Shown here: one piece after another, positions 1 to 64,000 of the stretch
How the letters are laid out: every line of letters begins with the position of its first letter
Numbering within the stretch: the first letter of the stretch is position 1
Source: Oscillospiraceae bacterium
Lineage (GTDB): Bacteria > Bacillota > Clostridia > Oscillospirales > Ruminococcaceae
Length of the DNA: 64,000 nucleotides
Direction of reading: 5' to 3'
Assembly (NCBI GenBank): GCA_045591925.1
Contig: JAZNTW010000013.1
Span: 13,776 to 77,775, forward strand
The notes under the pieces: generated by a model
Database searches by the model: none
What the model was told of the DNA's origin: nothing
The model's input: only the letters and a program-made list of their open reading frames with translations
Position numbers and translations under genes: made by a program

Positions 1-478
1 AACGGGCGCACGCTAAAAGATCAGGTATACAGGCCGGAAAAGACTATATTCATCGGATTACGCTTTCTCAACTCGTATATCGCAAACTGGAAGACGCAAA
101 ACTTATTACCCAGGATCAATATGAAGCTCTCCTAAAACAGTATCCGGAACTCGCCGCTTTATATGACATCTTAAAAGACTTTCATCGAATTGTCTTCTCT
201 AAAAAAGCTGAAGATCTGGAACAATGGATAGAACAGGTATCTCATTTGGATACCATCCCCGAATTAAGGTCATATGTTGACGGTTTGAAACATGATATAT
301 CCGCAGTAAAAAATGCAATTATGTTCGATTACAACAATGGTCTTGCTGAGGGCAGCGTAACAAAAATCAAGCTCATTAAGCGTATAATGTACGGACGGAA
401 TAGTTTTGCTCTGCTTAAGGCGAAAGTCCTGATGCATGAGCTTTTATACACAAAAAGCAACTAACATTGGAAAGAGCC
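1..478 (+). mobile_element. Right end of an ISL3-family insertion sequence (rest lies upstream of the window)
   Basis: Transposase C-terminus is open from the window edge to the stop at 462-464. GGAAAGAGCC at 469-478 is the reverse complement of a GGCTCTTTCC terminus, the kind of inverted-repeat tip I associate with ISL3 elements. Confidence 0.6.
3..464 (+). CDS. ISL3-family transposase, C-terminal part (5' truncated by window edge)
   Basis: Frame 3 is open from nt 3. YNNGLAEGSVTKIKLIKRIMYGRNSFALLKAKVL matches the conserved ISL3 transposase C-terminal pattern (N-G-x-x-E-G-x-x-x-K-I-K-x-I-K-R-x-x-Y-G). Confidence 0.75.
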   Translation, partial: RAHAKRSGIQAGKDYIHRITLSQLVYRKLEDAKLITQDQYEALLKQYPELAALYDILKDFHRIVFSKKAEDLEQWIEQVSHLDTIPELRSYVDGLKHDISAVKNAIMFDYNNGLAEGSVTKIKLIKRIMYGRNSFALLKAKVLMHELLYTKSN

Positions 479-565
479 TATTTGACGCTTACAAAAAAGC
501 AATTATGAAAAAGCCCGTAACCGAACCAAACAGTTCAGATTACGAGCTTTGTTCACTTCATTCAA

Positions 566-1507
566 TCATTGTATCGAATGAATATAGCCATTCACTTTAT
601 TCATTAATTGATTGTTATTAGGGAAATTGGTCGGAGCGGCATGGATGCCACCGGCAAAATGCTGTGGATACTTCTGATAATATCGCATAGTCTCAAAAAA
701 GGTACCTATATGAATTCCATTGGTATCCTCTTGAATGTTGTGGAGCGCATATTTTTGTATCTGAGGAATTTCTGTGTCTATCACATAAATGCATGAAAAC
801 AAAACTAACTCATGCGTTGCTTCGTTCTCAAATCCTCCGACAAAAGTGATATCATTATCACTTATAATATGCCCTATTTCCTCACTGAATTCTTTCCGCA
901 AATTGTCTTGTAATGTTCGAGAAATAAATCTTTTTTGATTATTGTCCCATACCGACTGCAAATGTCCACCAGCACCAAGCAATTCAATAACAGGTAATTC
1001 AGGTGAACCATCCCATCCTCCAACTCTTCGGTTAAAGATGCATACTATATCACCAGGATGAATCGATTCTAGCGGACGACTAAATGGTAGCCAAAACTCG
1101 TCTATCGGATGCAGATGATATTCCTGTTTTCTGATTTCTTGTTCTCGTTTTATCCATTCAATTGTAGGTTCAGATAACTTACTAATCAAAAAACCTTGTG
1201 TTGTAATATGATATGGAATATTGGCTAACGAATGCACATAAACCGATGGAGATATTACATTGGTTTCACGATAAGAAGCATTAAGGGCATCTTCAATCTC
1301 AATGATACGAAGTATGTCTTTTTGTTTTTTATCAAGTGCTGTTTCCATGCCGACTGTACTAACATTATGGCTACTATATAACTGAAGCCCTATATGTTGT
1401 GGAAGAAGTAATACATCCTCATGATACTTCGTTCGTTCCTCTAATCGTTGAATCCTTTGACAGAATTCCAAATAGCTCTGTGCAGTCTGTAATGTTATCG
1501 AATCCAT
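566..1507 (-). CDS. Nudix-hydrolase-like protein with divergent Nudix box; N-terminal ~150 aa unassigned
   Basis: 313-aa ORF whose start overlaps the upstream kinase gene by 13 nt. GAGGH...LRKEFSEEIGH resembles the REUxEExGU core of the Nudix box (K for R). Confidence 0.55.
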   Translation of the reverse strand: MDSITLQTAQSYLEFCQRIQRLEERTKYHEDVLLLPQHIGLQLYSSHNVSTVGMETALDKKQKDILRIIEIEDALNASYRETNVISPSVYVHSLANIPYHITTQGFLISKLSEPTIEWIKREQEIRKQEYHLHPIDEFWLPFSRPLESIHPGDIVCIFNRRVGGWDGSPELPVIELLGAGGHLQSVWDNNQKRFISRTLQDNLRKEFSEEIGHIISDNDITFVGGFENEATHELVLFSCIYVIDTEIPQIQKYALHNIQEDTNGIHIGTFFETMRYYQKYPQHFAGGIHAAPTNFPNNNQLMNKVNGYIHSIQ

Positions 1508-2412
1508 GGTATACCCCCTTCTGCAATCTTGCTTCCCTCTATGATTGCATTTCTTAATATTATTTCCTTATCTGTTTGATGCATCATTCCATGCAAAACA
1601 ACAGCATTATAAACATCTCCACACCCAGTTGTGTTCTTCGCTACGATTTGAGTTATGGGTCGTTGTGAAAGCATTATAACTGCATTGTCATCGTTTCGTA
1701 CCCAGGCGGTAGAACCATTTTCACCTTGTTTCATCCAAGCCTCTTTAATGTTTGAATATTTAGTAAACAATTCGTTTGGGTGTTTCATACACATTCGCTC
1801 TAATAAAACTCGAAATTCATTTTCGTTTCCACAGAGAACCGTTGTGTAACTCAATACGCTTCTCACAATACCAAGCGGAATAACACCAATAAGAGGACAG
1901 AGGTCTATGACGATACTAGTATTGCCAGAATGCTTTGCAATGCTCAAGGCGTTACACTCAGCTTCGCCTATTTCGTAAAACGATGTATATACTATTTCAG
2001 CTTGCATTATCATCTTGTGTAGTTCGGTGACAGAATCTGTGCGCCTGACAGGATTAAAGCTTAGCATTCTTTTATCGCCTGAATCGTCTACGCCAATGAT
2101 CGAAAGTGGAAACTCCATTTGAGTGGTGTTGTTCATGAGTAATTTTAAGTTTGAGGGGATTCTGTTTTTTAGAGCCCAATTATGATATAAGATTCCCCCT
2201 TCGGGAACAATCATTGAAATAGTTGACAACGAATGATTGCTAATTAATAATTCCGCCAAAAACATAGTTGTATTGTATACACTTCCGCCAATGCGATATG
2301 CAAAATTGGGAATAACAGTTTCATATACTTCAAGCGGTTTTGAAAAATCATACGGAATGGATAGATCCAAGCGCAGGGAACCATATGTTAAAATACAATA
2401 TTCTTTCTGCAT
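1495..2412 (-). CDS. PfkB/ribokinase-family sugar or nucleoside kinase
   Basis: 305-aa ORF. C-terminal NTTGCGDVYNAVV matches the DTxGAGD motif of the PfkB family. Confidence 0.75.
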   Translation of the reverse strand: MQKEYCILTYGSLRLDLSIPYDFSKPLEVYETVIPNFAYRIGGSVYNTTMFLAELLISNHSLSTISMIVPEGGILYHNWALKNRIPSNLKLLMNNTTQMEFPLSIIGVDDSGDKRMLSFNPVRRTDSVTELHKMIMQAEIVYTSFYEIGEAECNALSIAKHSGNTSIVIDLCPLIGVIPLGIVRSVLSYTTVLCGNENEFRVLLERMCMKHPNELFTKYSNIKEAWMKQGENGSTAWVRNDDNAVIMLSQRPITQIVAKNTTGCGDVYNAVVLHGMMHQTDKEIILRNAIIEGSKIAEGGIPWIR

Positions 2413-2446
2413 GAGTACTATCTCCTCATCAATAATTCATTAATAC

Positions 2447-4150
2447 TCACAATTCATTTAAAAGCTGAAGTGCGATTATAAGATAAGCAGAAGGAAATGT
2501 CCAATGCCCAGTTCGACGTGCGTCCATTCCTTTTGGGAAATAATATGTATATCTGTCATGAATATCTTTCGCAACATTTTTCTTCAAAATATCGTGGACA
2601 TGACCAATAACCTTGCTTAATTGCAATTCACCTATTTTGTGGCTTTTATACGCAAGTGACAATGCTTGCACGGTATACCGGATTGTGATATGATTCCAAG
2701 GTGCTTTTTTTGCTCCGATACCATTCTTATCGATACCATAGAGCGTTTCCACCTCTATTTGCTTGTCTTCCGCGACAAACTCTTGAAATACAAATCCAAT
2801 TCCTTCCGTAAGATTGTAGGATTGTTCGATTTTTTTTTGCATGGAAGGAGAAAGTTTGAAAAAAATGCAAATCAGTAAAGCACTTGTTATCAGTCGGCTT
2901 TCAGAATCGCCGATAAAAAAGCCCATTTTTCCATCGGAGGAGCATTCAAACACATGCTGGCAGAACGATTCGAATTCTTTTGTTTCAGAGATTCTATAGT
3001 CCAGTAGATTCCATAGCACTTTACATGTACTCGCCATACTGCAGTCATCATCATTCATACGGGCAGAATACATACCCCAACCATAGTCGGGATTGCGATT
3101 ATCCCAAATGTATTTTGCAATATATTCATATTTGGAATAATCATGAATTAATCCAGACGGATTATTACGTTCCAACGTAACTAATTCTAAAAGTAAGGCT
3201 GAGCAGTTGATTGTAGAGGCCTTTAACGATTTGCTAGACAAGCCATCATCTTGGACACACGCCAATGCTTCGCTCAGTATTTGTTGATATGCTTGTTCTT
3301 TGCGAATGTCAAATCCGGTATATTTCATTGCAAGGAGACCTTCAATTATATTAGCATGTTGAATTTCGGTTGCAGAATCCACAGCCCCCCATCGTACAGG
3401 AATATTGAGGAGCCAATCCATCAATTGATTAATATATACCGAGTAATCATCGCGTTGAATAGGTTCAGGGAGCAGGGCGATGTGATGTAATTGTGGGTCT
3501 GCTTGCCATACCGATATCAGTTCACATAGTTTATCCGTATATGAGTACTTCGATGGTAGGATGAACGAATCATAACTACACGGAAAAACAGATACAATCA
3601 ATAAATACATTAATGCAGAATAAGGATCGTTTTGTAATGCTCCCTCCAGAAAACGTATGATGTTTTTATTGTTCGCTTCATCAAAACCGATACATTCTGC
3701 AGAGAGGAATTCTTTGAATATTCGATGTTCAGCAGTAATCATCTCTGCGTTTCTGTCCCGTAATGCTTTTTTCAAACGCATGATGGTATCAGTTGGATCG
3801 AATTTTTTATAAAGATATAGATAAAATTCTGTAACTAGTTTATTTTGTTTAGCGCGTACTTCTTTCGTGCGCTTATCTGTATAAAGATTTCGATACAAAA
3901 AATCTTTGTCTGGTCTATCACTCTGAGATTGCCCGAGAATCACGTAATCGCAGTCGGAGTCTTTGTCTTGATGCAAATCTAAATATGTCTGCTGCGTTTT
4001 ATCAGATTCCCAATCTCTTGGAGCAAACACATCATTGAATAGTTTAATGATGTCATCTGCCTTACCAACACAACGTTTAGGTTTGCCTTTCGGAACTGCG
4101 TTCTCAATCAATTGAACGATAGCTTTGAATGATAAACGAGTCATAAGCAT
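2447..4150 (-). CDS. Hypothetical 567-aa protein, first gene of the kinase/Nudix operon
   Basis: Long ORF with GAGGGGA 10 nt upstream of the ATG. The C-terminal half has aromatic/Gly motifs (NPDYGWGMY, DGKMGFF, GHWTFPSAY) weakly reminiscent of alpha/alpha-toroid repeats. No catalytic motif recognised. Confidence 0.6.
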   Translation of the reverse strand: MLMTRLSFKAIVQLIENAVPKGKPKRCVGKADDIIKLFNDVFAPRDWESDKTQQTYLDLHQDKDSDCDYVILGQSQSDRPDKDFLYRNLYTDKRTKEVRAKQNKLVTEFYLYLYKKFDPTDTIMRLKKALRDRNAEMITAEHRIFKEFLSAECIGFDEANNKNIIRFLEGALQNDPYSALMYLLIVSVFPCSYDSFILPSKYSYTDKLCELISVWQADPQLHHIALLPEPIQRDDYSVYINQLMDWLLNIPVRWGAVDSATEIQHANIIEGLLAMKYTGFDIRKEQAYQQILSEALACVQDDGLSSKSLKASTINCSALLLELVTLERNNPSGLIHDYSKYEYIAKYIWDNRNPDYGWGMYSARMNDDDCSMASTCKVLWNLLDYRISETKEFESFCQHVFECSSDGKMGFFIGDSESRLITSALLICIFFKLSPSMQKKIEQSYNLTEGIGFVFQEFVAEDKQIEVETLYGIDKNGIGAKKAPWNHITIRYTVQALSLAYKSHKIGELQLSKVIGHVHDILKKNVAKDIHDRYTYYFPKGMDARRTGHWTFPSAYLIIALQLLNEL

Positions 4151-4496
4151 CTTTTCTTCATCCCCTCGCTTTTCTTAGCCATGCCTTTTTATATTGCTCA
4201 AAAAGACTCAAGCGCTTTCCGTAAGATTAACAATCAACACTCCGAACGAAAGTCGGGTTATAGATTGTGTACAAGAATTCAAATTTGTACTCAAAATCAA
4301 AATAATTGTACTAATCGCACTGATTTTGCAAATTGATTATTATACATAATTCTGATATGATATATATAGAAGAGAAAACCACCTTGGATGCAGCGCATGA
4401 AGATGGAGATATGTAGCTGAATAAAACCTACTATACTTATTATAAGGTATTAAAGCAGCTTTGTCAAGTGGTTATTAGAAAAAGGAGGATAAAACA

Positions 4497-4853
4497 ATGA
4501 CAAGCACCGTTTTGATCACAGATCACGCAAAGCTTCGTTTCGACGAGCGTTTGGGGCTCAAAACTGACGCACGGACTTTGCGTACTGCTGAACTCGCCTG
4601 GGAACGCGGGGTGGATCGCGACACGACTGATAATGTTCAGCTGCGCCGGTTCCTCGATTTGAAGACAATCGATGAAAACTGCACTATCATCAAGTTCTTC
4701 AACGGCGTTGTTTTCATCTTCGGGACCGATTCGAACAAGCCTGTGTTGATCACAGTATACGCTCTGCCGAAGAATATCTTCTGCAAGTACCATAAAGGTG
4801 AAAAGGTGCGTAACCGCAAACGTTTCCAAAAGCTCCATCCTGAGCTGATGTAA
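4497..4853 (+). CDS. Hypothetical small protein (weak DUF4258/BrnT-like N-terminus)
   Basis: 118-aa ORF with AAAGGAGG upstream. ITDHAKLRFDERLG is weakly toxin-like. Confidence 0.65.
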   Translation: MTSTVLITDHAKLRFDERLGLKTDARTLRTAELAWERGVDRDTTDNVQLRRFLDLKTIDENCTIIKFFNGVVFIFGTDSNKPVLITVYALPKNIFCKYHKGEKVRNRKRFQKLHPELM

Positions 4854-4865
4854 GGAGGTATTACC

Positions 4866-5063
4866 ATGGAGCACGATTACAAGCTTTTCCGTCGTTTCGA
4901 TGCTGTCAAGCGCCTCTTCCTGCTGTTCTTCATCCTCTATGTCGTGGCTGCATTGTCTACCGCAGAAGTGAGAGCAGCACTTCCGGGTATTGGTGAAGTT
5001 GTTGAGTTCTACATCCAGCTTGTGCATGCATTCATCAGCGTGTTCAGTTCAGGAGGGAGGTGA
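4866..5063 (+). CDS. Hypothetical small membrane protein
   Basis: 65-aa ORF with TAAGGAGG upstream and a hydrophobic core (LFLLFFILYVVAAL). Lies 12 nt after the previous stop. Confidence 0.55.
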   Translation: MEHDYKLFRRFDAVKRLFLLFFILYVVAALSTAEVRAALPGIGEVVEFYIQLVHAFISVFSSGGR

Positions 5064-5067
5064 ATTT

Positions 5068-5346
5068 ATGAAAGCCACAATTACTGATATTTCGGTCACA
5101 GAAGCTTGCATCCTCCGCCTCTTCCGATACATCGCCACAGAGGCCTACGAAGGTAAGAAGATTGCGCAGCCATCGAAGGTGGTCTTCGCCGATGGTGACC
5201 ATCTCAGAATCGAACAGGTGATCATTTTTGAGCCGAGAGAACGGGAAATCACAACTGTTACAGAGCTGGTTGTCCCGTTCAGCTGGCAGCACAATACGGA
5301 AGGCACCGCATCCATCCTTACTGACTTTATGGCAAAGCTCGTGTAA
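5068..5346 (+). CDS. Hypothetical protein (92 aa)
   Basis: Internal ATG of track ORF 4990..5346, preceded by GGAGGGAGG. Lies 4 nt after the previous stop. Confidence 0.6.
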   Translation: MKATITDISVTEACILRLFRYIATEAYEGKKIAQPSKVVFADGDHLRIEQVIIFEPREREITTVTELVVPFSWQHNTEGTASILTDFMAKLV

Positions 5347-5422
5347 ATCGTTTTGTTATCCTGTATCCGTTGAAAAGAATCAACGGATACAGGATTGACC
5401 GAAGTGACTGGAGGAATAACCA

Positions 5423-6139
5423 ATGAAGAAGATTTCAAAGCCCATTGTGGCTATACCAGCGATGTTTCCGGCAATGCTGATAATGCTGGTCGGGATGCGT
5501 CTTTTCGGAATCATTACCATCAGAAATACCGCTTCCGATTTCGAGAATTTTCGTCAAATTCTGAAATCGCCGGAACCGAAACTCGCAGATATCATTGAGA
5601 TTTATCAGTACCAGTACAATTTGTTCAATCTTATTGCATTGCTTTCAGCTTTGATTATCCTCTTGATTATCTGCATCAGTATTCGGACTGGAAGCCTCAA
5701 AGCATGTGCTCGTTCGTTCCGAAAATGGATGAAAAATACGCATCTCCCTAATATCGGCAATATTCAGAGAATGGTGTCTTCGTTTATCAAGGGCATTCAG
5801 TACGGGCAGATTTCTGATGTAAAGCGCAGATACCGTGTTGTCATGAGCATTTGTGGCAAGCAGCAATCATTTCTGTTTGCGGCGGACAAATCCGAAAAGC
5901 CAGCGGTTATGGACTTATCGTGCTTCGATTCTGTCGGAACAGCTGGCGAAGGCTTGGTTCGTATTTCTATTCCCAAAACCACTCTGATTTGGGGGCGTAG
6001 AGGAGTTTCGCTGATTTCCAAAGGTATGGCATTCAGTGTCATCGGCGAAGACAGAACAGCAAGTCGTGTGCATGTGTCTGTTGGTGAGCGAATATCCGTC
6101 AGAGTTGGCGATACAACCATTAACATTGTCGTATTTTGA
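5423..6139 (+). CDS. Membrane protein with beta-rich C-terminal domain (weakly FHA-like)
   Basis: 238-aa ORF with GGAGGAATAACCA before the ATG and two hydrophobic helices. C-terminus GRRGVSLISKG...ASRVHVSVGERISVRVGDTTINIVVF resembles the end of FHA domains (weak). Confidence 0.6.
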   Translation: MKKISKPIVAIPAMFPAMLIMLVGMRLFGIITIRNTASDFENFRQILKSPEPKLADIIEIYQYQYNLFNLIALLSALIILLIICISIRTGSLKACARSFRKWMKNTHLPNIGNIQRMVSSFIKGIQYGQISDVKRRYRVVMSICGKQQSFLFAADKSEKPAVMDLSCFDSVGTAGEGLVRISIPKTTLIWGRRGVSLISKGMAFSVIGEDRTASRVHVSVGERISVRVGDTTINIVVF

Positions 6140-6153
6140 GGGAGGCTATCGAT

Positions 6154-7212
6154 ATGAGGAGATGCATATACTGTGGAGCAGAGATGAAGGCACCGCTTCA
6201 TCTGGTTACCTGCAAAGAAACGAAGCACATGCTGAATAGCGCTTATTGCGAAGTCGATATGCGGCTTCAGGCATACCTCCAGCGGTTCGGTGAACCGACA
6301 GAGGACGTGCTCACACAAGTTGCTTTCAGCGGTGATGATGATATTCCTGATGATCTCCGCGGAGTCATCCAGCAAATCGGAGACCGGTATTATTATACAA
6401 GTGAAGAATCGAGCTTTCCGAATGTACCGGTCACGAATCTGGCTTGTGAGCACTGTCACAGTAATATCACGAACGTTCTTTCAGCTAAAAAATGCAACAC
6501 AGTTGTGATGGTTGCACCGCCTGAAGCGGGCAAAACGATTACGCTGGCATCGCTTTCTGCATCCCTTCGTTCTGATCAGATAAGCCCCGGATTCTCAGCG
6601 GCAAGCTTCGAGCAGTCGTATTACACTTGTCTCGCCGCTGACCTTTTGCAAGGGAAAGTTCCGGATGCTACGCCGTTTCTTTCTGGGAAGAGTATGCGTC
6701 AGCCAACCTATTTTCTGCAATCTGCAGACGGAACACTTACAGCAATTGTGGATCAGTCGGGTGAAAATATTGCACATAATCAGCTACATATCCCTGCTGG
6801 GTCTACGGTTGCGTTTCTGATTGACGGACAGGCAATTGATAATGCTCCAATTACAGATTATCTCCGGATCGCTGCAGAATACCCATATATTCACAAATAC
6901 ATCATTGTTGTAACAAAATCAGATTTACTCGATCAAGATTCTGTGAACCATGTAATGTTGACCGAATACAAGCAGCGCTTTCCATTCTCATACCGTGAAC
7001 TTCAGTACATGCGCCGTTCAGTTGCCCCTCAAGCTCTGAATAAGCATTTCCCTGTTGTTGCGCAGCTCATGCATCAGCTTCGTTTGATGGAAGGGCGTTC
7101 TGTTGACGTTTTGTTCACATCCGCAATAGGAACCTCAGCAAAGGATGGTCATCTGCAAGGTGCTTACGCGCCAAAGTATTTGACAGATTTTGCTCTCGCC
7201 ATGGCACAATAA
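6154..7212 (+). CDS. Zn-ribbon + P-loop GTPase (TRAFAC-type)
   Basis: ATG at 6154 preceded by GAGGGAGG. N-terminal CIYCG...C and CEHCH Cys pairs. Walker A APPEAGKT, DxxG as VDQSGEN, and G4-like VTKSD (NKxD variant). Confidence 0.7.
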   Translation: MRRCIYCGAEMKAPLHLVTCKETKHMLNSAYCEVDMRLQAYLQRFGEPTEDVLTQVAFSGDDDIPDDLRGVIQQIGDRYYYTSEESSFPNVPVTNLACEHCHSNITNVLSAKKCNTVVMVAPPEAGKTITLASLSASLRSDQISPGFSAASFEQSYYTCLAADLLQGKVPDATPFLSGKSMRQPTYFLQSADGTLTAIVDQSGENIAHNQLHIPAGSTVAFLIDGQAIDNAPITDYLRIAAEYPYIHKYIIVVTKSDLLDQDSVNHVMLTEYKQRFPFSYRELQYMRRSVAPQALNKHFPVVAQLMHQLRLMEGRSVDVLFTSAIGTSAKDGHLQGAYAPKYLTDFALAMAQ

Positions 7213-7229
7213 TAAAGGGGGGATATGAC

Positions 7230-8759
7230 ATGATGGAAGGCTATATCGAAACTGCAGCTTGCACAGGCAAGTTTGATTATCAGCTGTGTGCTGTATTGGT
7301 TCACACAAAGCAGGGTTATATTCTGCAGTCCGAGGAGACAGATGAACAGTATCGCCATCAACTCCACGCCCTTCTAAACCGGATTGTAACTGCATTCCCG
7401 CCGCTTGAAAACGGCAATCGACTGATTCTTGCGGCACTGGATGGTATCGCATATATGTGCATCCAGGAGCCGCCAGATCGGTTAGAGGCACGCCGCACCT
7501 CCAAATTGAGTCTGTATATCTTTTCTGAAGACAACAGTTCAAATTCGGAAGCATCTCCTGCCATCATTGCAGAGTGTGGTAGAATGATGCGGCGAATCAG
7601 CGGTAAGAAAACGTCCATGTCGGAATACTACTACTATACCAATTTGAATCAGCTGATTTCAGCATTCATTTTGGCGGCGCATATCATGCCACGATGCATT
7701 GAACAAAGAATGATCTTCAATACGAAAGCAATTGCTGATGTAGACGAAGAGAAAGGTGTGACCGGCACCCCTGTAGGCGATCTTGCGTATATGGAGCTCT
7801 TCTCAATATTTCTTTCTCATCTCTGCAAGAACGGCGGGCTTTCACAGGCTAAGATCAATCAGGCCGCATCATTGTCTGCTGAAATCAGCAGAAAGTCCAC
7901 ATTCAGGTACTGGGATGTACTCGACTTCAATGGGAATCCGAAGATCCTGGCGGATACAGCAACTCAGATTCATCAATATGTCCCGTCAGCATATCCGTAT
8001 ATTGCGATGATTTGCATTGCAAACGGATATCCATGCGAAACGCTTTCTATTGAGTGTCTGCCTGATACTTTCGTTGATGACCTCGCTGAAACCTACATGG
8101 ATACGAGCCTCTCTGAACTATCAGCAATTCGCATTGAGCACCTGTTCCTCTTGTTCCCACGCATAACACTTTCCGCAGCCACAACATCACATGTCAAGCA
8201 ATTCCTTGAAAAGCAGCATAGTAGAACCGAATCGGCGATACGTGCAGTTTTTTTGGATACGCTGCTCGAATTTCAGTATGACCTTGATCTTATAGCACTA
8301 GAAAATCAGAGCCTGTGTAAGGAGCTTTTGAAGCGCATCATTGACAGCGACAGCATTGAGCGACCTGCTCTGGAGTGGTTGATGAAGAAGGTCGAAGCAC
8401 ATACGACACAGGAAGCATCGACATCATCAGCTACATACGTACTTGACAAGAGCATCGCAGCTCGCCTTTTCTATCTTCGCATTCCATGCGTTGTTGCCAA
8501 GAACAGAACGCGAGTACTCAATGACAAGGAACTGATTCGAATTTGTGGTAGTTCCGAAATTGCTATTCAATCGATCATGGAACTGATGAATCTCGAATGG
8601 AACCCTGTTCGCACCCTGAATGACAGTAAATTATATCGAAAGGCTGTCAAACGTCAGACAGTCACAACACGAAAAATGTTGCGTGCTGAATTACGAGCAT
8701 CTCTCCGAAACTGCTGTCACCTGTTCAGAGAGTTGTTTCTTTCCTACTTTTATGAATGA
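7230..8759 (+). CDS. Hypothetical 509-aa protein, partner of the GTPase
   Basis: AAGGGGGG upstream; 17 nt after the GTPase stop. The N-terminal ~100 aa has an alternating pattern weakly like Roadblock/longin domains. The rest is helical. Confidence 0.6.
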   Translation: MMEGYIETAACTGKFDYQLCAVLVHTKQGYILQSEETDEQYRHQLHALLNRIVTAFPPLENGNRLILAALDGIAYMCIQEPPDRLEARRTSKLSLYIFSEDNSSNSEASPAIIAECGRMMRRISGKKTSMSEYYYYTNLNQLISAFILAAHIMPRCIEQRMIFNTKAIADVDEEKGVTGTPVGDLAYMELFSIFLSHLCKNGGLSQAKINQAASLSAEISRKSTFRYWDVLDFNGNPKILADTATQIHQYVPSAYPYIAMICIANGYPCETLSIECLPDTFVDDLAETYMDTSLSELSAIRIEHLFLLFPRITLSAATTSHVKQFLEKQHSRTESAIRAVFLDTLLEFQYDLDLIALENQSLCKELLKRIIDSDSIERPALEWLMKKVEAHTTQEASTSSATYVLDKSIAARLFYLRIPCVVAKNRTRVLNDKELIRICGSSEIAIQSIMELMNLEWNPVRTLNDSKLYRKAVKRQTVTTRKMLRAELRASLRNCCHLFRELFLSYFYE

Positions 8760-8770
8760 GGGATTGAATT

Positions 8771-10291
8771 ATGAAAAAGTTTTTGTTTTTTGTTGCAATA
8801 CTGATTGTCATTGCACTTTGCTTGAAGCCTGTTTCGCGGCATGAAAGCGAAAACAACGGTTTGGAAGAGACATCGAATGCTGCGATTGCAGAGACCAATA
8901 CATTGGACTCCACTATGTCCAGCATCAACGCAACAACAATGTCAAGTGCATACGAATCCGTAGAAGACAGCCCTGCTGAGTCTGCATCCTCTGCAACTGC
9001 ATTAACCGAAACCACCGTGGCGGTACAGCAAGAAACACTTTCAGATTACAATTTCAGAGGTAGCATTTTCGGTGCTAATGGTAATATGCTGGTCTATACG
9101 GACGGTCAGGAGCGCCGTGCCAACACGGAGTACGATGTCGCTTTTGGCAATCTGGTTTCTGACTCATCCGCCGTCAAGTTGGACAGTGTCCTGGGTCCTT
9201 CCGATTATCGGACTTCTAATGCTCCAGCTCTGCTGCGTCAAACAAATCCAACACCGTTTTATCCTGACGGTTATCACCCAATCGGACAGAGTGTAATGCT
9301 GACCGTAGATGAGCAATTACAACTGACAGCCTATGAATATCTGGAATCACACGGTTTCAAGGGATGTATTGTCAAAATGCGTAGCGATGGGGCTATCAAG
9401 GTCGCAGCATCTTATCCGTCTTTTTCGCATAATGCACAGATTAACGGGACAAATAATGCTTTGGCAAATCCTCGTGACGCATTTAACAATCAGTGCTTTA
9501 CCTCAATGCAGCCCGGCAGTGTATTCAAGATTCTGTCGGCAACAGTAGCTGTCAAAAACAACATGACATCATTTGATGACCCTGGGACAATTACTGGCTG
9601 GAAGGTCGAAAACTGGGATTATGCGACCAATCCCGGTCGGTATCCAGTTCGTAGAGATATTCCAACAGCAATCCTCAACTCGAGTAACTGTGTATTCGCA
9701 ACCGTTGCCTATGACCTCGGGGCAACTCGATACCTTTCCGAGTTGGATGCATTGTTCTGTTTTTCATCGCCGATATTAATTGACGGCGTAACAATTACAC
9801 AGACTTCGGATATGAGTACCAACGCCAACCTCGCACGGTGCGGCTACGGTCAAAAAGTCAGCGTGTCACCTGTCTATATGACAGCAGCAGCACTTGGAGC
9901 CGCATCTACCGGTGAAATGGTGCAGCCTTATCTTGTGGACAAGACCTACGATACCTTGCTCTGTACACCGCTTCAACAAATCGGAACAAAGCAGGTACTC
10001 TCAATTATTCCGGAAGAGTTTACGCAGCAGCTCCGTGAAGGTATGCTTGCTGTCAGCGAGAATCTCAGCTTGTACAAGGAAGGATGCTCTGTGCTGACCA
10101 AGACTGGCACTGCCGCTGTAAACCATTCTGGATACACCGATTTCATGAGTATCGTATCTGTTCTCCGAAACGATCAGACAGGAGAATCCGAAGCTCTGAT
10201 GCTGGTTGTTCAAAATCCAAGTGATTTTGGCTACCGATATGCCTCAGATTTCAGAGGAAACATGCAGGAACTAATTGACCTGCTGATGTAA
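8771..10291 (+). CDS. Class-B penicillin-binding protein (transpeptidase)
   Basis: N-terminal membrane anchor. SxxK as PGSVFK, SxN as NSSN, KTG as LTKTGTA. Confidence 0.85.
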   Translation: MKKFLFFVAILIVIALCLKPVSRHESENNGLEETSNAAIAETNTLDSTMSSINATTMSSAYESVEDSPAESASSATALTETTVAVQQETLSDYNFRGSIFGANGNMLVYTDGQERRANTEYDVAFGNLVSDSSAVKLDSVLGPSDYRTSNAPALLRQTNPTPFYPDGYHPIGQSVMLTVDEQLQLTAYEYLESHGFKGCIVKMRSDGAIKVAASYPSFSHNAQINGTNNALANPRDAFNNQCFTSMQPGSVFKILSATVAVKNNMTSFDDPGTITGWKVENWDYATNPGRYPVRRDIPTAILNSSNCVFATVAYDLGATRYLSELDALFCFSSPILIDGVTITQTSDMSTNANLARCGYGQKVSVSPVYMTAAALGAASTGEMVQPYLVDKTYDTLLCTPLQQIGTKQVLSIIPEEFTQQLREGMLAVSENLSLYKEGCSVLTKTGTAAVNHSGYTDFMSIVSVLRNDQTGESEALMLVVQNPSDFGYRYASDFRGNMQELIDLLM

Positions 10292-10363
10292 CAATCCATC
10301 CGGAGCAGTGACGCTGAATGTATGTTCACACTGCTCCGGATCAACAAAAAAGGAGTGTTTCTT

Positions 10364-11803
10364 ATGCTGATTGTGCTGATTATTCTGCTTTCTGCACTAA
10401 CTATCGACGTTTTCATTTGCAGATTGTATGTGAAAAAGCCAGTGGTGTGGATTTCGGATGCGAACAGCAAGCCGGAAAAAAGAGTCTACAAGCTGCAAGC
10501 GGACGGTTCATGTCGGCTCTCCAGGAAGTCCGGTGCTATCATGCAACGTACTGGAAAAAAATATCATGTTCTGGATAATGGCCAAGATACCGTTTTGCAC
10601 AAATGGACTGCCTTGACGCTGTCCGATTCCGGCGAGAGGATTTCTGCACGAAAACACCCACATCGTCTGCCAGTGACCACATTTGTTATAGCTTTTTTCG
10701 TGATGTTGCGCCTGTTGATTGTTCCGCTGGTGTGGCACATTCTCATCGCTCCCGCTTACTGCGAAATGACATTTCAGAACCTTGATTACCATTGGATTCC
10801 AGAAGACGATTTGCCAGCAGAAGATATCAAAACAGAAGAGGATATCTACAATGTTCTTTTGATTGGCACTGATGGGCGTGAAAGTCTGGAACCGCGTTCA
10901 GATGTAATGATTTTGCTTTCAATCAATCGCGGAACTCGGAAAATCAGTGTCATTTCGCTATTACGAGACCTTGGCATATACGCTTTCGACCCATCAGCGC
11001 AGACATTTATGGATGTTGTCAATCAGTCTGGGCTCTCGGCAGATGATCCAAATTTTGAATATGTTAAGCAAATGATGGGTGACAGTAGTCATTACCGCTT
11101 CATGAAACTGAATGAGACCTTTACACTTGCACAGACTTCTCCTGAAACCGCAGGATTACCTGAAAAAGAAGCTGTATATGCTTCTTGCTGTAAAAGTCTC
11201 CTGATGAATATCGAATATTCGTTAGGCATCCGAATCGATGGTTATATTGCGGTTGATTTCAGCGCGGTCAAAGAACTTGTTGATGCAGTGGGTGGTGTCG
11301 ATGTCGACATTCCATCCGAAGAATATGTATCTGCACTCAACGGCGTACTCTCTTTTCAAAATGATTTGTTCGGAGCCGCTGACTGCTTTACTAAGCTAGG
11401 AAAGCAAACCCTGAACGGTAATAAAGCGTTGGCGTATTTGCGGGTTCGGCATGTGGGGCAATGGTCTGATGCGGAACGTTCGACCAGACAGCGGCAGTTT
11501 CTGAAACTATTGCTCAAGCAATGTGTGATGCACTGCACTAATATTGACAAAACAAACCTGAAACAAGCCTGTTCACATATGATGACAAATCTCTCTGAAG
11601 ATGATGCCTATATGCTGCTAAGCACTTTTGTTAATAAATTCTATACATTTCAGTATGACCAGACTATTCCCCGAAAAGGCGAATGGGATGATTATGAGAT
11701 CTCTTATAAAGACGGCGCAACCATCAGTTATATCTACGTTCCTGCATGGATGACACCTCTAGAGCGGCAAATCAAAGAGGAAATCTATCAGGACACAGAA
11801 TAG
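10364..11803 (+). CDS. LytR-CpsA-Psr (LCP) family protein
   Basis: ATG at 10364 after AAAAGGAG. TM helices, then NVLLIGTDGRES...RSDVMILLSINRGTRKISVISLLRDL, typical of LCP domains. Confidence 0.8.
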   Translation: MLIVLIILLSALTIDVFICRLYVKKPVVWISDANSKPEKRVYKLQADGSCRLSRKSGAIMQRTGKKYHVLDNGQDTVLHKWTALTLSDSGERISARKHPHRLPVTTFVIAFFVMLRLLIVPLVWHILIAPAYCEMTFQNLDYHWIPEDDLPAEDIKTEEDIYNVLLIGTDGRESLEPRSDVMILLSINRGTRKISVISLLRDLGIYAFDPSAQTFMDVVNQSGLSADDPNFEYVKQMMGDSSHYRFMKLNETFTLAQTSPETAGLPEKEAVYASCCKSLLMNIEYSLGIRIDGYIAVDFSAVKELVDAVGGVDVDIPSEEYVSALNGVLSFQNDLFGAADCFTKLGKQTLNGNKALAYLRVRHVGQWSDAERSTRQRQFLKLLLKQCVMHCTNIDKTNLKQACSHMMTNLSEDDAYMLLSTFVNKFYTFQYDQTIPRKGEWDDYEISYKDGATISYIYVPAWMTPLERQIKEEIYQDTE

Positions 11804-11814
11804 GAGGATGCATC

Positions 11815-13170
11815 ATGATTCTGTTTGCTGTTTTGCCTGAGTTGCTTATCATACTGCTCTGCTGCGTGATCCAGACAATCACAGCAGCAGACATCATCCC
11901 GATGCTGATGGTCTTCAGTATCATGAAAGTTCTGTACTGCCGAAGGAATCCAGCTTCTTTCCGGCACAATCCCCAGTTGCCCATCGTATGCTTGATGATT
12001 GAATTCGCAACTGTGACATCGCTGTATGCAGGGTACTCAAATACCGGGTCTATCCAGAAAACGGCACTTATTGCTACAATGGCGATGATAGCAGGATATA
12101 CGATGCTTCATAGGCTCAATAAGATTCACATCAATATTCCGTTTATGGCAGGGTATGTTCTTTTGATGGTAGTTTCAGTTATCGGCTTTTTCATCTTTCG
12201 GCTCTGCGCCGATTACGAAATGACCAAGACTTACAACTGGGTGAATCTTGGTTCGGTCACACTGCAATATTCCGAATTGCTCAAGTTAGTCAGCGTGACT
12301 GCATTTGCCATTGCTTGCAGCAACTATCGGAAACATCCAATGGTATTTTTGTATTACTACGGATATCAGGTTTTAAATGTTCTCCTACTGGCACTTTTAC
12401 AAGAATTCGGTACTGCCATGGAGTTCATCTTTGTAACCTGCATCTGTGCTATGCTTGTGTTACCGTTTCCCAAACGCATAAAGCCGATCGGACAGCACCT
12501 CACACAAAGCACCCTTCCGGCAACTACACTTGCGGTGTTATGCATACTCCTTCGGTTCAGCAAAAAGGCACTCACCAAGGTTGATGTATCGGCTTCTGAG
12601 AAGATTGTTTTGGGGCATACACTTCATTTTTGGGACATCCGCTTGAATTCGAATGGCGAGGAAACGCTCAAGGCAGCGGAATGCATGCGAAATTCACCTT
12701 TGGTCAGCGCCAATATGACAAGCTTTCAGAGTTTTCGCACGATGAAACCATCTGTTATGACAGATTATGTGTTTACATTGATGGTAGAAAATTACGGTTG
12801 GCTGATTCCTTCGCTCCTGATTGCACTTTTCTCTGTCGTTATGATTCGTATCACGGTGAAGCATCAACGTAAGGCTGCTGAAGGTGATTTCCTTGATGCA
12901 ATGGCCCTCGGAACTGCAATCTTACTTTTGATTCAAGCCGCCATCCACATTCTCGGTCCATTTCAGTTTTTGCCTTTTTCGGGGATCACGCTCCCCTGGA
13001 TGTCCCAGGGAATGAACAGCCTGATTGTTTGTTCCCTATTGCTAACTACAACAGAAGACTCATCTGCTATCCCGATTGTGCAAACTGAAACAGAGAATGA
13101 TGTCATCCGTCTGAAGCAAGTATCCATTCCAGACGATAATAATGACATGATGGGCGTTGTTGATGATTGA
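11815..13170 (+). CDS. FtsW/RodA/SpoVE (SEDS) family protein
   Basis: ATG at 11815 after AGGAGGA. Polytopic membrane protein. C-terminal FLPFSGITLPWMSQGMNSLIV matches the SEDS signature region. Confidence 0.8.
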   Translation: MILFAVLPELLIILLCCVIQTITAADIIPMLMVFSIMKVLYCRRNPASFRHNPQLPIVCLMIEFATVTSLYAGYSNTGSIQKTALIATMAMIAGYTMLHRLNKIHINIPFMAGYVLLMVVSVIGFFIFRLCADYEMTKTYNWVNLGSVTLQYSELLKLVSVTAFAIACSNYRKHPMVFLYYYGYQVLNVLLLALLQEFGTAMEFIFVTCICAMLVLPFPKRIKPIGQHLTQSTLPATTLAVLCILLRFSKKALTKVDVSASEKIVLGHTLHFWDIRLNSNGEETLKAAECMRNSPLVSANMTSFQSFRTMKPSVMTDYVFTLMVENYGWLIPSLLIALFSVVMIRITVKHQRKAAEGDFLDAMALGTAILLLIQAAIHILGPFQFLPFSGITLPWMSQGMNSLIVCSLLLTTTEDSSAIPIVQTETENDVIRLKQVSIPDDNNDMMGVVDD

Positions 13171-13268
13171 TTGACAGTGACTGACGAACAAATGCTTTCA
13201 CACGGCTTGTGAATAATGAAATCATGCAACAATTTCAGATTACCATTTGCGGATATAGCACGTACAAA

Positions 13269-13318
13269 ATATGCACACCTTATCTTTCAAAGCGTTCACA
13301 AAGATAAGGTGTGCATAT
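13269..13318. terminator. Bidirectional terminator hairpin between convergent SEDS and VanY genes
   Basis: Perfect 18-bp inverted repeat ATATGCACACCTTATCTT / AAGATAAGGTGTGCATAT with a 14-nt loop, flanked by A/T-rich runs. Confidence 0.65.
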
Positions 13319-13369
13319 TGTTTACATTGTATTCTATTTTCTCATGGTATTATTTATCAATCAATCTGC

Positions 13370-13998
13370 CTATGGAGCTTGTTCATCAGGAGTGAGCGGC
13401 GTGCTCAAATACTCTTCCAGTGTAATACCCTTTTCTGAGATTTTCTTTGCGATTGTAACATCTTTTATATAGCGGATATGCCAAGGCTCATAACCGTAGC
13501 CAGTGACGGTCTCCTTTCCAACCAGATAGCGCAGGATGAATCCATAATCCGCTAACCTTGCATGAATGCACTTCCATATTTCTGGATATTGTTCCATTTC
13601 TTCATTCCGATAAACATCCCTGCCATTAATATTCAGATATAAGTCAAGTGCAAGCCCAGTGTGATGTTCGGAATAACTAGGAGCAGCTACATAATTCTTC
13701 ACATATTCTTCTCCATACATCCGCGTGAAGTCATCTACGATTTGCTGTTGTATCTCTATGCTGCGCCATGCGGAATCTAATTCCACTTTCACACCGTCAA
13801 GTTCAAGCACAGCTTTCAGCTTTAGATATGCTTCATAAGTTTCTCTTTCGACCTCAATATCGTTTCCAAGAGAATTGGTTGTGTGAACAAGAACAACAAT
13901 GTCCCGCCAGTTCTCTGGAAGTTTTTTTCTTTATTGACAAGCACTAAGTAATTAATCATTGGCTGCTCTGCCTCAGCTAATGAATGTGACTTAACCAC
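13370..13998 (-). pseudogene. VanY-type D-Ala-D-Ala carboxypeptidase (peptidase M15B) split by a frameshift in a homopolymer
   Basis: SEHHTGLALDL and EPWHIRY metal/active-site motifs lie in ORF 13370..13810. The N-terminal part (GTG 13998 after AAAAGGAGGG; MINYLVLVNKEK) is in another frame. The frames join at the T7 run 13922-13928, and one extra base would give LVNKEKKLPENWRDIVV. Confidence 0.7.
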
Positions 13999-14018
13999 AA
14001 TAGTCCCTCCTTTTCACA

Positions 14019-15194
14019 TCAAAAACCTATGATTCTCAAAGTCTTTTCATCTTCATTTCCTTGACAAAACTTGTCAAGCACCTTCTGAAATACTGATTCT
14101 TCTGGTGCTGCGTGTTTGAATAATGTCATGCAGGAGCGTACCTTGAACGCATCAGGAAATCCGAATACTGACATCGGATCATCCGAAGGTATATTCAACA
14201 ACACCTCGCATATCTCCACCAGCCTTGCTCCCAGGACAGGATGTGCATAGTAGTCGATTGCTTCTTGTAAATCCTTGATCGAAAAGTACGCCGTTGTTCC
14301 GCTGCGTCCAAGTCCCTGAATCTGCGGAAACACATACCAGATCCAGTGAGATACCTTGTATCCCTGCTTCATCTCAGATAGAGCATTATCGTAAGTATCG
14401 CCGAATCCGTAACCGTTGTCCTGCGCATCAATGAACTTTTGAAGGTCAGTGCAGTACAGCTCTATGCCAAGCACACCATATTTTTCCTGATCTTCTCGGG
14501 TGTAGTACTCGTCCATGTGGTTAGGATCAGGGGTATCTGTTGATTTATAGCCGAGTTTTTCTTTCGGCAGTGCCGCGTATAGCTCTGCAAAAGAACTGTA
14601 CTGATGCAATGCGGTTACTCTCGTCTGTAATCTTAGCTTCCCATTATCCAGACAGGTGAACTCGATGAAATCACCGACCTGCACCTTCTGACGCTTTTCA
14701 TCGTATAACCGTAGTTCTATCGTCTTGCTGCCGTTCTTGATCTTTTCAAATGGCGTGCGTTTCAACTTCATTTGATGTAGCTGTGGCTTTCTCGCAAGAT
14801 AAGCGAACAGCGTCAGAGTGATAGCAGGATACGTGAGATTATTGGGAAGCTCTACAAATTCGTGAATTTCAGCCATCTCACTATCCGGCATATTTCCGAA
14901 TTTGTGTATCACAGCATGGAAAACAACGCCGTTTGCACCGTGCCCTGTTTCTTCATGCCACGCACGATAATCACAAAGGGGTCTTATGTCGTATTCAAGT
15001 GCGCCTGACTCTTCATACAGCTCACGCTTTGCTGCCTCAAGCGGTGTCTCGCCTTGCTCGATATGCCCTCCCTGCGTTTCCCATGTATCTCTTTCTTTAT
15101 GACGGCTCAGGACAATTTTGCCGTTGTGTTCTGAAAGCACAACAACGTACTTGTAATCGCCCAAGTAATCAAGTCCATAAACTTTACAAAGCAT
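14019..15194 (-). CDS. Tri-domain fusion: Nudix hydrolase + ASCH + DUF1810
   Basis: Canonical Nudix box GGHIEQGETPLEAAKRELYEESGA. The middle KRTPFEKIKNGSKTIELRLYDEKRQKVQVGDFIEF is ASCH-like. C-terminal SHWIWYVFPQIQGLGRS is typical of DUF1810. Confidence 0.75.
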   Translation of the reverse strand: MLCKVYGLDYLGDYKYVVVLSEHNGKIVLSRHKERDTWETQGGHIEQGETPLEAAKRELYEESGALEYDIRPLCDYRAWHEETGHGANGVVFHAVIHKFGNMPDSEMAEIHEFVELPNNLTYPAITLTLFAYLARKPQLHQMKLKRTPFEKIKNGSKTIELRLYDEKRQKVQVGDFIEFTCLDNGKLRLQTRVTALHQYSSFAELYAALPKEKLGYKSTDTPDPNHMDEYYTREDQEKYGVLGIELYCTDLQKFIDAQDNGYGFGDTYDNALSEMKQGYKVSHWIWYVFPQIQGLGRSGTTAYFSIKDLQEAIDYYAHPVLGARLVEICEVLLNIPSDDPMSVFGFPDAFKVRSCMTLFKHAAPEESVFQKVLDKFCQGNEDEKTLRIIGF

Positions 15195-15229
15195 CTTATC
15201 ATCTCCTGGATACCAACGTAGGCTGTGTT

Positions 15230-16093
15230 TTATTTCTCCAAAGCATTATACAGCTCTGTAATCACATCATCCGGTGAAAATGATGATACAAGGCAAGCTC
15301 CGTTCTTGATTTCATGCCAATCGCCACCAAACTGAAATTCATATACATCCAGATACAGGCTGTATGTTTCCGCATCGGAATCGGGATGATCCCAATGGAC
15401 AATTTGCTCTGTTCCATTTTTCAGCCCTTGTTCGCTGAAATCGTATATCTCAGCATAGCTGATCCCACCCATACATTTATAAAAATGGTCCCCGAGCCAG
15501 AGCTTTTTCGGATAATAGTGCATATCGTTGAGTGTGTCTATCGAAGCTACAAGCTGCAATGAATCATCAGAATAGGTATAAATCATGGTATGATACGAAC
15601 TCGTCAGTGCTAGTTCAGGCGTATCGTCAGCATCAAGATAGATCAATGCGGCGTAGATATCAATGTCATCTTCCATATTACGGTACGCATCATTTCCATC
15701 AAGCATATAGCCGTTTGTGTGCAGATACGCAGCATTATTCAGAAAATCCGCTTGATATTCACCAGTCCACAGCAACTGCTGATATGCATTTGCCCACGGA
15801 ACATCCCAGTAATGCCACTGATTCTCCCATGATTCCAGACCAATAGCCGTTGCAGGCTCGATAGTTGTGGCTTTGGGGACAGTGGAAGCTGTAGTATTAT
15901 CTGATCTTTCGAGCACATCTGGAGACATCTCTGAAGAATCCGCTGAAGATTCAGTATACTGAACTGCGGCGGTGTCTTTCGTAGATGCCTGATGATTTCC
16001 AATCTGATAAAAAGTGAATGCGCAGGCTGCAAACACAACGACATTGATGACAGCATATGTCGCCGGTTTCAGTCTGCGTTTCTTATTTGCCAT
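15230..16093 (-). CDS. Membrane-anchored hypothetical protein
   Basis: 287-aa ORF with ACGGAGGAG upstream, an N-terminal TM anchor, an S/T-rich linker and a Trp/Tyr-rich C-terminal domain. Confidence 0.65.
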   Translation of the reverse strand: MANKKRRLKPATYAVINVVVFAACAFTFYQIGNHQASTKDTAAVQYTESSADSSEMSPDVLERSDNTTASTVPKATTIEPATAIGLESWENQWHYWDVPWANAYQQLLWTGEYQADFLNNAAYLHTNGYMLDGNDAYRNMEDDIDIYAALIYLDADDTPELALTSSYHTMIYTYSDDSLQLVASIDTLNDMHYYPKKLWLGDHFYKCMGGISYAEIYDFSEQGLKNGTEQIVHWDHPDSDAETYSLYLDVYEFQFGGDWHEIKNGACLVSSFSPDDVITELYNALEK

Positions 16094-16105
16094 GTTGCTC
16101 CTCCG

Positions 16106-16336
16106 TTATGATAAAGAAAGGTTCTTAATCGCCCTCTCCACACTCTCAATCAACATCGGTCTCCGCATCTCACTGACCATCTTATCAAAATCGTCTCCGG
16201 CCGGCTCACCGTACATGAGGTTATCACTATCTGTGATGCGAAGCCATGTGAGAGCTTTCTTCAATCCGGTCTCTGTAAATGTATCAAAGCCTTTTGATTG
16301 GAGGAAGGTTAAGTTTGCATCGTGCTGTGTGGGCAT
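16106..16336 (-). CDS. Hypothetical protein (76 aa)
   Basis: AAGGAG upstream; ordinary charged composition, unlike the antisense ORF. Confidence 0.55.
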   Translation of the reverse strand: MPTQHDANLTFLQSKGFDTFTETGLKKALTWLRITDSDNLMYGEPAGDDFDKMVSEMRRPMLIESVERAIKNLSLS

Positions 16337-16367
16337 AGTGGGGTTACTCCTTATAGTTCATAGTCAT

Positions 16368-16616
16368 TTATACGCTTGCAGTGCTTGCTTCGGTTTGGTC
16401 ATCGCTCATGTCAAGGTGGCGTTCAAATATCCTCATTATCTCCTCGGCACATTTCTCACCAATGCCCTTTATAGTACGGATTTCTTTCTCGACCTCACGC
16501 AGTTCAAGAACACGATCTTCGTCCGGAAGAATATTGCTTTGCACCTCCTCGATGCCGCTTCTGCGACCTCGCTCAAAGATGTCGTTGAGCAAGCCTTCCA
16601 TGGTGTTGCGCTCCAT
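16368..16616 (-). CDS. Small helix-hairpin-helix-like protein; reading frame continues upstream across an in-frame TAG
   Basis: IKGIGEKCAEEI is an HhH-like motif. The strong SD (GGAGG) sits before the ATG at 16700, not before 16616. TAG at 16632-16634 interrupts the frame. Confidence 0.55.
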   Translation of the reverse strand: MERNTMEGLLNDIFERGRRSGIEEVQSNILPDEDRVLELREVEKEIRTIKGIGEKCAEEIMRIFERHLDMSDDQTEASTASV

Positions 16617-16894
16617 CTTCTTTATGGCGCGCTAGAGATTGCGGTCAAGAAGAGGGACAGCAACATCATCTGGTGATGCTATTTGATTCATAGTATCCAT
16701 TTTCAGACCTCCGTGCGGTATAACCGTCATAGCTCTTAACAACTCATAATTGCTCTTACTACCAATTATAGCACATCAGCGGTCGATTTTCAAGATGTGG
16801 TTGAGAGAAAGTGTTGAGGCAGGCTGTAAGAAAGTTGTTGAGGCAGAAAAGAAGAAGCGGCTGTGGATGACCACAACCGCTTGATGCCAAAGAT

Positions 16895-17644
16895 CTATTT
16901 AGTGATTTGAGCAATAAAGGGAGCGTACTCCAAGTACGACACTTTTACTGAGTCGCCTAGTTTCATCTGTATTTTTGAATTGGAAATAAATGAAAACACA
17001 CACGAATTCACAGTATATTGTATTTTATAACTGTGGTATCCTTTTGCTTTTGATTGTTCCATAACAATCCCATTTGTAGCTTTACTCGAACGGGACAACA
17101 ATAAATATATAACTGCATACACGCCTATAACAAGGAAAAACATTCCCCAAAAGACGCAGAACATAATGGTAGAAATATATTTAGAGGCATTAGAAGAAAG
17201 ATATAAAAGAATGTTCTTTTCTCCAAGCGAAAACACCGTGATTGCAGCCATGACTACTATAAGACGCTTAAAGAAATACAATCCCGAATCCGAGTCAAAT
17301 GAAATATGCGAATTTTCTGGTTTACTCTTATCATAAAGAATAAGCACGGAATCTCCAACAAATTTCGCACAGTCTTGGGATAAGAGTCTGCATGAGGACG
17401 AATACATTTTGCTGTTCACATTATAATCAATATTAACAATTGATATTTTATTATTGTATAGATTGGTTGAACTAGTTATGCTCGTCACTATTCCTGTAGT
17501 TTCGCATTGACGGCGAAATACATTTATTTTTTTTACTAGCGGAGCAATTGCAAATGCTAGTCCCAATGCATCCATAAGCAAGAACAGTATCATCAGTATT
17601 ATCATAATCATCACCAATACACTAAAAACCAGAATATAATCCAT
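16895..17644 (-). CDS. Polytopic membrane protein (DUF3592-like architecture)
   Basis: 249-aa ORF with alternating TM helices and short beta-rich segments. Last gene of the toxin cassette. Confidence 0.55.
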   Translation of the reverse strand: MDYILVFSVLVMIMIILMILFLLMDALGLAFAIAPLVKKINVFRRQCETTGIVTSITSSTNLYNNKISIVNIDYNVNSKMYSSSCRLLSQDCAKFVGDSVLILYDKSKPENSHISFDSDSGLYFFKRLIVVMAAITVFSLGEKNILLYLSSNASKYISTIMFCVFWGMFFLVIGVYAVIYLLLSRSSKATNGIVMEQSKAKGYHSYKIQYTVNSCVFSFISNSKIQMKLGDSVKVSYLEYAPFIAQITK

Positions 17645-17866
17645 CCAAAATTTCCTAGGGATGTAATTGTAACTTTTACTTCATCCTCTGTTGTTACTGT
17701 GCCGTTTATAACATCGCCTAATCCTCTTGCTGCGGCATCCACAGAAAAAGCAGTCCATCCCATAGCGATATTTGCCATCTCAAACTTGATTATATATTAT
17801 AGCAATGCTCCCTATGATTCTGATTCCAGTAATCGTAAGGAGCATTTACATATTTTCAAGACTTAT

Positions 17867-18844
17867 TCAATCGCTTTCCATATTGCACTCGCCTTCAGCA
17901 ATCACTTTACCGGAAGAATCATATTCCTTATAGACATATTTCGATGCATTCTTCTTTGTAGCGTTCTGACCATCTTTATCCAAATACATTCGCACCTGAC
18001 GAACACCACCATGTGGAAAAACGCCAGTCAGGATTTCCATATTCGCACTGGAATGATCTGTATCGGCAATTGAATAATACTCTGAATGCCAATCTTCAGC
18101 AACCTTATCAATGTTTGTGAACTTTCGGAATGCCCATTGCCGTTTGATTGTTAATTCACTTTGATAATCTTCAATGTCCGCATATAGTTGGATCTTTACT
18201 GTTCCGTTCTTTAATGTTTCATTCTTCCAACACTCAGAAAAGCTTTGTAATACATTCTGAGGAATAAATCGAAAGAAATCGGCTCCATACCACATAAGGA
18301 ATGCACCAGTAAATAGTATTCCTCCGTACTCATGCCCGTGTCCTGAGAATTGTTCAATATCAACTATGTCTTTGTGTAAAGTTGGACTGTATATCATTTT
18401 CAAATTGTCAGTGTCGACTCCATATGTTTTATAAATCTCCGGCTCTAAAGAAGAATTAATATGATTGTCAGCGCTGCTTCTCAATACGGCGGAGACAATG
18501 TTATGTGATTCGATAAAGGAATCGATTGATTTGGAATAGTCATCGATATCCTTTACCATGTTTGTGCGTAGTATTATTGTGGTTATCTCAGAGATACAGT
18601 CAAATCGAATACGAATTGAGTTATCAAGGTCAAGAGAGATACCTGCATTAAAACGATTGTTTGCTTTATACGCCTCGTTAATCGATTCTATAAATACAGC
18701 TTCATTGTATTTTGTTTTTTTGTGTGTTGCAGGCAGGCTCATTTTAGTTGGGTGGAATGGGACGATTGGAAGGATGCTTGTGATGTATTGCACGGATGAT
18801 TCATTACCTCGAAAAGAGATTAAGAAAAAAAGACTGCTATTCAT
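17867..18844 (-). CDS. Putative immunity protein of the adjacent polymorphic toxin
   Basis: 325-aa ORF whose ATG overlaps the toxin stop (ATGA at 18841-18844). No signal peptide. The call is positional. Confidence 0.5.
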   Translation of the reverse strand: MNSSLFFLISFRGNESSVQYITSILPIVPFHPTKMSLPATHKKTKYNEAVFIESINEAYKANNRFNAGISLDLDNSIRIRFDCISEITTIILRTNMVKDIDDYSKSIDSFIESHNIVSAVLRSSADNHINSSLEPEIYKTYGVDTDNLKMIYSPTLHKDIVDIEQFSGHGHEYGGILFTGAFLMWYGADFFRFIPQNVLQSFSECWKNETLKNGTVKIQLYADIEDYQSELTIKRQWAFRKFTNIDKVAEDWHSEYYSIADTDHSSANMEILTGVFPHGGVRQVRMYLDKDGQNATKKNASKYVYKEYDSSGKVIAEGECNMESD

Positions 18845-21800
18845 AGTAGCTCCTCGATTTTAATAGTAATACCCAGATCATCAGCTAATTCTTGAATTCT
18901 TGACATATCAATCATAGATTTTGTTCCGGTAGGCACTCTTATGTCAAGAATTCTATCATCACAGAGTATTGTTCCGTGATAGACATCAAAATCTGCTAAT
19001 TTCTCAGTATATCCTTCGATTATATTAAATACTTTTTCGGATGTATACGAAGAAGATGTTGGATCAAGTGTTTTTAGACTCACAACGCTATTTCCATCAT
19101 GGAAGTCAATGACAGGATAATAGCCATTAAACTCGTTTCCGATGTAATACCATGTATTATATTCTGTAGCGGCTAAATATTGTTCGATTGTTTTGCCACG
19201 TATAAATGGGTGCAAAGACCACACATTTGTCATATCATTAGGCAACTTAGCGACATTATCTAAAAGCATATTAATGCCTTCAGGACCGACTTCAAGATAA
19301 GCCTCAATTGCCTCATCTCCGTATTTAAGGAGATATGAGACTGCCGCTTCCTTATCCGTGGCTGCATTGAGTACATTCACTACTTGTTGGTTGTTTCGAG
19401 TAATGAATTCAAGAGCATCAACCCATTCATCTCCATACTCCAAAGCAGGTGCTATTGTGTAACTATCAACACCATAGCCGATCATTCTTTCTGCCGAGTG
19501 TGTAACAGTGTAAGCATCATCTACATTATTAAGTGTACTCCGCACAACATCAGGCTTTAACTCGCTTACTTCGATTTTGCTCTTAAAGAAATTATAGATC
19601 GTTCCGCCGTATTTTGTAAGCACAAACGAAGTCGTGATCAAGCCGATATTGAATATATTAACGGCTCGTTCTTGCCTTAACACTGCTTGACTTTCGGCAT
19701 CACCATTATATGCAGCCATTACAAGATTAATTGTTCGCATATAATTAACCACTGCCAAAGCGAGACAGGCTAACGAGAAAATGACCATCCCAACGCCGGG
19801 AGAGGCTACAAGAACAGATGCTGCTGTAAAGGCGTTCATAATATTATAAAACGCTCCGGCAGCAACTACAAAGCTCAAGCAGGATGAAACCATTGCTAAT
19901 ATCTGGTCAAAGGAAATACCTGTAGTTGTATTCCCTCCAGCTATAGATGTGCTTCGAGACAACATATAGACCGATGTGCCGCCGCTCAAATCGTGCAATA
20001 TATACCCGGAACCTGTCCAATTATTCAAAGTAATATCTTTTTGAGGGACAATAACGGCATATCCTGCGGAAAGCGCCTCGGCAATAATTGCTTCTGCATT
20101 TGAGTTTACATTAAGATCGGAAAGTACCCGGTCACTACCGTTATATAGAGTGTAAACATCTATTCCATTATCCTCTGCATATTTTAACACTTCCATTGTG
20201 GAAACGCTATCTACATCAAACAAAGATTTCAATACGCTGCTTTCTGTATACGATGATGCCATTCCAGCGGATGATCGAAACAGAGTTACATTATCGTTTG
20301 AGGAATCCTTTGCCGCACAGCTATATGTGTCTCCAATAACATCCACCTCAAAATCGCCACTTTGATTAACGTTATATGTTACTGTGCCAGGGATGTCCTT
20401 TCTGATGATCTCAGGATTATAGCCCATGAAAGCAACGCTAAGGTTGTGAGAGTAGTATGTATTTGTGCTCTCGGCGATTGAGCGTGTTGCAATATCAAGC
20501 TGAGTAAAGTAGTTGTAGCCAATATATTCAAGGACTTTACCAAGGTAATTATCTGCATAAAGGTTGTTTTTGGTAATTGAACCATTTAACGCATTCAAAG
20601 CATTTAGCGACGAAGTGGTTTTATAATCCGCTATATTTTGATAATCCAACGCGACAGTATAAATACCGCCCACGCACATCTCTTTCGTAAAAAAGTAATC
20701 TTGACCGTTAGTGTGAATCTTAACAATGGCGTTTTGCAGATTGCCTATTGATGCACTCGGTCCTTCAAGTTTTCTTTGACCATTGATTTTTATAACAGGG
20801 CAAAGGTTAACATAGTTAGAAAAAGGACTGCTCATTAAACCATAGATATTATTGGGGCTGATACCATAATTTTCGTTTTCTTCGGCACTCACCATATATT
20901 CTATGGTAATTCGTTTATTATATAACTCTGCACTTGAGCATTCAAATGAGTTCCCGCCGAAGGAGATTGATACGATATCTTTGTTCTCGGACGGAACACG
21001 ATCAAATTCATCAAGATCTGTATACTGGTATGGTAATCCGGCTGGAATTGAGGAATACTCTGTTTGCTTTATTTTTCGGCTAACAACATACCCACTTTTC
21101 ATATTGGAAGCCGAAGTATAGTTACTGCGCATAGTGTGTCTGAAATATGCGGCATCTTCTATTGAAGAACTAAAATCAGAACTGTACTGATTAAAAATAC
21201 TGTCTACAGCTTCGTATTCTTTAAAACTAGGATCAAGGAATATATCTGAATCATTGTCTGACAGTTTTACCCACACATGGCTAAATGAGATAGAATCTGT
21301 TGCTTTATTATAGGTTGCTGTCGCATCTCTTAAAGCAATAATATTAAGTGCAGCGGCTTTATCTACAGCTCCGGTATAATTTATTGCTTGAGTTGATGTA
21401 AGTGAAATCTGTCCTGTTACATATGAGCACTGATATCCTAAATGCTGAAGCATCGCAATCAGTAAGCTTGAAGTATCAATATCGTTTCCACCGTGTTGTT
21501 CAAATGTGCCGATTGCGCCCTTTCTTAAATCTGGGTAGAACTCCACGCCGATACTATTTGAAATATAACCGTATACTTCTTCTGGTGTACCAAGCTTTTC
21601 GGCAAGATTGGCAAGTTCTACTGTCAGGCTTAATTCATTCTGAGAATTGCCTACAAGATTTCTGTCAACTGAGCAAACATCCTCATAGTTTGTCCCAGGA
21701 AATTCACTAATCATGGCGAGGAGATACTCGCTCATTAAGAAAACATCATAATAATCAATTTGTTTATTCGCATCAAGGTCAGCTTGACTATTATATGCAG

Positions 21801-22026
21801 CCCCTGTAAGAATTAACCTCTTTAGAAGAGTCATGTCAATTGCATTGATACGATTATCCCCGTTTATATCCCCTGTAATCGGAGTGATGTTTGCTGCGCT
21901 CGCAGTAGAAAGGGAAACAATGTTTTCTACACCAGTTGATGAGGCAACTATCATAACGACAAAAGCAACAATGACCGAAAATACTCTTGAAATGGCATTT
22001 TTAATAAGAATCCTCCTGTTTGGCAC
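18841..22026 (-). CDS. Dockerin-bearing, transglutaminase-like polymorphic toxin with PD-(D/E)xK-like C-terminal domain
   Basis: Signal/anchor, then a duplicated dockerin Ca-binding repeat (GDINGDNRINAIDMTLLKRLIL ... DLDANKQIDYYDVFLMSEYLL). TGase-like core with degenerate Cys (GGNDIDTSSLLIAMLQHLGY ... HVWVKLS ... LDPSF). TM cluster around aa 700-810. C-terminus RGKTIEQYL...YPVIDF...VVSLKT looks like an E...D...SxK nuclease. Confidence 0.65.
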   Translation of the reverse strand: MPNRRILIKNAISRVFSVIVAFVVMIVASSTGVENIVSLSTASAANITPITGDINGDNRINAIDMTLLKRLILTGAAYNSQADLDANKQIDYYDVFLMSEYLLAMISEFPGTNYEDVCSVDRNLVGNSQNELSLTVELANLAEKLGTPEEVYGYISNSIGVEFYPDLRKGAIGTFEQHGGNDIDTSSLLIAMLQHLGYQCSYVTGQISLTSTQAINYTGAVDKAAALNIIALRDATATYNKATDSISFSHVWVKLSDNDSDIFLDPSFKEYEAVDSIFNQYSSDFSSSIEDAAYFRHTMRSNYTSASNMKSGYVVSRKIKQTEYSSIPAGLPYQYTDLDEFDRVPSENKDIVSISFGGNSFECSSAELYNKRITIEYMVSAEENENYGISPNNIYGLMSSPFSNYVNLCPVIKINGQRKLEGPSASIGNLQNAIVKIHTNGQDYFFTKEMCVGGIYTVALDYQNIADYKTTSSLNALNALNGSITKNNLYADNYLGKVLEYIGYNYFTQLDIATRSIAESTNTYYSHNLSVAFMGYNPEIIRKDIPGTVTYNVNQSGDFEVDVIGDTYSCAAKDSSNDNVTLFRSSAGMASSYTESSVLKSLFDVDSVSTMEVLKYAEDNGIDVYTLYNGSDRVLSDLNVNSNAEAIIAEALSAGYAVIVPQKDITLNNWTGSGYILHDLSGGTSVYMLSRSTSIAGGNTTTGISFDQILAMVSSCLSFVVAAGAFYNIMNAFTAASVLVASPGVGMVIFSLACLALAVVNYMRTINLVMAAYNGDAESQAVLRQERAVNIFNIGLITTSFVLTKYGGTIYNFFKSKIEVSELKPDVVRSTLNNVDDAYTVTHSAERMIGYGVDSYTIAPALEYGDEWVDALEFITRNNQQVVNVLNAATDKEAAVSYLLKYGDEAIEAYLEVGPEGINMLLDNVAKLPNDMTNVWSLHPFIRGKTIEQYLAATEYNTWYYIGNEFNGYYPVIDFHDGNSVVSLKTLDPTSSSYTSEKVFNIIEGYTEKLADFDVYHGTILCDDRILDIRVPTGTKSMIDMSRIQELADDLGITIKIEELL

Positions 22027-22206
22027 CTAGGTTTATAACCTACCATTATAATTATATCGTGATGAAACGCTATCGTCAATTACCTATTGTGTCCACTTGA
22101 ATGACTGTTTGTCACATATTCCCCGAGAATTCGGGCGATGTGTACTTTACAAAAGTCATTTATTAAGATATTTCCGGTGTGGCTGGTATCCTCAGAGCGC
22201 TTGTTA

Positions 22207-22947
22207 TTATAGATCAATCATACTGTTCAGAGCTTTCATACGATCTTCGATGCATGTTCTGTAAAAATCGGCGACTACAGGTGGAAACACAGCGTTCAGG
22301 TCATTCCAAACCAATCGAAGTTTTTCTGGATCGATATAAAGGAAGCGTACATAGGTATCAATATACGTTTCTCGCAACATTCGTTTTCCTGCTTTGCTTT
22401 TTCGTTCTAACAGATTTATAGCCTCATCGCACCTTTTGCCAAACTGAAAGTTGCTTTGGAAGTGATCGAATGGCAGCTGATGATCATTAACAGTACACAT
22501 TGCACCATAAGTAAGGTCATCCATGCAAAACGAGATCGCATAATCAAACGAGCACAGTTTTCCGTGTGAAAACGCAAGCTGAAGATTGTCATCTATAAGC
22601 AGCAGATCCATTAGCGCCATGTATGCCATAAAATCTGCAAGGCGCCGATCTTCATCTGATAATGCTTTCAGTTCCTGAACAAATACTCGTTTGAAGTCTT
22701 TTTCATAGTTGATGCCGACCTCTATTTTTCCTCTATCGTCGATTAGAAATGCATTCGATGTCGGCACTCCTATGAGCTTCGCAACTTTGTGAGCAACAAA
22801 TTCATTTGTCACATCTGCCGACCGTGTTTTAACCAAGCAGGAACAGCCCCTTCCGTCTCTTGCAATATAGAGCTGTCCTGACTCTCCAACATGTCCCCGC
22901 GAATCCGCATAAGGCGAATATATCAATCCTTTTCCATTCACTATCAT
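22207..22947 (-). CDS. Hypothetical protein, possibly HipA/protein-kinase-like fold (weak)
   Basis: 246-aa ORF downstream of the XRE-peptidase gene. LVKTRSADVTNEFVAHKVAKLIG and LLIDDNLQLAFSHGKLCSFDYA loosely resemble kinase Lys/helix-C and catalytic/Mg loops. Confidence 0.45.
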   Translation of the reverse strand: MIVNGKGLIYSPYADSRGHVGESGQLYIARDGRGCSCLVKTRSADVTNEFVAHKVAKLIGVPTSNAFLIDDRGKIEVGINYEKDFKRVFVQELKALSDEDRRLADFMAYMALMDLLLIDDNLQLAFSHGKLCSFDYAISFCMDDLTYGAMCTVNDHQLPFDHFQSNFQFGKRCDEAINLLERKSKAGKRMLRETYIDTYVRFLYIDPEKLRLVWNDLNAVFPPVVADFYRTCIEDRMKALNSMIDL

Positions 22948-23011
22948 GATCTATTATCACTCCAAAGGCTCTCTCGTAATCCGCACTTTTTCGACATGAT
23001 TATCAATTCTC

Positions 23012-24178
23012 TCACATTAACCCATAAGACTCAGCGAATTTTGCAAGATCCTCTGGCGGGGTAATCTTTATCATCTCAGTCATATACAAGCTGCCGAGCG
23101 TTTCAATCTCATCAGGAGTAATTTCGTAAGCATATCCGTTATGCACCATATCAAATACATGATGAATAATCGACATAAACGGCATCTTCATCTTGTTCAG
23201 TTTCTTCTCTAATTCCTCCCAATTCTCCGTCTCACTGCCTTCCCATGTGTTCATGATTGCAGATAGGTAACGGTGCAGCAGAGATTTAGACAGAGGATTT
23301 CCGACTTTCACTTTTTTAGCTAAAGCATGCAGTTCCTTTGAAATCTCATTCAAGTGCAGTGATGGCTGCTGATATATGATATCCTGCACAATCACAGCAA
23401 TAAACTCACGCCAGATTGCGTAGCCAGCATTCATACAGCCGTCATTATATTCTTCAGAGGGAGTTTCCGGAGTGCCGGCACAATAAAGGTCATAGAAACG
23501 CTGTCCGGCTTTCCACGCAGTCTCGATCTCATGTGTGGTACAGAAGATATGTGCAAGTTCATGGACGAGCATGATCTTGTAATAATCCAGATCAGCCAGT
23601 TCTTTCGGAGGATCGACACGAATCAGTAGCCCGTCAACATGAGCGGGATCGTCAATATCGGTCTGACCTACAAATGCTTCTGCCAAAACAGACTCAAAGT
23701 CGCTCATGATACGCTTTTCGGAGTGAAAGCCGTACTTTTGAGTAAACTCATTATAGACCTCTACGATATTATCCAGTGTACAGAATGCGACCTTGATATT
23801 GTCAAGAGAATAGCTTGTCCCAAAATAATCGTTATACAGTTCACAGGCTTGCTGGAAAAAAGTTGTGAGCGTTTCCTCGATATCAGTTGTTGCAGATTGT
23901 TTGCAGCTGATTTCAATAAATTTGTTCATGACTTCGCCCTCCGGAAAGAAAGTATAGGGGTCTAATTTGAGAACTGCGCAGATTGCAAGTGCCGTTCTCA
24001 GTGTCGCTGTTTCGAGATTGCGTTCCCCGCTTTCGATACGCTGATATTGTCGGAGCTGCAGTTTTGATGCTTTTGCTACTTGCTGTTGAGATAGACCAAG
24101 TTTTTCACGACGGGTGCGCAGTATCTCCTGACTGGTGATTCTGTCATCATATGCGAGTGGGAAATTGATAAAGTTCAT
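23012..24178 (-). CDS. XRE-family HTH fused to ImmA/IrrE-like Zn metallopeptidase domain
   Basis: N-terminal LGLSQQQVAKASKLQLRQYQRIESGERN is an HTH_XRE. HEXXH occurs as MLVHELAHIF in the C-terminal domain. Confidence 0.75.
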   Translation of the reverse strand: MNFINFPLAYDDRITSQEILRTRREKLGLSQQQVAKASKLQLRQYQRIESGERNLETATLRTALAICAVLKLDPYTFFPEGEVMNKFIEISCKQSATTDIEETLTTFFQQACELYNDYFGTSYSLDNIKVAFCTLDNIVEVYNEFTQKYGFHSEKRIMSDFESVLAEAFVGQTDIDDPAHVDGLLIRVDPPKELADLDYYKIMLVHELAHIFCTTHEIETAWKAGQRFYDLYCAGTPETPSEEYNDGCMNAGYAIWREFIAVIVQDIIYQQPSLHLNEISKELHALAKKVKVGNPLSKSLLHRYLSAIMNTWEGSETENWEELEKKLNKMKMPFMSIIHHVFDMVHNGYAYEITPDEIETLGSLYMTEMIKITPPEDLAKFAESYGLM

Positions 24179-24399
24179 GTGGTGTTTCCTCCTTTTAACG
24201 ATATACGACCATTTGTCGAACTCTTGTCAACAACTGTAAAACCGTTTGCTTTGCACCAGTATATCAGAGAACAGTGGGATTTGTCAATAGGCAAAATAGA
24301 CAAATCAAAAGAGCAGTTTTTTATGCACACAAGAAAAAGGCTCTGTCGGAGAATGCACCACTTCATATGGCGTATTCCCCACAGAGTCTATTATATTTA

Positions 24400-24690
24400 T
24401 TATCCAGTTTTCTCCAAGCACATCTCCGTCAAAGCCTTCTGACTAATCTCCTGTGGCTTCCCATCCGGTCGAACCCAAGCCGCAGCATCCTCCCGCCGTA
24501 GGATCAGCGGCATCCTGTCATGAATCCCTCGTAAATCACCAACAGCATCTCGTGCGAATATATATCTACTTATAAATAAGCTGCAAGCAAAAGCCGTAGT
24601 AACAACGATTGGCTCGATTCATCCATGAACGTATTGCAATTCTCAATAGGAAAGGTCGTTGCTGAATTGAGTGCGTATCAATTAGAAATC
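24400..24690 (-). pseudogene. Remnant of an SRAP (SOS-response-associated peptidase, YedK-like) gene
   Basis: The minus strand reads IEPIVVTTAFA...GIHDRMPLILRREDAAAWV...CLEKTG-stop (stop at 24400-24402), containing the HDRMP(V/L)IL motif of SRAP C-termini. An in-frame TGA lies upstream, with a possible further fragment (QQRPFLLRIAIRSW) in another frame. Confidence 0.45.
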
Positions 24691-24758
24691 GTTTTTAGGT
24701 CAGAGACGCACCCCTATGGTAGTACGATTTTTGCAACAAGGGTATTGTAATCTCATCA

Positions 24759-27038
24759 TTATCTTTTCCCTGTCATCATCTGGAAATGCTGCTCCTGATG
24801 CATAACTTTAAAAATACGCTCAAAAACATCTCGAAGACTATCTACGCTTACCGCAGAAGAATCATAGTATAGACCATCATTAAAACCGGTGGCACCGACA
24901 TTGAGCATGGCTATCATAGCCGATGCTGCAATATAGTCTGTTCGATCTTCTGTGCCGTCATCAAGTTCCTTCACAAACTCCTTTTCATTCACGTCCAGGA
25001 GTTCGCGTCGCAGATTGCCGCTTTTAAATCCTACCATTTGAATAAAGTAGTATTCGAGAATTTGTCGCATTATCATCATGAGCGTTTCCGAGTCATCAGT
25101 GTAACTATATTCGTGCCAGAGGGTATCGTATGTATTACGAACTGGGGAACGATTAACCTTATTTCCACCTGAGAATTTCAGTTCATCCGTACACTCTGCA
25201 ATACTGGTCTGATTATCTTTGCTCTTTTTGATTTCAAAGAACGATGCACATTCATAGTCACTAATTCGGTTATAGGTGATTTCTCGGAAGAAGTAGGGGT
25301 TATGTGTCATGCAGAAGAATTGGCGGATGTGATCGTCACTGCCGGTTTTAGTCAGATCGTAGTTATTATAGCAAACTGCGATCATCTCCCGAACCAGTGA
25401 GGCAACAATAAAGAGTGAGCTGCTGTCCATTGAGGATACTGGATCATCAATGATGACTATCTTGTCTACGACCTTGCCTTCATCTGACTGACTGCCCATA
25501 ACCATGTGGTAGAAGTACAGGAAGGCTATAAAGTTACGCTCGCCTTCGCTAAGATTCTGTTGCACGACCTCTGGCTTTCCGCTGTTATCTCTTACAAGTT
25601 CGTATACATATTTTGCACCGGCTTTTTCTTGCAAGTAGAATCCGCGGAATCCCGCATTTTTGATTGCTTTGTTAATGTCGTGCATCGCTTTGGTGGTATT
25701 GACGGTCTGACTGTTAAGAAATGCAATATGACGCTCAATCTCATTTGCATTATCTATGAGTAGCATCGCCTCACTGTTGGCTTTTCTCCATTCTTCGCGA
25801 TCTGATTCAGTTTTTTCCTTCCAGTTTGATATTATGTCAGCACATTCTTTCGCCATAAGCCCCCAGACCATCTTGGTGCATTTAACAGTTTGACCGGGAA
25901 TGTCAGCAAGGACCGCCATATATGCTTTAATCTCAGCATTAATTTCTTCAGTGAGGTCATTGATATATTTTGAAGTTGAAATAAGACTTTCTATAATGAT
26001 TGATTCTGCAGGGTTATCCTTCTTCTTCTGAAGCAAAACAAAGTTTCTTTCTATTATTGCCAGCAGAAGTTGAGTGTGCTGCCTGTAGTCATCTAATTTG
26101 CGAGACGGAAAAGGTGATTGAAGGTTCCTTTGAATCACTTCCTTTGTAGCGTTCATTAAATCTGTGATTTCTTCAATATAAAAATCTAAGTTGGAAAGAT
26201 CCTTCTTATACTGTTCGTCATAACATGTTGCAAGCATTTCCTCAAAATTTTTAGGAAGCTCTCCTTGACAATAAGGGCATTTCCCGCCTGCTTTATCATG
26301 GAACTGTTTGTGCCCAGCAGCAACCCAGTCCATATTACCCAAAGCACGGATAAAAGCAGCAAATTCTGTATCAGACCTACTAACAATCGATTTCCGCATG
26401 ATTTCGCTCATTGGCTCTATAACTGATGGAATGGGTTTGAACTCTGAATATGCTTGCTGATTGGAATCAGAGAGAGTCAGATAGAGTTTAATGCATTCTT
26501 CTTCCGTTGTATCCAAAGGTTGTGTTTCCTCAAGCTTTTTTATGAACTTGATCTTGTCTTTCATAAATCCCGTTTGAGTTGTAGGAAACTTTTTTCTTAT
26601 AGCTTCGGTTTTCTTCCATACAGTCGTTATGTATTCTTGCTCGGCTTGTTCATGACTGCTTTTAACCTGAGCAGCAATGGATTGTGCTGCTCTTGCGCGT
26701 ACTACAAGATCGGCTTTTATTGCAGCTTGCTCGTCAGCCTCTTTCTTCTTTTGAGCATTGATATCGGAAATAGTGAACACACCCGGAATATTACCATAGC
26801 TCTGAATGTTCGCTTTAATAAAGTCTTCGTTATACACAAGAATCTGTTCATCTAATAGTGGCGCATCGCTCCATGTCAGTAATGCCGAATGATTCTTGAA
26901 AGATCTGCCGAGGGTAGATTTGCCGGTACCGTTTTTGCCATAGAAAAAGTTGAGCATGGTCGGTTGGAATGTTATATTGTGGTAAGTTGGGGCGTTGATT
27001 GTAATGCCAGTAATGTAGCGTCTGATTTTATTGCTCAT
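24759..27038 (-). CDS. AAA_13 / ABC-type ATPase (PrrC/RloC-like architecture)
   Basis: Walker A GKNGTGKST at aa ~34. Long helical insert containing CPYCQGE (zinc-hook-like). ABC signature LSEGERNF, Walker B VIIDDPVSSMD, and C-terminal MRQILEYYF region. TAAGGAGG before the ATG. Confidence 0.8.
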   Translation of the reverse strand: MSNKIRRYITGITINAPTYHNITFQPTMLNFFYGKNGTGKSTLGRSFKNHSALLTWSDAPLLDEQILVYNEDFIKANIQSYGNIPGVFTISDINAQKKKEADEQAAIKADLVVRARAAQSIAAQVKSSHEQAEQEYITTVWKKTEAIRKKFPTTQTGFMKDKIKFIKKLEETQPLDTTEEECIKLYLTLSDSNQQAYSEFKPIPSVIEPMSEIMRKSIVSRSDTEFAAFIRALGNMDWVAAGHKQFHDKAGGKCPYCQGELPKNFEEMLATCYDEQYKKDLSNLDFYIEEITDLMNATKEVIQRNLQSPFPSRKLDDYRQHTQLLLAIIERNFVLLQKKKDNPAESIIIESLISTSKYINDLTEEINAEIKAYMAVLADIPGQTVKCTKMVWGLMAKECADIISNWKEKTESDREEWRKANSEAMLLIDNANEIERHIAFLNSQTVNTTKAMHDINKAIKNAGFRGFYLQEKAGAKYVYELVRDNSGKPEVVQQNLSEGERNFIAFLYFYHMVMGSQSDEGKVVDKIVIIDDPVSSMDSSSLFIVASLVREMIAVCYNNYDLTKTGSDDHIRQFFCMTHNPYFFREITYNRISDYECASFFEIKKSKDNQTSIAECTDELKFSGGNKVNRSPVRNTYDTLWHEYSYTDDSETLMMIMRQILEYYFIQMVGFKSGNLRRELLDVNEKEFVKELDDGTEDRTDYIAASAMIAMLNVGATGFNDGLYYDSSAVSVDSLRDVFERIFKVMHQEQHFQMMTGKR

Positions 27039-27050
27039 TAGAGTTCCTCC

Positions 27051-27719
27051 TTATTTCACTTCAATTCCTTTGTCTTTAGTGATCTGTATAAGATCACCGT
27101 GCCTTATACTCCAATGCTCCTCGTCAAGCTGATTTCTGACATTGGCTGAGATAAGATGAAAATCCTGTGTATTGTTATTAATCGTTTCCTGCAGTAAATA
27201 TTTAGTTGTTTCAAACACTTCATAGTTAAAAATGATCCTTCCAGGTTGCGGCTGAATTTTCGTCAGCCTGCCAAGAAAAGATGGGCAATCTTGAAAGGCA
27301 GTTTGGAAACTTTCATTTTTCACTGTGAAGAGACAGGGCATTTTCAGCAGTTCGTTAATGTGCCGGTCGGATAGCGGCGAATAGTATTCTCTGAGCTGTG
27401 AGTCGGTGTACTTTAAAGAAGATTCTGTACTAATTGAGAAAGAAGAACCGGAGTAGTCTTCGTTATTTAGTACGAACAAATGGAAATGTGTGCGATCAAG
27501 TTTAATCCATTCTATGCTGTGCGACTTTTGCTGCATTTGGGATTGTTGTTGCATGACTAATGAAATAGCCTGGGCGAGTGTTTCAGGGCATCCTTCAACA
27601 ACCAAATTTCCATGCAAATTACCTACCGCAATACCATTGTCGGATGCAGTAATAGTAGTAGGAACTTGAAACTGTGTCGGAAGCTGAGAGTCTTTAGACT
27701 TAACTATCTCATTTTTCAT
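27051..27719 (-). CDS. Hypothetical protein P3; paralogue of P2, N-terminal DNGIAVG motif
   Basis: 222-aa ORF with GTGAGGT upstream, 7 nt after the P2 stop. The C-terminal domain aligns by eye with P2 (LLKMPCLFTVKN / IKKLPAIIAMER; EHWSIRHGDLIQITKDKGI / THWTIKKVDLLEVMQDAGV). Confidence 0.65.
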   Translation of the reverse strand: MKNEIVKSKDSQLPTQFQVPTTITASDNGIAVGNLHGNLVVEGCPETLAQAISLVMQQQSQMQQKSHSIEWIKLDRTHFHLFVLNNEDYSGSSFSISTESSLKYTDSQLREYYSPLSDRHINELLKMPCLFTVKNESFQTAFQDCPSFLGRLTKIQPQPGRIIFNYEVFETTKYLLQETINNNTQDFHLISANVRNQLDEEHWSIRHGDLIQITKDKGIEVK

Positions 27720-27726
27720 TTATACC

Positions 27727-28290
27727 TCACTTTCCGGGGAATACTCCTGCATCCTGCATTACTTCAAGTAAATCCACCTTTTTTATAGTCCAGTGTGTCC
27801 GTGTCAACTCAAACAAGTGCATAGCAAGATCGGCCAAGTTATCCTTCAGAAAGGAAAACGGAATAGGGAAAAATCTCTGGAAATACACCTTGACACCGTT
27901 GTCTTGATCTCTGACATCCTTAATAAAAGCAAATAATGCTTGCTGTTCCTCAGTCCCATCACGTTCCATTGCGATAATTGCAGGCAGTTTTTTTATTTTT
28001 TCAACGACCTCATCTGACCAACCGCAGAACTCGTTTTTTACCTCATCAGTTATGTACTCGGTCAGAGCACGGGATTTATCCACTAGGATGTAGTCCTTTT
28101 CAAAAGGGTCATATCCTATTATCAGGTTGAAGTACCTTGGACGGGATGCGGTCTTGGTTCCGTCCGAAAGAAACAGATTTATTGTTGGAGAAAATGAATC
28201 AGTGTATCCAACTGCAATTCCGTCCCCTTCGGCATGAACAGAGAACGATGTCGGAACAGCATCTTCTTTTTTCACGATGACATTACTCAT
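27727..28290 (-). CDS. Hypothetical protein P2; N-terminal GDGIAVG motif
   Basis: 187-aa ORF whose ATG overlaps the P1 stop (ATGAGTAA). Confidence 0.65.
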   Translation of the reverse strand: MSNVIVKKEDAVPTSFSVHAEGDGIAVGYTDSFSPTINLFLSDGTKTASRPRYFNLIIGYDPFEKDYILVDKSRALTEYITDEVKNEFCGWSDEVVEKIKKLPAIIAMERDGTEEQQALFAFIKDVRDQDNGVKVYFQRFFPIPFSFLKDNLADLAMHLFELTRTHWTIKKVDLLEVMQDAGVFPGK

Positions 28291-29179
28291 CCTTATTTTC
28301 CCGCCTTCCTATTACAAGCCCGCCAAACACCTGTCCGATAGCGACACCGTTATCCTTTGCCACAATATTAAACTGAGCTACTGATTGCTGCTGTGTGGTT
28401 GGGTCAGTAAATGGGGCTTCATAAACTTCCACTCGTGGTTGCTCTTCCGCATTCACTTCTTCCGCTTCAACTACATCGTTCTCAGGTTTGTTCATTTCTT
28501 TCGTCTGCTCCTCCACAATGATCTCATTCTTCACTGTGAGCTTCTGCGATCTTTGGGTGCCGATATCTGTTGTGATTATTCGCGGACTGTTATCACCGGC
28601 TTCCTTAGTCCAGGTCTCATATGTATCAGCTCCTTCTTTAGTGTCTGGATGGCTGAGCAGAATATTATTCCAAACTGAAAGCAGAAAGTTTTGAAGTACG
28701 ATTTCCCTGACGGTATCAAGCTGTGCTTTGCTTACAATTTGACTGCCGATATCGAACTCACCGTCAATACTGTCATCTTCAAGTATGAGGTCAATCATTC
28801 CAGCTACAAGAAGTGCCATTGATGACTGGCTGAGATCAAGATACTTCTGACAGAACTTGTCCATCTCACACAGTACCGTTCCTTTCTCATTTCTAATCCG
28901 TAAATTCAGTCCATTCTTATAAGTAACATTATCAAATGGAAGATAACTAGGACTGTTAGGTGGACTGCCTGCCAAATATTTAGAGAAATATGATGCGAGC
29001 GTCTTGGGCTTGTTGGCTTGGTATGCCGGATTAGCTAATTTCAGAAGATCCCGGAGCATATTTGGCTTGGTAACACCGTCTTTGCTGTCTCCGTACTCTT
29101 GCTGTGTGGTCAATGTCTGATTTCCAGAACGCAACAACAGCAGTAAAAATGTATTGCCCCTTAATCGATTCAAAGCCAA
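28283..29179 (-). CDS. Hypothetical protein P1; acidic linker and C-terminal DNGVAIG motif
   Basis: 298-aa ORF with a TTG start after GAAAGGTG. First gene of the four-gene operon. Confidence 0.6.
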   Translation of the reverse strand: MALNRLRGNTFLLLLLRSGNQTLTTQQEYGDSKDGVTKPNMLRDLLKLANPAYQANKPKTLASYFSKYLAGSPPNSPSYLPFDNVTYKNGLNLRIRNEKGTVLCEMDKFCQKYLDLSQSSMALLVAGMIDLILEDDSIDGEFDIGSQIVSKAQLDTVREIVLQNFLLSVWNNILLSHPDTKEGADTYETWTKEAGDNSPRIITTDIGTQRSQKLTVKNEIIVEEQTKEMNKPENDVVEAEEVNAEEQPRVEVYEAPFTDPTTQQQSVAQFNIVAKDNGVAIGQVFGGLVIGRRENKDE

Positions 29180-29252
29180 TCACACCTTTCAACTAAATAA
29201 ACAGAATAAACTGCATAAATCACATTGCAATAAACTCAATCAATGATTTAAT

Positions 29253-29289
29253 AGCTTCAGAGAAGAAAACCTCTGAGGCTATTTTTATT
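29253..29289 (+). terminator. Rho-independent-terminator-like hairpin at the compositional junction
   Basis: AGCTTCAGAG / CTCTGAGGCT form a 10-bp stem with one G-T wobble and an 8-nt loop, followed by ATTTTTATT. Confidence 0.45.
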
Positions 29290-29366
29290 GCCTCAGCTGT
29301 CTCTTTCATTATATCACAGTCTCAGGGAAAAAGCCAGAGGCAAATCAGAAAAAAGGAGAAAATATT

Positions 29367-30122
29367 ATGAACATTGTTATTAACGGCACAGTTGCTCAGC
29401 CCCACATTTACATCTGCAGCCCCCTCCGCCCCGTTTCCACCGGCTCGATTCTCCGCGCCAACGAGCTGATCGACAATCTGAAGCTCGCCAAGGACACCTG
29501 CACCTTCGCAGCCCTCCGCGGCTGTGATCCGGTCGCACCACACCTCTTCTACCCGCAGTTCCTGAACGATGAGGACGAGGTTGAGCGTGCGCTCGGCATG
29601 GAGCTGGGGCTTAAGGCTCTGAGAAGCTGTGACGAGCTTTGGATCATTTCTCCCCGCATCAGCAGCGGCATGAGCGCCGAGATCAAGGAAGCACAGAAGT
29701 GCGGGATAAAAGTTCTTGTGTTCACTGCCGCCGGATTCCGTAAGTACACCGGCAACGGCGATATGACCGACAACTGCTACGCTGATACCGCAGACGGCGT
29801 GATTGATCAGAAGAAAGAACCCAGAACGCTTCGTGACCTGATTTCGGCGGTTGATGCACATAAAGGTACAAAAAAGAACTTGCTTGCATCCTACGATGAC
29901 GGTGATCTGAAAATGGAAGTATACAGTGAAGGAACTGTTGCTGCGAGAAGGCATAACCGCAGAACCTCCTTCAAACTTGCCAACTGCACCGATTATCAGT
30001 ATCACTCTGCTGTTGTGGAGGACGGGGGTGCAACACCTACACACATCGATGCTGAGACATTTCTGGACGAGCAATGGGAAATTCGTCTTTTAATGGAGGC
30101 TGAAGACCGTTTCGTGAAGTAA
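29367..30122 (+). CDS. DUF4406-like (nucleoside deoxyribosyltransferase-like fold) protein with extra C-terminal domain
   Basis: AAAAGGAG upstream. IYICSPLRP...APHLFYPQFL...CDELWIISPRISSGMSAEIKEAQKCGIKV follows the pattern I associate with DUF4406 phage proteins. Confidence 0.5.
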   Translation: MNIVINGTVAQPHIYICSPLRPVSTGSILRANELIDNLKLAKDTCTFAALRGCDPVAPHLFYPQFLNDEDEVERALGMELGLKALRSCDELWIISPRISSGMSAEIKEAQKCGIKVLVFTAAGFRKYTGNGDMTDNCYADTADGVIDQKKEPRTLRDLISAVDAHKGTKKNLLASYDDGDLKMEVYSEGTVAARRHNRRTSFKLANCTDYQYHSAVVEDGGATPTHIDAETFLDEQWEIRLLMEAEDRFVK

Positions 30123-30355
30123 GAATCAGATTATAAACCAATTACAATATTACATTTGTTAGTCAGGGCGCGCACTGGCGGACAGATGCTCATAACGGAA
30201 ACAACCAAGACAGCCTGTGGTCTGCATAGACCATATCAGGTGTAATGGGTGTATCCGTGTGTACATCTGCTGCCTGCGTGCCCTTTTGTTATGGGGTAGC
30301 AGTCTGCGCTGTGGGCATCTGCCGCTTAGTGTGTTCCTTGCAGAAAGGAACGATT

Positions 30356-31087
30356 ATGGAAAACATGAATATTGCTCAGAACGCTGCTGCACTCCCTGTC
30401 ATCACCGATAAGACTACGCTCGGTGAGTTGCTTGCTATGCTCGCCCTCGGTGAGAAGCCCCCTGTGCCGACACCGAGAGAGCTGTTCGAGACGCTCGGCA
30501 CACCGATTGCCGACATGAACGACTGCATTCTCTTCAGCAATGGCTTTGCAATCTACCAGAACTGTACTGGGCGCACTGTTGTCTGGCTCCCGTACTGCAC
30601 GAGCTTCACCTACTATTTTAATAAGTTGCGAGATGCAGAAAAGGACACACTCTCTGAGAACTATGAACTGCCGGAAGGATTCTTGGAGACGCAGCCGTGG
30701 GTGATCGCAGTGACGCTGATTGGGGATTACCGCATTGAGCGCAACAGCATGAATCGCACAGGCAGCCGCAAGGATACAGTTGATCTTGCAAGCAAGGACA
30801 AGGGCGACAAGGACGGCGAAATGGAAGAGATCATCGCCGATCCGTTCCGCAGAGCGTTCAACTGGTATGACGGTCACATGGGTGAGAATCCGCAGGATGC
30901 TGTTGAGCGCCGTGAGACCAGAGAAGAAATGCTGGCAGCAATGACGGACAAGCAGAGAGAAGTATTCATTATGTATTACAGAGATGGGATGACACAGGAT
31001 CAGATTGCAGAGGTTATCGGTATTTCACGCCGCACTCTCAGAGAACATCTTACATGTGCTTTGGAAAGGGTGAAAAAATTTTTTTGA
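30356..31087 (+). CDS. Sigma-70 region-4-type DNA-binding protein (element-encoded sigma-like factor)
   Basis: ATG at 30356 after AAAGGAA. C-terminal MTDKQREVFIMYYRDGMTQDQIAEVIGISRRTLREHLTCALERVKK is a sigma region-4 HTH. Confidence 0.7.
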   Translation: MENMNIAQNAAALPVITDKTTLGELLAMLALGEKPPVPTPRELFETLGTPIADMNDCILFSNGFAIYQNCTGRTVVWLPYCTSFTYYFNKLRDAEKDTLSENYELPEGFLETQPWVIAVTLIGDYRIERNSMNRTGSRKDTVDLASKDKGDKDGEMEEIIADPFRRAFNWYDGHMGENPQDAVERRETREEMLAAMTDKQREVFIMYYRDGMTQDQIAEVIGISRRTLREHLTCALERVKKFF

Positions 31088-31091
31088 AGTA

Positions 31092-31134
31092 GACCCGCCA
31101 TTTAGCCCTCTCCCACGACAATATATGAGAGGGC
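31092..31134 (+). repeat. Copy A of a 43-nt conserved motif with internal hairpin (second copy at 43590-43631)
   Basis: GACCCGCCATTTAGCCCTCTCCCACGACAATATATGAGAGGGC. Stem GCCCTCTC/GAGAGGGC. Preceded by an A6T7 run. Confidence 0.7.
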
Positions 31135-31228
31135 TTGAAAAAACCTCCAACGAAAGAACGGCTGCGGCAGATACTGTGGCCGTTCTCTATTACATTGGTC
31201 GCAAGACCAAAACAGAAAGGAAATGCTT

Positions 31229-31627
31229 ATGCCTATTGAAAACAGAGTCCCGAAGAACCGCTACAACGGCAGCGGCACCAACACCGAGAGCCGTAAGGCG
31301 CAGCAGACCGCAGGCACGGCTGACCGCAAGCCGGACACGCTGAAGAAGATCGAGGCGGAGATGGACAAGCGTGCTGCTGACATCGCAATCACCGTCAGCG
31401 ATATGTTCAAGTTCATGGCGATGACGGCTGCAATGCTCCCGAACATGGAGCTGGATACCGGCCTCTTCCGCTTGAAGGTCGATGATGGCGGCATCTTCTT
31501 CGAGATCAACCATCCGTTCCGCAAGCGTAAGGAGCGTGACACCAGCGAGGACTGCGATGGCTGCACAGAGGAGCCGGACAACGATGACGATGATGAGGAG
31601 GAGGGACTGATTTATGACGGAGACTGA
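31229..31627 (+). CDS. Hypothetical protein with acidic C-terminus
   Basis: ATG after AGAAAGGAAA; 132 aa; DNDDDDEEE tail. Confidence 0.6.
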   Translation: MPIENRVPKNRYNGSGTNTESRKAQQTAGTADRKPDTLKKIEAEMDKRAADIAITVSDMFKFMAMTAAMLPNMELDTGLFRLKVDDGGIFFEINHPFRKRKERDTSEDCDGCTEEPDNDDDDEEEGLIYDGD

Positions 31628-32108
31628 AAAGAAATTCCCTGTGCCGGGACCGGTTCCCGTGGACGCAAAGAAGCTGATTGACGGGCTCGGTACGATCTTC
31701 GGCGGTGTCATCCAGCTTCTGGCAGCAATGGAGCCGAACATGGCAAAGGAGCTGGCTGACATGGCGATCAACGGTATGCCAAAGGAGACTGCGCCGGAGG
31801 AAATCAATCCGGATGACTTCGAGGAGATCATTTCTGCCGATGATCTGCCGTGGGATACTGAGCCGGAGCAGCCCGAAGAGCCGAAACCTGCAGAAAAGCC
31901 CAAGCCGAAGAAGGCTGCAAAGAAGGCGGAGCCGCCCACGGAGCTGACTACCGATGACCTGATCCGTGTGGTGACGCAGAAGATCAAGCAAAACCGCGCC
32001 AACAAGGAAAAGGTGCTGGCATTGCTGAAATCCTACGGAGCAGCGAAAGTCAGCGATATTCCTGCGGACAAGTACGAGGCGTTCCTCACTGACCTGTCGC
32101 AGCTCTGA
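31614..32108 (+). CDS. Hypothetical protein with Pro/Lys/Glu-rich linker
   Basis: 164-aa ORF overlapping the previous stop, in the co-directional module. Confidence 0.6.
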   Translation: MTETEKKFPVPGPVPVDAKKLIDGLGTIFGGVIQLLAAMEPNMAKELADMAINGMPKETAPEEINPDDFEEIISADDLPWDTEPEQPEEPKPAEKPKPKKAAKKAEPPTELTTDDLIRVVTQKIKQNRANKEKVLALLKSYGAAKVSDIPADKYEAFLTDLSQL

Positions 32109-32122
32109 TCGGAGGTGGCACC

Positions 32123-33370
32123 ATGCCGGATGTTCATGCGCTGTTGAGCGCATCCAGTTCCAAGCAGTGGCTGCACTGTCCGCCGTCGGTACGCCTGCAG
32201 GAGAACTTTCCGAATGAAAGCTCCGTCTACGCCGAGGAAGGCACATTCGCTCATGAGGTCTGCGAATACAAGCTTTGCAAGTATCTGAAGGAGCGTGTGA
32301 AGCGTCCGCAGTCCGAGGAATACGACACAGAGGAAATTGAGCAGATCACCGATGTGTACGCAGAGTTCGTCATTTCTATCATCGAGCAGATGAAGGAGAA
32401 TGGCTGTGAACCTCTTGCTTTTGTGGAGGAGCGTGTAGATTACAGCCACATCGCCCCTTCCGGCTTCGGTACTGCGGATATGCTTATTATCGGCAAGGAT
32501 GAGCAGGGGCGCGGAATCCTTCATGTATGTGATTTCAAGACGGGTGCCGGAGTCTTTGTTGACGCTGACCACAACAGTCAGATGATGCTCTACGCGATCG
32601 GGGCTTTAGCCGCCTATGGCTTTTTGTATGATATCGAGATCGTGCGTATGAGCATTATCCAGCCCCGTCTTGATAATATCAGCACATTCGAGTGCAGCAG
32701 ACAGGAACTTGAGGACTGGGGCGAGAGTATCAAGCCCATTGCGAAACTTGCCTACGAGGGCAAAGGCGAACAGCATCCCGGCGACTGGTGCCGCTTCTGC
32801 CGTGCAAAGCCTGTCTGCAAGGCGTGCGCCGATGAAGCACTGGCTCTCTGCCGGGAGGATTTCCTTGATCTTGATGCCGGAGCATTCGATGATACCGCAG
32901 AGGAATCGGATATGACTGCTCCCTATGAAGCGGACACACAGACCGCCGTTTTCAAGCAGCCGGGACTGATTCCTATCAGTGAGCTTGCAGAGATTCTTCC
33001 GACGCTGAACAGGATTTCCTCTTGGATCGAGGCGGTATTCGCATTCGTATCCTCCGAGGCGATCAATCACGGTGTACCGATTCCTGGCTATAAGGTGGTC
33101 GAAGGGCGCAGCAAGCGTGTATTCACAGATACAAAAGCTGTGGTGGATACCGCTGTACAGAACGGCTACACCGACCTATACAAGCAGACGCTCATCACGC
33201 TGACGGAATTTGAAAAGATGATGGGCAAGAAAAAGTTCAACGAGCTGCTCGGTGAGTATGTCGCCAAACCGCCTGGAAAGCTGGCGCTGGTGCCGGAGAG
33301 CGATCCGAGAGAACCCGTTGATCTCTCAACACCTGGTCAGGAGTTTTCCGTCCTGCCTGACGAACAATAA
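32123..33370 (+). CDS. DUF2800-family PD-(D/E)xK nuclease (Cas4-like, Cys cluster)
   Basis: N-terminal LSASSSKQWLHCPPS and later CRFCRAKPVCKAC are typical of DUF2800 phage exonucleases. Confidence 0.75.
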   Translation: MPDVHALLSASSSKQWLHCPPSVRLQENFPNESSVYAEEGTFAHEVCEYKLCKYLKERVKRPQSEEYDTEEIEQITDVYAEFVISIIEQMKENGCEPLAFVEERVDYSHIAPSGFGTADMLIIGKDEQGRGILHVCDFKTGAGVFVDADHNSQMMLYAIGALAAYGFLYDIEIVRMSIIQPRLDNISTFECSRQELEDWGESIKPIAKLAYEGKGEQHPGDWCRFCRAKPVCKACADEALALCREDFLDLDAGAFDDTAEESDMTAPYEADTQTAVFKQPGLIPISELAEILPTLNRISSWIEAVFAFVSSEAINHGVPIPGYKVVEGRSKRVFTDTKAVVDTAVQNGYTDLYKQTLITLTEFEKMMGKKKFNELLGEYVAKPPGKLALVPESDPREPVDLSTPGQEFSVLPDEQ

Positions 33371-33390
33371 CACATTTTGGAGGTATTTCA

Positions 33391-33975
33391 ATGGCAACTA
33401 CGAACAATACAGCACCCGCAACGAAGGTCATCGTCCCGTGCCGCATCTCCTTCGCAAACATCTGGGAGGCACGCAGCATCAACGGCAGCGAGGAGAAGTA
33501 TTCCGTTTCTCTGCTGATTCCGAAGGATGACAAGGCAACGCTCGCCAAGATCAAGAAGGCGATCGAGGCCGCAAAGGAGGCGGCGAAGGAGAAGAAGTGG
33601 GGCGGCAAGATTCCGCCGAACCTCAAGCTGCCGATGCATGACGGCGACATCGACCGCCCCGATGACGAGAACTACGCCGGTCACTTCTTCTTCAATGCAA
33701 CAAGCAAGGATGCCCCGCAGATCGTTGACCGTCATGTTCAGCCGATTCTTGATCCGATGGAGTGCGGCAGCGGCGACTACTGCAATGTGTCCGTCAACTT
33801 CTACGGCTTTGCGGCATCCGGCAACAAGGGCATTGCAGCAGGGCTCCAGAACATCCAGCTTGTGCGTCACGGCGAGCGTCTTGCAGGCAGACCGACTGCG
33901 GCATCCGACTTCGTGGAGGTCGAGGGTGACGATGCAGACGATTTTGACGATGACGATATGGATTTCCTGAACTAA
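33391..33975 (+). CDS. DUF2815-family protein (SSB-like, acidic tail)
   Basis: VIVPCRISFANIWEA start pattern. The acidic C-terminal DDADDFDDDDMDFLN resembles SSB tails. Confidence 0.7.
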   Translation: MATTNNTAPATKVIVPCRISFANIWEARSINGSEEKYSVSLLIPKDDKATLAKIKKAIEAAKEAAKEKKWGGKIPPNLKLPMHDGDIDRPDDENYAGHFFFNATSKDAPQIVDRHVQPILDPMECGSGDYCNVSVNFYGFAASGNKGIAAGLQNIQLVRHGERLAGRPTAASDFVEVEGDDADDFDDDDMDFLN

Positions 33976-34034
33976 GGCACAAGGGAGAGGCTATGTTCTC
34001 TCCCTTTTACATACACAAACAGGTGGTGATTCTA

Positions 34035-35990
34035 TTGAGCAGACGTGTACTTTCTATCGACCTTGAGACCTACAGTGATGTTGACCTCCCGAACTGCGGC
34101 GTGTACCGCTATGTTGAGGGAGATTTTCATATTCTGCTGTTCGCCTACGCCTTTGACGATGAGGAGACAAAATGCGTGGATATGGCTTGCGGGGAGCAGC
34201 TCCCGGCAGAGGTCGTAGACGCCATACACAATGAAAATATCATCAAATCTGCGTGGAATGCACAGTTCGAGCGTATCTGTCTTTCAAAGTATTTCGGTAC
34301 ACAGCTTTCTCCGGATGCATGGCAATGCACGATGGTGTGGGCGGCATCGCTCTCCCTCCCGCTGAAGCTGGCAACGGCGGCGCAGGCTCTGAAAACTGCA
34401 CAGCAGAAGGATGCTGTCGGTGAACGGCTGATCCGGTACTTCTCCATTCCCTGCAAGCCGACGAAAGCCAATGGCGGCAGAACCCGAAATCTTCCGGAAC
34501 ACGCTCCCGATGACTGGAAGCTGTTCAAAAGCTACTGTATTCAGGATGTGGAAACAGAAAGGGATATCCGCCGGAGACTTGAAAAGTTTCCGCTGATGCC
34601 GCAGGAATGGGATTTTTACCACATGGATCAGCGCATCAATGACCGCGGCATCCTGATCGACAGAGAGCTTGTGCAGCAGGCGATCATCTGCAATATGGCG
34701 ATGTCCGAGGAGATGACCAAGAGAGCCTACGCCCTCACTGGTCTGGAGAATCCGAATTCTGTATCTCAGTTGAAGTCATGGCTGGAAGATCGCGGCATCG
34801 AGGTAGATTCCCTCGGTAAGAAAAATGTCGCATCACTTATCACAGACCTTGACAAGCACAGCGCTGACGGTGAAGCTCTCGACATGATGAAGCTGCGGTT
34901 GCAGATGGCGAAATCATCTGTGAAAAAATATCAGGCGGCAGAGAGATACATCTGCACAGATGGCAGAGCGCACGGTCTGTTCCAGTTCTCCGGCGCAAAC
35001 CGCACGCAGCGATGGGCAGGGCGCGGCATTCAGTTACAGAATCTACCGCAGAACCATATTGCAACACTTGACGAAGCCCGTGATCTCGTGAAGCTCGGCT
35101 GCTTTGACATGATCGAGGTACTGTACGGAAACACACCGGATATCCTGTCACAGCTTATCCGCACCATGCTGATACCGAAAGACGGCTGTGAATTCATCGT
35201 AGCTGACTTCTCTGCTATTGAAGCCCGTGTTCTTGCATGGCTTGCCGGAGAGCAATGGCGGCTGGATGCATTCAAAGCCGGACAGGACATTTACTGTGCA
35301 TCGGCATCGCAGATGTTTGGTGTGCCTGTGGTGAAACACGGCATTAACGGCGAACTTCGGCAGAAAGGTAAAGTCGCAGAGCTTGCCTGCGGATACGGCG
35401 GCGGTTCCGGCGCTCTCATTTCTATGGGCGCACTGGATATGGGACTGAAAGAGGACGAGCTGCCGGACATCATTTCAAGCTGGCGTGATGCAAATCCAGA
35501 GATCGTGAAATTCTGGTATGCTGTCGAGAAGGCAGCCATTGAGACCGTCAAGGATCACAATGACAGATCTGTCGGTCGCATCGGATTTCAGTTTTCAGCA
35601 AATACACTGTGGATCGTGCTTCCGTCAGGACGCAGGCTTGCCTACATCAAACCAAAATTACAGCCGAACCGTTTCGGTCGCATGGCACTGACCTTTGAAG
35701 GACTCGGTGCAAACAACAAATGGACACGCGGCGAGACCTACAGCGGAAAGCTGACGGAGAATATCACGCAGGCGACCGCCCGTGACCTTCTTGCAGAAGC
35801 AATGCGCCGGATGGAGATTGCAGGGCTTGGCATTGTCGGCCATGTGCATGATGAGGTCATTCTTGAAGTGCTGAAAGGACAATACACGGTCGATGATGTG
35901 TGCGATATCATGAACCGGAATCCGGCATGGGCGGACGGTCTGCCGCTGTCCTCTGCCGGATATACAGGCAATTATTATTTCAAGGACTAG
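34035..35990 (+). CDS. Family A DNA polymerase with 3'-5' exonuclease domain
   Basis: TTG at 34035 after AGGTGGTGA (alternative ATG at 33993). Exo I LSIDLETYS. Motif A DFSAIEARVLAWLA, motif B RQKGKVAELACGYGG, motif C HVHDEV. Confidence 0.85.
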   Translation: MSRRVLSIDLETYSDVDLPNCGVYRYVEGDFHILLFAYAFDDEETKCVDMACGEQLPAEVVDAIHNENIIKSAWNAQFERICLSKYFGTQLSPDAWQCTMVWAASLSLPLKLATAAQALKTAQQKDAVGERLIRYFSIPCKPTKANGGRTRNLPEHAPDDWKLFKSYCIQDVETERDIRRRLEKFPLMPQEWDFYHMDQRINDRGILIDRELVQQAIICNMAMSEEMTKRAYALTGLENPNSVSQLKSWLEDRGIEVDSLGKKNVASLITDLDKHSADGEALDMMKLRLQMAKSSVKKYQAAERYICTDGRAHGLFQFSGANRTQRWAGRGIQLQNLPQNHIATLDEARDLVKLGCFDMIEVLYGNTPDILSQLIRTMLIPKDGCEFIVADFSAIEARVLAWLAGEQWRLDAFKAGQDIYCASASQMFGVPVVKHGINGELRQKGKVAELACGYGGGSGALISMGALDMGLKEDELPDIISSWRDANPEIVKFWYAVEKAAIETVKDHNDRSVGRIGFQFSANTLWIVLPSGRRLAYIKPKLQPNRFGRMALTFEGLGANNKWTRGETYSGKLTENITQATARDLLAEAMRRMEIAGLGIVGHVHDEVILEVLKGQYTVDDVCDIMNRNPAWADGLPLSSAGYTGNYYFKD

Positions 35991-36002
35991 GAGGATTTTT
36001 CT

Positions 36003-37052
36003 ATGAAACAGGGACGAGCATTACCGGAGGTGCTGACAGAGCTTCAGCGTCAGAATGCTGCAAAGCAGGACTATATCAGTGCGGAGGAGGCATTCAGTCT
36101 GGACGAGGACGGCAGCACCTTCCGCATCGGAGACGATCACAGCTTCGGCACTACACAGCTTTTCCATCGTCAGGTGGCATCGGCACTCGGCATTCCGGCG
36201 AAATACTACGATATGATGCAGAAGCAGAAACCCGATCTTCTGGCAGACAATGTGAATGCATGGTTCAGCGATAAGGGCAGCAGCTACATGGTGCGTACCC
36301 TCGATTACGGCAGCGGACAGGTTGCGAGAGCCTTGCTGTCTGACCGCTACCGCCGTATTGATAACCTTGAAATTGCTTCGGCTGTCCTCCCGATCTTCGC
36401 CGGACAGGAAGGCATGGAGGTCATGAGCTGCGAGGTCACGGAGAATAAACTGTATCTGAAAATTGTCAATCATCGTCTGGAAATGGCTTGTGTCGGTGAC
36501 CGTGTGCAGGCAGGCGTCATCATCTCCAATTCGGAGGTTGGACTCGGTGCTGTGTCTGTTCAGCCGCTTGTCTATACACTTGCCTGCACCAACGGCATGG
36601 TGGTCAACAGTATGGGCGAACGCCGTACCCATGTGGGCAGGGCGGCGAAAGCACTGGAAGACAGTTTCAATATCTACACCGATGAAACACTCGAAGCCGA
36701 AGATAAGGCATTCATGCTGAAACTCCGTGATACCACAATGGCAGCGATTGAAGAGGCTCGTTTCGCTCAGATCGTCGGTGTATTGGAGCAGAGCCACGGT
36801 GCAAAGATCACGGGACGTGTTCAGGATGTCATCGAGCTGACTGGCAAGGCATATGACCTCAATCAGCCGGAACAGGACAGCATTCTGAACTATCTCATCA
36901 AGGGCGGAGACCTCTCCCTCTACGGCTTGAGCAATGCCATCACACGCGCTTCGCAGGATGTAGACTCCTACGACAGAGCCACTGCGCTGGAAGGCATCGG
37001 CTGGCAGGTGGCGACCATGCCGAAAACACAGTGGAAGGAGATCAACGCATGA
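36003..37052 (+). CDS. DUF932-family protein
   Basis: 349-aa ORF with AGGAGGA upstream. The family call rests on overall pattern and position after PolA (recollection, not a motif). Confidence 0.55.
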   Translation: MKQGRALPEVLTELQRQNAAKQDYISAEEAFSLDEDGSTFRIGDDHSFGTTQLFHRQVASALGIPAKYYDMMQKQKPDLLADNVNAWFSDKGSSYMVRTLDYGSGQVARALLSDRYRRIDNLEIASAVLPIFAGQEGMEVMSCEVTENKLYLKIVNHRLEMACVGDRVQAGVIISNSEVGLGAVSVQPLVYTLACTNGMVVNSMGERRTHVGRAAKALEDSFNIYTDETLEAEDKAFMLKLRDTTMAAIEEARFAQIVGVLEQSHGAKITGRVQDVIELTGKAYDLNQPEQDSILNYLIKGGDLSLYGLSNAITRASQDVDSYDRATALEGIGWQVATMPKTQWKEINA

Positions 37053-37282
37053 GCAGAACCTGGAAAGACAGAAAAGGATATAAGACACGCAGGAAACGCC
37101 GCGGGTATCCTGTGCCGGAAATTTGCAATTACACCCGCGGCGGTTATGAAGACTATGACCACAGCGACGAGGAACTGTATGTAGACGACCAGTGCTGTGA
37201 GAATTGCCGTTTCTATGGAAACTGCTGTCATACGCTGTTCCCGTCCGGCTGGTGCGAATACTGGAAGGACGGCAGACATTGA
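37049..37282 (+). CDS. Small Cys-rich protein
   Basis: ATGA overlap with the previous gene. CCENCRFYGNCCH...C cluster. Confidence 0.55.
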   Translation: MSRTWKDRKGYKTRRKRRGYPVPEICNYTRGGYEDYDHSDEELYVDDQCCENCRFYGNCCHTLFPSGWCEYWKDGRH

Positions 37283-37719
37283 GAGAATATGTTGTCGAAA
37301 ACGAGTTTGTCAAGGCGGTAAAAGCGGCAGGCGGTGTGGCATACAAGCTGACATCGCAGACCGCAAACGGACTGCCGGACAGACTCGTTCTGTTCCCGGC
37401 GGCAAAGACGATTTTCGTGGAGCTGAAAGCACCGGGGAAAATGATGCGACCGCTTCAGCGGAAACGCAGATACCAGCTCATGAAGCTGGGCTTTCCGGTG
37501 CTGTGCATCGACAGGATGCTGCAGATCAAGCCGTTTATCACGGCAGCATTATCATGGACTCCCGGTGAGCAGTTTCCGGAAGGCATCGGTGCGAAGATAC
37601 CCGATCTGGAAATGTCAACGCTGCCGTCTGAGATAGACGATTTCGGCGAAACACTGGAACCGATAGACCCCGATGATCTGGCAGGATTCTATGAATTGGA
37701 GGAAGATGATACCGGATGA
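37279..37719 (+). CDS. VRR-NUC domain nuclease
   Basis: TTG at 37279 after GGAAGGA. ENEFVKAVKAAGG...GLPDRLVLFP...FVELKAPG matches the VRR-NUC D...ExK core. Confidence 0.7.
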   Translation: MREYVVENEFVKAVKAAGGVAYKLTSQTANGLPDRLVLFPAAKTIFVELKAPGKMMRPLQRKRRYQLMKLGFPVLCIDRMLQIKPFITAALSWTPGEQFPEGIGAKIPDLEMSTLPSEIDDFGETLEPIDPDDLAGFYELEEDDTG

Positions 37720-39086
37720 AATACACACCGCACGATTACCAGAAATACTGTATCGAATATATCCGGGAGCATCCTGTTTCAGCATTATTCCTGGACATGG
37801 GACTTGGCAAGACGATCATCACGCTGACAGCCCTCAACGCCCTGATGTTTGACGAGCTAAAAGTAAACAAGGTGCTGGTGATCGCGCCTCTCAGAGTCGC
37901 GCGTGACACCTGGCCTGCCGAGGTAAAGAAGTGGGATCATTTGCAGAATCTTGAAATATCTGTCATTGTCGGCAGCGTTAAGGAGCGCACCGCAGCGGTC
38001 AATCATAATGCGTTTATATACATCGTGAATCGTGAGAACGTCAAATGGCTTGTAGAGTATTATGAGAAAAACGGTCTCCGCTGGGATTTTGATATGATCG
38101 TCATTGATGAGCTGAGTTCCTTCAAGAACTATCAGTCGCAGCGGTTCAAATGGCTGCGGAAGGTGCGTCCTTTCGTGAAACGCTGGGTCGGGCTGACAGG
38201 TACACCGACTTCAAACGGTCTTATGGATCTGTGGGCGGAGATCGGCATCCTTGACGGCGGCGAACGGCTCGGGCGATTTATCGGCAGATTCCGTGAAAGC
38301 TATTTTAAACCCGGCAGCATGAATCCGAGCACTGGTGTGGTGTTCTCGTATACACCCCGCCCCGGTGCGGAGGAACAGATATACCAGAAGATCTCCGACA
38401 TCACCATTTCTATGAAAGCACTGGACTATCTGGATATGCCGGAGTGCGTGTATGTCAATCATGAGGTCGAGATGAATGCAGCGGAGCGAAGGCTCTACGA
38501 TCAGTTGAAGCATGACCTTATCATTCCGCTTGAGGACGGTGACATTGACGCCGCCAATGCTGCGAGTCTCAGCAACAAACTGCTCCAAATGGCAAACGGC
38601 GCAGTCTATGACGAAAACAAGGAAGCCCGTGTCATTCATCAGCGAAAACTGGAAATGCTCGAAGATCTGATCGAAGCCGCCAACGGACAGCCTGTGTTGA
38701 TTGGATACTGGTTCAAGCATGACCGCAGCCGTATTGTGGAGTATCTGAATGCCTGTGGCTACAATCCCCGCGACATCAAGGACAGCGCCGACATCACAGA
38801 CTGGAATGACGGAAATATCCCTGTCGCCCTGATACATCCTGCATCGGCAGGACATGGACTAAATATCCAGTCCGGCGGTCATATCATGATCTGGTTCGGA
38901 CTCACATGGAGTCTGGAACTGTATCAGCAGACCAATGCAAGACTGTGGAGACAGGGACAGAAAAACACTGTCACCATTCATCACATTGTGACGAAAGGCA
39001 CTGTCGATGAGGATGTGCTGGACGCCCTGGCTCACAAGGATGTGACGCAGGAGAAATTGATTGCCGCGGTCAAGGCAAGGTTGTGA
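37716..39086 (+). CDS. SNF2-family helicase
   Basis: Motif I MGLGKT, motif II VIDELSSF, C-terminal helicase motifs (QQTNARLWRQGQ). Confidence 0.85.
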   Translation: MKYTPHDYQKYCIEYIREHPVSALFLDMGLGKTIITLTALNALMFDELKVNKVLVIAPLRVARDTWPAEVKKWDHLQNLEISVIVGSVKERTAAVNHNAFIYIVNRENVKWLVEYYEKNGLRWDFDMIVIDELSSFKNYQSQRFKWLRKVRPFVKRWVGLTGTPTSNGLMDLWAEIGILDGGERLGRFIGRFRESYFKPGSMNPSTGVVFSYTPRPGAEEQIYQKISDITISMKALDYLDMPECVYVNHEVEMNAAERRLYDQLKHDLIIPLEDGDIDAANAASLSNKLLQMANGAVYDENKEARVIHQRKLEMLEDLIEAANGQPVLIGYWFKHDRSRIVEYLNACGYNPRDIKDSADITDWNDGNIPVALIHPASAGHGLNIQSGGHIMIWFGLTWSLELYQQTNARLWRQGQKNTVTIHHIVTKGTVDEDVLDALAHKDVTQEKLIAAVKARL

Positions 39087-39182
39087 TCATACTCTCTGTA
39101 TGATCCGCCCTGATTTGACGACAGAAAGACGGCAAAGTGGCGACAATTCGGTAACGCCGCATTATTTCGGAGGTGAAATCTT

Positions 39183-39677
39183 ATGGCTCGTAAAAACAAC
39201 CGCATGAAAACAGAATACCATAGAGGCCTCGGCTTTGATCCGAGAAAATATATCACTGCGCCAGTGCATCACACGGCATATGTTCTTCCCGACCGCATAC
39301 CGCAGCGCGGCGATATCTGGTTTGCGAACCTCGGCACACACCCTAATTCCAGTGTGCAGTCCGGCACTCGTCCTGTTATCATCATTTCCAATGACATCGG
39401 TAACAGCCATGCTGACACTGTCAATGTGATCCCGATGACCAAACACTTGAAAAAGCCGGAACTGCCCTGTCATACACAGCTTGATCCGCACAGTGTCATC
39501 GGCGGCAGTCAGCTTCTCGCACCGTCAATGGTGCTGGCGGAGCAGCTCACTACCATCAGCAAGTATGCACTTCGCACCTTCGCAGGGCATATTTCCGATG
39601 ATGAGGCAATGAACCGCATCGAGACTGCGGTGCTGTCACAGTTCGCTTTGGAAAGGAGCGTGTCCGAATGCCTGTAA
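39183..39677 (+). CDS. PemK/MazF-family toxin-like protein with ~40-aa N-terminal extension
   Basis: GGAGGTGA upstream. RGDIWFANLG...GSVQSGTRPVIIISND...TVNVIPMT matches the MazF/PemK core. Confidence 0.75.
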   Translation: MARKNNRMKTEYHRGLGFDPRKYITAPVHHTAYVLPDRIPQRGDIWFANLGTHPNSSVQSGTRPVIIISNDIGNSHADTVNVIPMTKHLKKPELPCHTQLDPHSVIGGSQLLAPSMVLAEQLTTISKYALRTFAGHISDDEAMNRIETAVLSQFALERSVSECL

Positions 39678-42100
39678 ATTTTGTAAATATCCCGGATGCA
39701 CTGAAGCAGTCGGCATCCTTCTGCGTCTGGAAGCTGGAAAAGAGATCCGGACGCCCCACAAAAGTGCCGTACAATCCGAGAACCGGCAACATGGCAAAAA
39801 CAAACGATCCGTCTACCTTCACAGACTTCAATACGGCAATGAAGTCCTACGCCATCGGCGGTTGGGACGGCATCGGCTACAGAGTTTCCGAGGGCATTGG
39901 TGCAATCGACATCGACCACTGTATCCGGGAGGATGGCAGTCTCAATGATGTCGCTGCATCAATCCTTGGCATCTTCCCTGATGCGTATTTTGAGAAATCT
40001 CCCTCTGGAACCGGACTGCGCGGATTCTTCCGACTCTCACCGGATTTTGCTTACGATAAGACCGTGTATTACATCAACAACCGCAGACACGGTCTGGAGG
40101 TCTATCTTTCCGGCGTGACGAACCGCTTTGTGACCGTCACAGGCGATATGTTTCGTAACGGTGCAGTCACACGAAATGATGATGCCCTGCGCACGCTGCT
40201 TGACACCTTCATGAAACGCAGCACCCGTGTATCCAATAAGACGATCGAGCCAGCATCCTATCTCGATGATGACGGTGTTATCGCTCATGCATCTGCATCG
40301 GAATCCGGCGACAAGTTCAAAGCTCTGTACGAAGGTCGCTGGGAAGAAGGTTACGACTCGCAGTCTGATGCAGATATGGCGTTAGTCTCCATCCTTGCTT
40401 TCTGGTGCGGCAATGTGGAGGAACAGATTGACCGTATCTTTCGCACATCCGGTTTGATGCGCGATAAGTGGGATCGTATGACCGGTGACAGCACCTATGG
40501 GCAGATCACGATTCGCAATGCTGTGTCCACCAACGGCGAGATCTACACGCCCATCATGAACGGTTCCGCAGAGGACGATTTTGAAACTCTGGATGACGAC
40601 GAGGAAGAAGCAGAGGTGTTGACCTTTGAGCCTGACCTTTCCCACATCACACTCACCATCGAGGAAATGCGGCCGCACACAAAGCCCCGCTATCAGCGTG
40701 ACGAGATCGGCATCGGCTATGCTTTTGCCGATTACTTCAAGCCTATTGCTCGTTTTGACCGGGAGCGCGGCATCTGGTATGTCTATGACGGGAAGGTCTG
40801 GCAGCCGGATGAGAATGCTCTCGCCGTGGCGGAACTTGCGAAGATTCTCGCTGACCGTCTGTACACATTTGCACTTCAGATCACCGATGAGGATACCCGA
40901 AATAGATATATCAAGCGCGTGCAGAAACTCCAGATGCGCAAGAATCGCCGCACGATGATCGAGGATGCAAAGTCGGTCTATCCGGTATCCCACACTGTTT
41001 TTGACCGCAATACCGATCTGTTTAACTGTCAGAACGGCACGCTGAATCTTACCACAGGTGAATTCCGTCCGCATGATCCGGCGGACTTTCTCACCATGAT
41101 GTCCGGCATCACCTATGATCCGGATGCAGCCTGTCCGAGATGGGAGCAGTTTATCTCTGAGGTCATGTGCAACGATGCTGCCCTCGCTCTTTACCTTCAG
41201 AAAGCACTCGGTTATGCTCTGACCGGAGATACCTCTCTCGAATGCCTGTTCATCCTCTACGGTGCAACATCCCGAAACGGTAAAGGCACCACGATGGAAA
41301 CATTTCTGAAGATCATGGGCGACTACGGCAAGACCTCCAACCCTGAGATGCTGTCTACGAAATTCGGCAATACCAATGCATCCGGACCGTCCGAGGAGAT
41401 TGCCCGCCTTGCAGGTGTGCGTTTCGTCAATATCTCCGAGCCGGAGAAGAAGATCACATTCAATGCAGCACTGGTAAAGAGAATGACAGGTAATGATACG
41501 CTGAATGCGCGTTTCCTGCATGAGAATTCTTTTGATTTCCGCCCGAACTTCAAGATTTTCATCAATACCAACTACAAGCCGTCTGTATCGGATATGACGC
41601 TTTTCTACTCCTGCCGTTTGAAGCTCATCCCGTTCAAGCGGCATTTTGAGGAACATGAGCAGGATAAAGGTCTCAAGGGATTCTTCAGTCTCCCTGAGTC
41701 ACAGTCTGCCATCTTCAACTGGTGCTATGCAGGGTACAAGCTGTTCAAGAAAGAAGGCTTAGATGATCCGAATGCTGTAACCGAGGCAACTAAGGAGTAT
41801 CAGGAGGAGTCTGATCGCATCGGTCAGTTTGTCGCGGCATGGCTCGAAGAAGGCGAAGCCTTCGAGGTGCGTACTTCCGCAGTGTACAAGCTGTACGGAG
41901 AGTGGTGCGATAAGTACGGGTACCGCAAGGAGAACAGCACCAACTTCAATAACGCCATCCAGCGATTCTTCCCTATTGTGCGAAAACGTCCGAGCGATGG
42001 AAGTGGTGCGCAGAAAACGACTATGCTTGTTGGGTGCCGATTCTTGGAGCATGAGAACGGTGAAACAGACGAGCCGAAGGAGTTTGCCGCTTTGGAGTGA
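39668..42100 (+). CDS. Primase-polymerase + D5/P4-type SF3 helicase (phage/plasmid primase)
   Basis: N-terminal FCVWKLEKRSGRPTKVPYNP and GAIDIDHC are prim-pol features. Walker A GATSRNGKGT in the C-terminal half. Confidence 0.8.
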   Translation: MPVNFVNIPDALKQSASFCVWKLEKRSGRPTKVPYNPRTGNMAKTNDPSTFTDFNTAMKSYAIGGWDGIGYRVSEGIGAIDIDHCIREDGSLNDVAASILGIFPDAYFEKSPSGTGLRGFFRLSPDFAYDKTVYYINNRRHGLEVYLSGVTNRFVTVTGDMFRNGAVTRNDDALRTLLDTFMKRSTRVSNKTIEPASYLDDDGVIAHASASESGDKFKALYEGRWEEGYDSQSDADMALVSILAFWCGNVEEQIDRIFRTSGLMRDKWDRMTGDSTYGQITIRNAVSTNGEIYTPIMNGSAEDDFETLDDDEEEAEVLTFEPDLSHITLTIEEMRPHTKPRYQRDEIGIGYAFADYFKPIARFDRERGIWYVYDGKVWQPDENALAVAELAKILADRLYTFALQITDEDTRNRYIKRVQKLQMRKNRRTMIEDAKSVYPVSHTVFDRNTDLFNCQNGTLNLTTGEFRPHDPADFLTMMSGITYDPDAACPRWEQFISEVMCNDAALALYLQKALGYALTGDTSLECLFILYGATSRNGKGTTMETFLKIMGDYGKTSNPEMLSTKFGNTNASGPSEEIARLAGVRFVNISEPEKKITFNAALVKRMTGNDTLNARFLHENSFDFRPNFKIFINTNYKPSVSDMTLFYSCRLKLIPFKRHFEEHEQDKGLKGFFSLPESQSAIFNWCYAGYKLFKKEGLDDPNAVTEATKEYQEESDRIGQFVAAWLEEGEAFEVRTSAVYKLYGEWCDKYGYRKENSTNFNNAIQRFFPIVRKRPSDGSGAQKTTMLVGCRFLEHENGETDEPKEFAALE

Positions 42101-42189
42101 TCCCATCAGCGGCACTTGTAAAGCGTGAACGAGCCGAAGCCTCTCGTTTTTATCGATTCTACGCTGTTTTTCGCAACTGGGGGCAGCGA

Positions 42190-42267
42190 GGGGCAAGTTT
42201 TTTTGGTGGTTATTATATATACATCTCTTTATATATATTACTATTTTTACTTGCCCCTATTTGCCCC
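42190..42267. other. Candidate replication origin: inverted GGGGCAAG/CTTGCCCC boxes around an AT-rich palindromic core
   Basis: GGGGCAAG (42190-42197), a T-run, TATTATATATACATCTCTTTATATATATTA, then CTTGCCCC (42250-42257) and TTGCCCC (42261-42267). Lies directly downstream of the primase gene. Confidence 0.35.
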
Positions 42268-42458
42268 AAATATAAATAAATAATAGAAAAGATAAGAAGA
42301 ATAGGGATTTTTCAAGTTTTTATAAGTCATTGCCTACTAACTAGCCAGGGATTGTAAGATACAAACTGTGGACGGGAACAGCCACGGTGTGTATCGGACA
42401 GGCTTGGCAGGGTGTGAGGCATGAAACAAAAATAATCATTATCAGGAGGACTAAGACT

Positions 42459-43553
42459 ATGAGAATCATTTCTTCCGAACAGGTATCCGCAGGACACCCC
42501 GACAAGATCTGTGACCAGATCGCAGATGCAATCGTGACCGACTGCTTACAGCACGACAAAGACAGCCGTGTCGCCATCGAGTGCCTTTTCAAGAACCGCT
42601 GCCTTGTGATCGCCGGTGAGCTGACAAGCACGCATGAGCCGGATTATGAGAAGCTCGTGCAGAATGTGTTCGACCGAATCAACAACGGCGGTGCGGAGAA
42701 TGCCGATGCAGGGCTTGACTACAAGCTCGATTTCACAGCCGATGATCTGGACATTGCGATTTTAGTCGATCACCAGAGCGGCGACATTGCGCTCGGTGTG
42801 AATACCGGTGGTGCAGGAGATCAGGGCATGATGTACGGTTATGCGACCAACGAAACGCCGGAACTGCTCCCGATTCCCTTCGTGCTGGCTACCAGATTTC
42901 TGGCACTGCTGAAAGCCTATCCCTGCCGTATGTTGAAAGCCGACGCAAAGGCACAGGTCAGCTTTGACTACGACAGCGGCAGGATCACGACCTTCCTCTG
43001 CTCGGTTCAGCATACACACGATGTGAAAGTGAAAGATTTCAAGCCCATCATTGAAAAGCTGATGGTGAGAACAGCAACCGAATACGGACTGAACACTGAC
43101 TTTGAAAAGCTGGTCAATCCGACCGGCAGATTTGTCCTCGGCAGTTCTTTCGCAGACTGCGGCGTTACCGGACGCAAGCTCGCCTGTGACACCTATGGCG
43201 GTATCGGGCATATCGGCGGCGGTGCGATGTCCGGCAAAGATCCGTCAAAGGTTGACCGCAGCGGCGCATATGCAGCCCGCAAAATTGCAAGGGATATTGT
43301 CAGTGCCGGATATGCGGACAAGGCAGAGGTGCAGATCGCATACGCAATCGGTGTCGCGGAGCCTGTGTCGGTCTATGTGGAAACCTTCGGCACGGAGCAT
43401 CAGGACAAGGAATTCATCAGCCAGTATGTCCGTGAGAATTACGACCTTACGCCGAGAGGTATTATTGACGGTCTGGGACTTCTCGATGTGGACTATAACG
43501 CCGTTTCCGCATATGGACACTTCGGAAAATCGTGGCTTCCGTGGGAGCAGTAA
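42459..43553 (+). CDS. metK: S-adenosylmethionine synthetase
   Basis: ATG after AGGAGGA. GHPDKICDQIAD and GGGAMSGKD signatures. Confidence 0.9.
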   Translation: MRIISSEQVSAGHPDKICDQIADAIVTDCLQHDKDSRVAIECLFKNRCLVIAGELTSTHEPDYEKLVQNVFDRINNGGAENADAGLDYKLDFTADDLDIAILVDHQSGDIALGVNTGGAGDQGMMYGYATNETPELLPIPFVLATRFLALLKAYPCRMLKADAKAQVSFDYDSGRITTFLCSVQHTHDVKVKDFKPIIEKLMVRTATEYGLNTDFEKLVNPTGRFVLGSSFADCGVTGRKLACDTYGGIGHIGGGAMSGKDPSKVDRSGAYAARKIARDIVSAGYADKAEVQIAYAIGVAEPVSVYVETFGTEHQDKEFISQYVRENYDLTPRGIIDGLGLLDVDYNAVSAYGHFGKSWLPWEQ

Positions 43554-43589
43554 GAGCCTCTAAAAAATTTTTGAGATATTTTTGAAATC

Positions 43590-43631
43590 GACCCGCCATT
43601 TTGGCCTCTCCCACGACAATATATGAGGGGC
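43590..43631 (+). repeat. Copy B of the 43-nt conserved motif
   Basis: GACCCGCCATTTTGGCCTCTCCCACGACAATATATGAGGGGC. The stem is retained with one G-T wobble. Also preceded by an A6T5 run. Confidence 0.7.
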
Positions 43632-43716
43632 GTTGTTCAACACCGATTGCAAACGCACTACGGAGCTGACCGCCCCTATCACTATGAAACACCACTGTGG
43701 AAAGGAGGCAGAGACA

Positions 43717-44076
43717 ATGCCAAGCAGACCAAAGACACCATGCCGACATCCCGGCTGTGCAGCGCTCGTTCCCTACGGTACCAAGTACTGTGACAAGCAC
43801 CGTTCCCTCCACCCGGAGGACACTCGCTCCGCAGGCAGCCGAGGCTATGGTACAGCATGGAACAAAGCCCGCAAGCGTTACCTTGAGACGCATCCGCTGT
43901 GTGTGGAGTGCATGAAGCAAGGGCGTTATGTCAAGGCGACCGATGTCGATCACATCAAACCGCACCGAGGTGACAGCGTACTGTTCTGGGATCAGAGCAA
44001 CTGGCAGAGCCTCTGTCACCGACACCACAGTATCAAAACCCGAAACGAAGACCACACCCCTGAGTACAAGTACTGA
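43717..44076 (+). CDS. HNH endonuclease
   Basis: GAAAGGAGG upstream. DVDHIKPH ... LCHRHHSIKT HNH core with Cys pairs. Confidence 0.85.
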   Translation: MPSRPKTPCRHPGCAALVPYGTKYCDKHRSLHPEDTRSAGSRGYGTAWNKARKRYLETHPLCVECMKQGRYVKATDVDHIKPHRGDSVLFWDQSNWQSLCHRHHSIKTRNEDHTPEYKY

Positions 44077-44131
44077 AAGCAAGCCACACTTACTAGCGTT
44101 GCAGTTCAGACAGGCTCAGGGGTGTACCTAT

Positions 44132-44152
44132 GGGGCGGGGCTGGGGCTGGGG
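44132..44152 (+). other. Canonical G-quadruplex-forming motif
   Basis: GGGGCGGGGCTGGGGCTGGGG: four G4 runs with 1-2-nt loops, inside a 462-nt non-coding gap. Confidence 0.6.
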
Positions 44153-44538
44153 CAGCCCGCCGGGGGCCGGTCGAAATCTCTAAAAACTGAGCAACACAAG
44201 ACCGTCGGCCCCTCTCGTGTTAAAAAACGCGAAATTGAAGGCCCCCCGCCTGTCTGGGGCCCTGACAGTTGAAAAAAATAGAGCCGCCAACGGAAACGGC
44301 GGCAACGGAAAATCTTGATTCTATGCGATATTTCACACGGCTGACTACATCTTCTCCTTTCAAAGCGGCACTGCGCTATTTCGTTAATGAAAACAGTGGA
44401 AAACGGCGATTTTTCACGCAAAAAACAAGCGAAAAACATCATTTTCAGTGTTTTTATGCTTCCGCCGTTTTTCACTGGGCGCAGCCCGTGTGGATACCGA
44501 GAAATTGCGTAGTTCTGCCATTTTGAGGATGTGAGGAT

Positions 44539-44838
44539 ATGACCGACACACAAAAGCAGCAGATCCTCAGTATGCGGATGCAGGGCATCGGATATCACGT
44601 TATCGGCAAAACGCTGAATCTGGACGAGCATCTGGTACAGCTCTACTGCAAGTCGCATGGGCTTGCTGGGGATGCCGGACTTGTCAGGCTGAACCACGAT
44701 ATTTGGTGCCGTGAGAATAACCGCTGCGCTTTCTGCGGCATAAAGCTGAAACAGTCGCGGCGTGGCAGACGTAGACGTTTCTGTTCCGGTAGCTGCCGCA
44801 CGAGATACTGCATCATGAGAAAAGATACGGAGGTATGA
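44539..44838 (+). CDS. HTH + C-terminal zinc-ribbon DNA-binding protein
   Basis: QKQQILSMRMQGIGYHVIGKTLN is HTH-like. CAFCG...CSGSC. Confidence 0.6.
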   Translation: MTDTQKQQILSMRMQGIGYHVIGKTLNLDEHLVQLYCKSHGLAGDAGLVRLNHDIWCRENNRCAFCGIKLKQSRRGRRRRFCSGSCRTRYCIMRKDTEV

Positions 44839-45023
44839 ACATGGTCTTAGCGATTCTGAACTGGATTCTGATGTTATTTATGATCGTTTTTCAGGCGGTC
44901 TGGATTCACAGCATTCTAAATCATGACGGCAAATGCCATTACACGGACTGCAAGCATTGTTTCTACGATGGCTGGTGTCCGATTCAGGAAGAGAGGAGAA
45001 AGCGTCATGACAGAAAACAATAA
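44835..45023 (+). CDS. Small membrane protein
   Basis: 62-aa ORF with ATGA overlap and a hydrophobic N-terminus. Confidence 0.5.
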   Translation: MNMVLAILNWILMLFMIVFQAVWIHSILNHDGKCHYTDCKHCFYDGWCPIQEERRKRHDRKQ

Positions 45024-45261
45024 TCAGTCTGTGGTGCAGAACGATCCGGTGAATCATCCGGCACACTACACTGCTGGCGGCATCGAGGTTATCGACTTTC
45101 TGGAATCGTGGAACTTCCCGTTCCATCTGGCGAACGCAATAAAATACATTTGCCGCGCAGGGCGGAAAGATAAAAGCAAGACCGCCGAGGACCTTCGCAA
45201 AGCGATCTGGTATATCAACCGCTACATTGAGTACCTCGGAAAGCAGGAGGGCAAGGCATGA
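45007..45261 (+). CDS. DUF3310-family protein
   Basis: ATG at 45007 after GAGGAGAA. VNHPAHYT...IEVIDF...NAIKYICRAGRK matches DUF3310. Confidence 0.75.
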   Translation: MTENNNQSVVQNDPVNHPAHYTAGGIEVIDFLESWNFPFHLANAIKYICRAGRKDKSKTAEDLRKAIWYINRYIEYLGKQEGKA

Positions 45262-45743
45262 CGCTGACTGAGACTTTCATTCAGAACGCCATCCACCTCG
45301 ATGCAGGTGCGGAGGTCATGTACGGCAGCGATCAGATTTACGACACCTACCCCTGCCGCTTTCCGACTGTCGAGTTTCAGCTTTCGGCAACGGATGCACT
45401 TGTTGAGGTTGCAGACCGCATCCGCATGGAGAAGGGCTACCTTCCGATGCATCCGCGAGACGGCAGAACGGACGACGTAGACTGCGATGGCTGGTACGAC
45501 TTCTATGTCGGCATCAGCAAGCTCCCCGGCGACCATCAGCAGTGTCAGCTCGACAGCAGCATCAGCTTTGTGGTCGTCAATTCGGATTCCGATGACAACG
45601 AGGATATGTACACAATTGACCTCACGGAATCCGAAAGGGAATGTGTATTTGATATTCTGAACCGCCAGTGCAGGCGGTATCATGGGAAGGACTGCGCCGC
45701 ACTTCTGGCGGAATCCGAAAAGGAGCTGATGGATACAGCATGA
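45258..45743 (+). CDS. Hypothetical protein
   Basis: 161-aa ORF with ATGA overlaps at both ends. Confidence 0.6.
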   Translation: MTLTETFIQNAIHLDAGAEVMYGSDQIYDTYPCRFPTVEFQLSATDALVEVADRIRMEKGYLPMHPRDGRTDDVDCDGWYDFYVGISKLPGDHQQCQLDSSISFVVVNSDSDDNEDMYTIDLTESERECVFDILNRQCRRYHGKDCAALLAESEKELMDTA

Positions 45744-47881
45744 GAATTATCAAACGCAACGGCGCAGAAGTGCCGTATGACTGTGAAAAGATACGAGCCG
45801 CTATATCTGCGGCAAATGCAGAGGTTGACGATAGGATCACCGATACAGCTATCGGCTTTATCGTCGGCAGAGTTGAGCAGCGGTGTGATGCTCTTGCAAG
45901 GCCTGTCCATGTCGAGGAAATTCAGGACATGGTCATTGATGAACTGAATCACGCCGAAGCGTACAAACTTGCACGCCATTACAGCGAGTACCGCCTGCGT
46001 CATGAGCAGCAGCGCCGGATGAATACCACAGACGGAAAAATCCTCAGTTTGCTGGAACGCAACAATGAGGAAGCCAAACAGGAGAATGCCAACAAGAACC
46101 CGATCATCAACAGCACGCTCCGCGACTATATGGCGGGTGAAGTCAGCAGAGACATCTGCCGCCGCTTCCTTTTTCCGAAAGATGTGATCGCCGCCCATGA
46201 TGACGGCATCATTCATGTACACGATCTGGACTACATCGCAGAGCCGATGCACAACTGCTGTCTGGTGAATCTGGAGGATATGCTTCAGAACGGCACAGTG
46301 GTATCCGGCACTATGATTGAGAAACCGCACAGCTTTTCAACTGCCTGCAATATCGCAACGCAGATTATCGCACAGGTGGCATCGAATCAATATGGCGGTC
46401 AGACGGTGTCTTTGGCACATCTCGCGCCTTTCGTGGATGTCAGCCGGCAGAAGATACGAGCTGAGGTGTTCGAGGATGTGAACTGCGACTGCGGGGCAAA
46501 GCTGTCTGAGGAGGAACTTGACCACATCGTAGAAAAGCGTGTGCGCCGGGAAGTCAAGCGAGGCGTACAGACCATCCAGTACCAGATCAATACGCTGCTT
46601 ACCACCAACGGGCAGACTCCGTTTGTCACGGTGTTCATGTATCTGGGCGAGGTGCCGGAGGGACAGACCAGAGATGACCTTGCACTCATTATCGAGGAAA
46701 CGCTGCTTCAGCGTATCGAGGGCGTGAAAAACGAGAAGGGCGTGTGGATCACACCGGCATTCCCCAAGCTGATCTACGTTCTCGATGAGGACAATATTCA
46801 GCCCGGTACCAAGTATTACTACCTGACTGAGCTTGCCGCGAAATGTACTGCAAAGCGCATGGTTCCCGACTATATCTCCGCCAAGGTGATGCGAAAGCTA
46901 AAGGGCGATGTGTATGCCTGCATGGGCTGCCGCAGTTTTCTCACGCCTTCGGACAATCACAAGTATTACGGTCGCTTCAATCAGGGAGTTGTGACGATCA
47001 ATCTGGTGGATGTGGCGTGTTCTTCCAATGGTGATGAAGAAAAGTTCTGGCAGCTTCTTGAGGAACGCTGTGAGTTATGCTTCAAGGCACTGATGTGCAG
47101 GCATGACCGCCTGAAAGGAACGCCATCCGATGTTGCACCGATTCTCTGGCAGTACGGCGCACTGGCGAGACTGAAAAACGGTGAGGTCATTGACGATCTG
47201 CTGTATAACAACTACAGCACAATTTCCCTCGGCTATGCCGGCATCGCAGAAATGACCTACCGCATGACAGGCTGTTCGCATACAGAACCGGCGGGAAAAG
47301 CATTCGCCATTTCCGTGATGCGGTTCCTGAATGACAAGTGCAGCAAGTGGAGAGCCGAGAGCAATATCTCGTTCTCGCTGTACGGTACACCGATGGAATC
47401 CGTCACCTACAAATTCGCTCAGTGCTTGCAGCGCAGACACGGCATCATTCCGAATGTCACGGATAAAAGCTATATCACTAATTCTTATCATGTCCATGTG
47501 ACAGAGCCGATCGATGCCTTCAGCAAGCTGATATTTGAGGCGGAATTTCAGGAGCTTTCTCCCGGCGGTGCGATCAGCTATGTGGAAGTGCCTAACTTGC
47601 AGAACAACATCCCGGCGGTGTTGGCGCTGATGCGGCATATTTACGAAACGATCCTGTATGCCGAACTGAATACGAAGTCCGACTACTGTCAGGCTTGCGG
47701 ATATGACGGCGAGATCGGGATCGTGGAAGAAGACGGCAAGCTGATCTGGGAATGCCCGAACTGCGGTAACCGTGATCAGCGGACGCTGAATGTCTGCCGC
47801 CGCACCTGCGGATACCTCGGAACGCAGTTCTGGAATCAGGGGCGTACTGCCGAGATCAAGGATCGGGTGATGCACCTGTGA
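45740..47881 (+). CDS. nrdD: Anaerobic ribonucleoside-triphosphate reductase
   Basis: N-terminal ATP-cone (IIKRNGAEVPYDCEKI). C-terminal Cys cluster and glycyl-radical motif RRTCGYLG. Confidence 0.9.
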   Translation: MRIIKRNGAEVPYDCEKIRAAISAANAEVDDRITDTAIGFIVGRVEQRCDALARPVHVEEIQDMVIDELNHAEAYKLARHYSEYRLRHEQQRRMNTTDGKILSLLERNNEEAKQENANKNPIINSTLRDYMAGEVSRDICRRFLFPKDVIAAHDDGIIHVHDLDYIAEPMHNCCLVNLEDMLQNGTVVSGTMIEKPHSFSTACNIATQIIAQVASNQYGGQTVSLAHLAPFVDVSRQKIRAEVFEDVNCDCGAKLSEEELDHIVEKRVRREVKRGVQTIQYQINTLLTTNGQTPFVTVFMYLGEVPEGQTRDDLALIIEETLLQRIEGVKNEKGVWITPAFPKLIYVLDEDNIQPGTKYYYLTELAAKCTAKRMVPDYISAKVMRKLKGDVYACMGCRSFLTPSDNHKYYGRFNQGVVTINLVDVACSSNGDEEKFWQLLEERCELCFKALMCRHDRLKGTPSDVAPILWQYGALARLKNGEVIDDLLYNNYSTISLGYAGIAEMTYRMTGCSHTEPAGKAFAISVMRFLNDKCSKWRAESNISFSLYGTPMESVTYKFAQCLQRRHGIIPNVTDKSYITNSYHVHVTEPIDAFSKLIFEAEFQELSPGGAISYVEVPNLQNNIPAVLALMRHIYETILYAELNTKSDYCQACGYDGEIGIVEEDGKLIWECPNCGNRDQRTLNVCRRTCGYLGTQFWNQGRTAEIKDRVMHL

Positions 47882-48399
47882 AATACTGCGGTCTGAATAA
47901 AAACGACATTGCCAACGGCGAAGGTGTCCGTGTGTCGCTTTTCGTCAGCGGATGCCGGAATCACTGCAAAGGGTGTCATAATCCGGAAGCGTGGGATTTC
48001 GGCTACGGTCAGCCGTTCACTGTCGAAATCGAAAAAGAGATCATCAATGCCCTGCGTCCTTCTTGGATTCAGGGCATTTCCATACTCGGCGGTGAACCCT
48101 GCGAGGAGGAGAACGAGCGTGTGCTGCTGCCGCTGCTGAAGAAGATCTGGTGGGAGATGCCGGACAAGGATATCTGGCTGTTCTCCGGATACACCTACGA
48201 GATGCTTCGGGGCGAGGAAATCCTCCGTTATGTCGATGTGCTTGTGGACGGTCCGTTCCTGCTGGAACAGAGGGACATCTCCCTTGCATTCCGGGGCAGC
48301 AGGAATCAGCGCATCCTCCGTCTGCGAGGCGGTGAGGCGGTCGGGTACCCCGCCCTCAGTCGAGGGGGCGGAGCTTCCGGGCGTACACCTTCTCGATGA
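47878..48399 (+). CDS. nrdG: Anaerobic RNR activating protein (radical SAM)
   Basis: CRNHCKGC (CxxxCxxC) near the N-terminus; GTGA overlap with nrdD. The last ~20 aa look like run-on sequence. Confidence 0.85.
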   Translation: MKYCGLNKNDIANGEGVRVSLFVSGCRNHCKGCHNPEAWDFGYGQPFTVEIEKEIINALRPSWIQGISILGGEPCEEENERVLLPLLKKIWWEMPDKDIWLFSGYTYEMLRGEEILRYVDVLVDGPFLLEQRDISLAFRGSRNQRILRLRGGEAVGYPALSRGGGASGRTPSR

Positions 48400-48544
48400 A
48401 CTGCCGCTGGCGGTCGTTCTCCAGCTCGTAGACCACCCGATGGTGATTCCTGTCGATCTTTTCGAGCAGGATCACATGATCCGGCATGGCGGTCTTGAGC
48501 TGTGCGCCCTTCTGGTAGTTGTTAATGGTAACCTCGTACTTCAT
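48356..48544 (-). CDS. Small minus-strand protein (62 aa) convergent with nrdG
   Basis: Internal ATG 48544 of track ORF 48356..48670, preceded by GCGGAGGA. Its 3' end overlaps the nrdG 3' end by 44 nt. Confidence 0.5.
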   Translation of the reverse strand: MKYEVTINNYQKGAQLKTAMPDHVILLEKIDRNHHRVVYELENDRQRQFIEKVYARKLRPLD

Positions 48545-48754
48545 ATCTGTGTCCTCCGCATTCTGTATTCGGTGGGGTTTCCCCTCGTTCCGTTGTACCC
48601 ATATTACCACGTTATCGGGGTAATAGCAAGCGGCTAAATGTACAGAACATCGGGCGCAGATCATGCACATTTGTTGTGCATATTACGACTAGGAAAGGAG
48701 CAGTATGAGCCGGAAATCAAAGAAGAATAAGCCTCGCATCGTGCTGAAAATGCG

Positions 48755-49039
48755 GTGCGGTGTGATAAGTGCGGATGTGCATTTGTACCGGAAACGCTGA
48801 CACAGCGTGAGGGCGAGATCGAATACAGCTTCTTCCGCTGCGACTACTGCGGTAAGGCGTATCTCGTATCCGTTACGGATGCAGACCTCCGCAAGGATAT
48901 CCGCAGGTACAGAACGCTTGCGGAAAAGCACAAGATCAAGCCGCTGAGTGAGCAGTCGCTCCGTGAAATGGCTGCGCTGAAGGAGCAGAACCTAAGACGA
49001 GCTGCAAAGCTGCGGCAATTGTACTATGTGGAGGGATGA
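48755..49039 (+). CDS. Zinc-ribbon protein; N-terminus probably disrupted by a 5-bp tandem duplication
   Basis: CDKCG...CDYCG. The GTG start lacks an SD. The strong SD + ATG at 48705 opens a 31-codon ORF that would be in frame if one GCGGT copy were removed. Confidence 0.55.
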   Translation: MRCDKCGCAFVPETLTQREGEIEYSFFRCDYCGKAYLVSVTDADLRKDIRRYRTLAEKHKIKPLSEQSLREMAALKEQNLRRAAKLRQLYYVEG

Positions 49040-49040
49040 A

Positions 49041-50315
49041 ATGAAAACAGCAGAACTTCGTGTGATCCCTGTCACGGAGCTGAAGCCGGCGGAATATAAC
49101 CCGCGCAAAAAGCTGAAGCCCGGTGACAAGGAATACGAAAAAATCAAAAACAGCATCGAGGAATTCGGCTTTGCCGATCCGCTGGTAGTCAATGCCGATA
49201 TGACCATCATCGGCGGACATCAGAGACTGACCGTAGCGACGGCGCTCGGATACACTGAGGTACCCTGCGCCGTGGTGGACATCGACAAGGTGCGGGAGAA
49301 GGCGCTGAATATTGCGCTCAACAAGATCACGGGTGCATGGGACGAGAGCCTTCTGGCAGAACTGCTCGAAGACATCCAGAACAGTGACTTTGATCTCGGA
49401 AAGACCGGCTTTGATCCGCCGGAGATCGAACAGCTTTTCAATCAGGTACACGACAAGCAGGTCAAAGAGGACAGCTTCGATGTGGCGGAGGAGCTGCAAA
49501 AGCCGACCTTCTCGCAGCCGGGAGATATCTGGATTCTCGGCAGGCACAAAGTCATCTGCGGTGACAGTACAGTCGCAGAAACCTATACAAAGCTGATGGA
49601 CGGGCAGAAGGCAAACCTTGTCCTGACAGATCCCCCTTATAATGTGGATGTTGAGGAGACCGCCGGCAAGATCATGAATGACAACATGAGTGACAGCGAT
49701 TTCTACAACTTCCTGCTTGCCGCCTATAAGTGTATGTATGACAGCCTCGCCGATGACGGCAGCATCTATGTATGGCACGCCGATACCGAGGGGCTGAACT
49801 TCCGCAGGGCATTCAAGGAGGCGGGATTCCAGCTTTCCGGCTGCTGTATCTGGAAAAAGAATTCACTGGTTCTCGGCAGGAGCCCCTATCAGTGGATTCA
49901 TGAGCCGTGTCTCTTCGGATGGAAGCAAAAGGGAAAGCACCAATGGTACGCAGACCGCAAACAGACGACCGTCTGGGAGTATGACAAGCCCAAAAGCAGC
50001 CCCGACCATCCGACCACAAAGCCGATCCCGCTGATGGCATATCCCATCAAAAACAGCACCATGACAAACGGTATCGTCCTCGATCCGTTCCTCGGCAGCG
50101 GTTCCACGCTGATTGCCTGCTGTGAGACAGACCGTGTTTGCCGGGGCATCGAACTTGATCCGAAATTCGTGGATGTCATCGTCAAGAGGTATCTGGCATG
50201 GTGTCACGAAAAGCAGACTGCCGAGGTCGCATATGTTATCCGTGACGGGCAGAAGCTGTCTTTCGATGAAGCAGTCGCAACGATGCCGACAGAGGACGGT
50301 GATGCCAATGGATGA
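49041..50315 (+). CDS. ParB-like nuclease domain fused to N6/N4 DNA methyltransferase
   Basis: ParB-N pattern (IPVTELKPAEYNPRK...IIGGHQR), then VLTDPPYN and LDPFLGSGST. Confidence 0.85.
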   Translation: MKTAELRVIPVTELKPAEYNPRKKLKPGDKEYEKIKNSIEEFGFADPLVVNADMTIIGGHQRLTVATALGYTEVPCAVVDIDKVREKALNIALNKITGAWDESLLAELLEDIQNSDFDLGKTGFDPPEIEQLFNQVHDKQVKEDSFDVAEELQKPTFSQPGDIWILGRHKVICGDSTVAETYTKLMDGQKANLVLTDPPYNVDVEETAGKIMNDNMSDSDFYNFLLAAYKCMYDSLADDGSIYVWHADTEGLNFRRAFKEAGFQLSGCCIWKKNSLVLGRSPYQWIHEPCLFGWKQKGKHQWYADRKQTTVWEYDKPKSSPDHPTTKPIPLMAYPIKNSTMTNGIVLDPFLGSGSTLIACCETDRVCRGIELDPKFVDVIVKRYLAWCHEKQTAEVAYVIRDGQKLSFDEAVATMPTEDGDANG

Positions 50316-51111
50316 GCTGAAGCCTCAGTTTCATGTGGTTTCGCTGTCCGGCGGGAAAGACAGCACAGCGATGCTCCTGAAAATGCTCGAAATGGGGATG
50401 CAGGTCGATTTGGTGTTATTCTGCGATACACGTCTGGAATTCCCACAAATCTATACGCATCTACGAAAAATCGAGGAAAACACCGGCATCAAAATTACAA
50501 CCGTCAAGAGCGAATACACATTTGAGTATCTTATGCTCCATAAGCCCATCAAGCGGAAGAAGCCGGAACTGCGCGGCAAGACCGGGTATAGTTGGGCGGG
50601 GCCGCTGATGCGGTGGTGTACCAATCTTCTGAAAACCGTACCTCGTGAGAAATATCTCAGTGAACTGCGGAAGAAGTACACCGTGATCGAGTACATCGGC
50701 ATTGCCGCCGATGAGACGGAGCGCATCATGCACAAGTGCAATAGCCGACCGAATGTCCGTCTGCCGCTTGTGGAGTGGGGCATGACGGAAGCCGACTGCC
50801 TGCAATACTGCAAGGAGCGCGGCTATGACTGGGGCGGTCTGTATGAGAAGTTCGGAAGGGTGTCCTGCTGGTGCTGTCCGCTGCAGCCGCTGAACGAGCT
50901 GCGAATCCTCTATTTCGATTTTCCCGACCTCTGGGAACAGCTCAGAGCTTGGGATGACAAAACATGGCGCACCTTCAAGCCCGGCTGGTCAGTCCGGAAA
51001 CTGGAGGCGCGTTTTGATTTTGAGCTGGAATGGCAGACAGACGGTAATCAGCTCGGCACAAAGGAATTCCGCAAGGCACTGAAAAAGAGACTGGAGGGTG
51101 TCGATGGCTGA
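50308..51111 (+). CDS. PAPS-reductase-like PP-loop ATPase
   Basis: ATG 50308 overlapping the previous gene. SLSGGKDST PP-loop. Confidence 0.75.
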   Translation: MDELKPQFHVVSLSGGKDSTAMLLKMLEMGMQVDLVLFCDTRLEFPQIYTHLRKIEENTGIKITTVKSEYTFEYLMLHKPIKRKKPELRGKTGYSWAGPLMRWCTNLLKTVPREKYLSELRKKYTVIEYIGIAADETERIMHKCNSRPNVRLPLVEWGMTEADCLQYCKERGYDWGGLYEKFGRVSCWCCPLQPLNELRILYFDFPDLWEQLRAWDDKTWRTFKPGWSVRKLEARFDFELEWQTDGNQLGTKEFRKALKKRLEGVDG

Positions 51112-51883
51112 TGTGAAATGCGTTTTACTGCATGATAATTTCCAAAACTTCAAAGGCTACAACATCCCGAAGGCGCAGCTTGTTATCGCAGACATCCCGT
51201 ATAACATCGGCGGCGATTTTTATGCCAGCCGTCCCGACTGGTATGTAGACGGCGACAATCAGAACGGCGAAAGCAGCAAAGCACACAAGGCTGCATTTCA
51301 CACGGACTACACCTTTAACATCGCTGAATACTTCGCCTTCTGTAACCGACTGCTCAAAAAAGAGCCGTCCAAAGGTGAAAAGGACGCTCCGTGTATGATC
51401 GTGTTCTGCGCCTTTCAGCAGATACCGAAGGTCATCCGGCAGGCGGAGAAATACGGCTTCAAGAAGTATCAGTTTTTGTGCTTTATGAAGAATTATAGTC
51501 CGCAGGTGCTGAAAGCGAACATGAGGATCGTGGGAGCAACAGAATATGCACTGGTGCTTTACAGAAACAAGCTGCCGAAGTTCCGCAATACCGATGCGGA
51601 CGGCAAGCGGCACATGATCTTCGACCACTTCGACTGGGTGCGTGACGGCAGGGATATCCCGAAGATACATCCGAGCCAAAAGCCGGTGAATCTTCTGAAA
51701 CGGCTGATCGGTATTTTTACCGATGAGGGCGATGTGGTTATCGATCCCTGCGCCGGTTCAGGCTCTACGCTGCGTGCGGCGAGGGAGCTTGGCAGACACA
51801 GCTACGGCTTTGAAGTCAGCAGGGATTTTTACAACAAAGCCTGTGAGCAGATGCTTGGGGAGGTGCTGGATGACAAAGCATGA
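51104..51883 (+). CDS. N6/N4 DNA methyltransferase
   Basis: VIADIPYN (DPPY variant) and SQKPVNLLKRLI...VIDPCAGSGST. Confidence 0.8.
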   Translation: MADVKCVLLHDNFQNFKGYNIPKAQLVIADIPYNIGGDFYASRPDWYVDGDNQNGESSKAHKAAFHTDYTFNIAEYFAFCNRLLKKEPSKGEKDAPCMIVFCAFQQIPKVIRQAEKYGFKKYQFLCFMKNYSPQVLKANMRIVGATEYALVLYRNKLPKFRNTDADGKRHMIFDHFDWVRDGRDIPKIHPSQKPVNLLKRLIGIFTDEGDVVIDPCAGSGSTLRAARELGRHSYGFEVSRDFYNKACEQMLGEVLDDKA

Positions 51884-52076
51884 ATGTGCGGTCGTGACCG
51901 CGTACACAGAGATTTCGATGCTGAAAGGCGATGATCTGAAATATCTGTATAATTACCTTTCCGGCTTCATCGGCAGACCGGTGTATACACACGAGATTCC
52001 TGCGGTGGCGGCAGCTTATAGGAAACAGATCAGAGAGGATTTCCTTGCGATATGCAGGAATGCGACCGATGCCTGA
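51870..52076 (+). CDS. Hypothetical small protein
   Basis: 68-aa ORF with GGGGAGG upstream, overlapping both neighbours. Confidence 0.5.
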   Translation: MTKHECAVVTAYTEISMLKGDDLKYLYNYLSGFIGRPVYTHEIPAVAAAYRKQIREDFLAICRNATDA

Positions 52077-52704
52077 CCTTGTAAAAAGCATCGGCTACGA
52101 TCAGGGCGAGATCATCCGGAACATTCTAAAGCTCCATGTGCCGGAGGGAAGAATCGATTGCGATCCGACCTTCAGCACAGGGGCTTTCTACAATGGAACG
52201 GACATTGCCCTGCCGCAGTACCGCTTTGATATCTTTCCGCAGCGGAGCGATGTAGTACAGTCGGATGCAAGGCATCTTCCGCTTGCAGACAGCAGTATTT
52301 CCTGCATGATGCTCGATCCGCCGTTTTTAGCGACCAAAGGAAAATCGCTGAGCAGAACTGACGGCAACATCATCAACAGGCGTTTTGGTGTATATCCCGA
52401 TGAAAAGAGCCTACACCGATGCTATTCGGATATGCTTTCGGAGGCATACAGAGTCCTGAAACCGGACGGCATCCTGATCTTCAAGTGTCAGGACAAGGTC
52501 AGCAGCGGCAGGCAGTATCTGAGCCATGTTTATATCATAAACGAGGCGGTAAAGATCGGCTTCTATCCGAAAGACATCTTTGTGCTGCTTGCGAAAAGCC
52601 GACTGGTAGCTGACTGGCAAAAGCGGAATCAGAAGCACAGCCGCAAGTATCATGCGTATTTTATCGTGCTTCAAAAATCTGACAGGCGCATCAAGTACGT
52701 CTGA
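52069..52704 (+). CDS. Putative small DNA methyltransferase
   Basis: IDCDPTFSTGAFY (motif I-like) followed by MLDPPF (motif IV-like). Confidence 0.5.
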   Translation: MPDLVKSIGYDQGEIIRNILKLHVPEGRIDCDPTFSTGAFYNGTDIALPQYRFDIFPQRSDVVQSDARHLPLADSSISCMMLDPPFLATKGKSLSRTDGNIINRRFGVYPDEKSLHRCYSDMLSEAYRVLKPDGILIFKCQDKVSSGRQYLSHVYIINEAVKIGFYPKDIFVLLAKSRLVADWQKRNQKHSRKYHAYFIVLQKSDRRIKYV

Positions 52705-52718
52705 GTCAGGAGGAATAA

Positions 52719-55079
52719 ATGAAAACAAAACATCTGACGCTCGGCAGCCTGTTTGACGGCTCCGGCGGCTTTCCGCTTGGCGGCATCCTCGCAGGGATCG
52801 AGCCGAAGTGGAGCAGCGAAATTGAACCTTTCCCGGTACTTGTCACGCACAGGCGTCTGCCGGGGGTAAAGCACTACGGCGATGTATCTACGCTGAACGG
52901 CGCGGAGCTTCCGCCGGTAGATATCATCACCTTCGGCAGCCCGTGCCAAGACCTGTCCATTGCGGGCAAGCGTGCCGGAATCCATCACGGTGATCGGTCG
53001 AACCTGTTCTTTCAGGCGATCCGTATCATCAAAGAAATGAGGGATGCAACAAATGGACAATACCCGCGATACTGCGTCTGGGAGAACGTCCCCGGCGCTT
53101 TCTCCTCCAACGGAGGAAATGACTTCAAAGCTGTCCTCGAAGCAGTTATCGGAGTTAAAGAAGAAGGGATCGAGGTGCCTGCGCCTGAAAATCACAGATG
53201 GGCAAAAGCAGACGTATATCTGGGAGACAGATGGAGCGTGGCTTACCGAGTTTTCGATGCTCAATACTGGGGTGTCCCCCAGCGAAGAGCAAGAATCTAC
53301 CTTATCGCAGATTTTGCTGGCGGAAGTGCCGGAGAAGTATTATTTAAGTCCGAAGGCGTGTCTGGGTATACTCCGCAGGGCTTCCGTGCGTGGCAAGGAG
53401 TTGCCGGAGGTGCTGCGGAAAGCGCTGGAGAGACAGGCGGGCGGTCTGACGCTGGAGGTGGAACCCTCTGCCTGAATCCGCAGGGCAATTCCGGTGTCGG
53501 CATCACCGAGGACAAAGCGCTTGCGCTGGTCGCTCAGGATCATGGCAATCATCCTGCGGTGCTTCACGCAGTCGGCATTGACGGCTACAATGCCGCAGTG
53601 ACCGATGATACCGCAGCAACGCTCGGTGTAAATTGCGGAATGTCAACCGGCAGAAACGGTGTCCTACAGGCGGCGGGATTCTCAACGGAACACAGCGCAA
53701 AGGCTCGGAGCATCGGCTACGAGGAGGAAGTCTCCCCGACGCTGAGAGCCGGTGTCGTTCCGGCGGCACTCTCGGTCGAAAACCATCCGACAGACGGTCG
53801 CGTAAAGATTCGTGAGGATGACACCTGCCAGACTCTTTGCAGCCGAGCCGGAACAGGCGGAAATAATGTGCCGCTTGTCGCTGAACCTGTCACATTGAAG
53901 ATCAGGTCAGGATGTGCAGGCGGCGGCAAGGGCGCTCTTTGGCAGACCGATAAATCTGCAACGCTCGGAACGAATAATGACCAGACGCTCTTTCAGCCGG
54001 AAATCAAAGCCTTCGGTGTATGCAGCAAGCATTCCAATGCGATGATGTCAGACAATCCGCACAGCGGTTTCTATGAAGCGACTACAAGCAGAACACTCGA
54101 CCAAAGTGGCGGTCATGCGATATCAAGCAATCAGGGCGGCATCTGCGTGGTAGCACCTGCGCCGGAGACATTCGATGTGCGTTTCACATCTGACGGCACA
54201 AAGAATGCACGTGGGCATTGCTACCCGACGGACATTTCCCGATGCCTTGATACAAGTGAGGCAAATCCGGACAGTAATCACGATGGAGTTGCAGTGGTTG
54301 CGCTTGAACCGGGGGCTGCATCCCGTGTCGGCGGTCATGTATATAGTGACGGCAAAAGCGGAACGCTCCGTGCCAATGCCGGAGATAATCAGCAGGCTGT
54401 TGTGATGCCTGAAACATTCTCCCTGCAAGGCTCAATGATCGGACGCTCGGATGAGAACGGGCCGCAGGGTGACGGCATCAACGAGGATGTGTGCTTTACG
54501 CTGAATACAACGGACAGGCACGCTGTCGCCGCACCTGATCCGGCTTACGCAATTTCCCGTGACAATCACTTCGCCGTTTCGGAGGATGTATCTGTCACGG
54601 CGGTGGCAAGAGGTCCTGCGGCAGTCGCAGCACCGGCAGACCACTATTGCACCAGTAAAAATTCCCACCACACAGTGGCGGCACACGAACAGGCAAACAC
54701 GCTGGTCGCTTCCGACTGGAAAGATCCTCCGCTTGTGAACGACCTTCCGAATGACGAGCCGGTATATATCGTTCGCCGTCTGACTCCGGTGGAGTGCGCC
54801 AGATTGCAGGGATTCCCTGACTGGTGGTGTGCCGACCTTGCAATTACTGATCCTTCCGATGAGGAGATCGCTTTCTGGACGGAGGTCTGGGAAACATGGC
54901 GGCAAATCACCAATCCCAAGGGCAAGCCAAAAACGGAAAAGCAGATCAGAAAATGGTTGGCTGATCCGTACACGGATTCAGCGGAGTACAAGCTGTGGGG
55001 CAACGGTGTCTCAGAGCCGGTCGTATACTTCGTGCTTTCCGGCATCGCATGGGCAGCGCAGAGAGATACACAAAAGTGA
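52719..55079 (+). CDS. DNA (cytosine-5)-methyltransferase with greatly expanded variable region
   Basis: Motif I LFDGSGG, IV GSPCQDLS, VI ENVPG, VIII QRRARIYL, IX RLTPVECARLQGFP, X GNGVSEP. About 490 aa lie between motifs VIII and IX. Confidence 0.9.
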   Translation: MKTKHLTLGSLFDGSGGFPLGGILAGIEPKWSSEIEPFPVLVTHRRLPGVKHYGDVSTLNGAELPPVDIITFGSPCQDLSIAGKRAGIHHGDRSNLFFQAIRIIKEMRDATNGQYPRYCVWENVPGAFSSNGGNDFKAVLEAVIGVKEEGIEVPAPENHRWAKADVYLGDRWSVAYRVFDAQYWGVPQRRARIYLIADFAGGSAGEVLFKSEGVSGYTPQGFRAWQGVAGGAAESAGETGGRSDAGGGTLCLNPQGNSGVGITEDKALALVAQDHGNHPAVLHAVGIDGYNAAVTDDTAATLGVNCGMSTGRNGVLQAAGFSTEHSAKARSIGYEEEVSPTLRAGVVPAALSVENHPTDGRVKIREDDTCQTLCSRAGTGGNNVPLVAEPVTLKIRSGCAGGGKGALWQTDKSATLGTNNDQTLFQPEIKAFGVCSKHSNAMMSDNPHSGFYEATTSRTLDQSGGHAISSNQGGICVVAPAPETFDVRFTSDGTKNARGHCYPTDISRCLDTSEANPDSNHDGVAVVALEPGAASRVGGHVYSDGKSGTLRANAGDNQQAVVMPETFSLQGSMIGRSDENGPQGDGINEDVCFTLNTTDRHAVAAPDPAYAISRDNHFAVSEDVSVTAVARGPAAVAAPADHYCTSKNSHHTVAAHEQANTLVASDWKDPPLVNDLPNDEPVYIVRRLTPVECARLQGFPDWWCADLAITDPSDEEIAFWTEVWETWRQITNPKGKPKTEKQIRKWLADPYTDSAEYKLWGNGVSEPVVYFVLSGIAWAAQRDTQK

Positions 55080-55156
55080 ACGCATAACGTGCCCGTTTTG
55101 AAACGATGAAACGAAAACTCCCGAATCTGCGTTACTTTGATTTCGCAAAGATACAC

Positions 55157-55339
55157 TCATTCAGATTTCTTGTCTCCGCCAAGCTTGATCTTTCCGTGCT
55201 TTTCCTCATATTTTTCAATGCAGTCACGGATCAGGATCAGAACCTGACTGTTGGCAGAACGACCTTCGTAATCAGCAACAACGTGAAGTTTATCAAGCAT
55301 CTCCTGTTCAATACGGATGGATACACTTTTAATAGCCAT
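55157..55339 (-). CDS. Ribbon-helix-helix (Arc/CopG-like) DNA-binding protein
   Basis: MAIKSVSIRIEQEMLDKLHVVADYEGRS is an N-terminal beta-strand + helix pattern typical of RHH. AT-rich islet on the minus strand. Confidence 0.65.
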   Translation of the reverse strand: MAIKSVSIRIEQEMLDKLHVVADYEGRSANSQVLILIRDCIEKYEEKHGKIKLGGDKKSE

Positions 55340-55389
55340 AAAACAACTTCCTTTCAGATATATTATGACTTTATTTTAGACCTGTTTTG

Positions 55390-55398
55390 TGGTATAAT
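55390..55398 (+). promoter_or_regulatory. Extended -10 promoter element upstream of the SLOG-like gene
   Basis: TGGTATAAT (TGnTATAAT) lies 55 nt before the ATG at 55453, in the divergent region shared with the RHH gene. Confidence 0.45.
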
Positions 55399-55452
55399 GT
55401 TTGAAATGGATATAAAGTGTATCTAAAATATATCTATAAGGAGTTGTGCGGT

Positions 55453-55791
55453 ATGAAAATAGCAATTATTGGCTCACGGGGACTTCATGTGAATGACCTT
55501 GAACGGTATTTGCCGGAGAATGTCACGGAAATCGTCAGCGGAGGAGCAAGGGGCATTGATTCGGATGCGCGGGCATATGCACAGGCACACGGCATTCCGC
55601 TGAAGGAGTTTCTGCCGGATTATGAACGCTTCGGCAGGAGCGCCCCGCTGAAAAGGAATCTGGAGATCATCGCCTATGCCGATGTGGTGCTTGCATTCTG
55701 GGACGGACAGTCCCGCGGTACAAAATATGTGATCGACCACTGCCGGGAACAGCGTGTTCCAGTCAGAGTTTTCGCACCGAGAAAGAAATAG
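55453..55791 (+). CDS. SLOG/DUF2493-like protein
   Basis: IAIIGSRG ... VSGGARGIDSDA ... FWDGQSRGT pattern. Confidence 0.55.
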   Translation: MKIAIIGSRGLHVNDLERYLPENVTEIVSGGARGIDSDARAYAQAHGIPLKEFLPDYERFGRSAPLKRNLEIIAYADVVLAFWDGQSRGTKYVIDHCREQRVPVRVFAPRKK

Positions 55792-55927
55792 TAATAAAGA
55801 AGCCATGCAGCAAATTGTGAACATTCTGATACTAAGTCAGGTGTTCTGCCGCAGGCTTCTTTTTTACACTCGTATTATGCACAATCAGTGGGGCGGATAT
55901 GCCCCGTACATTCTCCGTTTTACAGTC

Positions 55928-55956
55928 TTGCATTCCGGGGCAAAAGACGGTAATAT
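55928..55956 (+). promoter_or_regulatory. Cassette promoter copy 0
   Basis: -35 TTGCAT, 17-nt spacer, -10 TAATAT; GTACATT box upstream. Drives 56027-57655. Confidence 0.6.
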
Positions 55957-56026
55957 GTGACTACGAAAACGCCGCAGCCCAAGCGCACAGGGCGCAAGGG
56001 GCGGCAGTAAAAACGGAGGTTTTATT

Positions 56027-57013
56027 ATGGAAATCAAGTACAATATCGAAAAGAGTCAGCGCAAAGCACTGGCACAGAAAATCGCAGAGATCATCGGTGC
56101 GGAGGTCGAGTACCTCGGTGTTCCGAGCTGCGCCTACCAGATCGATTTCTTCACGCTGAGCAAGGACGCGGTCCTCAGCTTCACCGACCGCAGCGACACC
56201 GAGATCGTAGAGAAGGTTCTGGACGGGCTTGCCGATGCAGGCTACAACGGCGAGACGATCACTCCGCCGGCAGGAACGGATACCGCAACGGAAGCCGAAG
56301 AAAACTATGTCGAGATCGATGTGACCATTATCTCCGACACCGAGGAGGATACGCCGGACACCGATGAAGAGGTCACCAATGACAATGAGCCGGAGACCGA
56401 AACGGACGGCTTCCCAATTGCGGTAACGGTCGCTCTTCCGCTGGCTGACCACACGGTGCAGAGCCTCACGAACCTCATCTGCATGATCCACGCAAGGGGC
56501 GCACTTCTCAGCAAGGCGACCTGCGGAGCATTCGCCGCCGATAAGAGCCTTGTGGATGAGATTGGCGGACATGAGTTCCGCAGCACTTACGAGCTGATCG
56601 CCTTTATCAGAGAATGGGGTGAGACAAATCCGCCTCTGACCGGCATTTCCTTTGACAGCGACAAGCTCACCTTTGACGGCTTCGGTGAGGCGCAGGATGC
56701 CGACCATGTACAGACCTTCATGAAGCTCGCCGGCGCGATGAATCGTATGGCGCTTACGCAGAAGCGTGTGCAGGCAAAGGATGTGGACGATAGCAACGAG
56801 AAGTATTCGCTCCGCGTCTGGCTGATCCGCCTTGGACTGAACGGAGCAGACTGCAAGGCAGACCGCAAGCGCCTGATGGAGAACCTTTCCGGGCATTCGG
56901 CTTTCCGCAACGATGCGGAGCGTGAGCGTTGGGAAGCAAAGCAGAAGGCAAAGCGTGAAGCTGCCAAAGCCGAGCAGAACGAGGAGGACAATGACGATGC
57001 AGTTTCCGAATGA
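56027..57013 (+). CDS. Hypothetical 328-aa protein with acidic middle and conserved C-terminal module
   Basis: ACGGAGG upstream. The C-terminal SLRVWLIRLGLNGADCKADRKRLMENLSGHSAFRN is shared with the amidoligase. Confidence 0.65.
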   Translation: MEIKYNIEKSQRKALAQKIAEIIGAEVEYLGVPSCAYQIDFFTLSKDAVLSFTDRSDTEIVEKVLDGLADAGYNGETITPPAGTDTATEAEENYVEIDVTIISDTEEDTPDTDEEVTNDNEPETETDGFPIAVTVALPLADHTVQSLTNLICMIHARGALLSKATCGAFAADKSLVDEIGGHEFRSTYELIAFIREWGETNPPLTGISFDSDKLTFDGFGEAQDADHVQTFMKLAGAMNRMALTQKRVQAKDVDDSNEKYSLRVWLIRLGLNGADCKADRKRLMENLSGHSAFRNDAERERWEAKQKAKREAAKAEQNEEDNDDAVSE

Positions 57014-57242
57014 ACGACAGCTCCAAGCCCTGCGGGAGCGTTATCCTGCAGGCACACACATCCGCCTGAACCATATGGACGATCCCTATGCACCGGTTCC
57101 GGAAGGAACGATCGGCGAGGTTCAGTACATTGATGACGGGGGCAATATTCACATGATATGGAAGAACGGCAGAACGCTCTCGCTGATCGATGGGGTGGAC
57201 GATTTCACCATTATCACCAATGACAAGGAGGAAGGAAAATGA
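56991..57242 (+). CDS. DUF4314-like small protein
   Basis: GAGGAGGA upstream. YPAGTHIRLNHMDDPYAPVPEGTIGEVQYIDDGGNIHMIW pattern. Confidence 0.55.
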   Translation: MTMQFPNERQLQALRERYPAGTHIRLNHMDDPYAPVPEGTIGEVQYIDDGGNIHMIWKNGRTLSLIDGVDDFTIITNDKEEGK

Positions 57243-57655
57243 TCTACTTAGCCTACGGCTCGAATCTTCACATCGAGCATATGCAGCAGCGCTGCCCCAC
57301 CGCCGAAGTTCTCGGTACGAGCACGCTCCACGGATACCGACTGGTGTTCAACGGCGTGGCGACTATCGAGCCTGACCCCGACCGCAGCGTCCCCGTCCTA
57401 CTCTGGGACATCAAGCCCGCTGATGAGATCCCGCTTGACCGTTACGAGGGGTATCCTCGGCTCTACCGCCGGGATACTGTGCAGGTCGAGCTGGATGGAA
57501 AGACGGTCGATGCGATGGTCTACATCATGAACCCCAAGGGCATCGCACCGCCCAGCCCCTATTATTACGATGTGATCCGCAAGGGCTATAAAATGAATGG
57601 ACTGGACATAGCAGTGCTGGAACAGGCCCGGCAGGAATCCCTGACCAAACGCTGA
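57239..57655 (+). CDS. Gamma-glutamylcyclotransferase (AIG2/GGCT-like), copy 1
   Basis: YLAYGSNL N-terminus, DRYEGYP motif; ATGA overlap. Confidence 0.75.
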   Translation: MIYLAYGSNLHIEHMQQRCPTAEVLGTSTLHGYRLVFNGVATIEPDPDRSVPVLLWDIKPADEIPLDRYEGYPRLYRRDTVQVELDGKTVDAMVYIMNPKGIAPPSPYYYDVIRKGYKMNGLDIAVLEQARQESLTKR

Positions 57656-57750
57656 ACGCGCCACGTTCGCCCGTGTGGGGCTTTATAGGTATCCTTCGAC
57701 ATGTTACCCCGTTTCAGTTTCCGCCCCACACGGCACGTTTTACGGCGAGT
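57656..57750 (+). repeat. GC-rich imperfect palindromic intergenic element, copy 1
   Basis: CCGTGTGGGGC (57671-57681) pairs perfectly with GCCCCACACGG (57723-57733), followed by CACGTTTTACGG. Confidence 0.65.
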
Positions 57751-57808
57751 CATATAATGAACAAATAACGCCGCAGAATCGCCCGATATGATCTCTACAT
57801 TTAGCCGC

Positions 57809-57837
57809 TTGATAACCTCCGCAGGGTATGGTAATAT
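57809..57837 (+). promoter_or_regulatory. Cassette promoter copy 1
   Basis: -35 TTGATA, 17 nt, -10 TAATAT; CTACATTTAGCCGC immediately upstream. Confidence 0.65.
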
Positions 57838-57889
57838 GTCACACAACGGTAGGCGGATGCCCGCTAAACACCTGAACGGAGGAGATTAC

Positions 57890-58360
57890 ATGAGCAAGAA
57901 AAGATACTACCTCGCATACGGAAGCAATCTGAACCGCAAGCAGATGGAGATGCGATGCCCCGGTGCAAGGGTTGTCGGAACAGCATTGATTGAAGGCTAC
58001 GGGCTGCTGTTCAAGGGCAGCAAGACCGGATTTTACCTGACCATCGAGCCAAAAGCCGACGGTGTTGTTCCGGTCGCAGTCTGGGAGGTCACGGCAGAGC
58101 ATGAGCGAATGCTCGACCGCTACGAGGGCTGCCCTGTCTGCTACTATAAGAAAGAGATCAGCCTTCCGGTGCGCAGAGCGAAAAGCGGCAGGACACTCCA
58201 GACCAACGGCTTTCTGTACATCATGAATGAAAAGCGCCGGCTCGGAGAACCGACACCAAGATATTTCTGGACTTGTGTACAGGGCTACCGGTCATTCGGA
58301 TTCGATCCGGAATTCCTCTACGAAGCCTATGAACGCAGTACGAGGTATCTGTACCGATAA
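57890..58360 (+). CDS. Gamma-glutamylcyclotransferase (AIG2/GGCT-like), copy 2
   Basis: ACGGAGGAG upstream. YLAYGSNL and DRYEGCP. Confidence 0.75.
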   Translation: MSKKRYYLAYGSNLNRKQMEMRCPGARVVGTALIEGYGLLFKGSKTGFYLTIEPKADGVVPVAVWEVTAEHERMLDRYEGCPVCYYKKEISLPVRRAKSGRTLQTNGFLYIMNEKRRLGEPTPRYFWTCVQGYRSFGFDPEFLYEAYERSTRYLYR

Positions 58361-58554
58361 GAAAAGCGGCGGCATGGCGGGGATCGCTCCCCGCTGTCCT
58401 GACCGCTGATTTTATACCTCACTGGGGGCCTCCGAAAATGAGAGATCCTATTCCATTGTATCCAAGTTTACCATAAAAACGCAAGGATATCAAGTATGTA
58501 AAAGTACCAGAGATACGGCAAAAATACACCGAAATGATCTGTACATTTAGCCGC

Positions 58555-58583
58555 TTGATATATCCTCCGAAAGACGGTAATAT
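58555..58583 (+). promoter_or_regulatory. Cassette promoter copy 2
   Basis: -35 TTGATA, 17 nt, -10 TAATAT; GTACATTTAGCCGC upstream. Confidence 0.65.
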
Positions 58584-58637
58584 GTGACACAACGAAAGGC
58601 AGACAGCCTTCCGAAAACCGAAACGGAGGATACAAAA

Positions 58638-59582
58638 ATGACTGAGAAGACCGCACAGCAGATTAACAGAATGAAGGAGCAGACCATCGGGGTTGAGGTT
58701 GAGATGAACAACATCACCCGAAAGGCTGCCGCAAAGCTCGCCGCAGAGTTCTTCGGCACCAACCGCACCGAGTACACAGGCAGCCGCAACGGCTACGAAA
58801 CCTACAGCGCATGGGACGCACAGGGCAGAGAGTGGAAGTTCCAGAAGGACGTCAGCATCGCAGGCCACGACAGCGAAAAGTGCGAACTGGTCACACCGAT
58901 CCTGACCTACACAGACATCGAAACCCTGCAGGAGCTGATCCGCCGCCTTCGCAAGGCGGGCGCAAAGAGCGACTACACAAGAGGATGCGGAGTTCACATT
59001 CACATCGGAGCGCAGGGACACACACCGCAGAGCCTCAGAAACCTCGCCAACATCATGGCAAGCCACGAAACACTGATCGCCGAAGCAATCAAGGTAGACC
59101 ACAGCAGAATGAACCGCTACTGCAGAACGGTCGACCCGAGATTCCTCGACCAGATCAACCGCAAAAAGCCCCGCACGATGGCACAGCTTGCGGACATCTG
59201 GTACGGCGCACAGGGATGCACCTACGGCAGAACCCACCACTACAACGACAGCCGCTACCACATGCTCAACCTCCACGCCACCTTCACAAAGGGCACGGTT
59301 GAGTTCAGACTTTTCCAGTTCGCACCGCCCGCAAACGGCAAGCAGAACGGCCTTCACGCAGGCAAGCTCAAGAGCTACATTCAGCTTTGCCTCGCAATGA
59401 GCCAGATGGCAAAGGACCTCAGAAGCGCAAGCCCCAAGGAACAACAGAAAGAAAACAAGGTTTTCGCAATGAGAACCTGGCTGATGAGAATGGGCTTCAT
59501 TGGCGACGAGTTCGCAACAGCAAGAGAGACCCTTACCGAAAACCTGACGGGAAACGCAGCCTTCCGATTCGGCAGACCTTAA
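58638..59582 (+). CDS. Amidoligase_2-family (glutamine-synthetase-like) enzyme
   Basis: ACGGAGGA upstream. TIGVEVEMNNI start and CGVHIHIG motif are as I recall them for the putative amidoligase family. Confidence 0.65.
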   Translation: MTEKTAQQINRMKEQTIGVEVEMNNITRKAAAKLAAEFFGTNRTEYTGSRNGYETYSAWDAQGREWKFQKDVSIAGHDSEKCELVTPILTYTDIETLQELIRRLRKAGAKSDYTRGCGVHIHIGAQGHTPQSLRNLANIMASHETLIAEAIKVDHSRMNRYCRTVDPRFLDQINRKKPRTMAQLADIWYGAQGCTYGRTHHYNDSRYHMLNLHATFTKGTVEFRLFQFAPPANGKQNGLHAGKLKSYIQLCLAMSQMAKDLRSASPKEQQKENKVFAMRTWLMRMGFIGDEFATARETLTENLTGNAAFRFGRP

Positions 59583-59703
59583 GGTCTGCCCTTCGGGGCG
59601 CAGAAACAAGCGGAACGGCACGGGCGCACACAGCGCCCACGGTCTCGGCTGTCGCCTCGGTCGGTGCTTCTGCTTCGCAGAGGTTGCCACTGGCAACCCG
59701 CAC

Positions 59704-59792
59704 CCCCGTGTGGGGCGGAAGGGGTATCCTCCGATTCGGTATCCCACCTCAGTCAACCGCGCCACACAACGCGACACGGCGCAATCGTGAGC
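59704..59792 (+). repeat. GC-rich imperfect palindromic intergenic element, copy 2 (variant)
   Basis: CGTGTGGGGCGG ... CCGCGCCACACAACG arms. The loop holds a direct GGTATCC repeat. Ends GACACGGCGCAATCGTGAGC. Confidence 0.55.
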
Positions 59793-59854
59793 AAAGCATA
59801 AAATGAACAACAAACCGCGCAGAATCGCCCTGAATGATCTGTACATTTACCGGG

Positions 59855-59883
59855 TTGCTATTTTTCGAGTAAAGAGTTAATAT
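59855..59883 (+). promoter_or_regulatory. Cassette promoter copy 3
   Basis: -35 TTGCTA, 17 nt, -10 TAATAT; GTACATTTACC upstream. Confidence 0.6.
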
Positions 59884-59923
59884 GTCACTACCGAAAGGAA
59901 AACATCGCAAAGGAGTCCTGAAC

Positions 59924-60187
59924 ATGACAAGCAAAGAACATATTGAAAGCCTGCGCCGCCATGGAGTACGCCTGATTGCAAAGGACGGCATGACCAGAGA
60001 AATCCCCGCCGACTTCCTCGAAACCACCACCAAGATGCTGAACGACATCGGAGCAAGGAAGATCACCTACAGCATTGCGGTTCCCGAAACCAACGAGGAG
60101 ATGCTCCTTGCGATCTGGGACTGCGGATACGCAGAATCGGGCAACGCCGATGAGATTCTCAGCCACACCGAGCGAACCGAAGAATGA
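59924..60187 (+). CDS. Hypothetical small protein
   Basis: AAAGGAG upstream; 87 aa. Confidence 0.6.
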   Translation: MTSKEHIESLRRHGVRLIAKDGMTREIPADFLETTTKMLNDIGARKITYSIAVPETNEEMLLAIWDCGYAESGNADEILSHTERTEE

Positions 60188-60238
60188 CAGCCTGCCGCCT
60201 TCGGGCGGCACACCACCAACTACATAGGAGGAATTCAA

Positions 60239-60442
60239 ATGAAAGACCGAGTAAACGAACCACGCAAATGCCCCAAGTGCGGACGCACCTACACCGAGCG
60301 ACCGGCGCTGTCCCGCTACGACAACGATACACTGATCTGCCCCGACTGCGGCACAAGAGAAGCTCTTGAAAGCATGGGCATCAGCATCGAGGAACAGGAT
60401 AAGATCCTCGGAATCATCCACGACAAGTACATTCCCGAATAA
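60239..60442 (+). CDS. Zinc-ribbon small protein
   Basis: TAGGAGGA upstream. CPKCG...CPDCG. Confidence 0.65.
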   Translation: MKDRVNEPRKCPKCGRTYTERPALSRYDNDTLICPDCGTREALESMGISIEEQDKILGIIHDKYIPE

Positions 60443-60533
60443 GGGGCGCACAGCGGGCGGTGTGGGGCTTCACGGCTCTGCGCCGCTTGTTTGTTGGGCG
60501 GATTCCGGGCGCGACACGGCGCGTTTGTGAGCC
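60443..60533 (+). repeat. GC-rich imperfect palindromic intergenic element, copy 3
   Basis: GGCGGTGTGGGGC ... GCGACACGGCGCGTTTGTGAGCC. Confidence 0.55.
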
Positions 60534-60613
60534 TCCTGTGGGGCGTTGGTATATGTACCAGTTATAACGGCGAAAATCGGCGATTCTTCTACGATTTATT
60601 TTGCACATAGGCG

Positions 60614-60642
60614 TGGACTTTTCTCAAAATAAGAGTTAACAT
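60614..60642 (+). promoter_or_regulatory. Cassette promoter copy 4 (variant subfamily)
   Basis: -35 TGGACT, 17 nt, -10 TAACAT. Same context (GGCGTGGACTT...AAGAGTTAA) as copy 7. Confidence 0.5.
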
Positions 60643-60691
60643 ACAGATGCCGAAAGGCACAAAGCACCCACATTTCAAGGAGGATACGAAC

Positions 60692-61042
60692 ATGAGAGAG
60701 AATGCATATTTTGAGGAAATGCGGCACAGGGAGAAGAACAGCGCGGAGACCTACCTTTTCCACCATTACAGCTACAGCCTTGACTACGGCTGCACGGTTT
60801 TTGAGCTTTTCAAGCTGCCGTTTTTCTGCCACATCGAGTTCATCGTGAGCACGCTCCGCAAGGCGGGCATCACCTCGGTGGTCATCACGGAAGCCAACGA
60901 GCATCTGTTCGGCATCCTGAACGAGTTTGCAAGGCTTGGCTGCACCGGCTTTGAGCCGGTAACGATCAGCAGATTCACAACTTGGGATCCGCACTGCCAG
61001 AACGAGCGCGAGCATCGTGACGGCATCCGCATTACACTTTGA
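60692..61042 (+). CDS. Hypothetical protein
   Basis: AAGGAGGA upstream; 116 aa. Confidence 0.6.
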   Translation: MRENAYFEEMRHREKNSAETYLFHHYSYSLDYGCTVFELFKLPFFCHIEFIVSTLRKAGITSVVITEANEHLFGILNEFARLGCTGFEPVTISRFTTWDPHCQNEREHRDGIRITL

Positions 61043-61092
61043 AAGCGATAAGGGGCAGGGCTTCGGTTCTGCCCCACCGAAAGGAGCAGAGC

Positions 61093-61368
61093 ATGAAACG
61101 ATATCCTTGGGATGAATACGCAACAATGCAGGGGCTTTGGGATATCCACTGCATCGGCGCAGGTGCCGCGCTGAAATACGGCGACCATGTGTTTGCGGTA
61201 TCGGATACCTACACCGGCTACGAAGCCGCCGTGTACAAGTTCACCGGCTCGGAGGAGGACGGCGATAAGGACTTCTGGGAGTGCGAGCTGAAACTGCAGG
61301 CCGCCTCTCCGGAGCCGTTCCCCGACGGCGGTCATGCGGTAGAGTGGTGCTTGAAGCAGCTCGGCTGA
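61093..61368 (+). CDS. Hypothetical protein
   Basis: GAAAGGAG upstream; 91 aa. Confidence 0.6.
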   Translation: MKRYPWDEYATMQGLWDIHCIGAGAALKYGDHVFAVSDTYTGYEAAVYKFTGSEEDGDKDFWECELKLQAASPEPFPDGGHAVEWCLKQLG

Positions 61369-61470
61369 CGGCGCACATTTGCACCACGCTGCCCCGTGTG
61401 CGGTTTTCCGGCGGTAAGCGTATTACTTGCCCCCCCGCGGAAAGCCGGCCCACACGGCGCGTTTGTGCGT
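61369..61470 (+). repeat. GC-rich imperfect palindromic intergenic element, copy 4
   Basis: CCGTGTGCGG ... CTTGCCCCCCCGCGGAAAGCCGGCCCACACGGCGCGTTTGTGCG. Confidence 0.65.
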
Positions 61471-61552
61471 GTTCTGACGCATTCTGCGGCAAGGCATAAT
61501 ATGTACAACAAATGGCGCAGATACGCCGATTTTGTTCTGTACATTTAGCCGC

Positions 61553-61581
61553 TTGATATACTCCGCAAGGTATGGTAATAT
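61553..61581 (+). promoter_or_regulatory. Cassette promoter copy 5
   Basis: -35 TTGATA, 17 nt, -10 TAATAT. The 37 nt upstream, up to and including the TTG of the -35 box, are identical to copy 6. Confidence 0.65.
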
Positions 61582-61641
61582 GCTACACAACGGCAAGGGC
61601 GGAACGCCCACCGGAATACAACCAAAACGGAGGATACCACC

Positions 61642-61965
61642 ATGAACCCCTACACGCTGAGAAATCACTTCACCCTGCTCGATTACAACACGGCGATCAG
61701 CCGCGAGGACTTCGAGAACAACTTCTGCAAGACCGCAGAGCGCATCACCTTCACCTTCAACGGCTGGGACGGCAAGAGCTACGATGGCGAGAGCCGCACA
61801 GCCCGCGTCTACCGCACCACGGTCAAGGGCTACGAGGATGTGCGCTTCATCAAGGTCGGCAAGCACCTCTGCTACATTGACGAGGACAGCGAGATCATCG
61901 AAAAGGCGACCGGCGTCGCCCACAAGGAAGCCGAGTGGCTGGTCGAGGTACAGAGACGAGGATAA
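61642..61965 (+). CDS. Hypothetical protein
   Basis: ACGGAGGA upstream; 107 aa. Confidence 0.65.
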   Translation: MNPYTLRNHFTLLDYNTAISREDFENNFCKTAERITFTFNGWDGKSYDGESRTARVYRTTVKGYEDVRFIKVGKHLCYIDEDSEIIEKATGVAHKEAEWLVEVQRRG

Positions 61966-62029
61966 GGCAGAAGGCGGAGCCCTTCCTGCGGGGAGGGCTT
62001 ACCGCAGAAAATATACGGAGGTTTTGAAC

Positions 62030-62413
62030 ATGAGCACGAATTCAAGAATCGGCATCCTGCACGAGGACGGCACCACGGAAACGATCTACTGCCACTGGGA
62101 CGGCTACCCCGAACACCAGATGCCCATCCTTACCGAGCATTACAACACCGCAGAGAAGGTCAAGGCGCTGCTTGCCCTCGGAGACATCAGCATCCTCGGT
62201 GAGCGCCTTGCGCCGGATGCGGACGAGCAGCACAGCTTCGAGAAGCCTGCGGAGGGCGTGACGGTTGCATACCACCGCGACCGCAACGAGCCGATGCAGC
62301 CTGCGGTCACCCACAAGAGCGTTGTTTCGCTGATGAGAGACGACTGGGGCATCCCGTATTACTACCTTTTCGATGAAAGGACGGGACAGTGGATTCCGCC
62401 GACCGAGGGCTGA
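62030..62413 (+). CDS. Hypothetical protein
   Basis: ACGGAGG upstream; 127 aa; internal ATG of track ORF 61784..62413. Confidence 0.65.
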   Translation: MSTNSRIGILHEDGTTETIYCHWDGYPEHQMPILTEHYNTAEKVKALLALGDISILGERLAPDADEQHSFEKPAEGVTVAYHRDRNEPMQPAVTHKSVVSLMRDDWGIPYYYLFDERTGQWIPPTEG

Positions 62414-62437
62414 CAAGTTCAGCCCTGCGGGGCTGAC

Positions 62438-62528
62438 TTGCGCCACGTTCGCCTGTGCGCGGTTTTCCTGCGGTGAGCGATAAACTTGCCCCTGCGGAAA
62501 GCCGCCCCACACGGCGCGTTTGTGCGCC
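62438..62528 (+). repeat. GC-rich imperfect palindromic intergenic element, copy 5
   Basis: TTGCGCCACGTTCGCCTGTGCGCGG ... CTTGCCCCTGCGGAAAGCCGCCCCACACGGCGCGTTTGTGCGCC. Confidence 0.65.
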
Positions 62529-62600
62529 TCCAGTGGGAATGGTGTACTATGTACAATAAATGACGTAGATACGCCGATTTTGTTCTGTACATTTAGCCGC

Positions 62601-62629
62601 TTGCTATTCCGGAAAGATCATGGTAATAT
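62601..62629 (+). promoter_or_regulatory. Cassette promoter copy 6
   Basis: -35 TTGCTA, 17 nt, -10 TAATAT. Confidence 0.65.
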
Positions 62630-62685
62630 GTGACACAACGGAAGGGCAAACGCCCAGCCGAATACAACAACGGAGGTACACCACC

Positions 62686-63051
62686 ATGACCAAGAAAAAA
62701 CTGAACGAGATCAAGACCACCCTGAACTTCCTGCGGAACGGCAGAGCCGCCACCGAGCAGATGACCGAAGAGACCTGCCTTGAGGTCTACGGTATCTCGA
62801 AGGCGCAGGCACTGAAAAACATGGACAGCAGCATCGCCAAATACGAGCGCGAGCTGCAGAGAGCCGAGCATCCGCTGGAGGGCATCGACAAGAAGGTCTA
62901 CGAGATCGCCGCAAAGCACCTGATTCTGGTAGCCGAGCGCGGAGACCTCGAAACCCGCCACTGCGACCGCGAGGACTTCATCGAGGTTTCGGTCTGGGGA
63001 CTGGAAGCAGCCCTGAAAGAAGCCTACGAGGCAGGACGCAAGAGCAAGTAA
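62686..63051 (+). CDS. Hypothetical protein
   Basis: ACGGAGG upstream; 121 aa. Confidence 0.65.
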   Translation: MTKKKLNEIKTTLNFLRNGRAATEQMTEETCLEVYGISKAQALKNMDSSIAKYERELQRAEHPLEGIDKKVYEIAAKHLILVAERGDLETRHCDREDFIEVSVWGLEAALKEAYEAGRKSK

Positions 63052-63113
63052 ACGAACGGAGCAGCGCAGCCCTTCCGCAGGGAGGGGCTGCCAAACCCGA
63101 AGGAGGAGAGAAC

Positions 63114-63293
63114 ATGGATACATACGCACAGCTTGAAATGCTGACCGCAGTCATTGCAAACCTGTCGGTTACGGGAACATGGACGGAGCGAGAAGTGATG
63201 GAAACGCTACTGGATGTCTTTGAGCCGAAGGAGCTTGAACAGCTCGGCTACGGCGACCGTGTGAATGCCTACTTGGAAGAGTACGGCGAATAA
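63114..63293 (+). CDS. Hypothetical small protein (59 aa, below the ORF-track cutoff)
   Basis: AGGAGGAGAGAAC before the ATG at 63114. Reads MDTYAQLEMLTAVIANLSV...EEYGE to TAA at 63291-63293. Confidence 0.55.
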   Translation: MDTYAQLEMLTAVIANLSVTGTWTEREVMETLLDVFEPKELEQLGYGDRVNAYLEEYGE

Positions 63294-63300
63294 CGCCGAC

Positions 63301-63393
63301 ACTTGCGCCACGTTGCCCTGTGTGGGGCTGTGCCGGGAAGATGCGTACAGCTTGCCCCTGCGGAAAGCCGCCTTACACAGCGCGACTGTGCGC
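63301..63393 (+). repeat. GC-rich imperfect palindromic intergenic element, copy 6
   Basis: TGTGTGGGGC (63319-63328) pairs with GCCTTACACA (63370-63379) through two G-T(U) wobbles. Same CTTGCCCCTGCGGAAAGCC core as copy 5. Confidence 0.65.
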
Positions 63394-63463
63394 GACCTGA
63401 ACGATGTACAATTCCGCCTGATTTTCCGCCTCATGTCTGGTACATTTATTTTGCGAAAAGGCG

Positions 63464-63492
63464 TGGACTTATCGCAGAAAAAGAGTTAATAT
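63464..63492 (+). promoter_or_regulatory. Cassette promoter copy 7 (variant subfamily)
   Basis: -35 TGGACT, 17 nt, -10 TAATAT. Confidence 0.5.
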
Positions 63493-63539
63493 GTCACTAC
63501 CGCCAGACAAGCGGAATCAAACAAAAGGAGCGAATCTAC

Positions 63540-63893
63540 ATGAAAATTCTAGTATGCGAACCCGGCAAGCACCCCTACGTCAAGGACATCGAACACACAC
63601 TTGAAAACCTTCAGGCTGAGGTGGACGGCTACATTCAGGCAATCTACCCCTTCGAGGAAGAGGTCGGTGTGATAGTCAACGAGGAGGGCCTGTTCCGCGA
63701 TGACCTTGCATGGAACAGAACGGTTGAGAAATACGGCCCGATCAAAGGTACCTTCTTCGTCTGCGGACTGGGCTTCGAGAATTTCACAGGGCTGACCGAT
63801 GAGCAGATCGAAAAGTACAAGGCAATCTTCTGGGAGCCTGAAATCTTCATCCCGACACCGAATGGCATGGTGGTGCTGCACATTATTGACTAA
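63540..63893 (+). CDS. DUF3846-like protein
   Basis: AAAAGGAG upstream. MKILVCEPGKHPYVKDIEHTLENLQAEVDGYIQAIYPF pattern. Confidence 0.6.
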   Translation: MKILVCEPGKHPYVKDIEHTLENLQAEVDGYIQAIYPFEEEVGVIVNEEGLFRDDLAWNRTVEKYGPIKGTFFVCGLGFENFTGLTDEQIEKYKAIFWEPEIFIPTPNGMVVLHIID

Positions 63894-63948
63894 AACAAAG
63901 GCGGGGCTGCCCTTCACCGGGCAGCCGAATGCCGAAAGGAGAAAATAC

Positions 63949-64000
63949 ATGGATATCATTTACACGTTTGAACAGATGGATCGCAAAATCTACGAACGCA
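63949..64000 (+). CDS. Start of a further ORF (3' truncated by window edge)
   Basis: GAAAGGAGAAAATAC before the ATG at 63949; open to the window end. Confidence 0.4.
   Translation, partial: MDIIYTFEQMDRKIYER

Follow-up and report, generated by a model that had tools for sequence, protein, structure and literature searches.

A methylation island in a Heliusvirales-like prophage

The window analysed here is a stretch of 64,000 nucleotides from an Oscillospiraceae bacterium, and the host element of the gene described below is a Heliusvirales-like prophage. Ca. Heliusvirales is a widespread and prevalent order of human-gut phages. At 52719..55079 on the + strand, which also carries every other feature given in this text, lies a gene for an orphan C5-cytosine DNA methyltransferase (C5-MTase) of 786 aa. 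It is located within the replication module of the prophage, together with NrdD, an S-adenosylmethionine (SAM) synthetase, three further MTases, a SLOG protein and a DUF4314 protein. The phage-encoded SAM synthetase (42387..43553) has the N, M and C domains of the Pfam S-AdoMet_synt series and would supply the cofactor. Upstream of the C5-MTase, a methylation cluster assigned using Pfam (49026..52704) comprises a ParB-N6/N4 MTase (49026-50315), a PAPS-reductase-like gene (50314-51111), an N6/N4 MTase (51098-51883) and a small MTase-like ORF (52045-52704). The SAM synthetase and the three other methyltransferases show that the phage replication module holds a methylation island. The order ParB-MTase, PAPS reductase, C5-MTase is also seen in phage NatCom_17901 and in Catenibacterium, and full-length relatives of the C5-MTase are present in about 20 Ca. 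Heliusvirales gut phage genomes. No nuclease partner for the enzyme was recognised among the neighbouring ORFs that were scanned. A SAM synthetase has been reported in 58.9% of Heliusvirales genomes, and a C5-MTase in 67% of heliusviruses (PMC11283538).

One catalytic core with an enlarged variable region

The protein matches both Pfam PF00145 (124.5 bits, cut-off 22) and TIGR00675 (115, cut-off 100.65) over residues 8-197, and its motifs were aligned to those of M.HhaI in the canonical order. These are motif I (FDGSGGF, residue 12), IV (PCQ, 75), VI (ENV, 122), VIII (QRRARIYL, 188-195), IX (RRLTPVECARLQGFP, 686-700, with RRLTPVEC starting at 686) and X (GNGVS, 761), and all six are invariant in 82 diverse relatives. 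More than 120 relatives share at least 65% identity with the protein. The ORF is thus a predicted C5-cytosine DNA methyltransferase with one catalytic core, in agreement with the identity assigned in a preliminary description of this DNA. That description had also put the distance from motif VIII to motif IX at about 490 aa; we measure 491 residues from motif VIII to the RLTPVEC of motif IX.

The core is encoded in two parts. The N-terminal part (residues 1-197; 52719..53309) carries motifs I-VIII and the catalytic Cys76 and evolves with a dN/dS of 0.13. The C-terminal part (residues 685-786; 54771..55076) aligns to M.HhaI at motif IX, and between motifs IX and X it accommodates a helical insertion of ~55 aa. 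AlphaFold2 was run on the full protein using an alignment of 82 sequences, and gave pLDDT values above 90 for both parts, with helices in the C-terminal part at residues 714-731, 740-748 and 753-761.

Short modules around Thr-Leu anchors

The insert between motifs VIII and IX is rich in Gly, Ala, Ser and Thr, and contains 11 TL dipeptides where its composition would predict 1.85 +/- 1.3, a count that was reached in none of 5000 shuffles. We take this dipeptide to be the counterpart of Thr250-Leu251 in the target-recognition domain (TRD) of HhaI. The TL sites share the flanks E-[DE]-x-[SAC]-x-T-L-x-[AT]..G, and the same logo is obtained from 495 TL sites in the variable regions of the clade. 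The preliminary description had listed eight TL strings, and all of them are present (residues 301, 341, 372, 415, 459, 549, 594 and 661), but that count is too low, as TL also occurs at 249, 392 and 423. In two more modules the anchor is degenerate and falls in register (CL509 and TA628). Its proposal of tandem modules therefore stands, with the number revised from about eight to nearer 10-11. Residues 198-245, some 48 at the start of the insert, form no recognition module; they are a linker, dual-coded with a nested +1-frame ORF that is described in the last section.

Module M1 proper (residues 246-282, anchor TL249; 53454..53564) is found in all close relatives, and the M1 region comes first in 112 of 152 representatives. 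M2 (residues 283-317, TL301; 53565..53669) is a 35-aa presence/absence cassette that occurs with exact boundaries in 47 of 121 family members and has a dN/dS of ~0. The next module, M3 (residues 318-350, SPTL341; 53670..53768), varies in position among the 42 of 152 representatives that have it (dN/dS 0.002). M4 (residues 351-385, QTLC372, with GTGGNNVP at its end; 53769..53873) is again a 35-aa cassette, present in 61 of the 152 and doubled in two of 121 relatives, and M5 (residues 386-426; 53874..53996), with anchors at TL392, TL415 and TL423, is present in 46. M6 (residues 427-480, TL459) and M7 (residues 481-529, degenerate CL509) form a paralogous pair (53997..54305; z = 5.1, anchors in register) whose members usually occur together among the 152 representatives, as either M6-M7 or M7-M6. 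M8 (residues 530-563, GTL549; 54306..54407) is found in 21 of the 152, often before M4, and M9 (residues 564-606, FTLNTTDRH594; 54408..54536) in 76. M10 (residues 607-640, degenerate VTA628; 54537..54638), a presence/absence cassette of ~33 aa, is carried by 102 of 121 family members and is paralogous to M9 (z = 5.2). The array closes with M11 (residues 641-684, NTLVASDWKD661; 54639..54770), for which dN/dS is 0.009.

Gain, loss and shuffling of whole modules

Among 121 sequences of 65-97% identity we see five discrete indels in the variable region, in which whole cassettes of 33-43 aa are gained or lost, and none in the catalytic core; even relatives at 85-97% identity differ in which cassettes they carry. 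One of the natural variants has a 43-aa ANTLNT cassette. In one 693-aa variant (P0116), M3, M4 and M5 are missing together through the loss of residues 339-431, leaving the protein 93 residues shorter. Module order and combination differ across about 150 representatives, and modules are also found in small enzymes. The distance between motifs VIII and IX ranges from 117 to 701 aa in the relatives and correlates with the number of TL dipeptides (r = 0.81). Comparison across these relatives shows the array to evolve in frame, with whole modules being gained, lost, duplicated and shuffled. A junction-coding repeat, GGNNxPLV, recurs in the module array, with neighbouring copies 105 nt apart; it may act as a recombination substrate, and we count it in favour of an array of modules.

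All modules are under purifying selection, those with degenerate anchors included, and this selection is as strong as in the core or stronger. Values of dN/dS are 0.00-0.21 for single modules (0.05-0.12 for M7, M9 and M10); the insert taken as a whole has 0.076, and the core 0.11-0.13. Natural variants that lose or gain single cassettes, and orders that are permuted, are the evolutionary footprint that autonomous TRDs would leave. The preliminary description had proposed an architecture of tandem, independent TRD-type modules; the presence and absence of cassettes, the permuted orders, the purifying selection and the M.SPRI-like cores of three modules (see below) all support it.

Comparison with characterised methyltransferases

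Since the 1980s, a small number of Bacillus phages have been known to encode multispecific C5-MTases, which recognise two to five targets using TRDs of about 35-55 aa each. The window enzyme resembles this group (M.SPRI, M.Phi3TI, M.Rho11sI, M.H2I and M.SPBetaI) in being a phage-borne orphan with a single catalytic core, and in its variable region between motifs VIII and IX, which is enlarged and composed of contiguous short units with a T-[LIV] anchor. The variable region is much longer, at 491 aa and ~10-11 modules compared to ~209 aa and three TRDs in M.SPRI. For direct comparison we used an M.SPRI sequence from within the 90% cluster of UniProt P00476. Similarity to characterised TRDs is significant in only three of the 11 modules: M9 is like the M.SPRI core EPAFTVNTIDRHGVA (z = 7.1), M8 is like the first M.SPRI TRD core (z = 3.7) and M11 is like the core HTLSASDWR (z = 3.6), with two of these scores being modest after correction for 11 tests. 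The N-terminal catalytic core is 29% identical to that of M.SPRI, which places the window enzyme in a separate clade and means that the analogy to multispecificity spans a large distance. Its lineage belongs to phages of gut Clostridia and, unlike the M.SPRI group, varies its cassette combinations across thousands of relatives. The best reading of this comparison is that the enzyme would work like the multispecific Bacillus-phage family although it belongs to a separate lineage. In that family, tandem TRDs confer multiple recognition sequences (PMC8936443).

Other enzymes share parts of this design. M.HhaI and M.HaeIII, both monospecific, are built on the same ten-motif catalytic scaffold, but have one folded TRD of ~80-90 aa where the window enzyme has many short modules for which no fold is confidently predicted. 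M.(phi)BssHII, a Bacillus stearothermophilus prophage enzyme with five specificities, is likewise multispecific and has more TRDs than the SPR group, showing that the principle reaches beyond three targets. Its TRDs are reported to lie at separated locations, whereas the modules of the window enzyme all lie contiguously between motifs VIII and IX and are about double in number. The C5-MTase domain of P1 Dmt and gp12 of Vibrio phage CP-T1 belong to the same core subclade, with DAQY[WF]G..QRR.R at motif VIII followed by VLFE.EGV; their variable regions are ~165-170 aa and lack the expanded array, and Dmt also carries a fused Dam-type domain. A literature search on giant multi-TRD enzymes found nothing relevant. 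The window enzyme and its thousands of relatives, with variable regions of up to 700 aa, take the tandem-TRD principle to about ten modules.

Structure prediction and interpretation of the array

A profile search of the protein found no Pfam match in the insert. In the AlphaFold2 model of the full protein the core is confident, but nearly the whole insert has pLDDT below 50 and no TRD fold is seen, so that TRD folds could not be counted. The sole part of the insert with moderate confidence is residues 430-510, in M6-M7, which are beta-rich. We know of no structure that shows several TRDs sharing one catalytic core. Sequence searches of solved structures that used the insert, M9 or the corresponding SPR core as the query gave no match, and no methylation target can be inferred for this reason. 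A search of M.SPRI itself against the PDB gave an alignment confined to the core motifs.

Taking these observations together, we consider that the gene encodes an expanded multispecific anti-restriction methylase, a phage-borne orphan with ~10 tandem target-recognising modules, and we give this reading a probability of roughly two in three. The region between motifs VIII and IX of a single-core enzyme would have grown to ~10 modules of 33-54 aa, each built around a Thr-Leu-type anchor. By analogy with the Bacillus-phage enzymes, each module would in turn pair with the common core and recognise a short DNA sequence of its own, such that one protein could methylate many different sites. Methylation at so many sites would pre-emptively shield the phage DNA, as it replicates, from the diverse Type II restriction enzymes of its current and later hosts, and protection against many restriction enzymes is probably the purpose of the array. 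If each module is active, the natural cassette variants would constitute a large natural experiment from which a dictionary relating TRD sequence to DNA target could be drawn. Active modules would also help with the interpretation of 5mC patterns in gut viromes and with the design of programmable multi-site methylases.

The enzyme might instead be modestly multispecific, with two to four active TRDs and the remaining modules being pseudo-domains, or spacers kept for folding or as a recombination reservoir. Lange et al. reportedly described such inactive 'pseudo-domains' in Bacillus phage MTases in 1991. The degenerate anchors CL509 and TA628 in two modules would fit this, as would the M6-M7 pair, whose members are almost always found together as if they were one larger unit and to which alone AlphaFold2 gives some structure. 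We nevertheless regard it as unlikely, as every module is under purifying selection at least as strong as that on the core, including M7, M9 and M10, and as cassettes are not only lost but also gained, and recur in small enzymes that have very few modules.

We think it very improbable that the array is one large, loosely specific DNA-binding region that makes the enzyme a cytosine methylase of relaxed or almost no specificity, the C5 analogue of M.EcoGII. Semi-specific orphan MTases do occur on mobile elements (PMC12707154), and the Gly/Ala/Ser/Thr-rich insert is largely disordered by prediction, but the discrete cassette boundaries, the permuted orders and the similarity to SPR TRD cores point to autonomous units, and a collective domain would not survive the loss of 93 residues that P0116 has undergone. 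Least credible of all is an insert unrelated to DNA target recognition (a repeat or linker for protein-protein interaction, virion packaging or regulation), for although neither Pfam nor the PDB yields a match to it and no fold is confidently predicted, it sits exactly at the TRD position between motifs VIII and IX, it has the TL anchor with the flanking logo of the clade, three of its modules match SPR TRD cores, and the enzyme would otherwise be left with no TRD whatever.

A second reading frame nested in the methyltransferase gene

The preliminary description read the gene as an MTase only; a second conserved reading frame within the gene had been missed. A nested +1-frame ORF of about 140 codons (53053..53475) overlies MTase codons 108-253. 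The frame is open from 53041, with ATG codons at 53044 and 53053, and its product has a conserved C-terminal domain (...STLSQILLAEVPEKYYLSPKACLGILRRASVRGKELPEVLRKALERQ). Using tblastn, the nested product was found in 136 phage records, in every one of them under a C5-MTase gene. The same +1 offset is seen in P1 dmt, CP-T1 gp12, NatCom_991, Catenibacterium and mycobacteriophage Dallas, and each of the 62 distinct genes compared keeps the frame open over ~142 codons. The M.SPRI-type gene differs in lacking the nested ORF, having eight stops in that frame.

Alternative-frame SW scores are 123-271, compared to 27-67 expected from synonymous recoding (z = 9.4-12.4). Synonymous divergence is ~10-fold lower within the nested ORF, with boundaries that match it: pS is 0.324 over MTase codons 1-107, then 0.136 (108-169), 0.117 (170-196) and 0.035 (197-245), before returning to 0.413 over codons 246-282. 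After motif VIII, entropy at main-frame codon positions 1/2/3 is 0.81/0.38/0.46, as against 0.60/0.46/1.40 in a control block. The entropy and pS data together show that the MTase linker that follows motif VIII (residues 198-245; 53310..53453) shares its codons with the conserved domain of the nested ORF, and amino-acid entropy in this linker is 1.06 in the main frame but 0.69 in the +1 frame. We considered whether the alternative frame might be conserved as a by-product of the main frame, and rejected this on the basis of the synonymous recoding, the pS profile and the flip in codon-position entropy. Codons 108-253 are thus dual-coding, and selection acts on the +1 frame. Openness of the upstream part of the frame has P = 0.2-0.7 in GC-rich genes taken singly, with P = 0.009 in CP-T1, and is significant through its universality across genes.

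We infer that the ~140-aa product is translated. In five of five genes examined an ATG or GTG and an SD-like sequence are present near the 5' end of the ORF, and in Heliusvirales-type genes the start is kept as M[AD][DN][IT][QR]D; a +1 frameshift fusion may be an alternative to a start of its own. The nested ORF is annotated in none of the records inspected, P1 included, its product has no Pfam family, and no relevant account of a gene overlapping a C5-MTase emerged from a literature search. That the peptide is a normal domain elsewhere was considered and rejected: database matches are only hypothetical proteins of 74-140 aa, mostly on short contigs, and the one long-contig match that was inspected is again nested within an intact MTase. 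Other cases of overprinting in phages and viruses are likewise revealed, as a second frame within a working gene, by suppressed synonymous change and by conservation of the alternative frame. What sets the nested ORF in the window apart is that it spans motif VIII in the catalytic core of a DNA methyltransferase and that its conservation reaches from Firmicutes phages to those of Proteobacteria and Actinobacteria.

If translated, the nested ORF would be a conserved, unannotated gene within dmt of the well-studied phage P1 and in many phages of three bacterial phyla. Recoded or codon-optimised MTase clones silently destroy the nested frame, and if its product is a partner of the MTase, codon-optimised synthetic copies would be made without a required partner. 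A joint reading, in which some 8-11 specificities drawn from a shuffled Heliusvirales cassette library are combined with a nested product that serves as a subunit or regulator of the MTase, is possible though doubtful. The AlphaFold2 model of the nested product was unusable (pLDDT 48.9). Comparison of the nested domain with the segment that follows motif VIII in M.SPRI using hhalign gave E = 0.009 at a probability of 4.5%, which we treat as a lead only. The conserved nested segment is weakly like L.DILE..V.EKYYLS, which canonical C5-MTases carry in the main frame after motif VIII.

An array of TL-anchored modules in the C5-methyltransferase

The C5-MTase ORF (786 aa) lies exactly at 52719..55079 on the forward strand. 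Profile searches matched residues 8-197 to Pfam PF00145 (124.5 bits) and TIGR00675 (115 bits), motifs I, IV, VI, VIII, IX and X were each located directly, and motif IX of M.HhaI aligns with residues 685-703; by its motif content, the enzyme has one canonical catalytic core. The preliminary description had claimed a gap of about 490 aa between motifs VIII and IX, and 491 residues were measured from QRRARIYL to RLTPVEC. Its observation of TL modules in this insert is real, and was understated: all eight strings listed were found, but the TL dipeptides of the insert number 11, where its composition predicts 1.85 ± 1.3, and 0 of 5000 composition shuffles reached this count. Thr precedes 11 of the 25 insert leucines. 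The flanks of the TL sites favour acidic residues at -5/-4, a small residue at -2, Ala/Thr at +3 and Gly at +6 to +8, and the variable regions of the clade at large, with 495 TL sites, yield an identical logo.

AlphaFold2, run with an 82-sequence alignment, gave pLDDT >90 for the catalytic domain (residues 1-210 and 685-786) and <50 for nearly all of the insert, where only residues 430-510 (M6-M7) were moderately confident, and beta-rich. The TRD folds that were to be counted by structure prediction could not be, nor did a single unrelated domain emerge. The low confidence is compatible with modules that would become ordered only when on DNA. Separately, an insertion of ~55 aa between motifs IX and X (residues ~701-760, window 54819-54998; DWWCADL...KQIRKWLADPYTDSAEYKLWGNG) is predicted as three confident helices, is almost invariant across the clade and is absent from M.HhaI.

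Cassette variation, shuffling and selection

At ≥65% identity the protein has over 120 relatives, of 693 to 866 aa, and in their alignment this length variation resolves into five discrete cassettes of 35, 35, 35, 43 and ~33 aa, most with a single anchor. All five are confined to the variable region, and the catalytic core is free of them. Two are present in the window protein (residues 283-317 and ~607-640) and three are missing; one natural variant wholly lacks residues 339-431. An exhaustive search over 1.84 billion representatives returned 32,401 homologues. In the 150 best of these, motifs VIII and IX are separated by a continuous range of distances, from 117 to 701 aa, which correlates with TL count (r = 0.81); the window enzyme, at 493 aa, is at about the 90th percentile and not the largest. 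When each of the 11 window modules was used as a query against the best 150 homologue representatives, modules reappeared in other combinations and permuted orders (M8-M4, M9-M6, M7-M3 and a duplicated M6-M7), and also in small enzymes of one to three modules only. Within the window protein, module-module similarity is weak (z > 3 in 7 of 55 pairs), the anchors align in register, and two degenerate anchors are exposed, SRCLDTS (509) and VSVTAVA (628).

Selection was estimated from the DNA of 15 close relatives in IMG/VR. Each module has a dN/dS of 0.00-0.21, and the insert as a whole 0.076, where the core has 0.11-0.13. Compared with close relatives, the modules differ up to about five-fold in synonymous divergence, with dS of 1.2-1.3 in M4, M5 and M9 and 0.35 in M8 (window 53769-54536 versus 52719-53564), which suggests a mosaic history of modules with differing recombination pasts. 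Module ends share the junction-coding motif GGNNxPLV, plausibly a substrate for in-frame recombination. In the 866-aa variant (other record L006:7131-7265, 7887-8258), a 30-nt GGNNxPLV unit occurs four times at module ends, two adjacent copies being 105 nt apart; it may offer micro-homology through which cassettes are duplicated or deleted in frame. At the level of alignment and codon comparison, the TRD position is occupied by units that each bear an anchor, form a modular array that recombines, and are held by purifying selection.

Prophage setting

At about 30 kb of the window, GC content steps up from ~0.40 to ~0.53, and a probable prophage-host junction lies at ~29000-30200. Host genes are found to its left (PBP transpeptidase, LytR-CpsA-Psr, dockerin protein); to its right, a sigma-70 region 4 protein is followed by a module for phage replication and nucleotide metabolism (DUF2800 nuclease, family A polymerase, SNF2 helicase, D5 primase-helicase, SAM synthetase, NrdD). 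Near the junction there is no tRNA, and Pfam identifies no integrase in two ORFs at 28283-30074. Just outside the prophage, a 758-aa AAA_13 ATPase with an AbiEii-like AAA_21 signal adjoins an HTH protein (23012-27038, reverse strand), a pair that possibly serves host defence or abortive infection beside the integration site.

Upstream of the C5-MTase, a methylation island (42387-52704) comprises the phage SAM synthetase, a ParB-N6/N4 MTase, a PAPS-reductase-like gene, a second N6/N4 MTase and a small MTase-like ORF. NatCom_17901 and a Catenibacterium prophage likewise have ParB-MTase, PAPS reductase and C5-MTase in this order. Of the neighbouring ORFs scanned, none was recognised as a nuclease partner, and the C5-MTase is an orphan enzyme within this island. 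Directly downstream, a 60-aa ORF (55157-55339, reverse strand; MAIKSVSIRIEQEMLDKLHVVADYEGRS...) reads like a ribbon-helix-helix (CopG/Arc-type) protein. Full-length relatives (44-51% identity) occur in the same local gene order in ~20 'Ca. Heliusvirales' gut phage genomes. The study defining Heliusvirales (PMC11283538) found C5-MTase in 67% of genomes, SAM synthetase in 58.9%, and suggested an anti-restriction role; enzyme architecture was not analysed there.

Relation to Bacillus-phage enzymes and proposed function

The SPR methyltransferase has triple specificity; the TRDs of the Bacillus-phage multispecific enzymes are short (about 35-55 aa each), and inactive pseudo-domains are reported among them. 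Our comparator, a 439-aa enzyme of an SPbeta-like Bacillus phage, shares a 90% cluster with UniProt P00476, titled 'Orphan methyltransferase M.SPRI'. Its 209-aa variable region has three anchor cores, SPTITTNKGEG, HTLSASDWRG and AFTVNTIDRHGVA, which against shuffles are matched by M8 (z = 3.7), M11 (z = 3.6) and M9 (z = 7.1), respectively; the remaining eight modules match none of the three. Sequence searches of solved structures gave no detectable similarity to the insert or the best-matching M.SPRI cores, and a target sequence was assignable to 0 of the window modules. Cassettes, shuffling and M.SPRI-like cores lend good support to the earlier idea of tandem TRD-type modules; its figure of eight is below the 10-11 now estimated.

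The window enzyme appears to work like the Bacillus-phage multispecific C5-MTases, but it is of a separate lineage, since its catalytic core is only 29% identical to that of M.SPRI and the gene's internal structure differs. The tandem-TRD principle is known from Bacillus phages; the window enzyme is set apart by its module count (~3x that of M.SPRI), by a repertoire of cassettes that combine in many ways, and by its occurrence in a gut phage order that is widespread. We found no description of expanded TRD arrays of this kind in the literature.

Tandem TRDs give multiple recognition sequences, according to PMC8936443. Our main explanation, with a probability of roughly two in three, is an expanded multispecific anti-restriction methylase with many predicted specificities. 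Each module would pair on its own with the core and recognise one short sequence; many DNA sites would then be methylated by one enzyme, and progeny DNA would be shielded from many Type II systems. That few modules are active, the others being pseudo-domains, is a less likely reading, to be weighed with the two degenerate anchors on one side and the low dN/dS of every module on the other. Collective action of the array, giving relaxed specificity, seems improbable; the insert is poorly resolved by AlphaFold2, and its discrete cassette boundaries, permuted orders and M.SPRI-like cores speak for autonomous modules. An insert function unrelated to target recognition, for which the lack of a structural match might speak and the M.SPRI-like cores would not, is very improbable.

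A nested reading frame beneath the catalytic core

The C5-MTase gene also contains a nested ORF of ~140 codons in the +1 frame across motifs VII-VIII (53044..53475, forward strand; frame region 53041-53475). Over the same nucleotides, window and P1 score higher in the alternative frame (SW 123) than in the main frame (SW 95), and 1,000 synonymous recodings gave an alternative-frame SW of 27 ± 8; z in this test was 9.4-12.4 in six gene pairs. The frame is open in 62 of 62 distinct genes. In these, entropy at main-frame positions 1/2/3 is 0.81/0.38/0.46 over the 40 codons after motif VIII, versus 0.60/0.46/1.40 in a control block, and amino-acid entropy after motif VIII is lower in the +1 frame (0.69) than in the main frame (1.06). 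In close relatives, pS is 0.32 over codons 1-107, drops to 0.14 (108-169), 0.12 (170-196) and 0.035 (197-245), then returns to 0.41-0.50, with boundaries that coincide with the nested ORF. These codon statistics argue strongly for purifying selection on the nested ORF itself. What the 'insert' holds at residues 198-245 is a dual-coded linker, not a recognition module.

Every gene examined has a start codon with an SD-like sequence close to the 5' end of the frame, and Heliusvirales-type genes conserve this start; the frame may instead be expressed as a +1 frameshift fusion. AlphaFold2 of the product was uninformative (pLDDT 49), and no Pfam family was found. The conserved segment weakly resembles the M.SPRI main-frame segment L.DLLE..VDEKYYL after motif VIII (hhalign E = 0.009, probability 4.5%), a weak lead.

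With the last 73 residues, tblastn matched 136 phage records spanning three host phyla, all 136 under a C5-MTase gene, including P1 dmt and Vibrio, Salmonella, Pectobacterium, Caulobacter, Akkermansia and Mycobacterium phages. The match is always 1 nt out of frame with motifs I-VIII in P1 dmt, Vibrio CP-T1 gp12, NatCom_991, the Catenibacterium prophage and Mycobacterium phage Dallas, and the frame is open for ~140-163 codons where length was measured. It lies at L084:2222-2713 (P1 dmt), L085:1758-2219 (CP-T1), L088:1501-1743 (Dallas) and, in two further records, L086:2015-2437 and L087:3001-3393. In the M.SPRI-type gene, eight stops interrupt this frame. The nested ORF goes with the core subclade rather than with the expanded array, since short-variable-region enzymes such as those of P1 and CP-T1 also carry it. 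It is unannotated in the P1, CP-T1, NatCom_991 and Dallas records, and no description of it in C5-MTase genes was found in the literature; to judge from its conservation, it is a new and unusually broadly conserved instance of overprinting. Database relatives of the product are small 'hypothetical proteins' only, mostly called on short contigs; in ~1,350-1,730 such entries, 74-140 aa long, the gene caller had picked the nested frame. In one Catenibacterium assembly, an intact 615-aa MTase was split by the caller into 130-aa and 373-aa calls.

The Dallas C5-MTase (L088:1098-2217, genes 118/119) is itself divided over two frames and annotated as two 'DNA methylase' CDSs. Frame 0 encodes motifs I-VIII and some TRD-like sequence, and frame +1 encodes more TRD-like sequence and motifs IX-X, an arrangement that might reflect a pseudogene, an enzyme in two pieces or programmed frameshifting.

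Follow-up and report, generated by a model that had tools for sequence, protein, structure and literature searches.

Promoter-early stem-loops (PeSLs) are known from T4-type phages (Arbiol et al., 2010, PMC2839356; Comeau et al., 2014, PMC4122927). They are repeated intergenic modules having a housekeeping-sigma-type promoter, a stem-loop, a Shine-Dalgarno sequence (SD) and a start codon, and they cluster in a hyperplastic region before small genes of unknown function, where insertions, deletions and replacements between related phages end within the modules. The array described here, located in an integrated temperate prophage of a gut Ruminococcus/Oscillospiraceae-type bacterium, shares these properties and the GGGC..GCCC-type stems. 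There is, however, no sequence homology between the two. The array belongs to a Gram-positive anaerobe and, probably, to a temperate siphophage, and forms one cluster of at least eight copies next to terminase, whereas PeSLs occur in about 50 copies genome-wide. Unlike in PeSLs, its stem-loop lies in the transcribed leader, with an extra 100-nt inverted repeat upstream, its boxes before the -35 are lineage-specific, and its sequence suggests no evident U-tract terminator activity.

Morons have a terminator of their own and flanks that are not conserved (PMC2839356); those of lambdoid phages are covered here to the extent that PMC2839356 summarises Juhala/Hendrix (2000). Like the array, they are accessory genes with their own promoter between conserved phage modules, and they share with the copy at 48558-48672 an orientation opposite to the surrounding transcription. 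In the array, in contrast, it is the flanks that are conserved, and no terminators are evident.

The SPO1 host-takeover module and the T7 early region contain many small genes, each with a strong host-sigma promoter and a strong SD, and the irregular intercistronic hairpins of T7 are RNase III sites leaving stabilising 3' ends. Small genes of the array likewise appear to stand each behind a strong-type host-sigma promoter and a strong SD, but the former are early regions, with transcripts mapped, of virulent phages, whereas the array phage is temperate. The PR'-tR'-Q system controls late genes in lambda. In 23 relatives, the array promoter directly precedes TerL, and its 110-140-nt leader ends in a U-tract terminator, which resembles PR'-tR'; this layout is not seen within the window, however, no Q-like gene was found, and the array cassettes have no leader terminator. 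Integrons also hold small gene cassettes in tandem, many ending in a 60-140-nt imperfect inverted repeat, but the array has no IntI gene, a promoter in every cassette, junctions that do not fall at a fixed site in the repeat, and a repeat conserved in sequence and not just in structure.

We propose that the region is probably an accessory-gene ('hyperplastic') segment of autonomous expression cassettes in a Heliusvirales-related temperate siphophage, and that the cassettes are best read as a Gram-positive, temperate-phage analogue of PeSLs. A cassette would comprise a sigma-A-type promoter (TTG(C/A)TA, 17 nt, TRTG-like -16, TAATAT -10) preceded by a lineage-specific box, a leader with an initial short stem-loop and a terminal strong SD, one to three small genes and, often, an imperfect inverted repeat of about 100 nt. 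The repeats may have two jobs: to give unrelated small genes a common control of transcription and translation, and to offer short homology patches for phage or host homologous recombination, by which cassettes would be inserted, deleted, permuted or replaced between related phages.

Prophage context and promoter modules

The window, i.e., the whole 64-kb stretch analysed, includes 34 kb of phage DNA. Judged by its genes, the element is a tailed temperate prophage related to Ca. Heliusvirales. It encodes, among others, a DUF2800 nuclease, an Enc34-type ssDNA-binding protein, PolA, a D5 primase-helicase and NrdDG, and the TerL of promoter-carrying contigs is 65% identical to that of a classified Heliusvirales phage. 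The array has a DNA-methylase block on one side and, in relatives, TerS, TerL and portal genes directly downstream on the other. Just before cassette 1, a long hairpin followed by a T-run (55791-55873, + strand), a U-tract terminator, ends the Arc-like/SLOG module.

The promoter-and-leader module occurs in nine copies in the prophage, eight on the + strand and one inverted, each with one to three small genes behind it. The pattern T[TG]G-N18-G[GT]TAA[CT]AT matches nine times in the window (0.31 expected) and GKTAAYATRY 11 times (1.22 expected), whereas the core pattern has no match in 103 kb of unrelated DNA. A profile made from the copies recovers exactly these nine and nothing more at E≤10. 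The -35 boxes of the eight + sites are TTGATA (three), TTGCTA (two), TGGACT (two) and TTGCAT (one), the spacer is always 17 nt, and the -10 is TAATAT except for TAACAT at 60637. Compared in pairs over 75 nt without gaps, the copies have identities of 0.24-0.81 with a mean of 0.51 (random pairs 0.25). Subfamily A includes 57809, 58555, 61553, 62601 and partly 59855, subfamily B includes 60614 and 63464, and 55928 is an outlier.

A first-pass annotation had located the eight + strand sites with these -35 boxes, spacers and -10 boxes, and all hold; its view of the repeats as promoter-like modules is supported, and its account of the ORFs stands at 59-328 aa with two GGACT proteins and one Amidoligase_2 protein. 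It had called the copies near-identical, which the identities and the two subfamilies contradict, and had counted eight, overlooking the inverted ninth. The GTACATT box that it placed at every site is exact at six of the eight, being CTACATT at 57809 and GCACATA at 60614, and its distance to the -35 deviates at 55928 and 63464. The common leader motif and stem-loop are found at most sites, but 60614 departs from the motif and the hairpin is missing at 59855. The reported 37-nt identity and second subfamily are real and belong to 61553/62601 and 60614/63464, respectively, so the copy numbers used there were 0-based.

The cassettes on the + strand are as follows. Cassette 1 (core 55928-55956, TTGCAT-17-TAATAT) precedes genes at 56027-57013 (328 aa, amidoligase-related), 56997-57242 (DUF4314) and 57239-57655 (GGACT). 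Cassette 2 (57809-57837, TTGATA-17-TAATAT with a TGn extended -10) carries a GGACT gene at 57890-58360, and cassette 3 (58555-58583) the Amidoligase_2 gene at 58638-59582. Cassette 4 (59855-59883), a hybrid, joins a B-type spacer and -10 to an A-type upstream half and stands before genes at 59924-60187 (87 aa) and 60239-60442 (Zn ribbon). Genes at 60692-61042 (weak DUF7698 match) and 61093-61368 (Nmad4) follow cassette 5 (60614-60642, subfamily B, TGGACT-17-TAACAT). Cassette 6 (61553-61581) has genes at 61642-61965 (107 aa) and 62030-62413 (127 aa, phrog_1987), the latter having its own promoter cassette in 11 relatives. Behind cassette 7 (62601-62629) lie 62686-63051 (DUF6900) and 63114-63293 (59 aa), and behind cassette 8 (63464-63492, subfamily B) 63540-63893 (DUF3846) and an ORF beginning at 63950 that continues past the window end.

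The promoter boxes recur, at 1-11 copies per locus, in over 240 IMG/VR contigs and in genomes of Ruminococcus/Oscillospiraceae, R. callidus ATCC 27760 among them. More than 120 IMG/VR contigs contain the A-type 17-mer, 37 the B-type box and 85 a third lineage-specific box, which has an identical -35/-10 core. Chance 17-mer matches in Vibrio and cyanobacteria have no full promoter pattern.

Promoter recognition

When instances are anchored solely on the upstream 17-mer, GGTAATAT is at least 90% conserved at a fixed distance. A purine occupies position -16 in 99% and G-14 is also conserved, in agreement with the TRTG element that Voskuil and Chambliss reportedly described in 1998 for Firmicutes promoters. 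The core with this element resembles an ordinary Firmicutes sigma-A promoter, unlike ECF promoters. The -10 is nevertheless near-invariant, without drift around TATAAT, which could point to a dedicated factor, and the core is kept while the upstream boxes vary by phage lineage. The module is absent, by profile search of the window, from the 25 kb of replication and modification genes (early genes) upstream of the array, and in relatives a U-tract terminator separates the array from the terminase (late) genes; the array would therefore be transcriptionally distinct from both neighbours.

Several of these features would also suit a dedicated phage regulon, in which a factor encoded by the phage reads or activates the promoters, with repeats conserved for recognition and shuffling as a by-product. 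The factor might be a sigma-70/ECF-superfamily protein encoded at 30245-31087 (+ strand), which scores above the NCBIfam cut-off and is a possible candidate for the array promoters, an activator at the lineage-specific box, or a Q-like antiterminator acting at the conserved transcript start; the lambda-like layout before TerL also speaks for such a regulon. A-type or B-type boxes accompany the sigma in at least nine of the 16 IMG/VR contigs that encode it, these contigs being partial. The complete relative PV036458, however, has the -35/-10 core and no sigma homologue at E≤1e-3, and neither an activator nor a Q-like gene was found. With the sigma-A-like core, this makes the regulon possible but doubtful.

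Cargo genes and cassette exchange

Gene order varies among 45 loci. Directly behind a promoter stand 31 gene families, and 111 occur inside arrays. Comparison of related elements, a check proposed in the first-pass annotation, finds cassettes gained, lost, permuted and replaced at the repeats. Pairs having a common upstream gene are similar upstream of the -35 and those having a common downstream gene are similar downstream of it, the two profiles crossing at the -35. Junctions map to the -35 box, to SD/ATG and to the edges of whole promoter modules. For example, the window and loci L101, L114 and L049 are identical up to and including TGGACTT of cassette 5 and diverge after it, and L114 and L014 have one common leader with different genes behind. 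One gene has or lacks a 125-nt promoter module in front of it, and the upstream halves that serve this gene are A-type or B-type depending on the locus. That blocks end at gene boundaries is partly expected from faster intergenic divergence.

Cassette 9 is complete and inverted (48558-48672, - strand; -35 48629-48624, -10 48606-48601), with leader hairpin and SD. It runs counter to the transcription around it and precedes a 62-aa ORF (48544-48356) that has nrdG on one side and a Zn-ribbon gene on the other. This inverted copy inside the replication module shows that a cassette moves as a unit.

Such a unit could also be a classical moron, expressed constitutively from the resident prophage and not in lytic growth, with lysogenic conversion or superinfection protection as the outcome. 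All units come with sigma-A-like promoters of their own that do not depend on the phage cascade, one unit is inverted within a conserved module, a true terminator stands between array and late genes in relatives, and the cargo is accessory and variable. The conserved flanks and absent U-tract terminators are, however, the opposite of the moron definition (PMC2839356). The cargo proteins are mostly DUFs, and PADLOC matches no cargo gene to any known defence family; the anti-defence role suggested in the first-pass annotation thus finds no positive support. With the same promoter before TerL in the 23 relatives, constitutive activity would be held back by the leader terminator alone. We regard the moron reading as rather unlikely.

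Inverted repeats, upstream boxes and leaders

In six intergenic regions the repeated unit extends beyond promoter and leader: an imperfect inverted repeat of ~100 nt (HP element) lies 60-110 nt before the -35. The copies lie upstream of cassettes 2 (57657-57748; GCCACGTTCGCC..GTGTGGGG..GGATAACTTG-like..CCCCACACGGCGCG), 4 (59686-59792, divergent), 5 (60443-60533, divergent), 6 (61377-61474), 7 (62436-62531, the best-folding copy, z = -2.9) and 8 (63301-63397). The HP element has 95 profile matches in related loci; it contains a 19-bp helix with 83.5% of cells paired and a conserved loop motif, GGATAACTTG.

Many cassettes have it at their 3' end, where it keeps a fixed distance to the next promoter. 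Such a position would suit an active element with the promoters as passengers, either a site for site- or structure-specific recombination, like integron attC or MITEs, or an RNase III-type processing site. It accompanies, however, fewer than half of the promoters and is missing from cassettes 1, 3 and 9; covariation is not significant (shuffled control 64/500), both strands fold equally well, Rfam gives no match, the 34 kb of phage DNA encode no integron-type integrase, and the mapped junctions share no single fixed point in the repeat. Such a role is quite improbable. Long hairpins upstream of promoters, and amidoligase, GGACT, DUF3846 and DUF4314 families that occur on conjugative elements too, recall a conjugative leading or establishment region with single-strand (Frpo-like) promoters, an analogy already drawn in the first-pass annotation, but it is scarcely credible in a tailed prophage with terminase and portal genes downstream in relatives, no near (megablast) DNA match among 72,556 plasmids, and -35/-10 boxes collinear in duplex DNA independently of the hairpins.

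As to the PeSL-like cassettes, their lineage-specific box before the -35 is TCTGTACATTTAGCCGC or TTTTGCRNAWAGGCG in the window. The A-type upstream box at 61501-61552 (+ strand) runs from TGTACAACAAAT through a stem-loop, GGCGCAGATACGCC, to ATTTTGTTC and TGTACATTTAGCCGC, and the layout is repeated at 62549-62600. This short stem-loop is the sole terminator-like site in the array; U-tract terminators were not found within it, so the cassettes may not be insulated units, unlike PeSLs and morons.

Leaders are 40-70 nt long, with a short stem-loop at the start and a AACGGAGG-type SD at the end. The stem-loop at 62639-62660 (+ strand; CGG-AA-GGGC-AAAC-GCCC-AG-CCG) has counterparts in eight of the nine cassettes. 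Among 167 unique leaders the mean folding z is -1.72 against dinucleotide shuffles, and at least 10 different complementary helix sequences occur at the same place; the leader hairpin may stabilise the mRNA.

Copies of the putative promoter module

Eight sites had been listed in the first-pass annotation as sharing one promoter design (55928, 57809, 58555, 59855, 60614, 61553, 62601 and 63464, with a copy numbering that is 0-based), and all are present at the claimed positions. Reading of the window from 55000 to 64000, with its ORFs listed, found the pattern T[TG]G-N18-G[GT]TAA[CT]AT on the + strand at each of them, in which exactly 17 nt separate a -35 hexamer from TAATAT (TAACAT at 60637). 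For the core pattern the window has nine matches, where shuffles predict 0.31, and 103 kb of DNA from elsewhere, unrelated to it, has none; the extended -10 word GKTAAYATRY was counted 11 times (1.22 expected). A profile HMM made from the copies recovered exactly nine, with E values from 1e-11 to 7e-21, and no others. Eight of the nine lie within 55.9–63.5 kb, ahead of genes for proteins of 59–328 aa, mostly DUFs. The ninth, an inverted copy of full design at 48558–48672, has nrdG on one side and a zinc-ribbon gene on the other and would drive an ORF of 62 aa.

To call the copies near-identical was an overstatement, as their pairwise identity over 75 nt is 0.24–0.81 (mean 0.51), compared to 0.25 for random pairs. 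They fall into subfamily A (57809, 58555, 61553, 62601 and partly 59855), subfamily B (60614 and 63464) and one outlier (55928). The GTACATT box, proposed for every site, is exact at six of the eight and inexact at the other two. The promoter and leader stand as parts of the repeated unit, but the unit is larger than was described, with a ~100-nt imperfect inverted repeat upstream of six promoters. Concerted evolution among copies within one genome is unsupported, because orthologous promoters in the related locus L114 are ~93% identical whereas paralogues within the window are ~80% identical.

The 100-nt inverted repeat, which is separate from the short leader hairpin, gave 95 profile matches, in which 83.5% of cells pair in a 19-bp helix. 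Both strands fold equally well, with no strand preference, and the covariation score was not above the shuffled control (64/500). Its conserved sequence blocks include GCCACGTTCGCC and GGATAACTTG. The Rfam scan matched no family in the phage part of the window or in three related loci, and none for the leader of TerL. Candidate roles of the repeat are RNase III-type processing, protein binding or recombination.

Predicted promoter, leader and terminator signals

Combined in a logo, 233 unique instances give TCTGTACATTTAGCCGC-TTG[C/A]TAT-N-[T]R[T]G-G/T-TAATAT-R. Position -16 is a purine in 99% of them, with G at -14, which matches the TRTG '-16 region' of Gram-positive sigma-A promoters, reportedly described by Voskuil and Chambliss in 1998. 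G-14 and the -10 are partly set by the search pattern, yet they are at least 90% conserved when instances are anchored solely on the upstream 17-mer, as is GGTAATAT at its fixed distance. Judged by a TTGACA-like -35, a 17-nt spacer, TRTG at -17 to -14 and a TATAAT-like -10 with A-11 and T-7, the logo fits a Gram-positive sigma-A promoter with a -16 (TRTG) element. The leader hairpin was assessed by shuffle z-scores and a helix inventory. In 167 unique leaders the first ~38 nt fold more stably than their dinucleotide-shuffled versions (mean z -1.72), and at least 10 different complementary helix sequences occur at the same leader position, suggesting selection on a 5'-proximal RNA hairpin. Hairpins of this kind stabilise mRNAs in Firmicutes, and such selection would lend indirect support to a transcription start just upstream. 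The predicted promoter role of the module is well supported by sequence logic.

A dedicated factor for these promoters could be the phage sigma-70-family protein encoded in the window (30245–31087), whose gene co-occurs with the boxes in at least nine of 16 contigs. The co-occurrence is only partial, however, and PV036458, a complete related phage, has the same promoter core without a homologue of the window sigma; the dedicated factor is left as a rival explanation. The promoter module is absent from 25 kb of replication and modification genes. Sporulation sigma-F/G/E/K promoters were rejected on comparison of the core by eye with the consensus sequences, because of a -35 that does not match and the absence of GG from subfamily B. 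Regulation by the Arc-like repressor (55157–55339) was likewise rejected, the gene being missing from most arrays and its own inverted repeats (55363–55439) being unrelated to the boxes. The GTACATT box as a UACAU cleavage site of a phage MazF-like toxin was dropped because the coding strand shows no depletion of UACAU (37 observed vs 36.5 expected).

In relatives, the array is separated from TerS or TerL by a U-tract terminator. A promoter of the same type precedes TerL in 23 relatives, via a 110–140-nt leader containing a terminator, a layout that resembles lambda PR'-tR' and suggests antitermination control of late genes. The TerL-preceding promoter was located in locus L002 at ~6090–6240 and in 22 other loci (e.g., L008, L011, L032). 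The TerL leader has two hairpins, the second formed by GCAGACTTGC..GCAGGTCT and followed by TTTTTTGTT.

Read-through between cassettes is likely, because the consensus scan gives just one weak terminator-like (U-tract) site in the whole array. G+C-rich hairpins follow stop codons inside or between cassettes at 59585–59604, 60193–60210, 61053–61076, 61974–62005, 63066–63091 and 63904–63925. Their loops are mostly of four bases, often TTCG, with one of six; no T-run follows any of them. They could be stabilisers of mRNA 3'-ends or attenuators.

Prophage context and cargo genes

G+C rises from ~0.40–0.46 to 0.51–0.56 at ~30 kb, and from there on the genes are all on the + strand and phage-like. 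They encode the sigma-70-family protein, a DUF2800 nuclease, an Enc34-type ssDNA-binding protein, PolA, DUF932, an SNF2 helicase, a MazF-like protein, a D5 primase-helicase, SAM synthetase, an HNH protein and NrdD/NrdG, together with four DNA-methylase-type genes and a PAPS-reductase-like gene. Region 29200–30250, in which G+C jumps from ~0.42–0.46 to >0.52, is likely the left prophage/host junction. The first genes on its phage side encode a DUF7768 protein (29367–30122) and the sigma-70-family protein; no integrase is present on the left-junction side of the prophage in the window.

PV036458, a complete temperate siphophage classified in Ca. Heliusvirales, was the sole near match among 50,697 phage records, with a 74.6% DNA match to the window and common synteny. 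Ca. Heliusvirales placement uses TerL, portal and major capsid protein (PMC11283538); these marker genes lie beyond the window end, and indirect support here comes from the DNA match, the synteny and the TerL of motif-bearing contigs, which is 65% identical to that of PV036458. The array lies between a C5 methylase and the terminase in PV036458 and most relatives, and a megablast search of the plasmid database gave no near DNA match. By its phage genes, the match to PV036458, the terminase-adjacent array and the lack of a near plasmid match, the element is a tailed prophage, not a conjugative element. The conjugative option raised in the first-pass annotation thus gives way to phage gene context, along with the promoter boxes being collinear in duplex DNA.

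Cargo of the array includes a 328-aa protein with a C-terminal domain in common with the amidoligase, DUF4314, two GGACT proteins, an Amidoligase_2 protein, a zinc ribbon, a weak DUF7698 match, Nmad4, DUF6900, DUF3846 and several ORFs without a family. The common domain of the 328-aa gene (56027–57013) and the amidoligase gene (58638–59582) covers ~70 aa at 33% identity (E = 8e-12), and the 328-aa protein also matches the middle of the 801-aa PHROG 'amidoligase' profile. From this domain and the profile match, the two cassettes may be parts of one split system with DUF4314 and GGACT. PADLOC matched no cargo gene, and the early expression or anti-defence role first proposed for the array is unsupported.

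Other features were noted on the phage side of the window. A PemK/MazF-like toxin gene (39183–39677) is located inside the replication module and overlaps at its end with the D5 primase-helicase gene, which starts at 39668; the analysis found no antitoxin for it, and UACAU, its usual target, shows no depletion in the phage. Region 42387–55079 is a dense DNA-modification island with SAM synthetase, a ParB-N/N6_N4 methylase, the PAPS-reductase-like protein, a further two N6_N4-type methylases and a C5 methylase of 786 aa that carries a long insert. Directly before the array, the - strand carries the Arc-like ribbon-helix-helix gene and the + strand a YAcAr/SLOG gene, which form a divergent two-gene module (55157–55873). 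The control region common to both genes contains inverted repeats at 55363–55380/55422–55439, and the module also has a long hairpin with a T-run (55791–55873). This module is present in only six of the compared loci.

Probable cassette shuffling and related systems

For comparison, 45 loci were mapped for the 16 proteins of the window and the promoter pattern. Their conserved core order, with P for a promoter copy, is methylase, P, [amidoligase-related, DUF4314], P, [amidoligase, GGACT, Zn ribbon], P..., and variable cassettes lie beyond it. GGACT has its own promoter before amidoligase in the window and its closest relatives, and follows amidoligase in most loci; extra GGACT copies stand behind DUF3846 in L049, L003 and L019. 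A 127-aa gene has its own promoter in 11 loci and none in the window, and Nmad4 is almost confined to the window. Over all arrays, members of 31 gene families directly follow a promoter, and 111 families occur inside arrays.

Similarity among promoters depends on the flanking genes. Pairs with only the upstream gene in common are more alike upstream of the -35, pairs with only the downstream gene in common are more alike downstream of it, and the two similarity profiles cross at the -35. Behind the Zn-ribbon gene, the sequence is the same in the window, L101, L114 and L049 through TGGACTT, and from there on each has its own spacer, -10 and leader. L114 and L014 have one common leader up to the ATG, with unrelated genes behind. 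Ahead of the 127-aa gene, L101 and L042 have a full promoter module of 125 nt that is absent from the window; depending on the locus, this gene has an A-type or a B-type upstream half, with the join inside the spacer. Junctions thus occur at the -35, at the SD/ATG and around whole modules. Gene-order differences with junctions at the repeats were the outcome that had been set as the test of a recombination-shuffled cassette system, and they are in line with that proposal. The array is best read as regulatory-cassette-mediated modular shuffling.

A more far-reaching reading appears rather improbable as a whole: the promoter-leader module, with or without the 100-nt inverted repeat, would be a genuinely mobile, portable promoter of gut Oscillospiraceae phages inserting before genes in either orientation; together with a dedicated phage factor (sigma-like protein or antiterminator) it would form an integron-comparable, promoter-built platform for gene capture and expression, and the last array copy would gate the late operon via the PR'-tR'-like leader terminator.

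Modular shuffling by conserved cassettes has its closest described analogue in the promoter-early stem-loops (PeSLs) of T4-type phages, which are repeated sigma-70 promoter and stem-loop cassettes of hyperplastic regions and mediate modular shuffling (PMC2839356, PMC4122927). As in PeSLs, a housekeeping-sigma-type -35/-10 promoter motif, predicted here from sequence in nine copies, is repeated between genes, is concentrated in a hyperplastic region directly upstream of small genes (non-essential genes or ORFans in PeSLs, mostly DUFs here), and contains the ends of insertions, deletions and replacements between related phages. For the stem-loop of PeSLs, a terminator or attenuator, the possible counterparts in the array are leader hairpins and upstream inverted repeats, with one weak U-tract candidate. 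A further trait of PeSLs is the formation of encapsidated mini-circles when adjacent motifs recombine. It differs in the lack of evident terminators, in its extra parts and in a motif unrelated in sequence, and it belongs to a temperate siphophage of a Gram-positive anaerobe, not a T4-like myovirus. From the phage context and the unrelated motif, the relationship is therefore one of analogy, not family membership. The array would extend conserved-cassette modular shuffling beyond T4-like myoviruses of Gram-negative hosts, the sole group for which a description was found. Literature searches gave no description of such cassettes in these phages, and the Heliusvirales paper, with its ~1,000 complete genomes, does not mention promoters (PMC11283538).

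Other systems are more distant. Array cassettes resemble morons in having their own (predicted) promoter. A moron consists of one accessory gene with its own promoter and terminator; the cassettes of the array hold one to three genes, and the consensus scan gave no clear terminator for them. The array departs from morons because its flanks are conserved repeats, morons being without conserved flanks (illegitimate insertion). Unlike integrons, it has no IntI tyrosine recombinase in window 29–64 kb, the far prophage end being outside the window, and its junctions are dispersed, not placed at the R' core as in attC. Leading regions of conjugative elements have oriT-adjacent promoters folded from ssDNA, in contrast to the phage context and duplex boxes of the array.

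Among viruses of the human gut, the temperate phages of Ruminococcus and Oscillospiraceae rank with the most prevalent, and to our knowledge nothing is known of their transcription signals or accessory-gene turnover. The repeated promoter feature is real and widespread. The 17-mer GTACATTTAGCCGCTTG was found in more than 120 IMG/VR contigs (a lower bound), the B-type box in 37 contigs, and a third box, from PV036458 and with the same -35/-10 core, in 85. Loci carry from 1 to 11 copies, which are lower bounds because a copy in L037 (6235–6540) with a TTATACT -10 escaped the search pattern. The array yields a concrete, widely conserved promoter, leader and SD consensus for hard-to-study hosts, useful for annotation and expression tools, and the methylase-terminase hotspot is a source of new phage accessory genes to harvest (amidoligase/GGACT system, Nmad4, many DUFs).

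Matches in Vibrio, cyanobacteria and other unrelated taxa were discarded, their number being that expected by chance for a 17-mer, with no full promoter pattern. Array contigs binned into Bacteroidales, Alistipes or Planctomycetota MAGs (L123, L129, L134, L147, L149, L164) look like mis-binned phage contigs rather than evidence of real hosts. True matches in the genome collection are in Ruminococcus and Oscillospiraceae. Two arrays, in chromosome segments 1.808–1.816 Mb and 1.960–1.968 Mb, are carried by R. callidus ATCC 27760, which is cultured and has a complete genome, and the predictions are therefore directly testable there.

Follow-up and report, generated by a model that had tools for sequence, protein, structure and literature searches.

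An undescribed family of imperfect palindromes marks cassette boundaries in a prophage array of small accessory genes

Introduction

In T4-type phages, promoter-early stem-loops (PeSLs) have been described as composite motifs of terminator and promoter through which hyperplastic regions undergo indels and swaps (Arbiol et al. 2010, PMC2839356; Comeau et al. 2014, PMC4122927). The elements described here, palindromes of ~95 bases located between a stop codon and the following promoter in a prophage array of small accessory genes, resemble PeSLs in several respects. In both, a conserved stem-loop adjoins a sigma-70-type promoter that is also conserved, copies of the module stand between small accessory ORFs of a plastic genome region, and the modules are the points at which indels and replacements between related phages break. 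Homologous exchange between repeats, as the mechanism proposed, is a further shared feature. However, the sequence is different and the lineage is that of Firmicutes siphovirus-like phages of the rumen and gut, near Ca. Heliusvirales. The small terminator hairpin of PeSLs is replaced by an imperfect palindrome of ~95 nt whose arms are conserved, whose centre has a fixed length of 46–48 nt and which lacks a T-tract. Furthermore, the element is optional: of the 206 promoters of this type it precedes only 58, so that it is dispensable.

The morons of lambdoid phages, in the description associated with Juhala, Hendrix and colleagues, are reportedly promoter-gene-terminator units. Like these, the present cassettes appear as autonomous accessory-gene transcription units with their own promoter and a 3' hairpin, all in one orientation. 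The 3' structures of morons are ordinary, unrelated T-tract intrinsic terminators, whereas those found here belong to one homologous family across cassettes and genomes. Integron attC sites are likewise imperfect palindromes (~60–140 nt) that contain bulges, have conserved ends and vary in the centre, and they are placed directly after cassette ORFs in one orientation throughout. The present elements differ from them in having no R''/R' boxes, strand bias or IntI, in cassettes that carry promoters and in the lack of a tie to the upstream ORF.

Repeats of the REP, ERIC and Correia type are imperfect palindromes of ~100 nt located in intergenic or 3' sequence that is transcribed; their presence varies between strains and they presumably act on mRNA stability or termination. 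Their copies lie on chromosomes in either orientation and frequently show mobility with duplication of the target, whereas the present elements are phage-borne, uniformly oriented, syntenic and promoter-coupled. The Frpo/ssi signals of conjugative plasmids share with them the long imperfect hairpins near early accessory genes. In contrast to these signals, the stems described here contain no promoter hexamers, show no strand specificity and stand in no conjugative context.

Results

Genomic context

The window (the whole 64-kb stretch of DNA that was analysed) is a phage replication and accessory region and not a conjugative element. It encodes PolA, a D5/NrS-1-type primase-helicase, SNF2, NrdD and methylases, together with a DUF2800 nuclease (PD-(D/E)XK), an Enc34-type ssDNA-binding protein and a sigma r4 protein. 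Among annotated records, the nearest ones belong to Caudoviricetes, Ca. Heliusvirales. Neither a relaxase nor a T4SS is present in the window. Genes of accessory and anti-defence type (amidoligase, GGCT, DUF3846 and DUF4314) lie downstream of elements.

Anatomy and distribution of the element family

A preliminary description had listed six related GC-rich imperfect palindromes. Sequence, repeat families and alignment agree with this: all six are present where it had placed them (Table 1) and their similarity is far beyond chance. Covariance model R1 matches exactly these six copies in the window (69–100 bits, E-values of 1e-17 to 5e-27) and no seventh one. A 19-mer of the 3' arm has three occurrences at ≤3 mismatches, with 0.01 expected. 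About 100 further copies were detected by covariance model across ~40 rumen and gut viral contigs, and the family is absent from Rfam, GenBank phages and PLSDB plasmids. The palindromes thus form a previously undescribed family of repeats, and this family marks the boundaries of cassettes.

Conserved arms, CCACGTTCGCC-Y-GTGTGGGGC and GCCCCACAC-R-GCGCG, flank a spacer of constant length with a variable and mostly unstructured sequence. The distance from arm to arm is 46–48 nt in 85 of 91 copies, which suggests a geometric constraint at the DNA level. GTGT/ACAC is invariant in the arms, and CCAC and GCGC are nearly invariant; what is conserved in the arms is sequence, not structure. The centre (44–46 nt) falls into 17 sequence clusters with a mean z of -0.58 and is not consistently structured, so the "hairpin" closes a large loop. 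The long consensus proposed earlier holds for copies 4–6 only; copies 1–3 have the arms alone in common and differ in the ~45-nt centre. Distant members of the family are nearly perfect palindromes and score almost equally on both strands.

Copies 1, 3 and 4 begin with the first base after a stop codon, namely the TGA of the GGCT/AIG2 gene (57239–57655) and the stop codons of the Zn-ribbon gene (60239–60442) and the Nmad4 gene (61093–61368), respectively. In copy 2 the 5' arm is interrupted by an insertion; HSPs stop at 59641 and restart at 59704 with contiguous subject coordinates. The 3' arm of this copy holds a 10-nt tandem duplication (CACAACGCGA/CACGGCGCAA).

Table 1. Palindromic elements and adjoining features in the window
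Feature	Position	Strand	Remarks
Copy 1	57656–57750	+	Type A centre; perfect 11-bp core; 74.6 bits
Promoter module after copy 1	57789–57848	+	TCTACATTTAGCCGCTTGATA-N17-TAATAT
Original outer 5' arm of copy 2, displaced	59622–59640	+	GCGCACACAGCGCCCACG; unbroken GCACACACAGCGCCCACGTCGCCCCGTGTGGGGC in relatives
Insertion splitting the 5' arm of copy 2	59641–59703	+	62 nt; also in contig L070
Copy 2	59704–59792	+	Type B centre; core and 3' arm; 69 bits
Promoter module after copy 2	59835–59894	+	Diverged variant
Copy 3	60443–60540	+	Type E; z -2.6; 76.3 bits
Variant promoter-like block after copy 3	60594–60642	+	ATTTATTTTGC..GGCGTGGACTT..GAGTTAACAT; same type as after copy 6
Copy 4	61369–61478	+	89.8 bits
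Spacer with two TGTACA boxes and promoter module after copy 4	61500–61592	+	ATGTACAACAAAT..ATTTTGTTCTGTACAT
Short GC hairpin	62414–62440	+	CAAGTTCAGCCC-TGC-GGGGCTGACTTG; between stop codon and copy 5
Copy 5	62436–62534	+	z -3.9; 100 bits
Spacer with two TGTACA boxes and promoter module after copy 5	62548–62640	+	
Copy 6	63301–63400	+	Two G·T wobbles in core; z -3.2; 96.4 bits
Variant promoter-like block after copy 6	63444–63499	+	

Position and orientation

Within each locus all copies lie on one strand, and the orientation of the element is that of the genes in 98 of 98 copies. A same-strand ORF of at least 50 aa ends ≤120 nt upstream in 93 of these, and its stop codon is often overlapped. 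In about half of the 98 copies the element starts between -4 and +13 nt from a same-strand stop codon. The start codon of the next gene follows 124–229 nt downstream (91 of 95 copies), which leaves room for a promoter. A strict promoter motif is found 44–92 nt downstream of 50 of the 98 copies, mostly at 51–55 nt, and never on the strand opposite to the element.

Folding, strand symmetry and covariation

The perfect pairing of the outer arms reported for copy 1 is confirmed (11-bp core, CCGTGTGGGGC/GCCCCACACGG), as is the pairing of GTGTGGGGC with GCCTTACAC via two G·T wobbles in copy 6. Minimum free energies of the elements range from -34 to -58 kcal/mol, and near-continuous stems of 45–50 bp are predicted for some copies, for example L023:10091. 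Compared with shuffled sequences, the fold is clearly better for copies 3, 5 and 6 only (z-scores in Table 1) and marginal for copies 1 and 4. Copy 2 folds no better than its shuffles (z -0.14) because the 62-nt insertion splits its 5' arm.

The wobbles of copy 6 had been taken as covariation that preserves pairing on the plus strand only. Mismatch counts, strand folding and the orthologues of copy 6 contradict this as a family-wide feature. In these orthologues, CGGC or TCGG stands at the corresponding positions of the 3' arm and does not pair, so that the change is one-sided drift. RNA from one strand is expected to disfavour A·C mismatches. Transition-type mismatches in 75 distinct copies amount to 189 G·T versus 153 A·C, and to 76 versus 67 in the model-fitted alignment. 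Only 32 of 75 copies fold more stably on the plus strand than on the minus strand (Wilcoxon test, p=0.77 with RNA and p=0.24 with DNA parameters). Covariation is weak. Values observed with the MAFFT alignment do not exceed those of shuffles; in the model-fitted alignment lenient measures alone exceed the shuffles (6–7 of 500) and the number of covarying pairs does not. The larger alignment is thus largely without covariation support for the pairing.

Relation to terminators

The suggestion that the elements are large intrinsic terminators insulating each cassette agrees with their position after the stop codon, their co-orientation with the genes and the promoter downstream, but the T-tract is missing. 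The ~10 nt after the outer stem contain 2–4 T in 86 of 97 copies, and terminator-like calls are absent at the six elements. Classical intrinsic termination is therefore not predicted for these stems. True terminators composed of A-tract, hairpin and T-tract are located nearby at 55796–55865 and 58365–58415. Short hairpins without a T-tract also occur inside cassettes, where they are evidently read through.

Conservation and cassette junctions

Orthologous elements are 75–88% identical, compared with 61–82% at third codon positions of the flanking genes. Identity drops sharply outside the arms, from 0.85–0.86 to 0.63–0.66 in the flanks. Copy 5 is missing at the orthologous site in four relatives (L052, L047, L110 and L001), and the short GC hairpin that precedes it here is the sole 3' structure retained there. 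Short GC hairpins or canonical terminators occupy the equivalent sites in relatives and other junctions of the window. The position is thus a slot for 3'-end structures.

Of 147 homology breakpoints against relatives, 43 map to an element at a tolerance of ±12 nt, compared with 12 expected, and coding sequence accounts for only 15, compared with 95 expected. All other intergenic junctions show an enrichment as well, with 89 breakpoints against 40 expected. These counts are phylogenetically non-independent. Among 215 pairs of elements with at least 85% identity, the upstream flanks are unrelated in 36 and the downstream flanks in 27, both flanks in only 5. In the comparison of L023 with L037, L072 and L099, divergence begins exactly at the 3' edge of the element. 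These mosaic breakpoints at element edges and the empty orthologous sites support a weaker form of the proposal that the palindromes are recombination sites: they mark cassette junctions and probably help to create them.

Discussion

Tentatively, the element is best explained as part of a hairpin-plus-promoter boundary module, which would serve both as an mRNA 3' barrier or insulator and as a homology patch for cassette exchange. Such a module consists, in this order, of a stop codon, the ~95-nt GC-rich imperfect palindrome, a ~50-nt spacer with TGTACA boxes, a sigma-70-type promoter, a leader hairpin and an RBS. Modules of this kind would separate moron-like accessory-gene cassettes in a prophage apparently related to Ca. 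Heliusvirales, with the element as their upstream half. In the mRNA at the cassette end, the arms would pair via the 11-bp GTGTGGGGC/GCCCCACAC core and bulged outer helices. The very stable 3' stem may insulate the cassette through leaky termination (U-tract-independent or factor-assisted), by blocking 3' exonucleases or in both ways, and the next cassette would restart from its own promoter.

A serious rival, although on balance unlikely, is a palindrome that acts as DNA, with a dimeric or higher-order phage or host protein bound to the inverted arms or to an extruded cruciform. The arms are ~54 bp apart from centre to centre, equal to five helical turns, and the occupied site could be a roadblock or insulator of transcription or could regulate the adjacent promoter from upstream. 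Mycobacteriophage stoperators follow an analogous logic. The conserved arm sequence, the fixed spacing around a divergent centre, the symmetry of mismatch counts and strand stabilities, the near-perfect palindromes of distant members and the constant distance to the promoter motif all favour protein binding. However, no candidate binding protein was identified and half-sites this far apart are unusual for a simple operator. A symmetric site needs neither a fixed orientation nor abutment to a stop codon, although whole-module duplication could explain both, and the constant length could result from descent without indels. Less probable still is a selfish MITE- or REP-like palindrome that has spread through these phages into 3' slots between genes, where it is tolerated or only mildly useful. 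Such an origin would account for a discrete unit with sharp boundaries, for arms resembling TIRs, for presence or absence at an orthologous site and for several copies per genome in one lineage only, outside GenBank phages and plasmids. It does not account for the same orientation in all copies or for conservation above that of synonymous sites, and comparison of empty and filled sites reveals no target-site duplication. Furthermore, the copies are type-specific and syntenic across genomes instead of near-identical at unrelated sites (5 of 215 pairs), and the scanned window proteins included neither a transposase nor a RAYT-like protein.

The strong form of the recombination-site proposal, attC-like folded-ssDNA sites served by a recombinase encoded outside the window in an integron-like cassette platform of the phage, is very improbable. 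The topology is alike (outer helix, unpaired internal loop, inner helix with a conserved bulged C and variable ~45-nt centre), and abutted or overlapped stop codons, uniform orientation and junctions at element edges would be expected of such sites. Nevertheless, the elements do not belong to this class, as RYYYAAC/GTTRRRY (R''/R') boxes are present in 0 of 97 copies on either strand. Strand asymmetry is absent, the cassettes have their own promoters and junctions are equally common at hairpin-free gene boundaries. An attC site travels with its upstream ORF; here the flanks change on both sides. Tyrosine or serine recombinases were not found among the window ORFs scanned. Single-strand initiation signals or ssDNA promoters (Frpo/ssi-like) that act on one strand of incoming ssDNA, also suggested previously, are largely refuted. 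The resemblance is confined to the general look, with long imperfect hairpins that precede genes of accessory and anti-defence type, which plasmid leading regions also contain. Hexamers resembling -35 and -10 boxes are absent from the stems, all promoter-like sites lie downstream in ordinary duplex and neither strand is favoured. The element resides on the replicon of a tailed dsDNA phage that has a PolA and a primase of its own, and it has zero matches among 72,556 plasmids.

For the boundary module, the repeated and conserved ~95 bp in one orientation would provide patches of homology at the DNA level. Crossover at these patches may be performed by the DUF2800 PD-(D/E)XK nuclease and the Enc34-type ssDNA-binding protein of the phage or by host functions, and recombination inside the element would have caused the junctions. 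Cassettes would be gained, lost and swapped at the elements, as has been proposed for the PeSL modules of T4-type phages.

Six palindromes and their anatomy

The six GC-rich imperfect palindromes are present in the window sequence and are not a product of chance: the 19-mer of the 3' arm is seen three times, against 0.01 expected. A covariance model of the family finds exactly these six copies in the 64 kb, with 69–100 bits. As in the preliminary description, the core of copy 1 is a perfect 11-bp helix and the core of copy 6 pairs via two G·T wobbles. The long consensus proposed there fits copies 4–6, whereas copies 1–3 have the arms alone in common. Copy 2 carries a 62-nt insertion within its 5' arm, the original outer arm being located at 59622-59640. 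With a folding z of −0.14 this copy is no better than shuffled sequence, and stability clearly beyond that of shuffles is confined to copies 3, 5 and 6. The insertion contains a small hairpin of its own (GTTGCC-ACT-GGCAAC). Contig L070 also carries the insertion; L103, L114, L123, L047, L110, L007 and L045 lack it.

Coordinates of the palindromes and associated features in the window
Feature	Coordinates	Remark
Palindromes, copies 1 to 6	57656-57750, 59704-59792, 60443-60533, 61369-61470, 62438-62528, 63301-63393
Insertion in copy 2	59641-59703
Amidoligase-type genes	56027-57013, 58638-59582	phrog_2443, Pfam Amidoligase_2
GGCT/AIG2 genes	57239-57655, 57890-58360
SAM synthetase	42387-43553	dense DNA-modification block, 42387-55079
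ParB_N-N6/N4 methylase fusion	49026-50315	DNA-modification block
PAPS-reductase-like protein	50113-51111	DNA-modification block
Two more N6/N4 methylases	51098-51883, 52045-52704	DNA-modification block
C5 methylase, 786 aa	52719-55079	DNA-modification block
Divergent promoter pair	48560-48700	within DNA-modification block
Promoter module TGTACATTTAGCCGCTTGATA-N17-GGTAATATG	57789-57848, 58535-58594, 61533-61592, 62581-62640	highly conserved
Same promoter module, more sites	55927-55963; 48627-48646 (minus strand)
Second promoter-like block	60594-60642, 63444-63492	84% identical to each other
Conserved intergenic block	58445-58500	TTCCATTGTA..TTTACCATA..GCAAG
Intra-cassette hairpins, 7–11 bp	60193-60210, 61052-61075, 61974-62005, 63066-63091, 63900-63933	z −2.1 to −3.8
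Canonical A-tract/hairpin/T-tract intrinsic terminators	55796-55865, 58365-58415	z −4.9 and −4.2, respectively
Protein with sigma-70 region 4	30245-31087	phage-encoded
ORF with type I dockerin domain	18841-22026 (minus strand)	1061 aa

Genome context of the array

Between 55.9 and 64 kb the window holds small genes in a plus-strand array. According to Pfam and PHROGs, these encode DUF4314, two GGCT/AIG2-like and two amidoligase-type proteins, a Zn-ribbon protein, Nmad4, DUF6900 and DUF3846. Upstream of the array are a family-A DNA polymerase, a D5/NrS-1-type primase-helicase, an SNF2 helicase, NrdD and SAM synthetase, together with at least four DNA methyltransferases, a DUF2800 PD-(D/E)XK nuclease, an Enc34-type ssDNA-binding protein and the sigma region-4 protein. 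The nearest annotated records are Caudoviricetes of the Ca. Heliusvirales from human faeces, matched via the amidoligase and GGCT genes only. This phage gene set and these records indicate a (pro)phage context and not a conjugative element; phage genes and no relaxase are found among the window genes.

The amidoligase and GGCT/AIG2 pairs in neighbouring cassettes suggest duplication followed by divergence of cassettes. The sigma-70 region 4 protein possibly directs a separate (late) promoter class. Most ORFs in the first 29 kb of the window have no Pfam or PHROG match. The dockerin ORF suggests that the host is Ruminococcus-like and bears a cellulosome, or that a segment derived from the host lies left of the phage region.

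The element family

Eight IMG/VR contigs contain the 18-mer of the 3' arm, and at least 120 contain the promoter motif TGTACATTTAGCCGCTTG that lies downstream. About 40 of these contigs contain a total of about 100 strong copies as judged by nhmmer and the covariance model, and further copies are present in metagenome contigs. Element-bearing contigs have several copies each, always on one strand. Weaker, more symmetric relatives occur in additional gut contigs. Contigs were also scanned with GTGTGGGGC-N35-60-GCCCCACAC. As this pattern is too loose for high-GC genomes, the loci L127 to L246 are chance matches in unrelated genomes of that kind (Actinomycetota, Pseudomonadota, Acidobacteriota and others) and were left out.

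In an alignment of 75 sequences the left arm reads GCGCC-ACGTT-CGC-C-Y-GTGTGGGGC and the right arm GCCCCACAC-R-G-CGC-G-(TTTGTG / ACTGTG / TTCTGG / ACACGG / TTTTAC)-GCGC, with invariant GTGT and ACAC and a centre of 44–46 nt between the arms. The arms can pair as an 11-bp core, a bulged C followed by a 3-bp helix, an internal loop and an outer helix of 5–6 bp. Some copies are almost continuous hairpins of 45–50 bp (−58 kcal/mol for L023:10091). The centres form 17 sequence clusters and are not consistently structured when folded alone (mean z −0.58, several values positive). Even so, GTGTGG and CCACAC are 46–48 nt apart in 85 of 91 distinct copies. Paralogous types are 70–74% identical in the arms, 48% in the centre and 35–40% in the immediate flanks; for copies of the same type, identity is about 85% in the arms and about 64% in the flanks. 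Thus, the unit has sharp edges.

Distant members in human-gut contigs (L038:24-142, L032:536-654, L035:6329-6447 and similar loci) come close to perfect palindromes. In these, the 3' arm by itself contains a local 10-bp hairpin, GCCCCACACAG-GCGAA-CTGTGCGGGGC, followed by TTGGTTGG, which hints at alternative local and long-range folds.

No Rfam family matches the window at the gathering threshold. At E ≤ 1 none lies on the elements between 57 and 64 kb, the one match elsewhere being a chance snoRNA hit. A blastn search with copy 5 gave no match in 50,697 GenBank phage records or in 72,556 PLSDB plasmids, and the paper on the Heliusvirales mentions no hairpins, palindromes, intergenic regions, terminators or promoters. 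With respect to Rfam, GenBank phages and PLSDB the family is undescribed. Its kind is already known, namely repeated terminator-like and promoter modules at the edges of accessory cassettes.

Strand preference and covariation

It had been proposed that the wobbles of copy 6 maintain pairing for the plus strand only. The family gives no indication of this. The plus strand is the more stable RNA in only 32 of 75 distinct copies (Wilcoxon p=0.77), DNA parameters likewise favour neither strand (p=0.24), and copies 1 and 2 fold better as the minus strand. Mismatches of the transition type are about equally G·T and A·C, both in a strand-neutral hairpin alignment of the 75 copies (189 vs 153) and in a model-fitted alignment (76 vs 67). 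In orthologues of copy 6 the wobble positions are CGGC or TCGG and unpaired, and the two wobbles are therefore one-sided drift and not covariation.

RNAalifold returned only 4 pairs for the MAFFT alignment of the 75 copies, which is uninformative because of register shifts. A hand-drawn structure of 20 pairs and the covariance model were used instead. For the hand-drawn structure on the MAFFT alignment all covariation measures are at or below column shuffles. The model-fitted alignment, which itself leans towards the structure, places the covariation score and the doubly changed cells above all but 6–7 of 500 shuffles; the more robust counts (covarying pairs, pair types) do not exceed them. 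Real double changes are confined to three pairs, G-C/C-G at 17-115, C-G/U-A at 29-105 and C-G/U-G/U-A at 34-98, and 24% of the cells are unpaired. Support from covariation in the larger alignment is thus weak, and conservation of the arms is at the level of sequence.

Position within the intergenic module

Upstream of 93 of 98 copies, and no more than 120 nt away, lies the end of a same-strand ORF of at least 50 aa; about half of the 98 start between −4 and +13 nt from the stop codon. A strict promoter motif follows 44–92 nt downstream in 50 of the 98, mostly at 51–55 nt and never on the opposite strand. The next start codon preceded by a Shine-Dalgarno sequence is 124–229 nt downstream in 91 of 95 non-redundant cases, and a gene directly follows the element in only 4 members of the non-redundant set. 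The unit of repetition is the entire intergenic module, comprising palindrome, spacer with two TGTACA boxes, promoter and leader.

The promoter module occurs in 206 non-redundant copies in the viral contigs retrieved. An element lies 5' of only 58 of them, and short GC hairpins or canonical terminators precede the rest. The module has a second TGTACA box some 35 nt further upstream, which gives the inverted repeat ATGTACAACAAAT..ATTTTGTTCTGTACAT. It resembles a family of early promoters under regulation (operator-bearing) that is common to many gut and rumen phages. Palindromes 3 and 6 are followed by the second promoter-like block, ATTTATTTTGC..GGCGTGGACTT..GAGTTAA(T/C)AT, in place of the TGTACATTTAGCC type. 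The conserved intergenic block of the table recurs 5' of the promoter module in many other contigs, e.g. L098 and L100-L103.

Each gene junction within the window cassettes has a short GC tetraloop hairpin without a T-tract, directly 5' of the next RBS. These hairpins must be read through and are thus probably mRNA processing or stability elements. The two canonical terminators within the array show that ordinary terminators are in use here, unlike the palindromes, which have no T-tract.

Cassette junctions

Elements orthologous to the window copies are 75–88% identical to them, compared with 61–82% for third codon positions of neighbouring genes and 84–95% for promoters, so the elements are constrained. 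Copy 5 (62436-62534) is absent from the orthologous site in L052, L047, L110 and L001, where the same stop codon is followed only by a short CAGCCC-TTCG-GGGCTG hairpin. No target duplication is visible between the filled and the empty sites.

When the window is compared with its relatives, 43 of 147 orthologous HSP ends are within 12 nt of an element (12 expected), but other intergenic and gene-edge positions are enriched as well (89, 40 expected), and coding sequence is depleted (15, 95 expected). Among 215 element pairs of at least 85% identity both flanks are related in 147, the upstream flank is unrelated in 36, the downstream flank in 27 and both in 5. Neither the breakpoint nor the flank counts are phylogenetically independent. 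Similarity of L023 to L037, L072 and L099 runs up to the element's 3' edge and stops precisely there, and L099 differs upstream. Taken together, these alignments place the elements at mosaic joints on either side, although not as the sole joints.

Interpretation

The reading preferred here, albeit tentatively, is that of a cassette-boundary element with two roles. In the transcript the palindrome would form a very stable 3' stem acting as insulator or decay barrier, possibly with factor-assisted termination; as repeated DNA it would supply the homology at which cassettes swap. The proposal of large intrinsic terminators fits the stable GC-rich stems that lie 3' of stop codons in the direction of transcription. 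However, no T-run directly follows the stem (2–4 T in the 10 nt past the outer stem in 86 of 97 copies), the core closes a large, mostly unstructured centre, the outer helices are bulged, and none of the six window elements receives a terminator-like call. The missing T-tract sits badly with the preferred reading as well and is a point for the main rival, a protein-binding or cruciform site of fixed geometry acting at the DNA level. The same holds for a centre that is unstructured yet fixed in length, for mismatch types that are symmetric and for arms of invariant sequence. Such a site is considered unlikely though worth serious attention. A selfish element of the MITE/REP kind is less probable still. 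Terminal inverted repeats and presence/absence polymorphism are as expected for it, but synteny is maintained, the orientation is uniform (98 of 98), no target duplication is visible at the copy 5 site, and similar copies at unrelated sites are scarce (5 of 215 pairs).

The remaining readings involve recombination or single-stranded DNA. It appears improbable that the accessory-gene array uses the elements as dedicated sites for DNA recombination or junctions, which would make it an integron-like platform for capture and shuffling of cassettes unrelated to attC/IntI; folded or protein-bound palindromes with fixed 46–48-nt arm spacing would then be recognised by a recombinase or, alternatively, by a nuclease and ssDNA-annealing pair that the phage itself encodes. 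The proposed attC-like sites are very improbable. With regard to strand-selective folding, the elements have an internal loop and a bulged C that is conserved, but their pairing is not asymmetric between strands. R'' RYYYAAC and R' GTTRRRY boxes are absent on either strand from all six window and all 97 family copies. The window ORFs scanned include no recombinase, the cassettes have their own promoters, unlike promoterless integron cassettes, and the element is not tied to the upstream ORF, either flank being exchanged. An ssDNA promoter (Frpo) or single-strand initiation element (ssi) of transferred DNA is hardly credible: no pair of −35/−10 hexamers lies inside the stem of any of the six copies, and strand bias, plasmid matches and a relaxase are all missing. 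The elements are not evidence for ssDNA biology or an integron. Recognition by the NrS-1 PrimPol has a low prior.

Several further ideas were discarded. Minus-strand coding (ORFs 57586-57846, 60414-60608, 61332-61544, 62307-62510 and 63207-63434) was rejected because there is no common peptide, the core is in differing frames and lengths vary by 1–2 nt. A candidate DnaA box, TGTGGATAA or TGCGGATAA, is central in many relatives and in none of the six window copies. An inverton was considered since the type A centre (one of the sequence classes of the middle) looks like types C and D reverse-complemented; however, a profile that omits types A and B continues to recognise type A on the plus strand, and orthologues have one orientation. 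A pseudoknot between loop and 3' flank (CTTGCC with GGCAAG) co-occurs inconsistently in the alignment. For CRISPR-repeat mimicry and for likeness to sigma-54 or LexA boxes, inspection by eye gave no convincing match.

By analogy, the closest described system is the PeSL, a composite terminator/promoter of T4-type phages. PeSLs are regarded as mediating, through homologous exchange, the indels and swaps of hyperplastic regions (PMC2839356, PMC4122927). In both cases a stem-loop adjoins a conserved early-type promoter and is repeated between small ORFs, and indel or replacement breakpoints lie at the modules, with the reservation that here other intergenic junctions are enriched too and the counts are not independent. 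In contrast to PeSLs, the element is unmatched in the GenBank phage records, which include T4-type phages, and its genome context is that of another phage lineage. Judged from this search and context, it is an analogue and not a homologue. Moron architecture resembles the module more loosely.

The accessory region of a widespread rumen and gut phage lineage, likely serving host takeover or anti-defence, consists of promoter-bearing cassettes separated by an undescribed family of conserved palindromes. A simple terminator does not explain the fixed arm spacing and the conservation at the sequence level, and a specific factor for binding or for recombination is therefore conceivable. Should the elements insulate transcripts and serve as crossover points, this would explain the free shuffling of small accessory genes, and the elements would be practical markers of cassette boundaries for the annotation of metagenomic phages.
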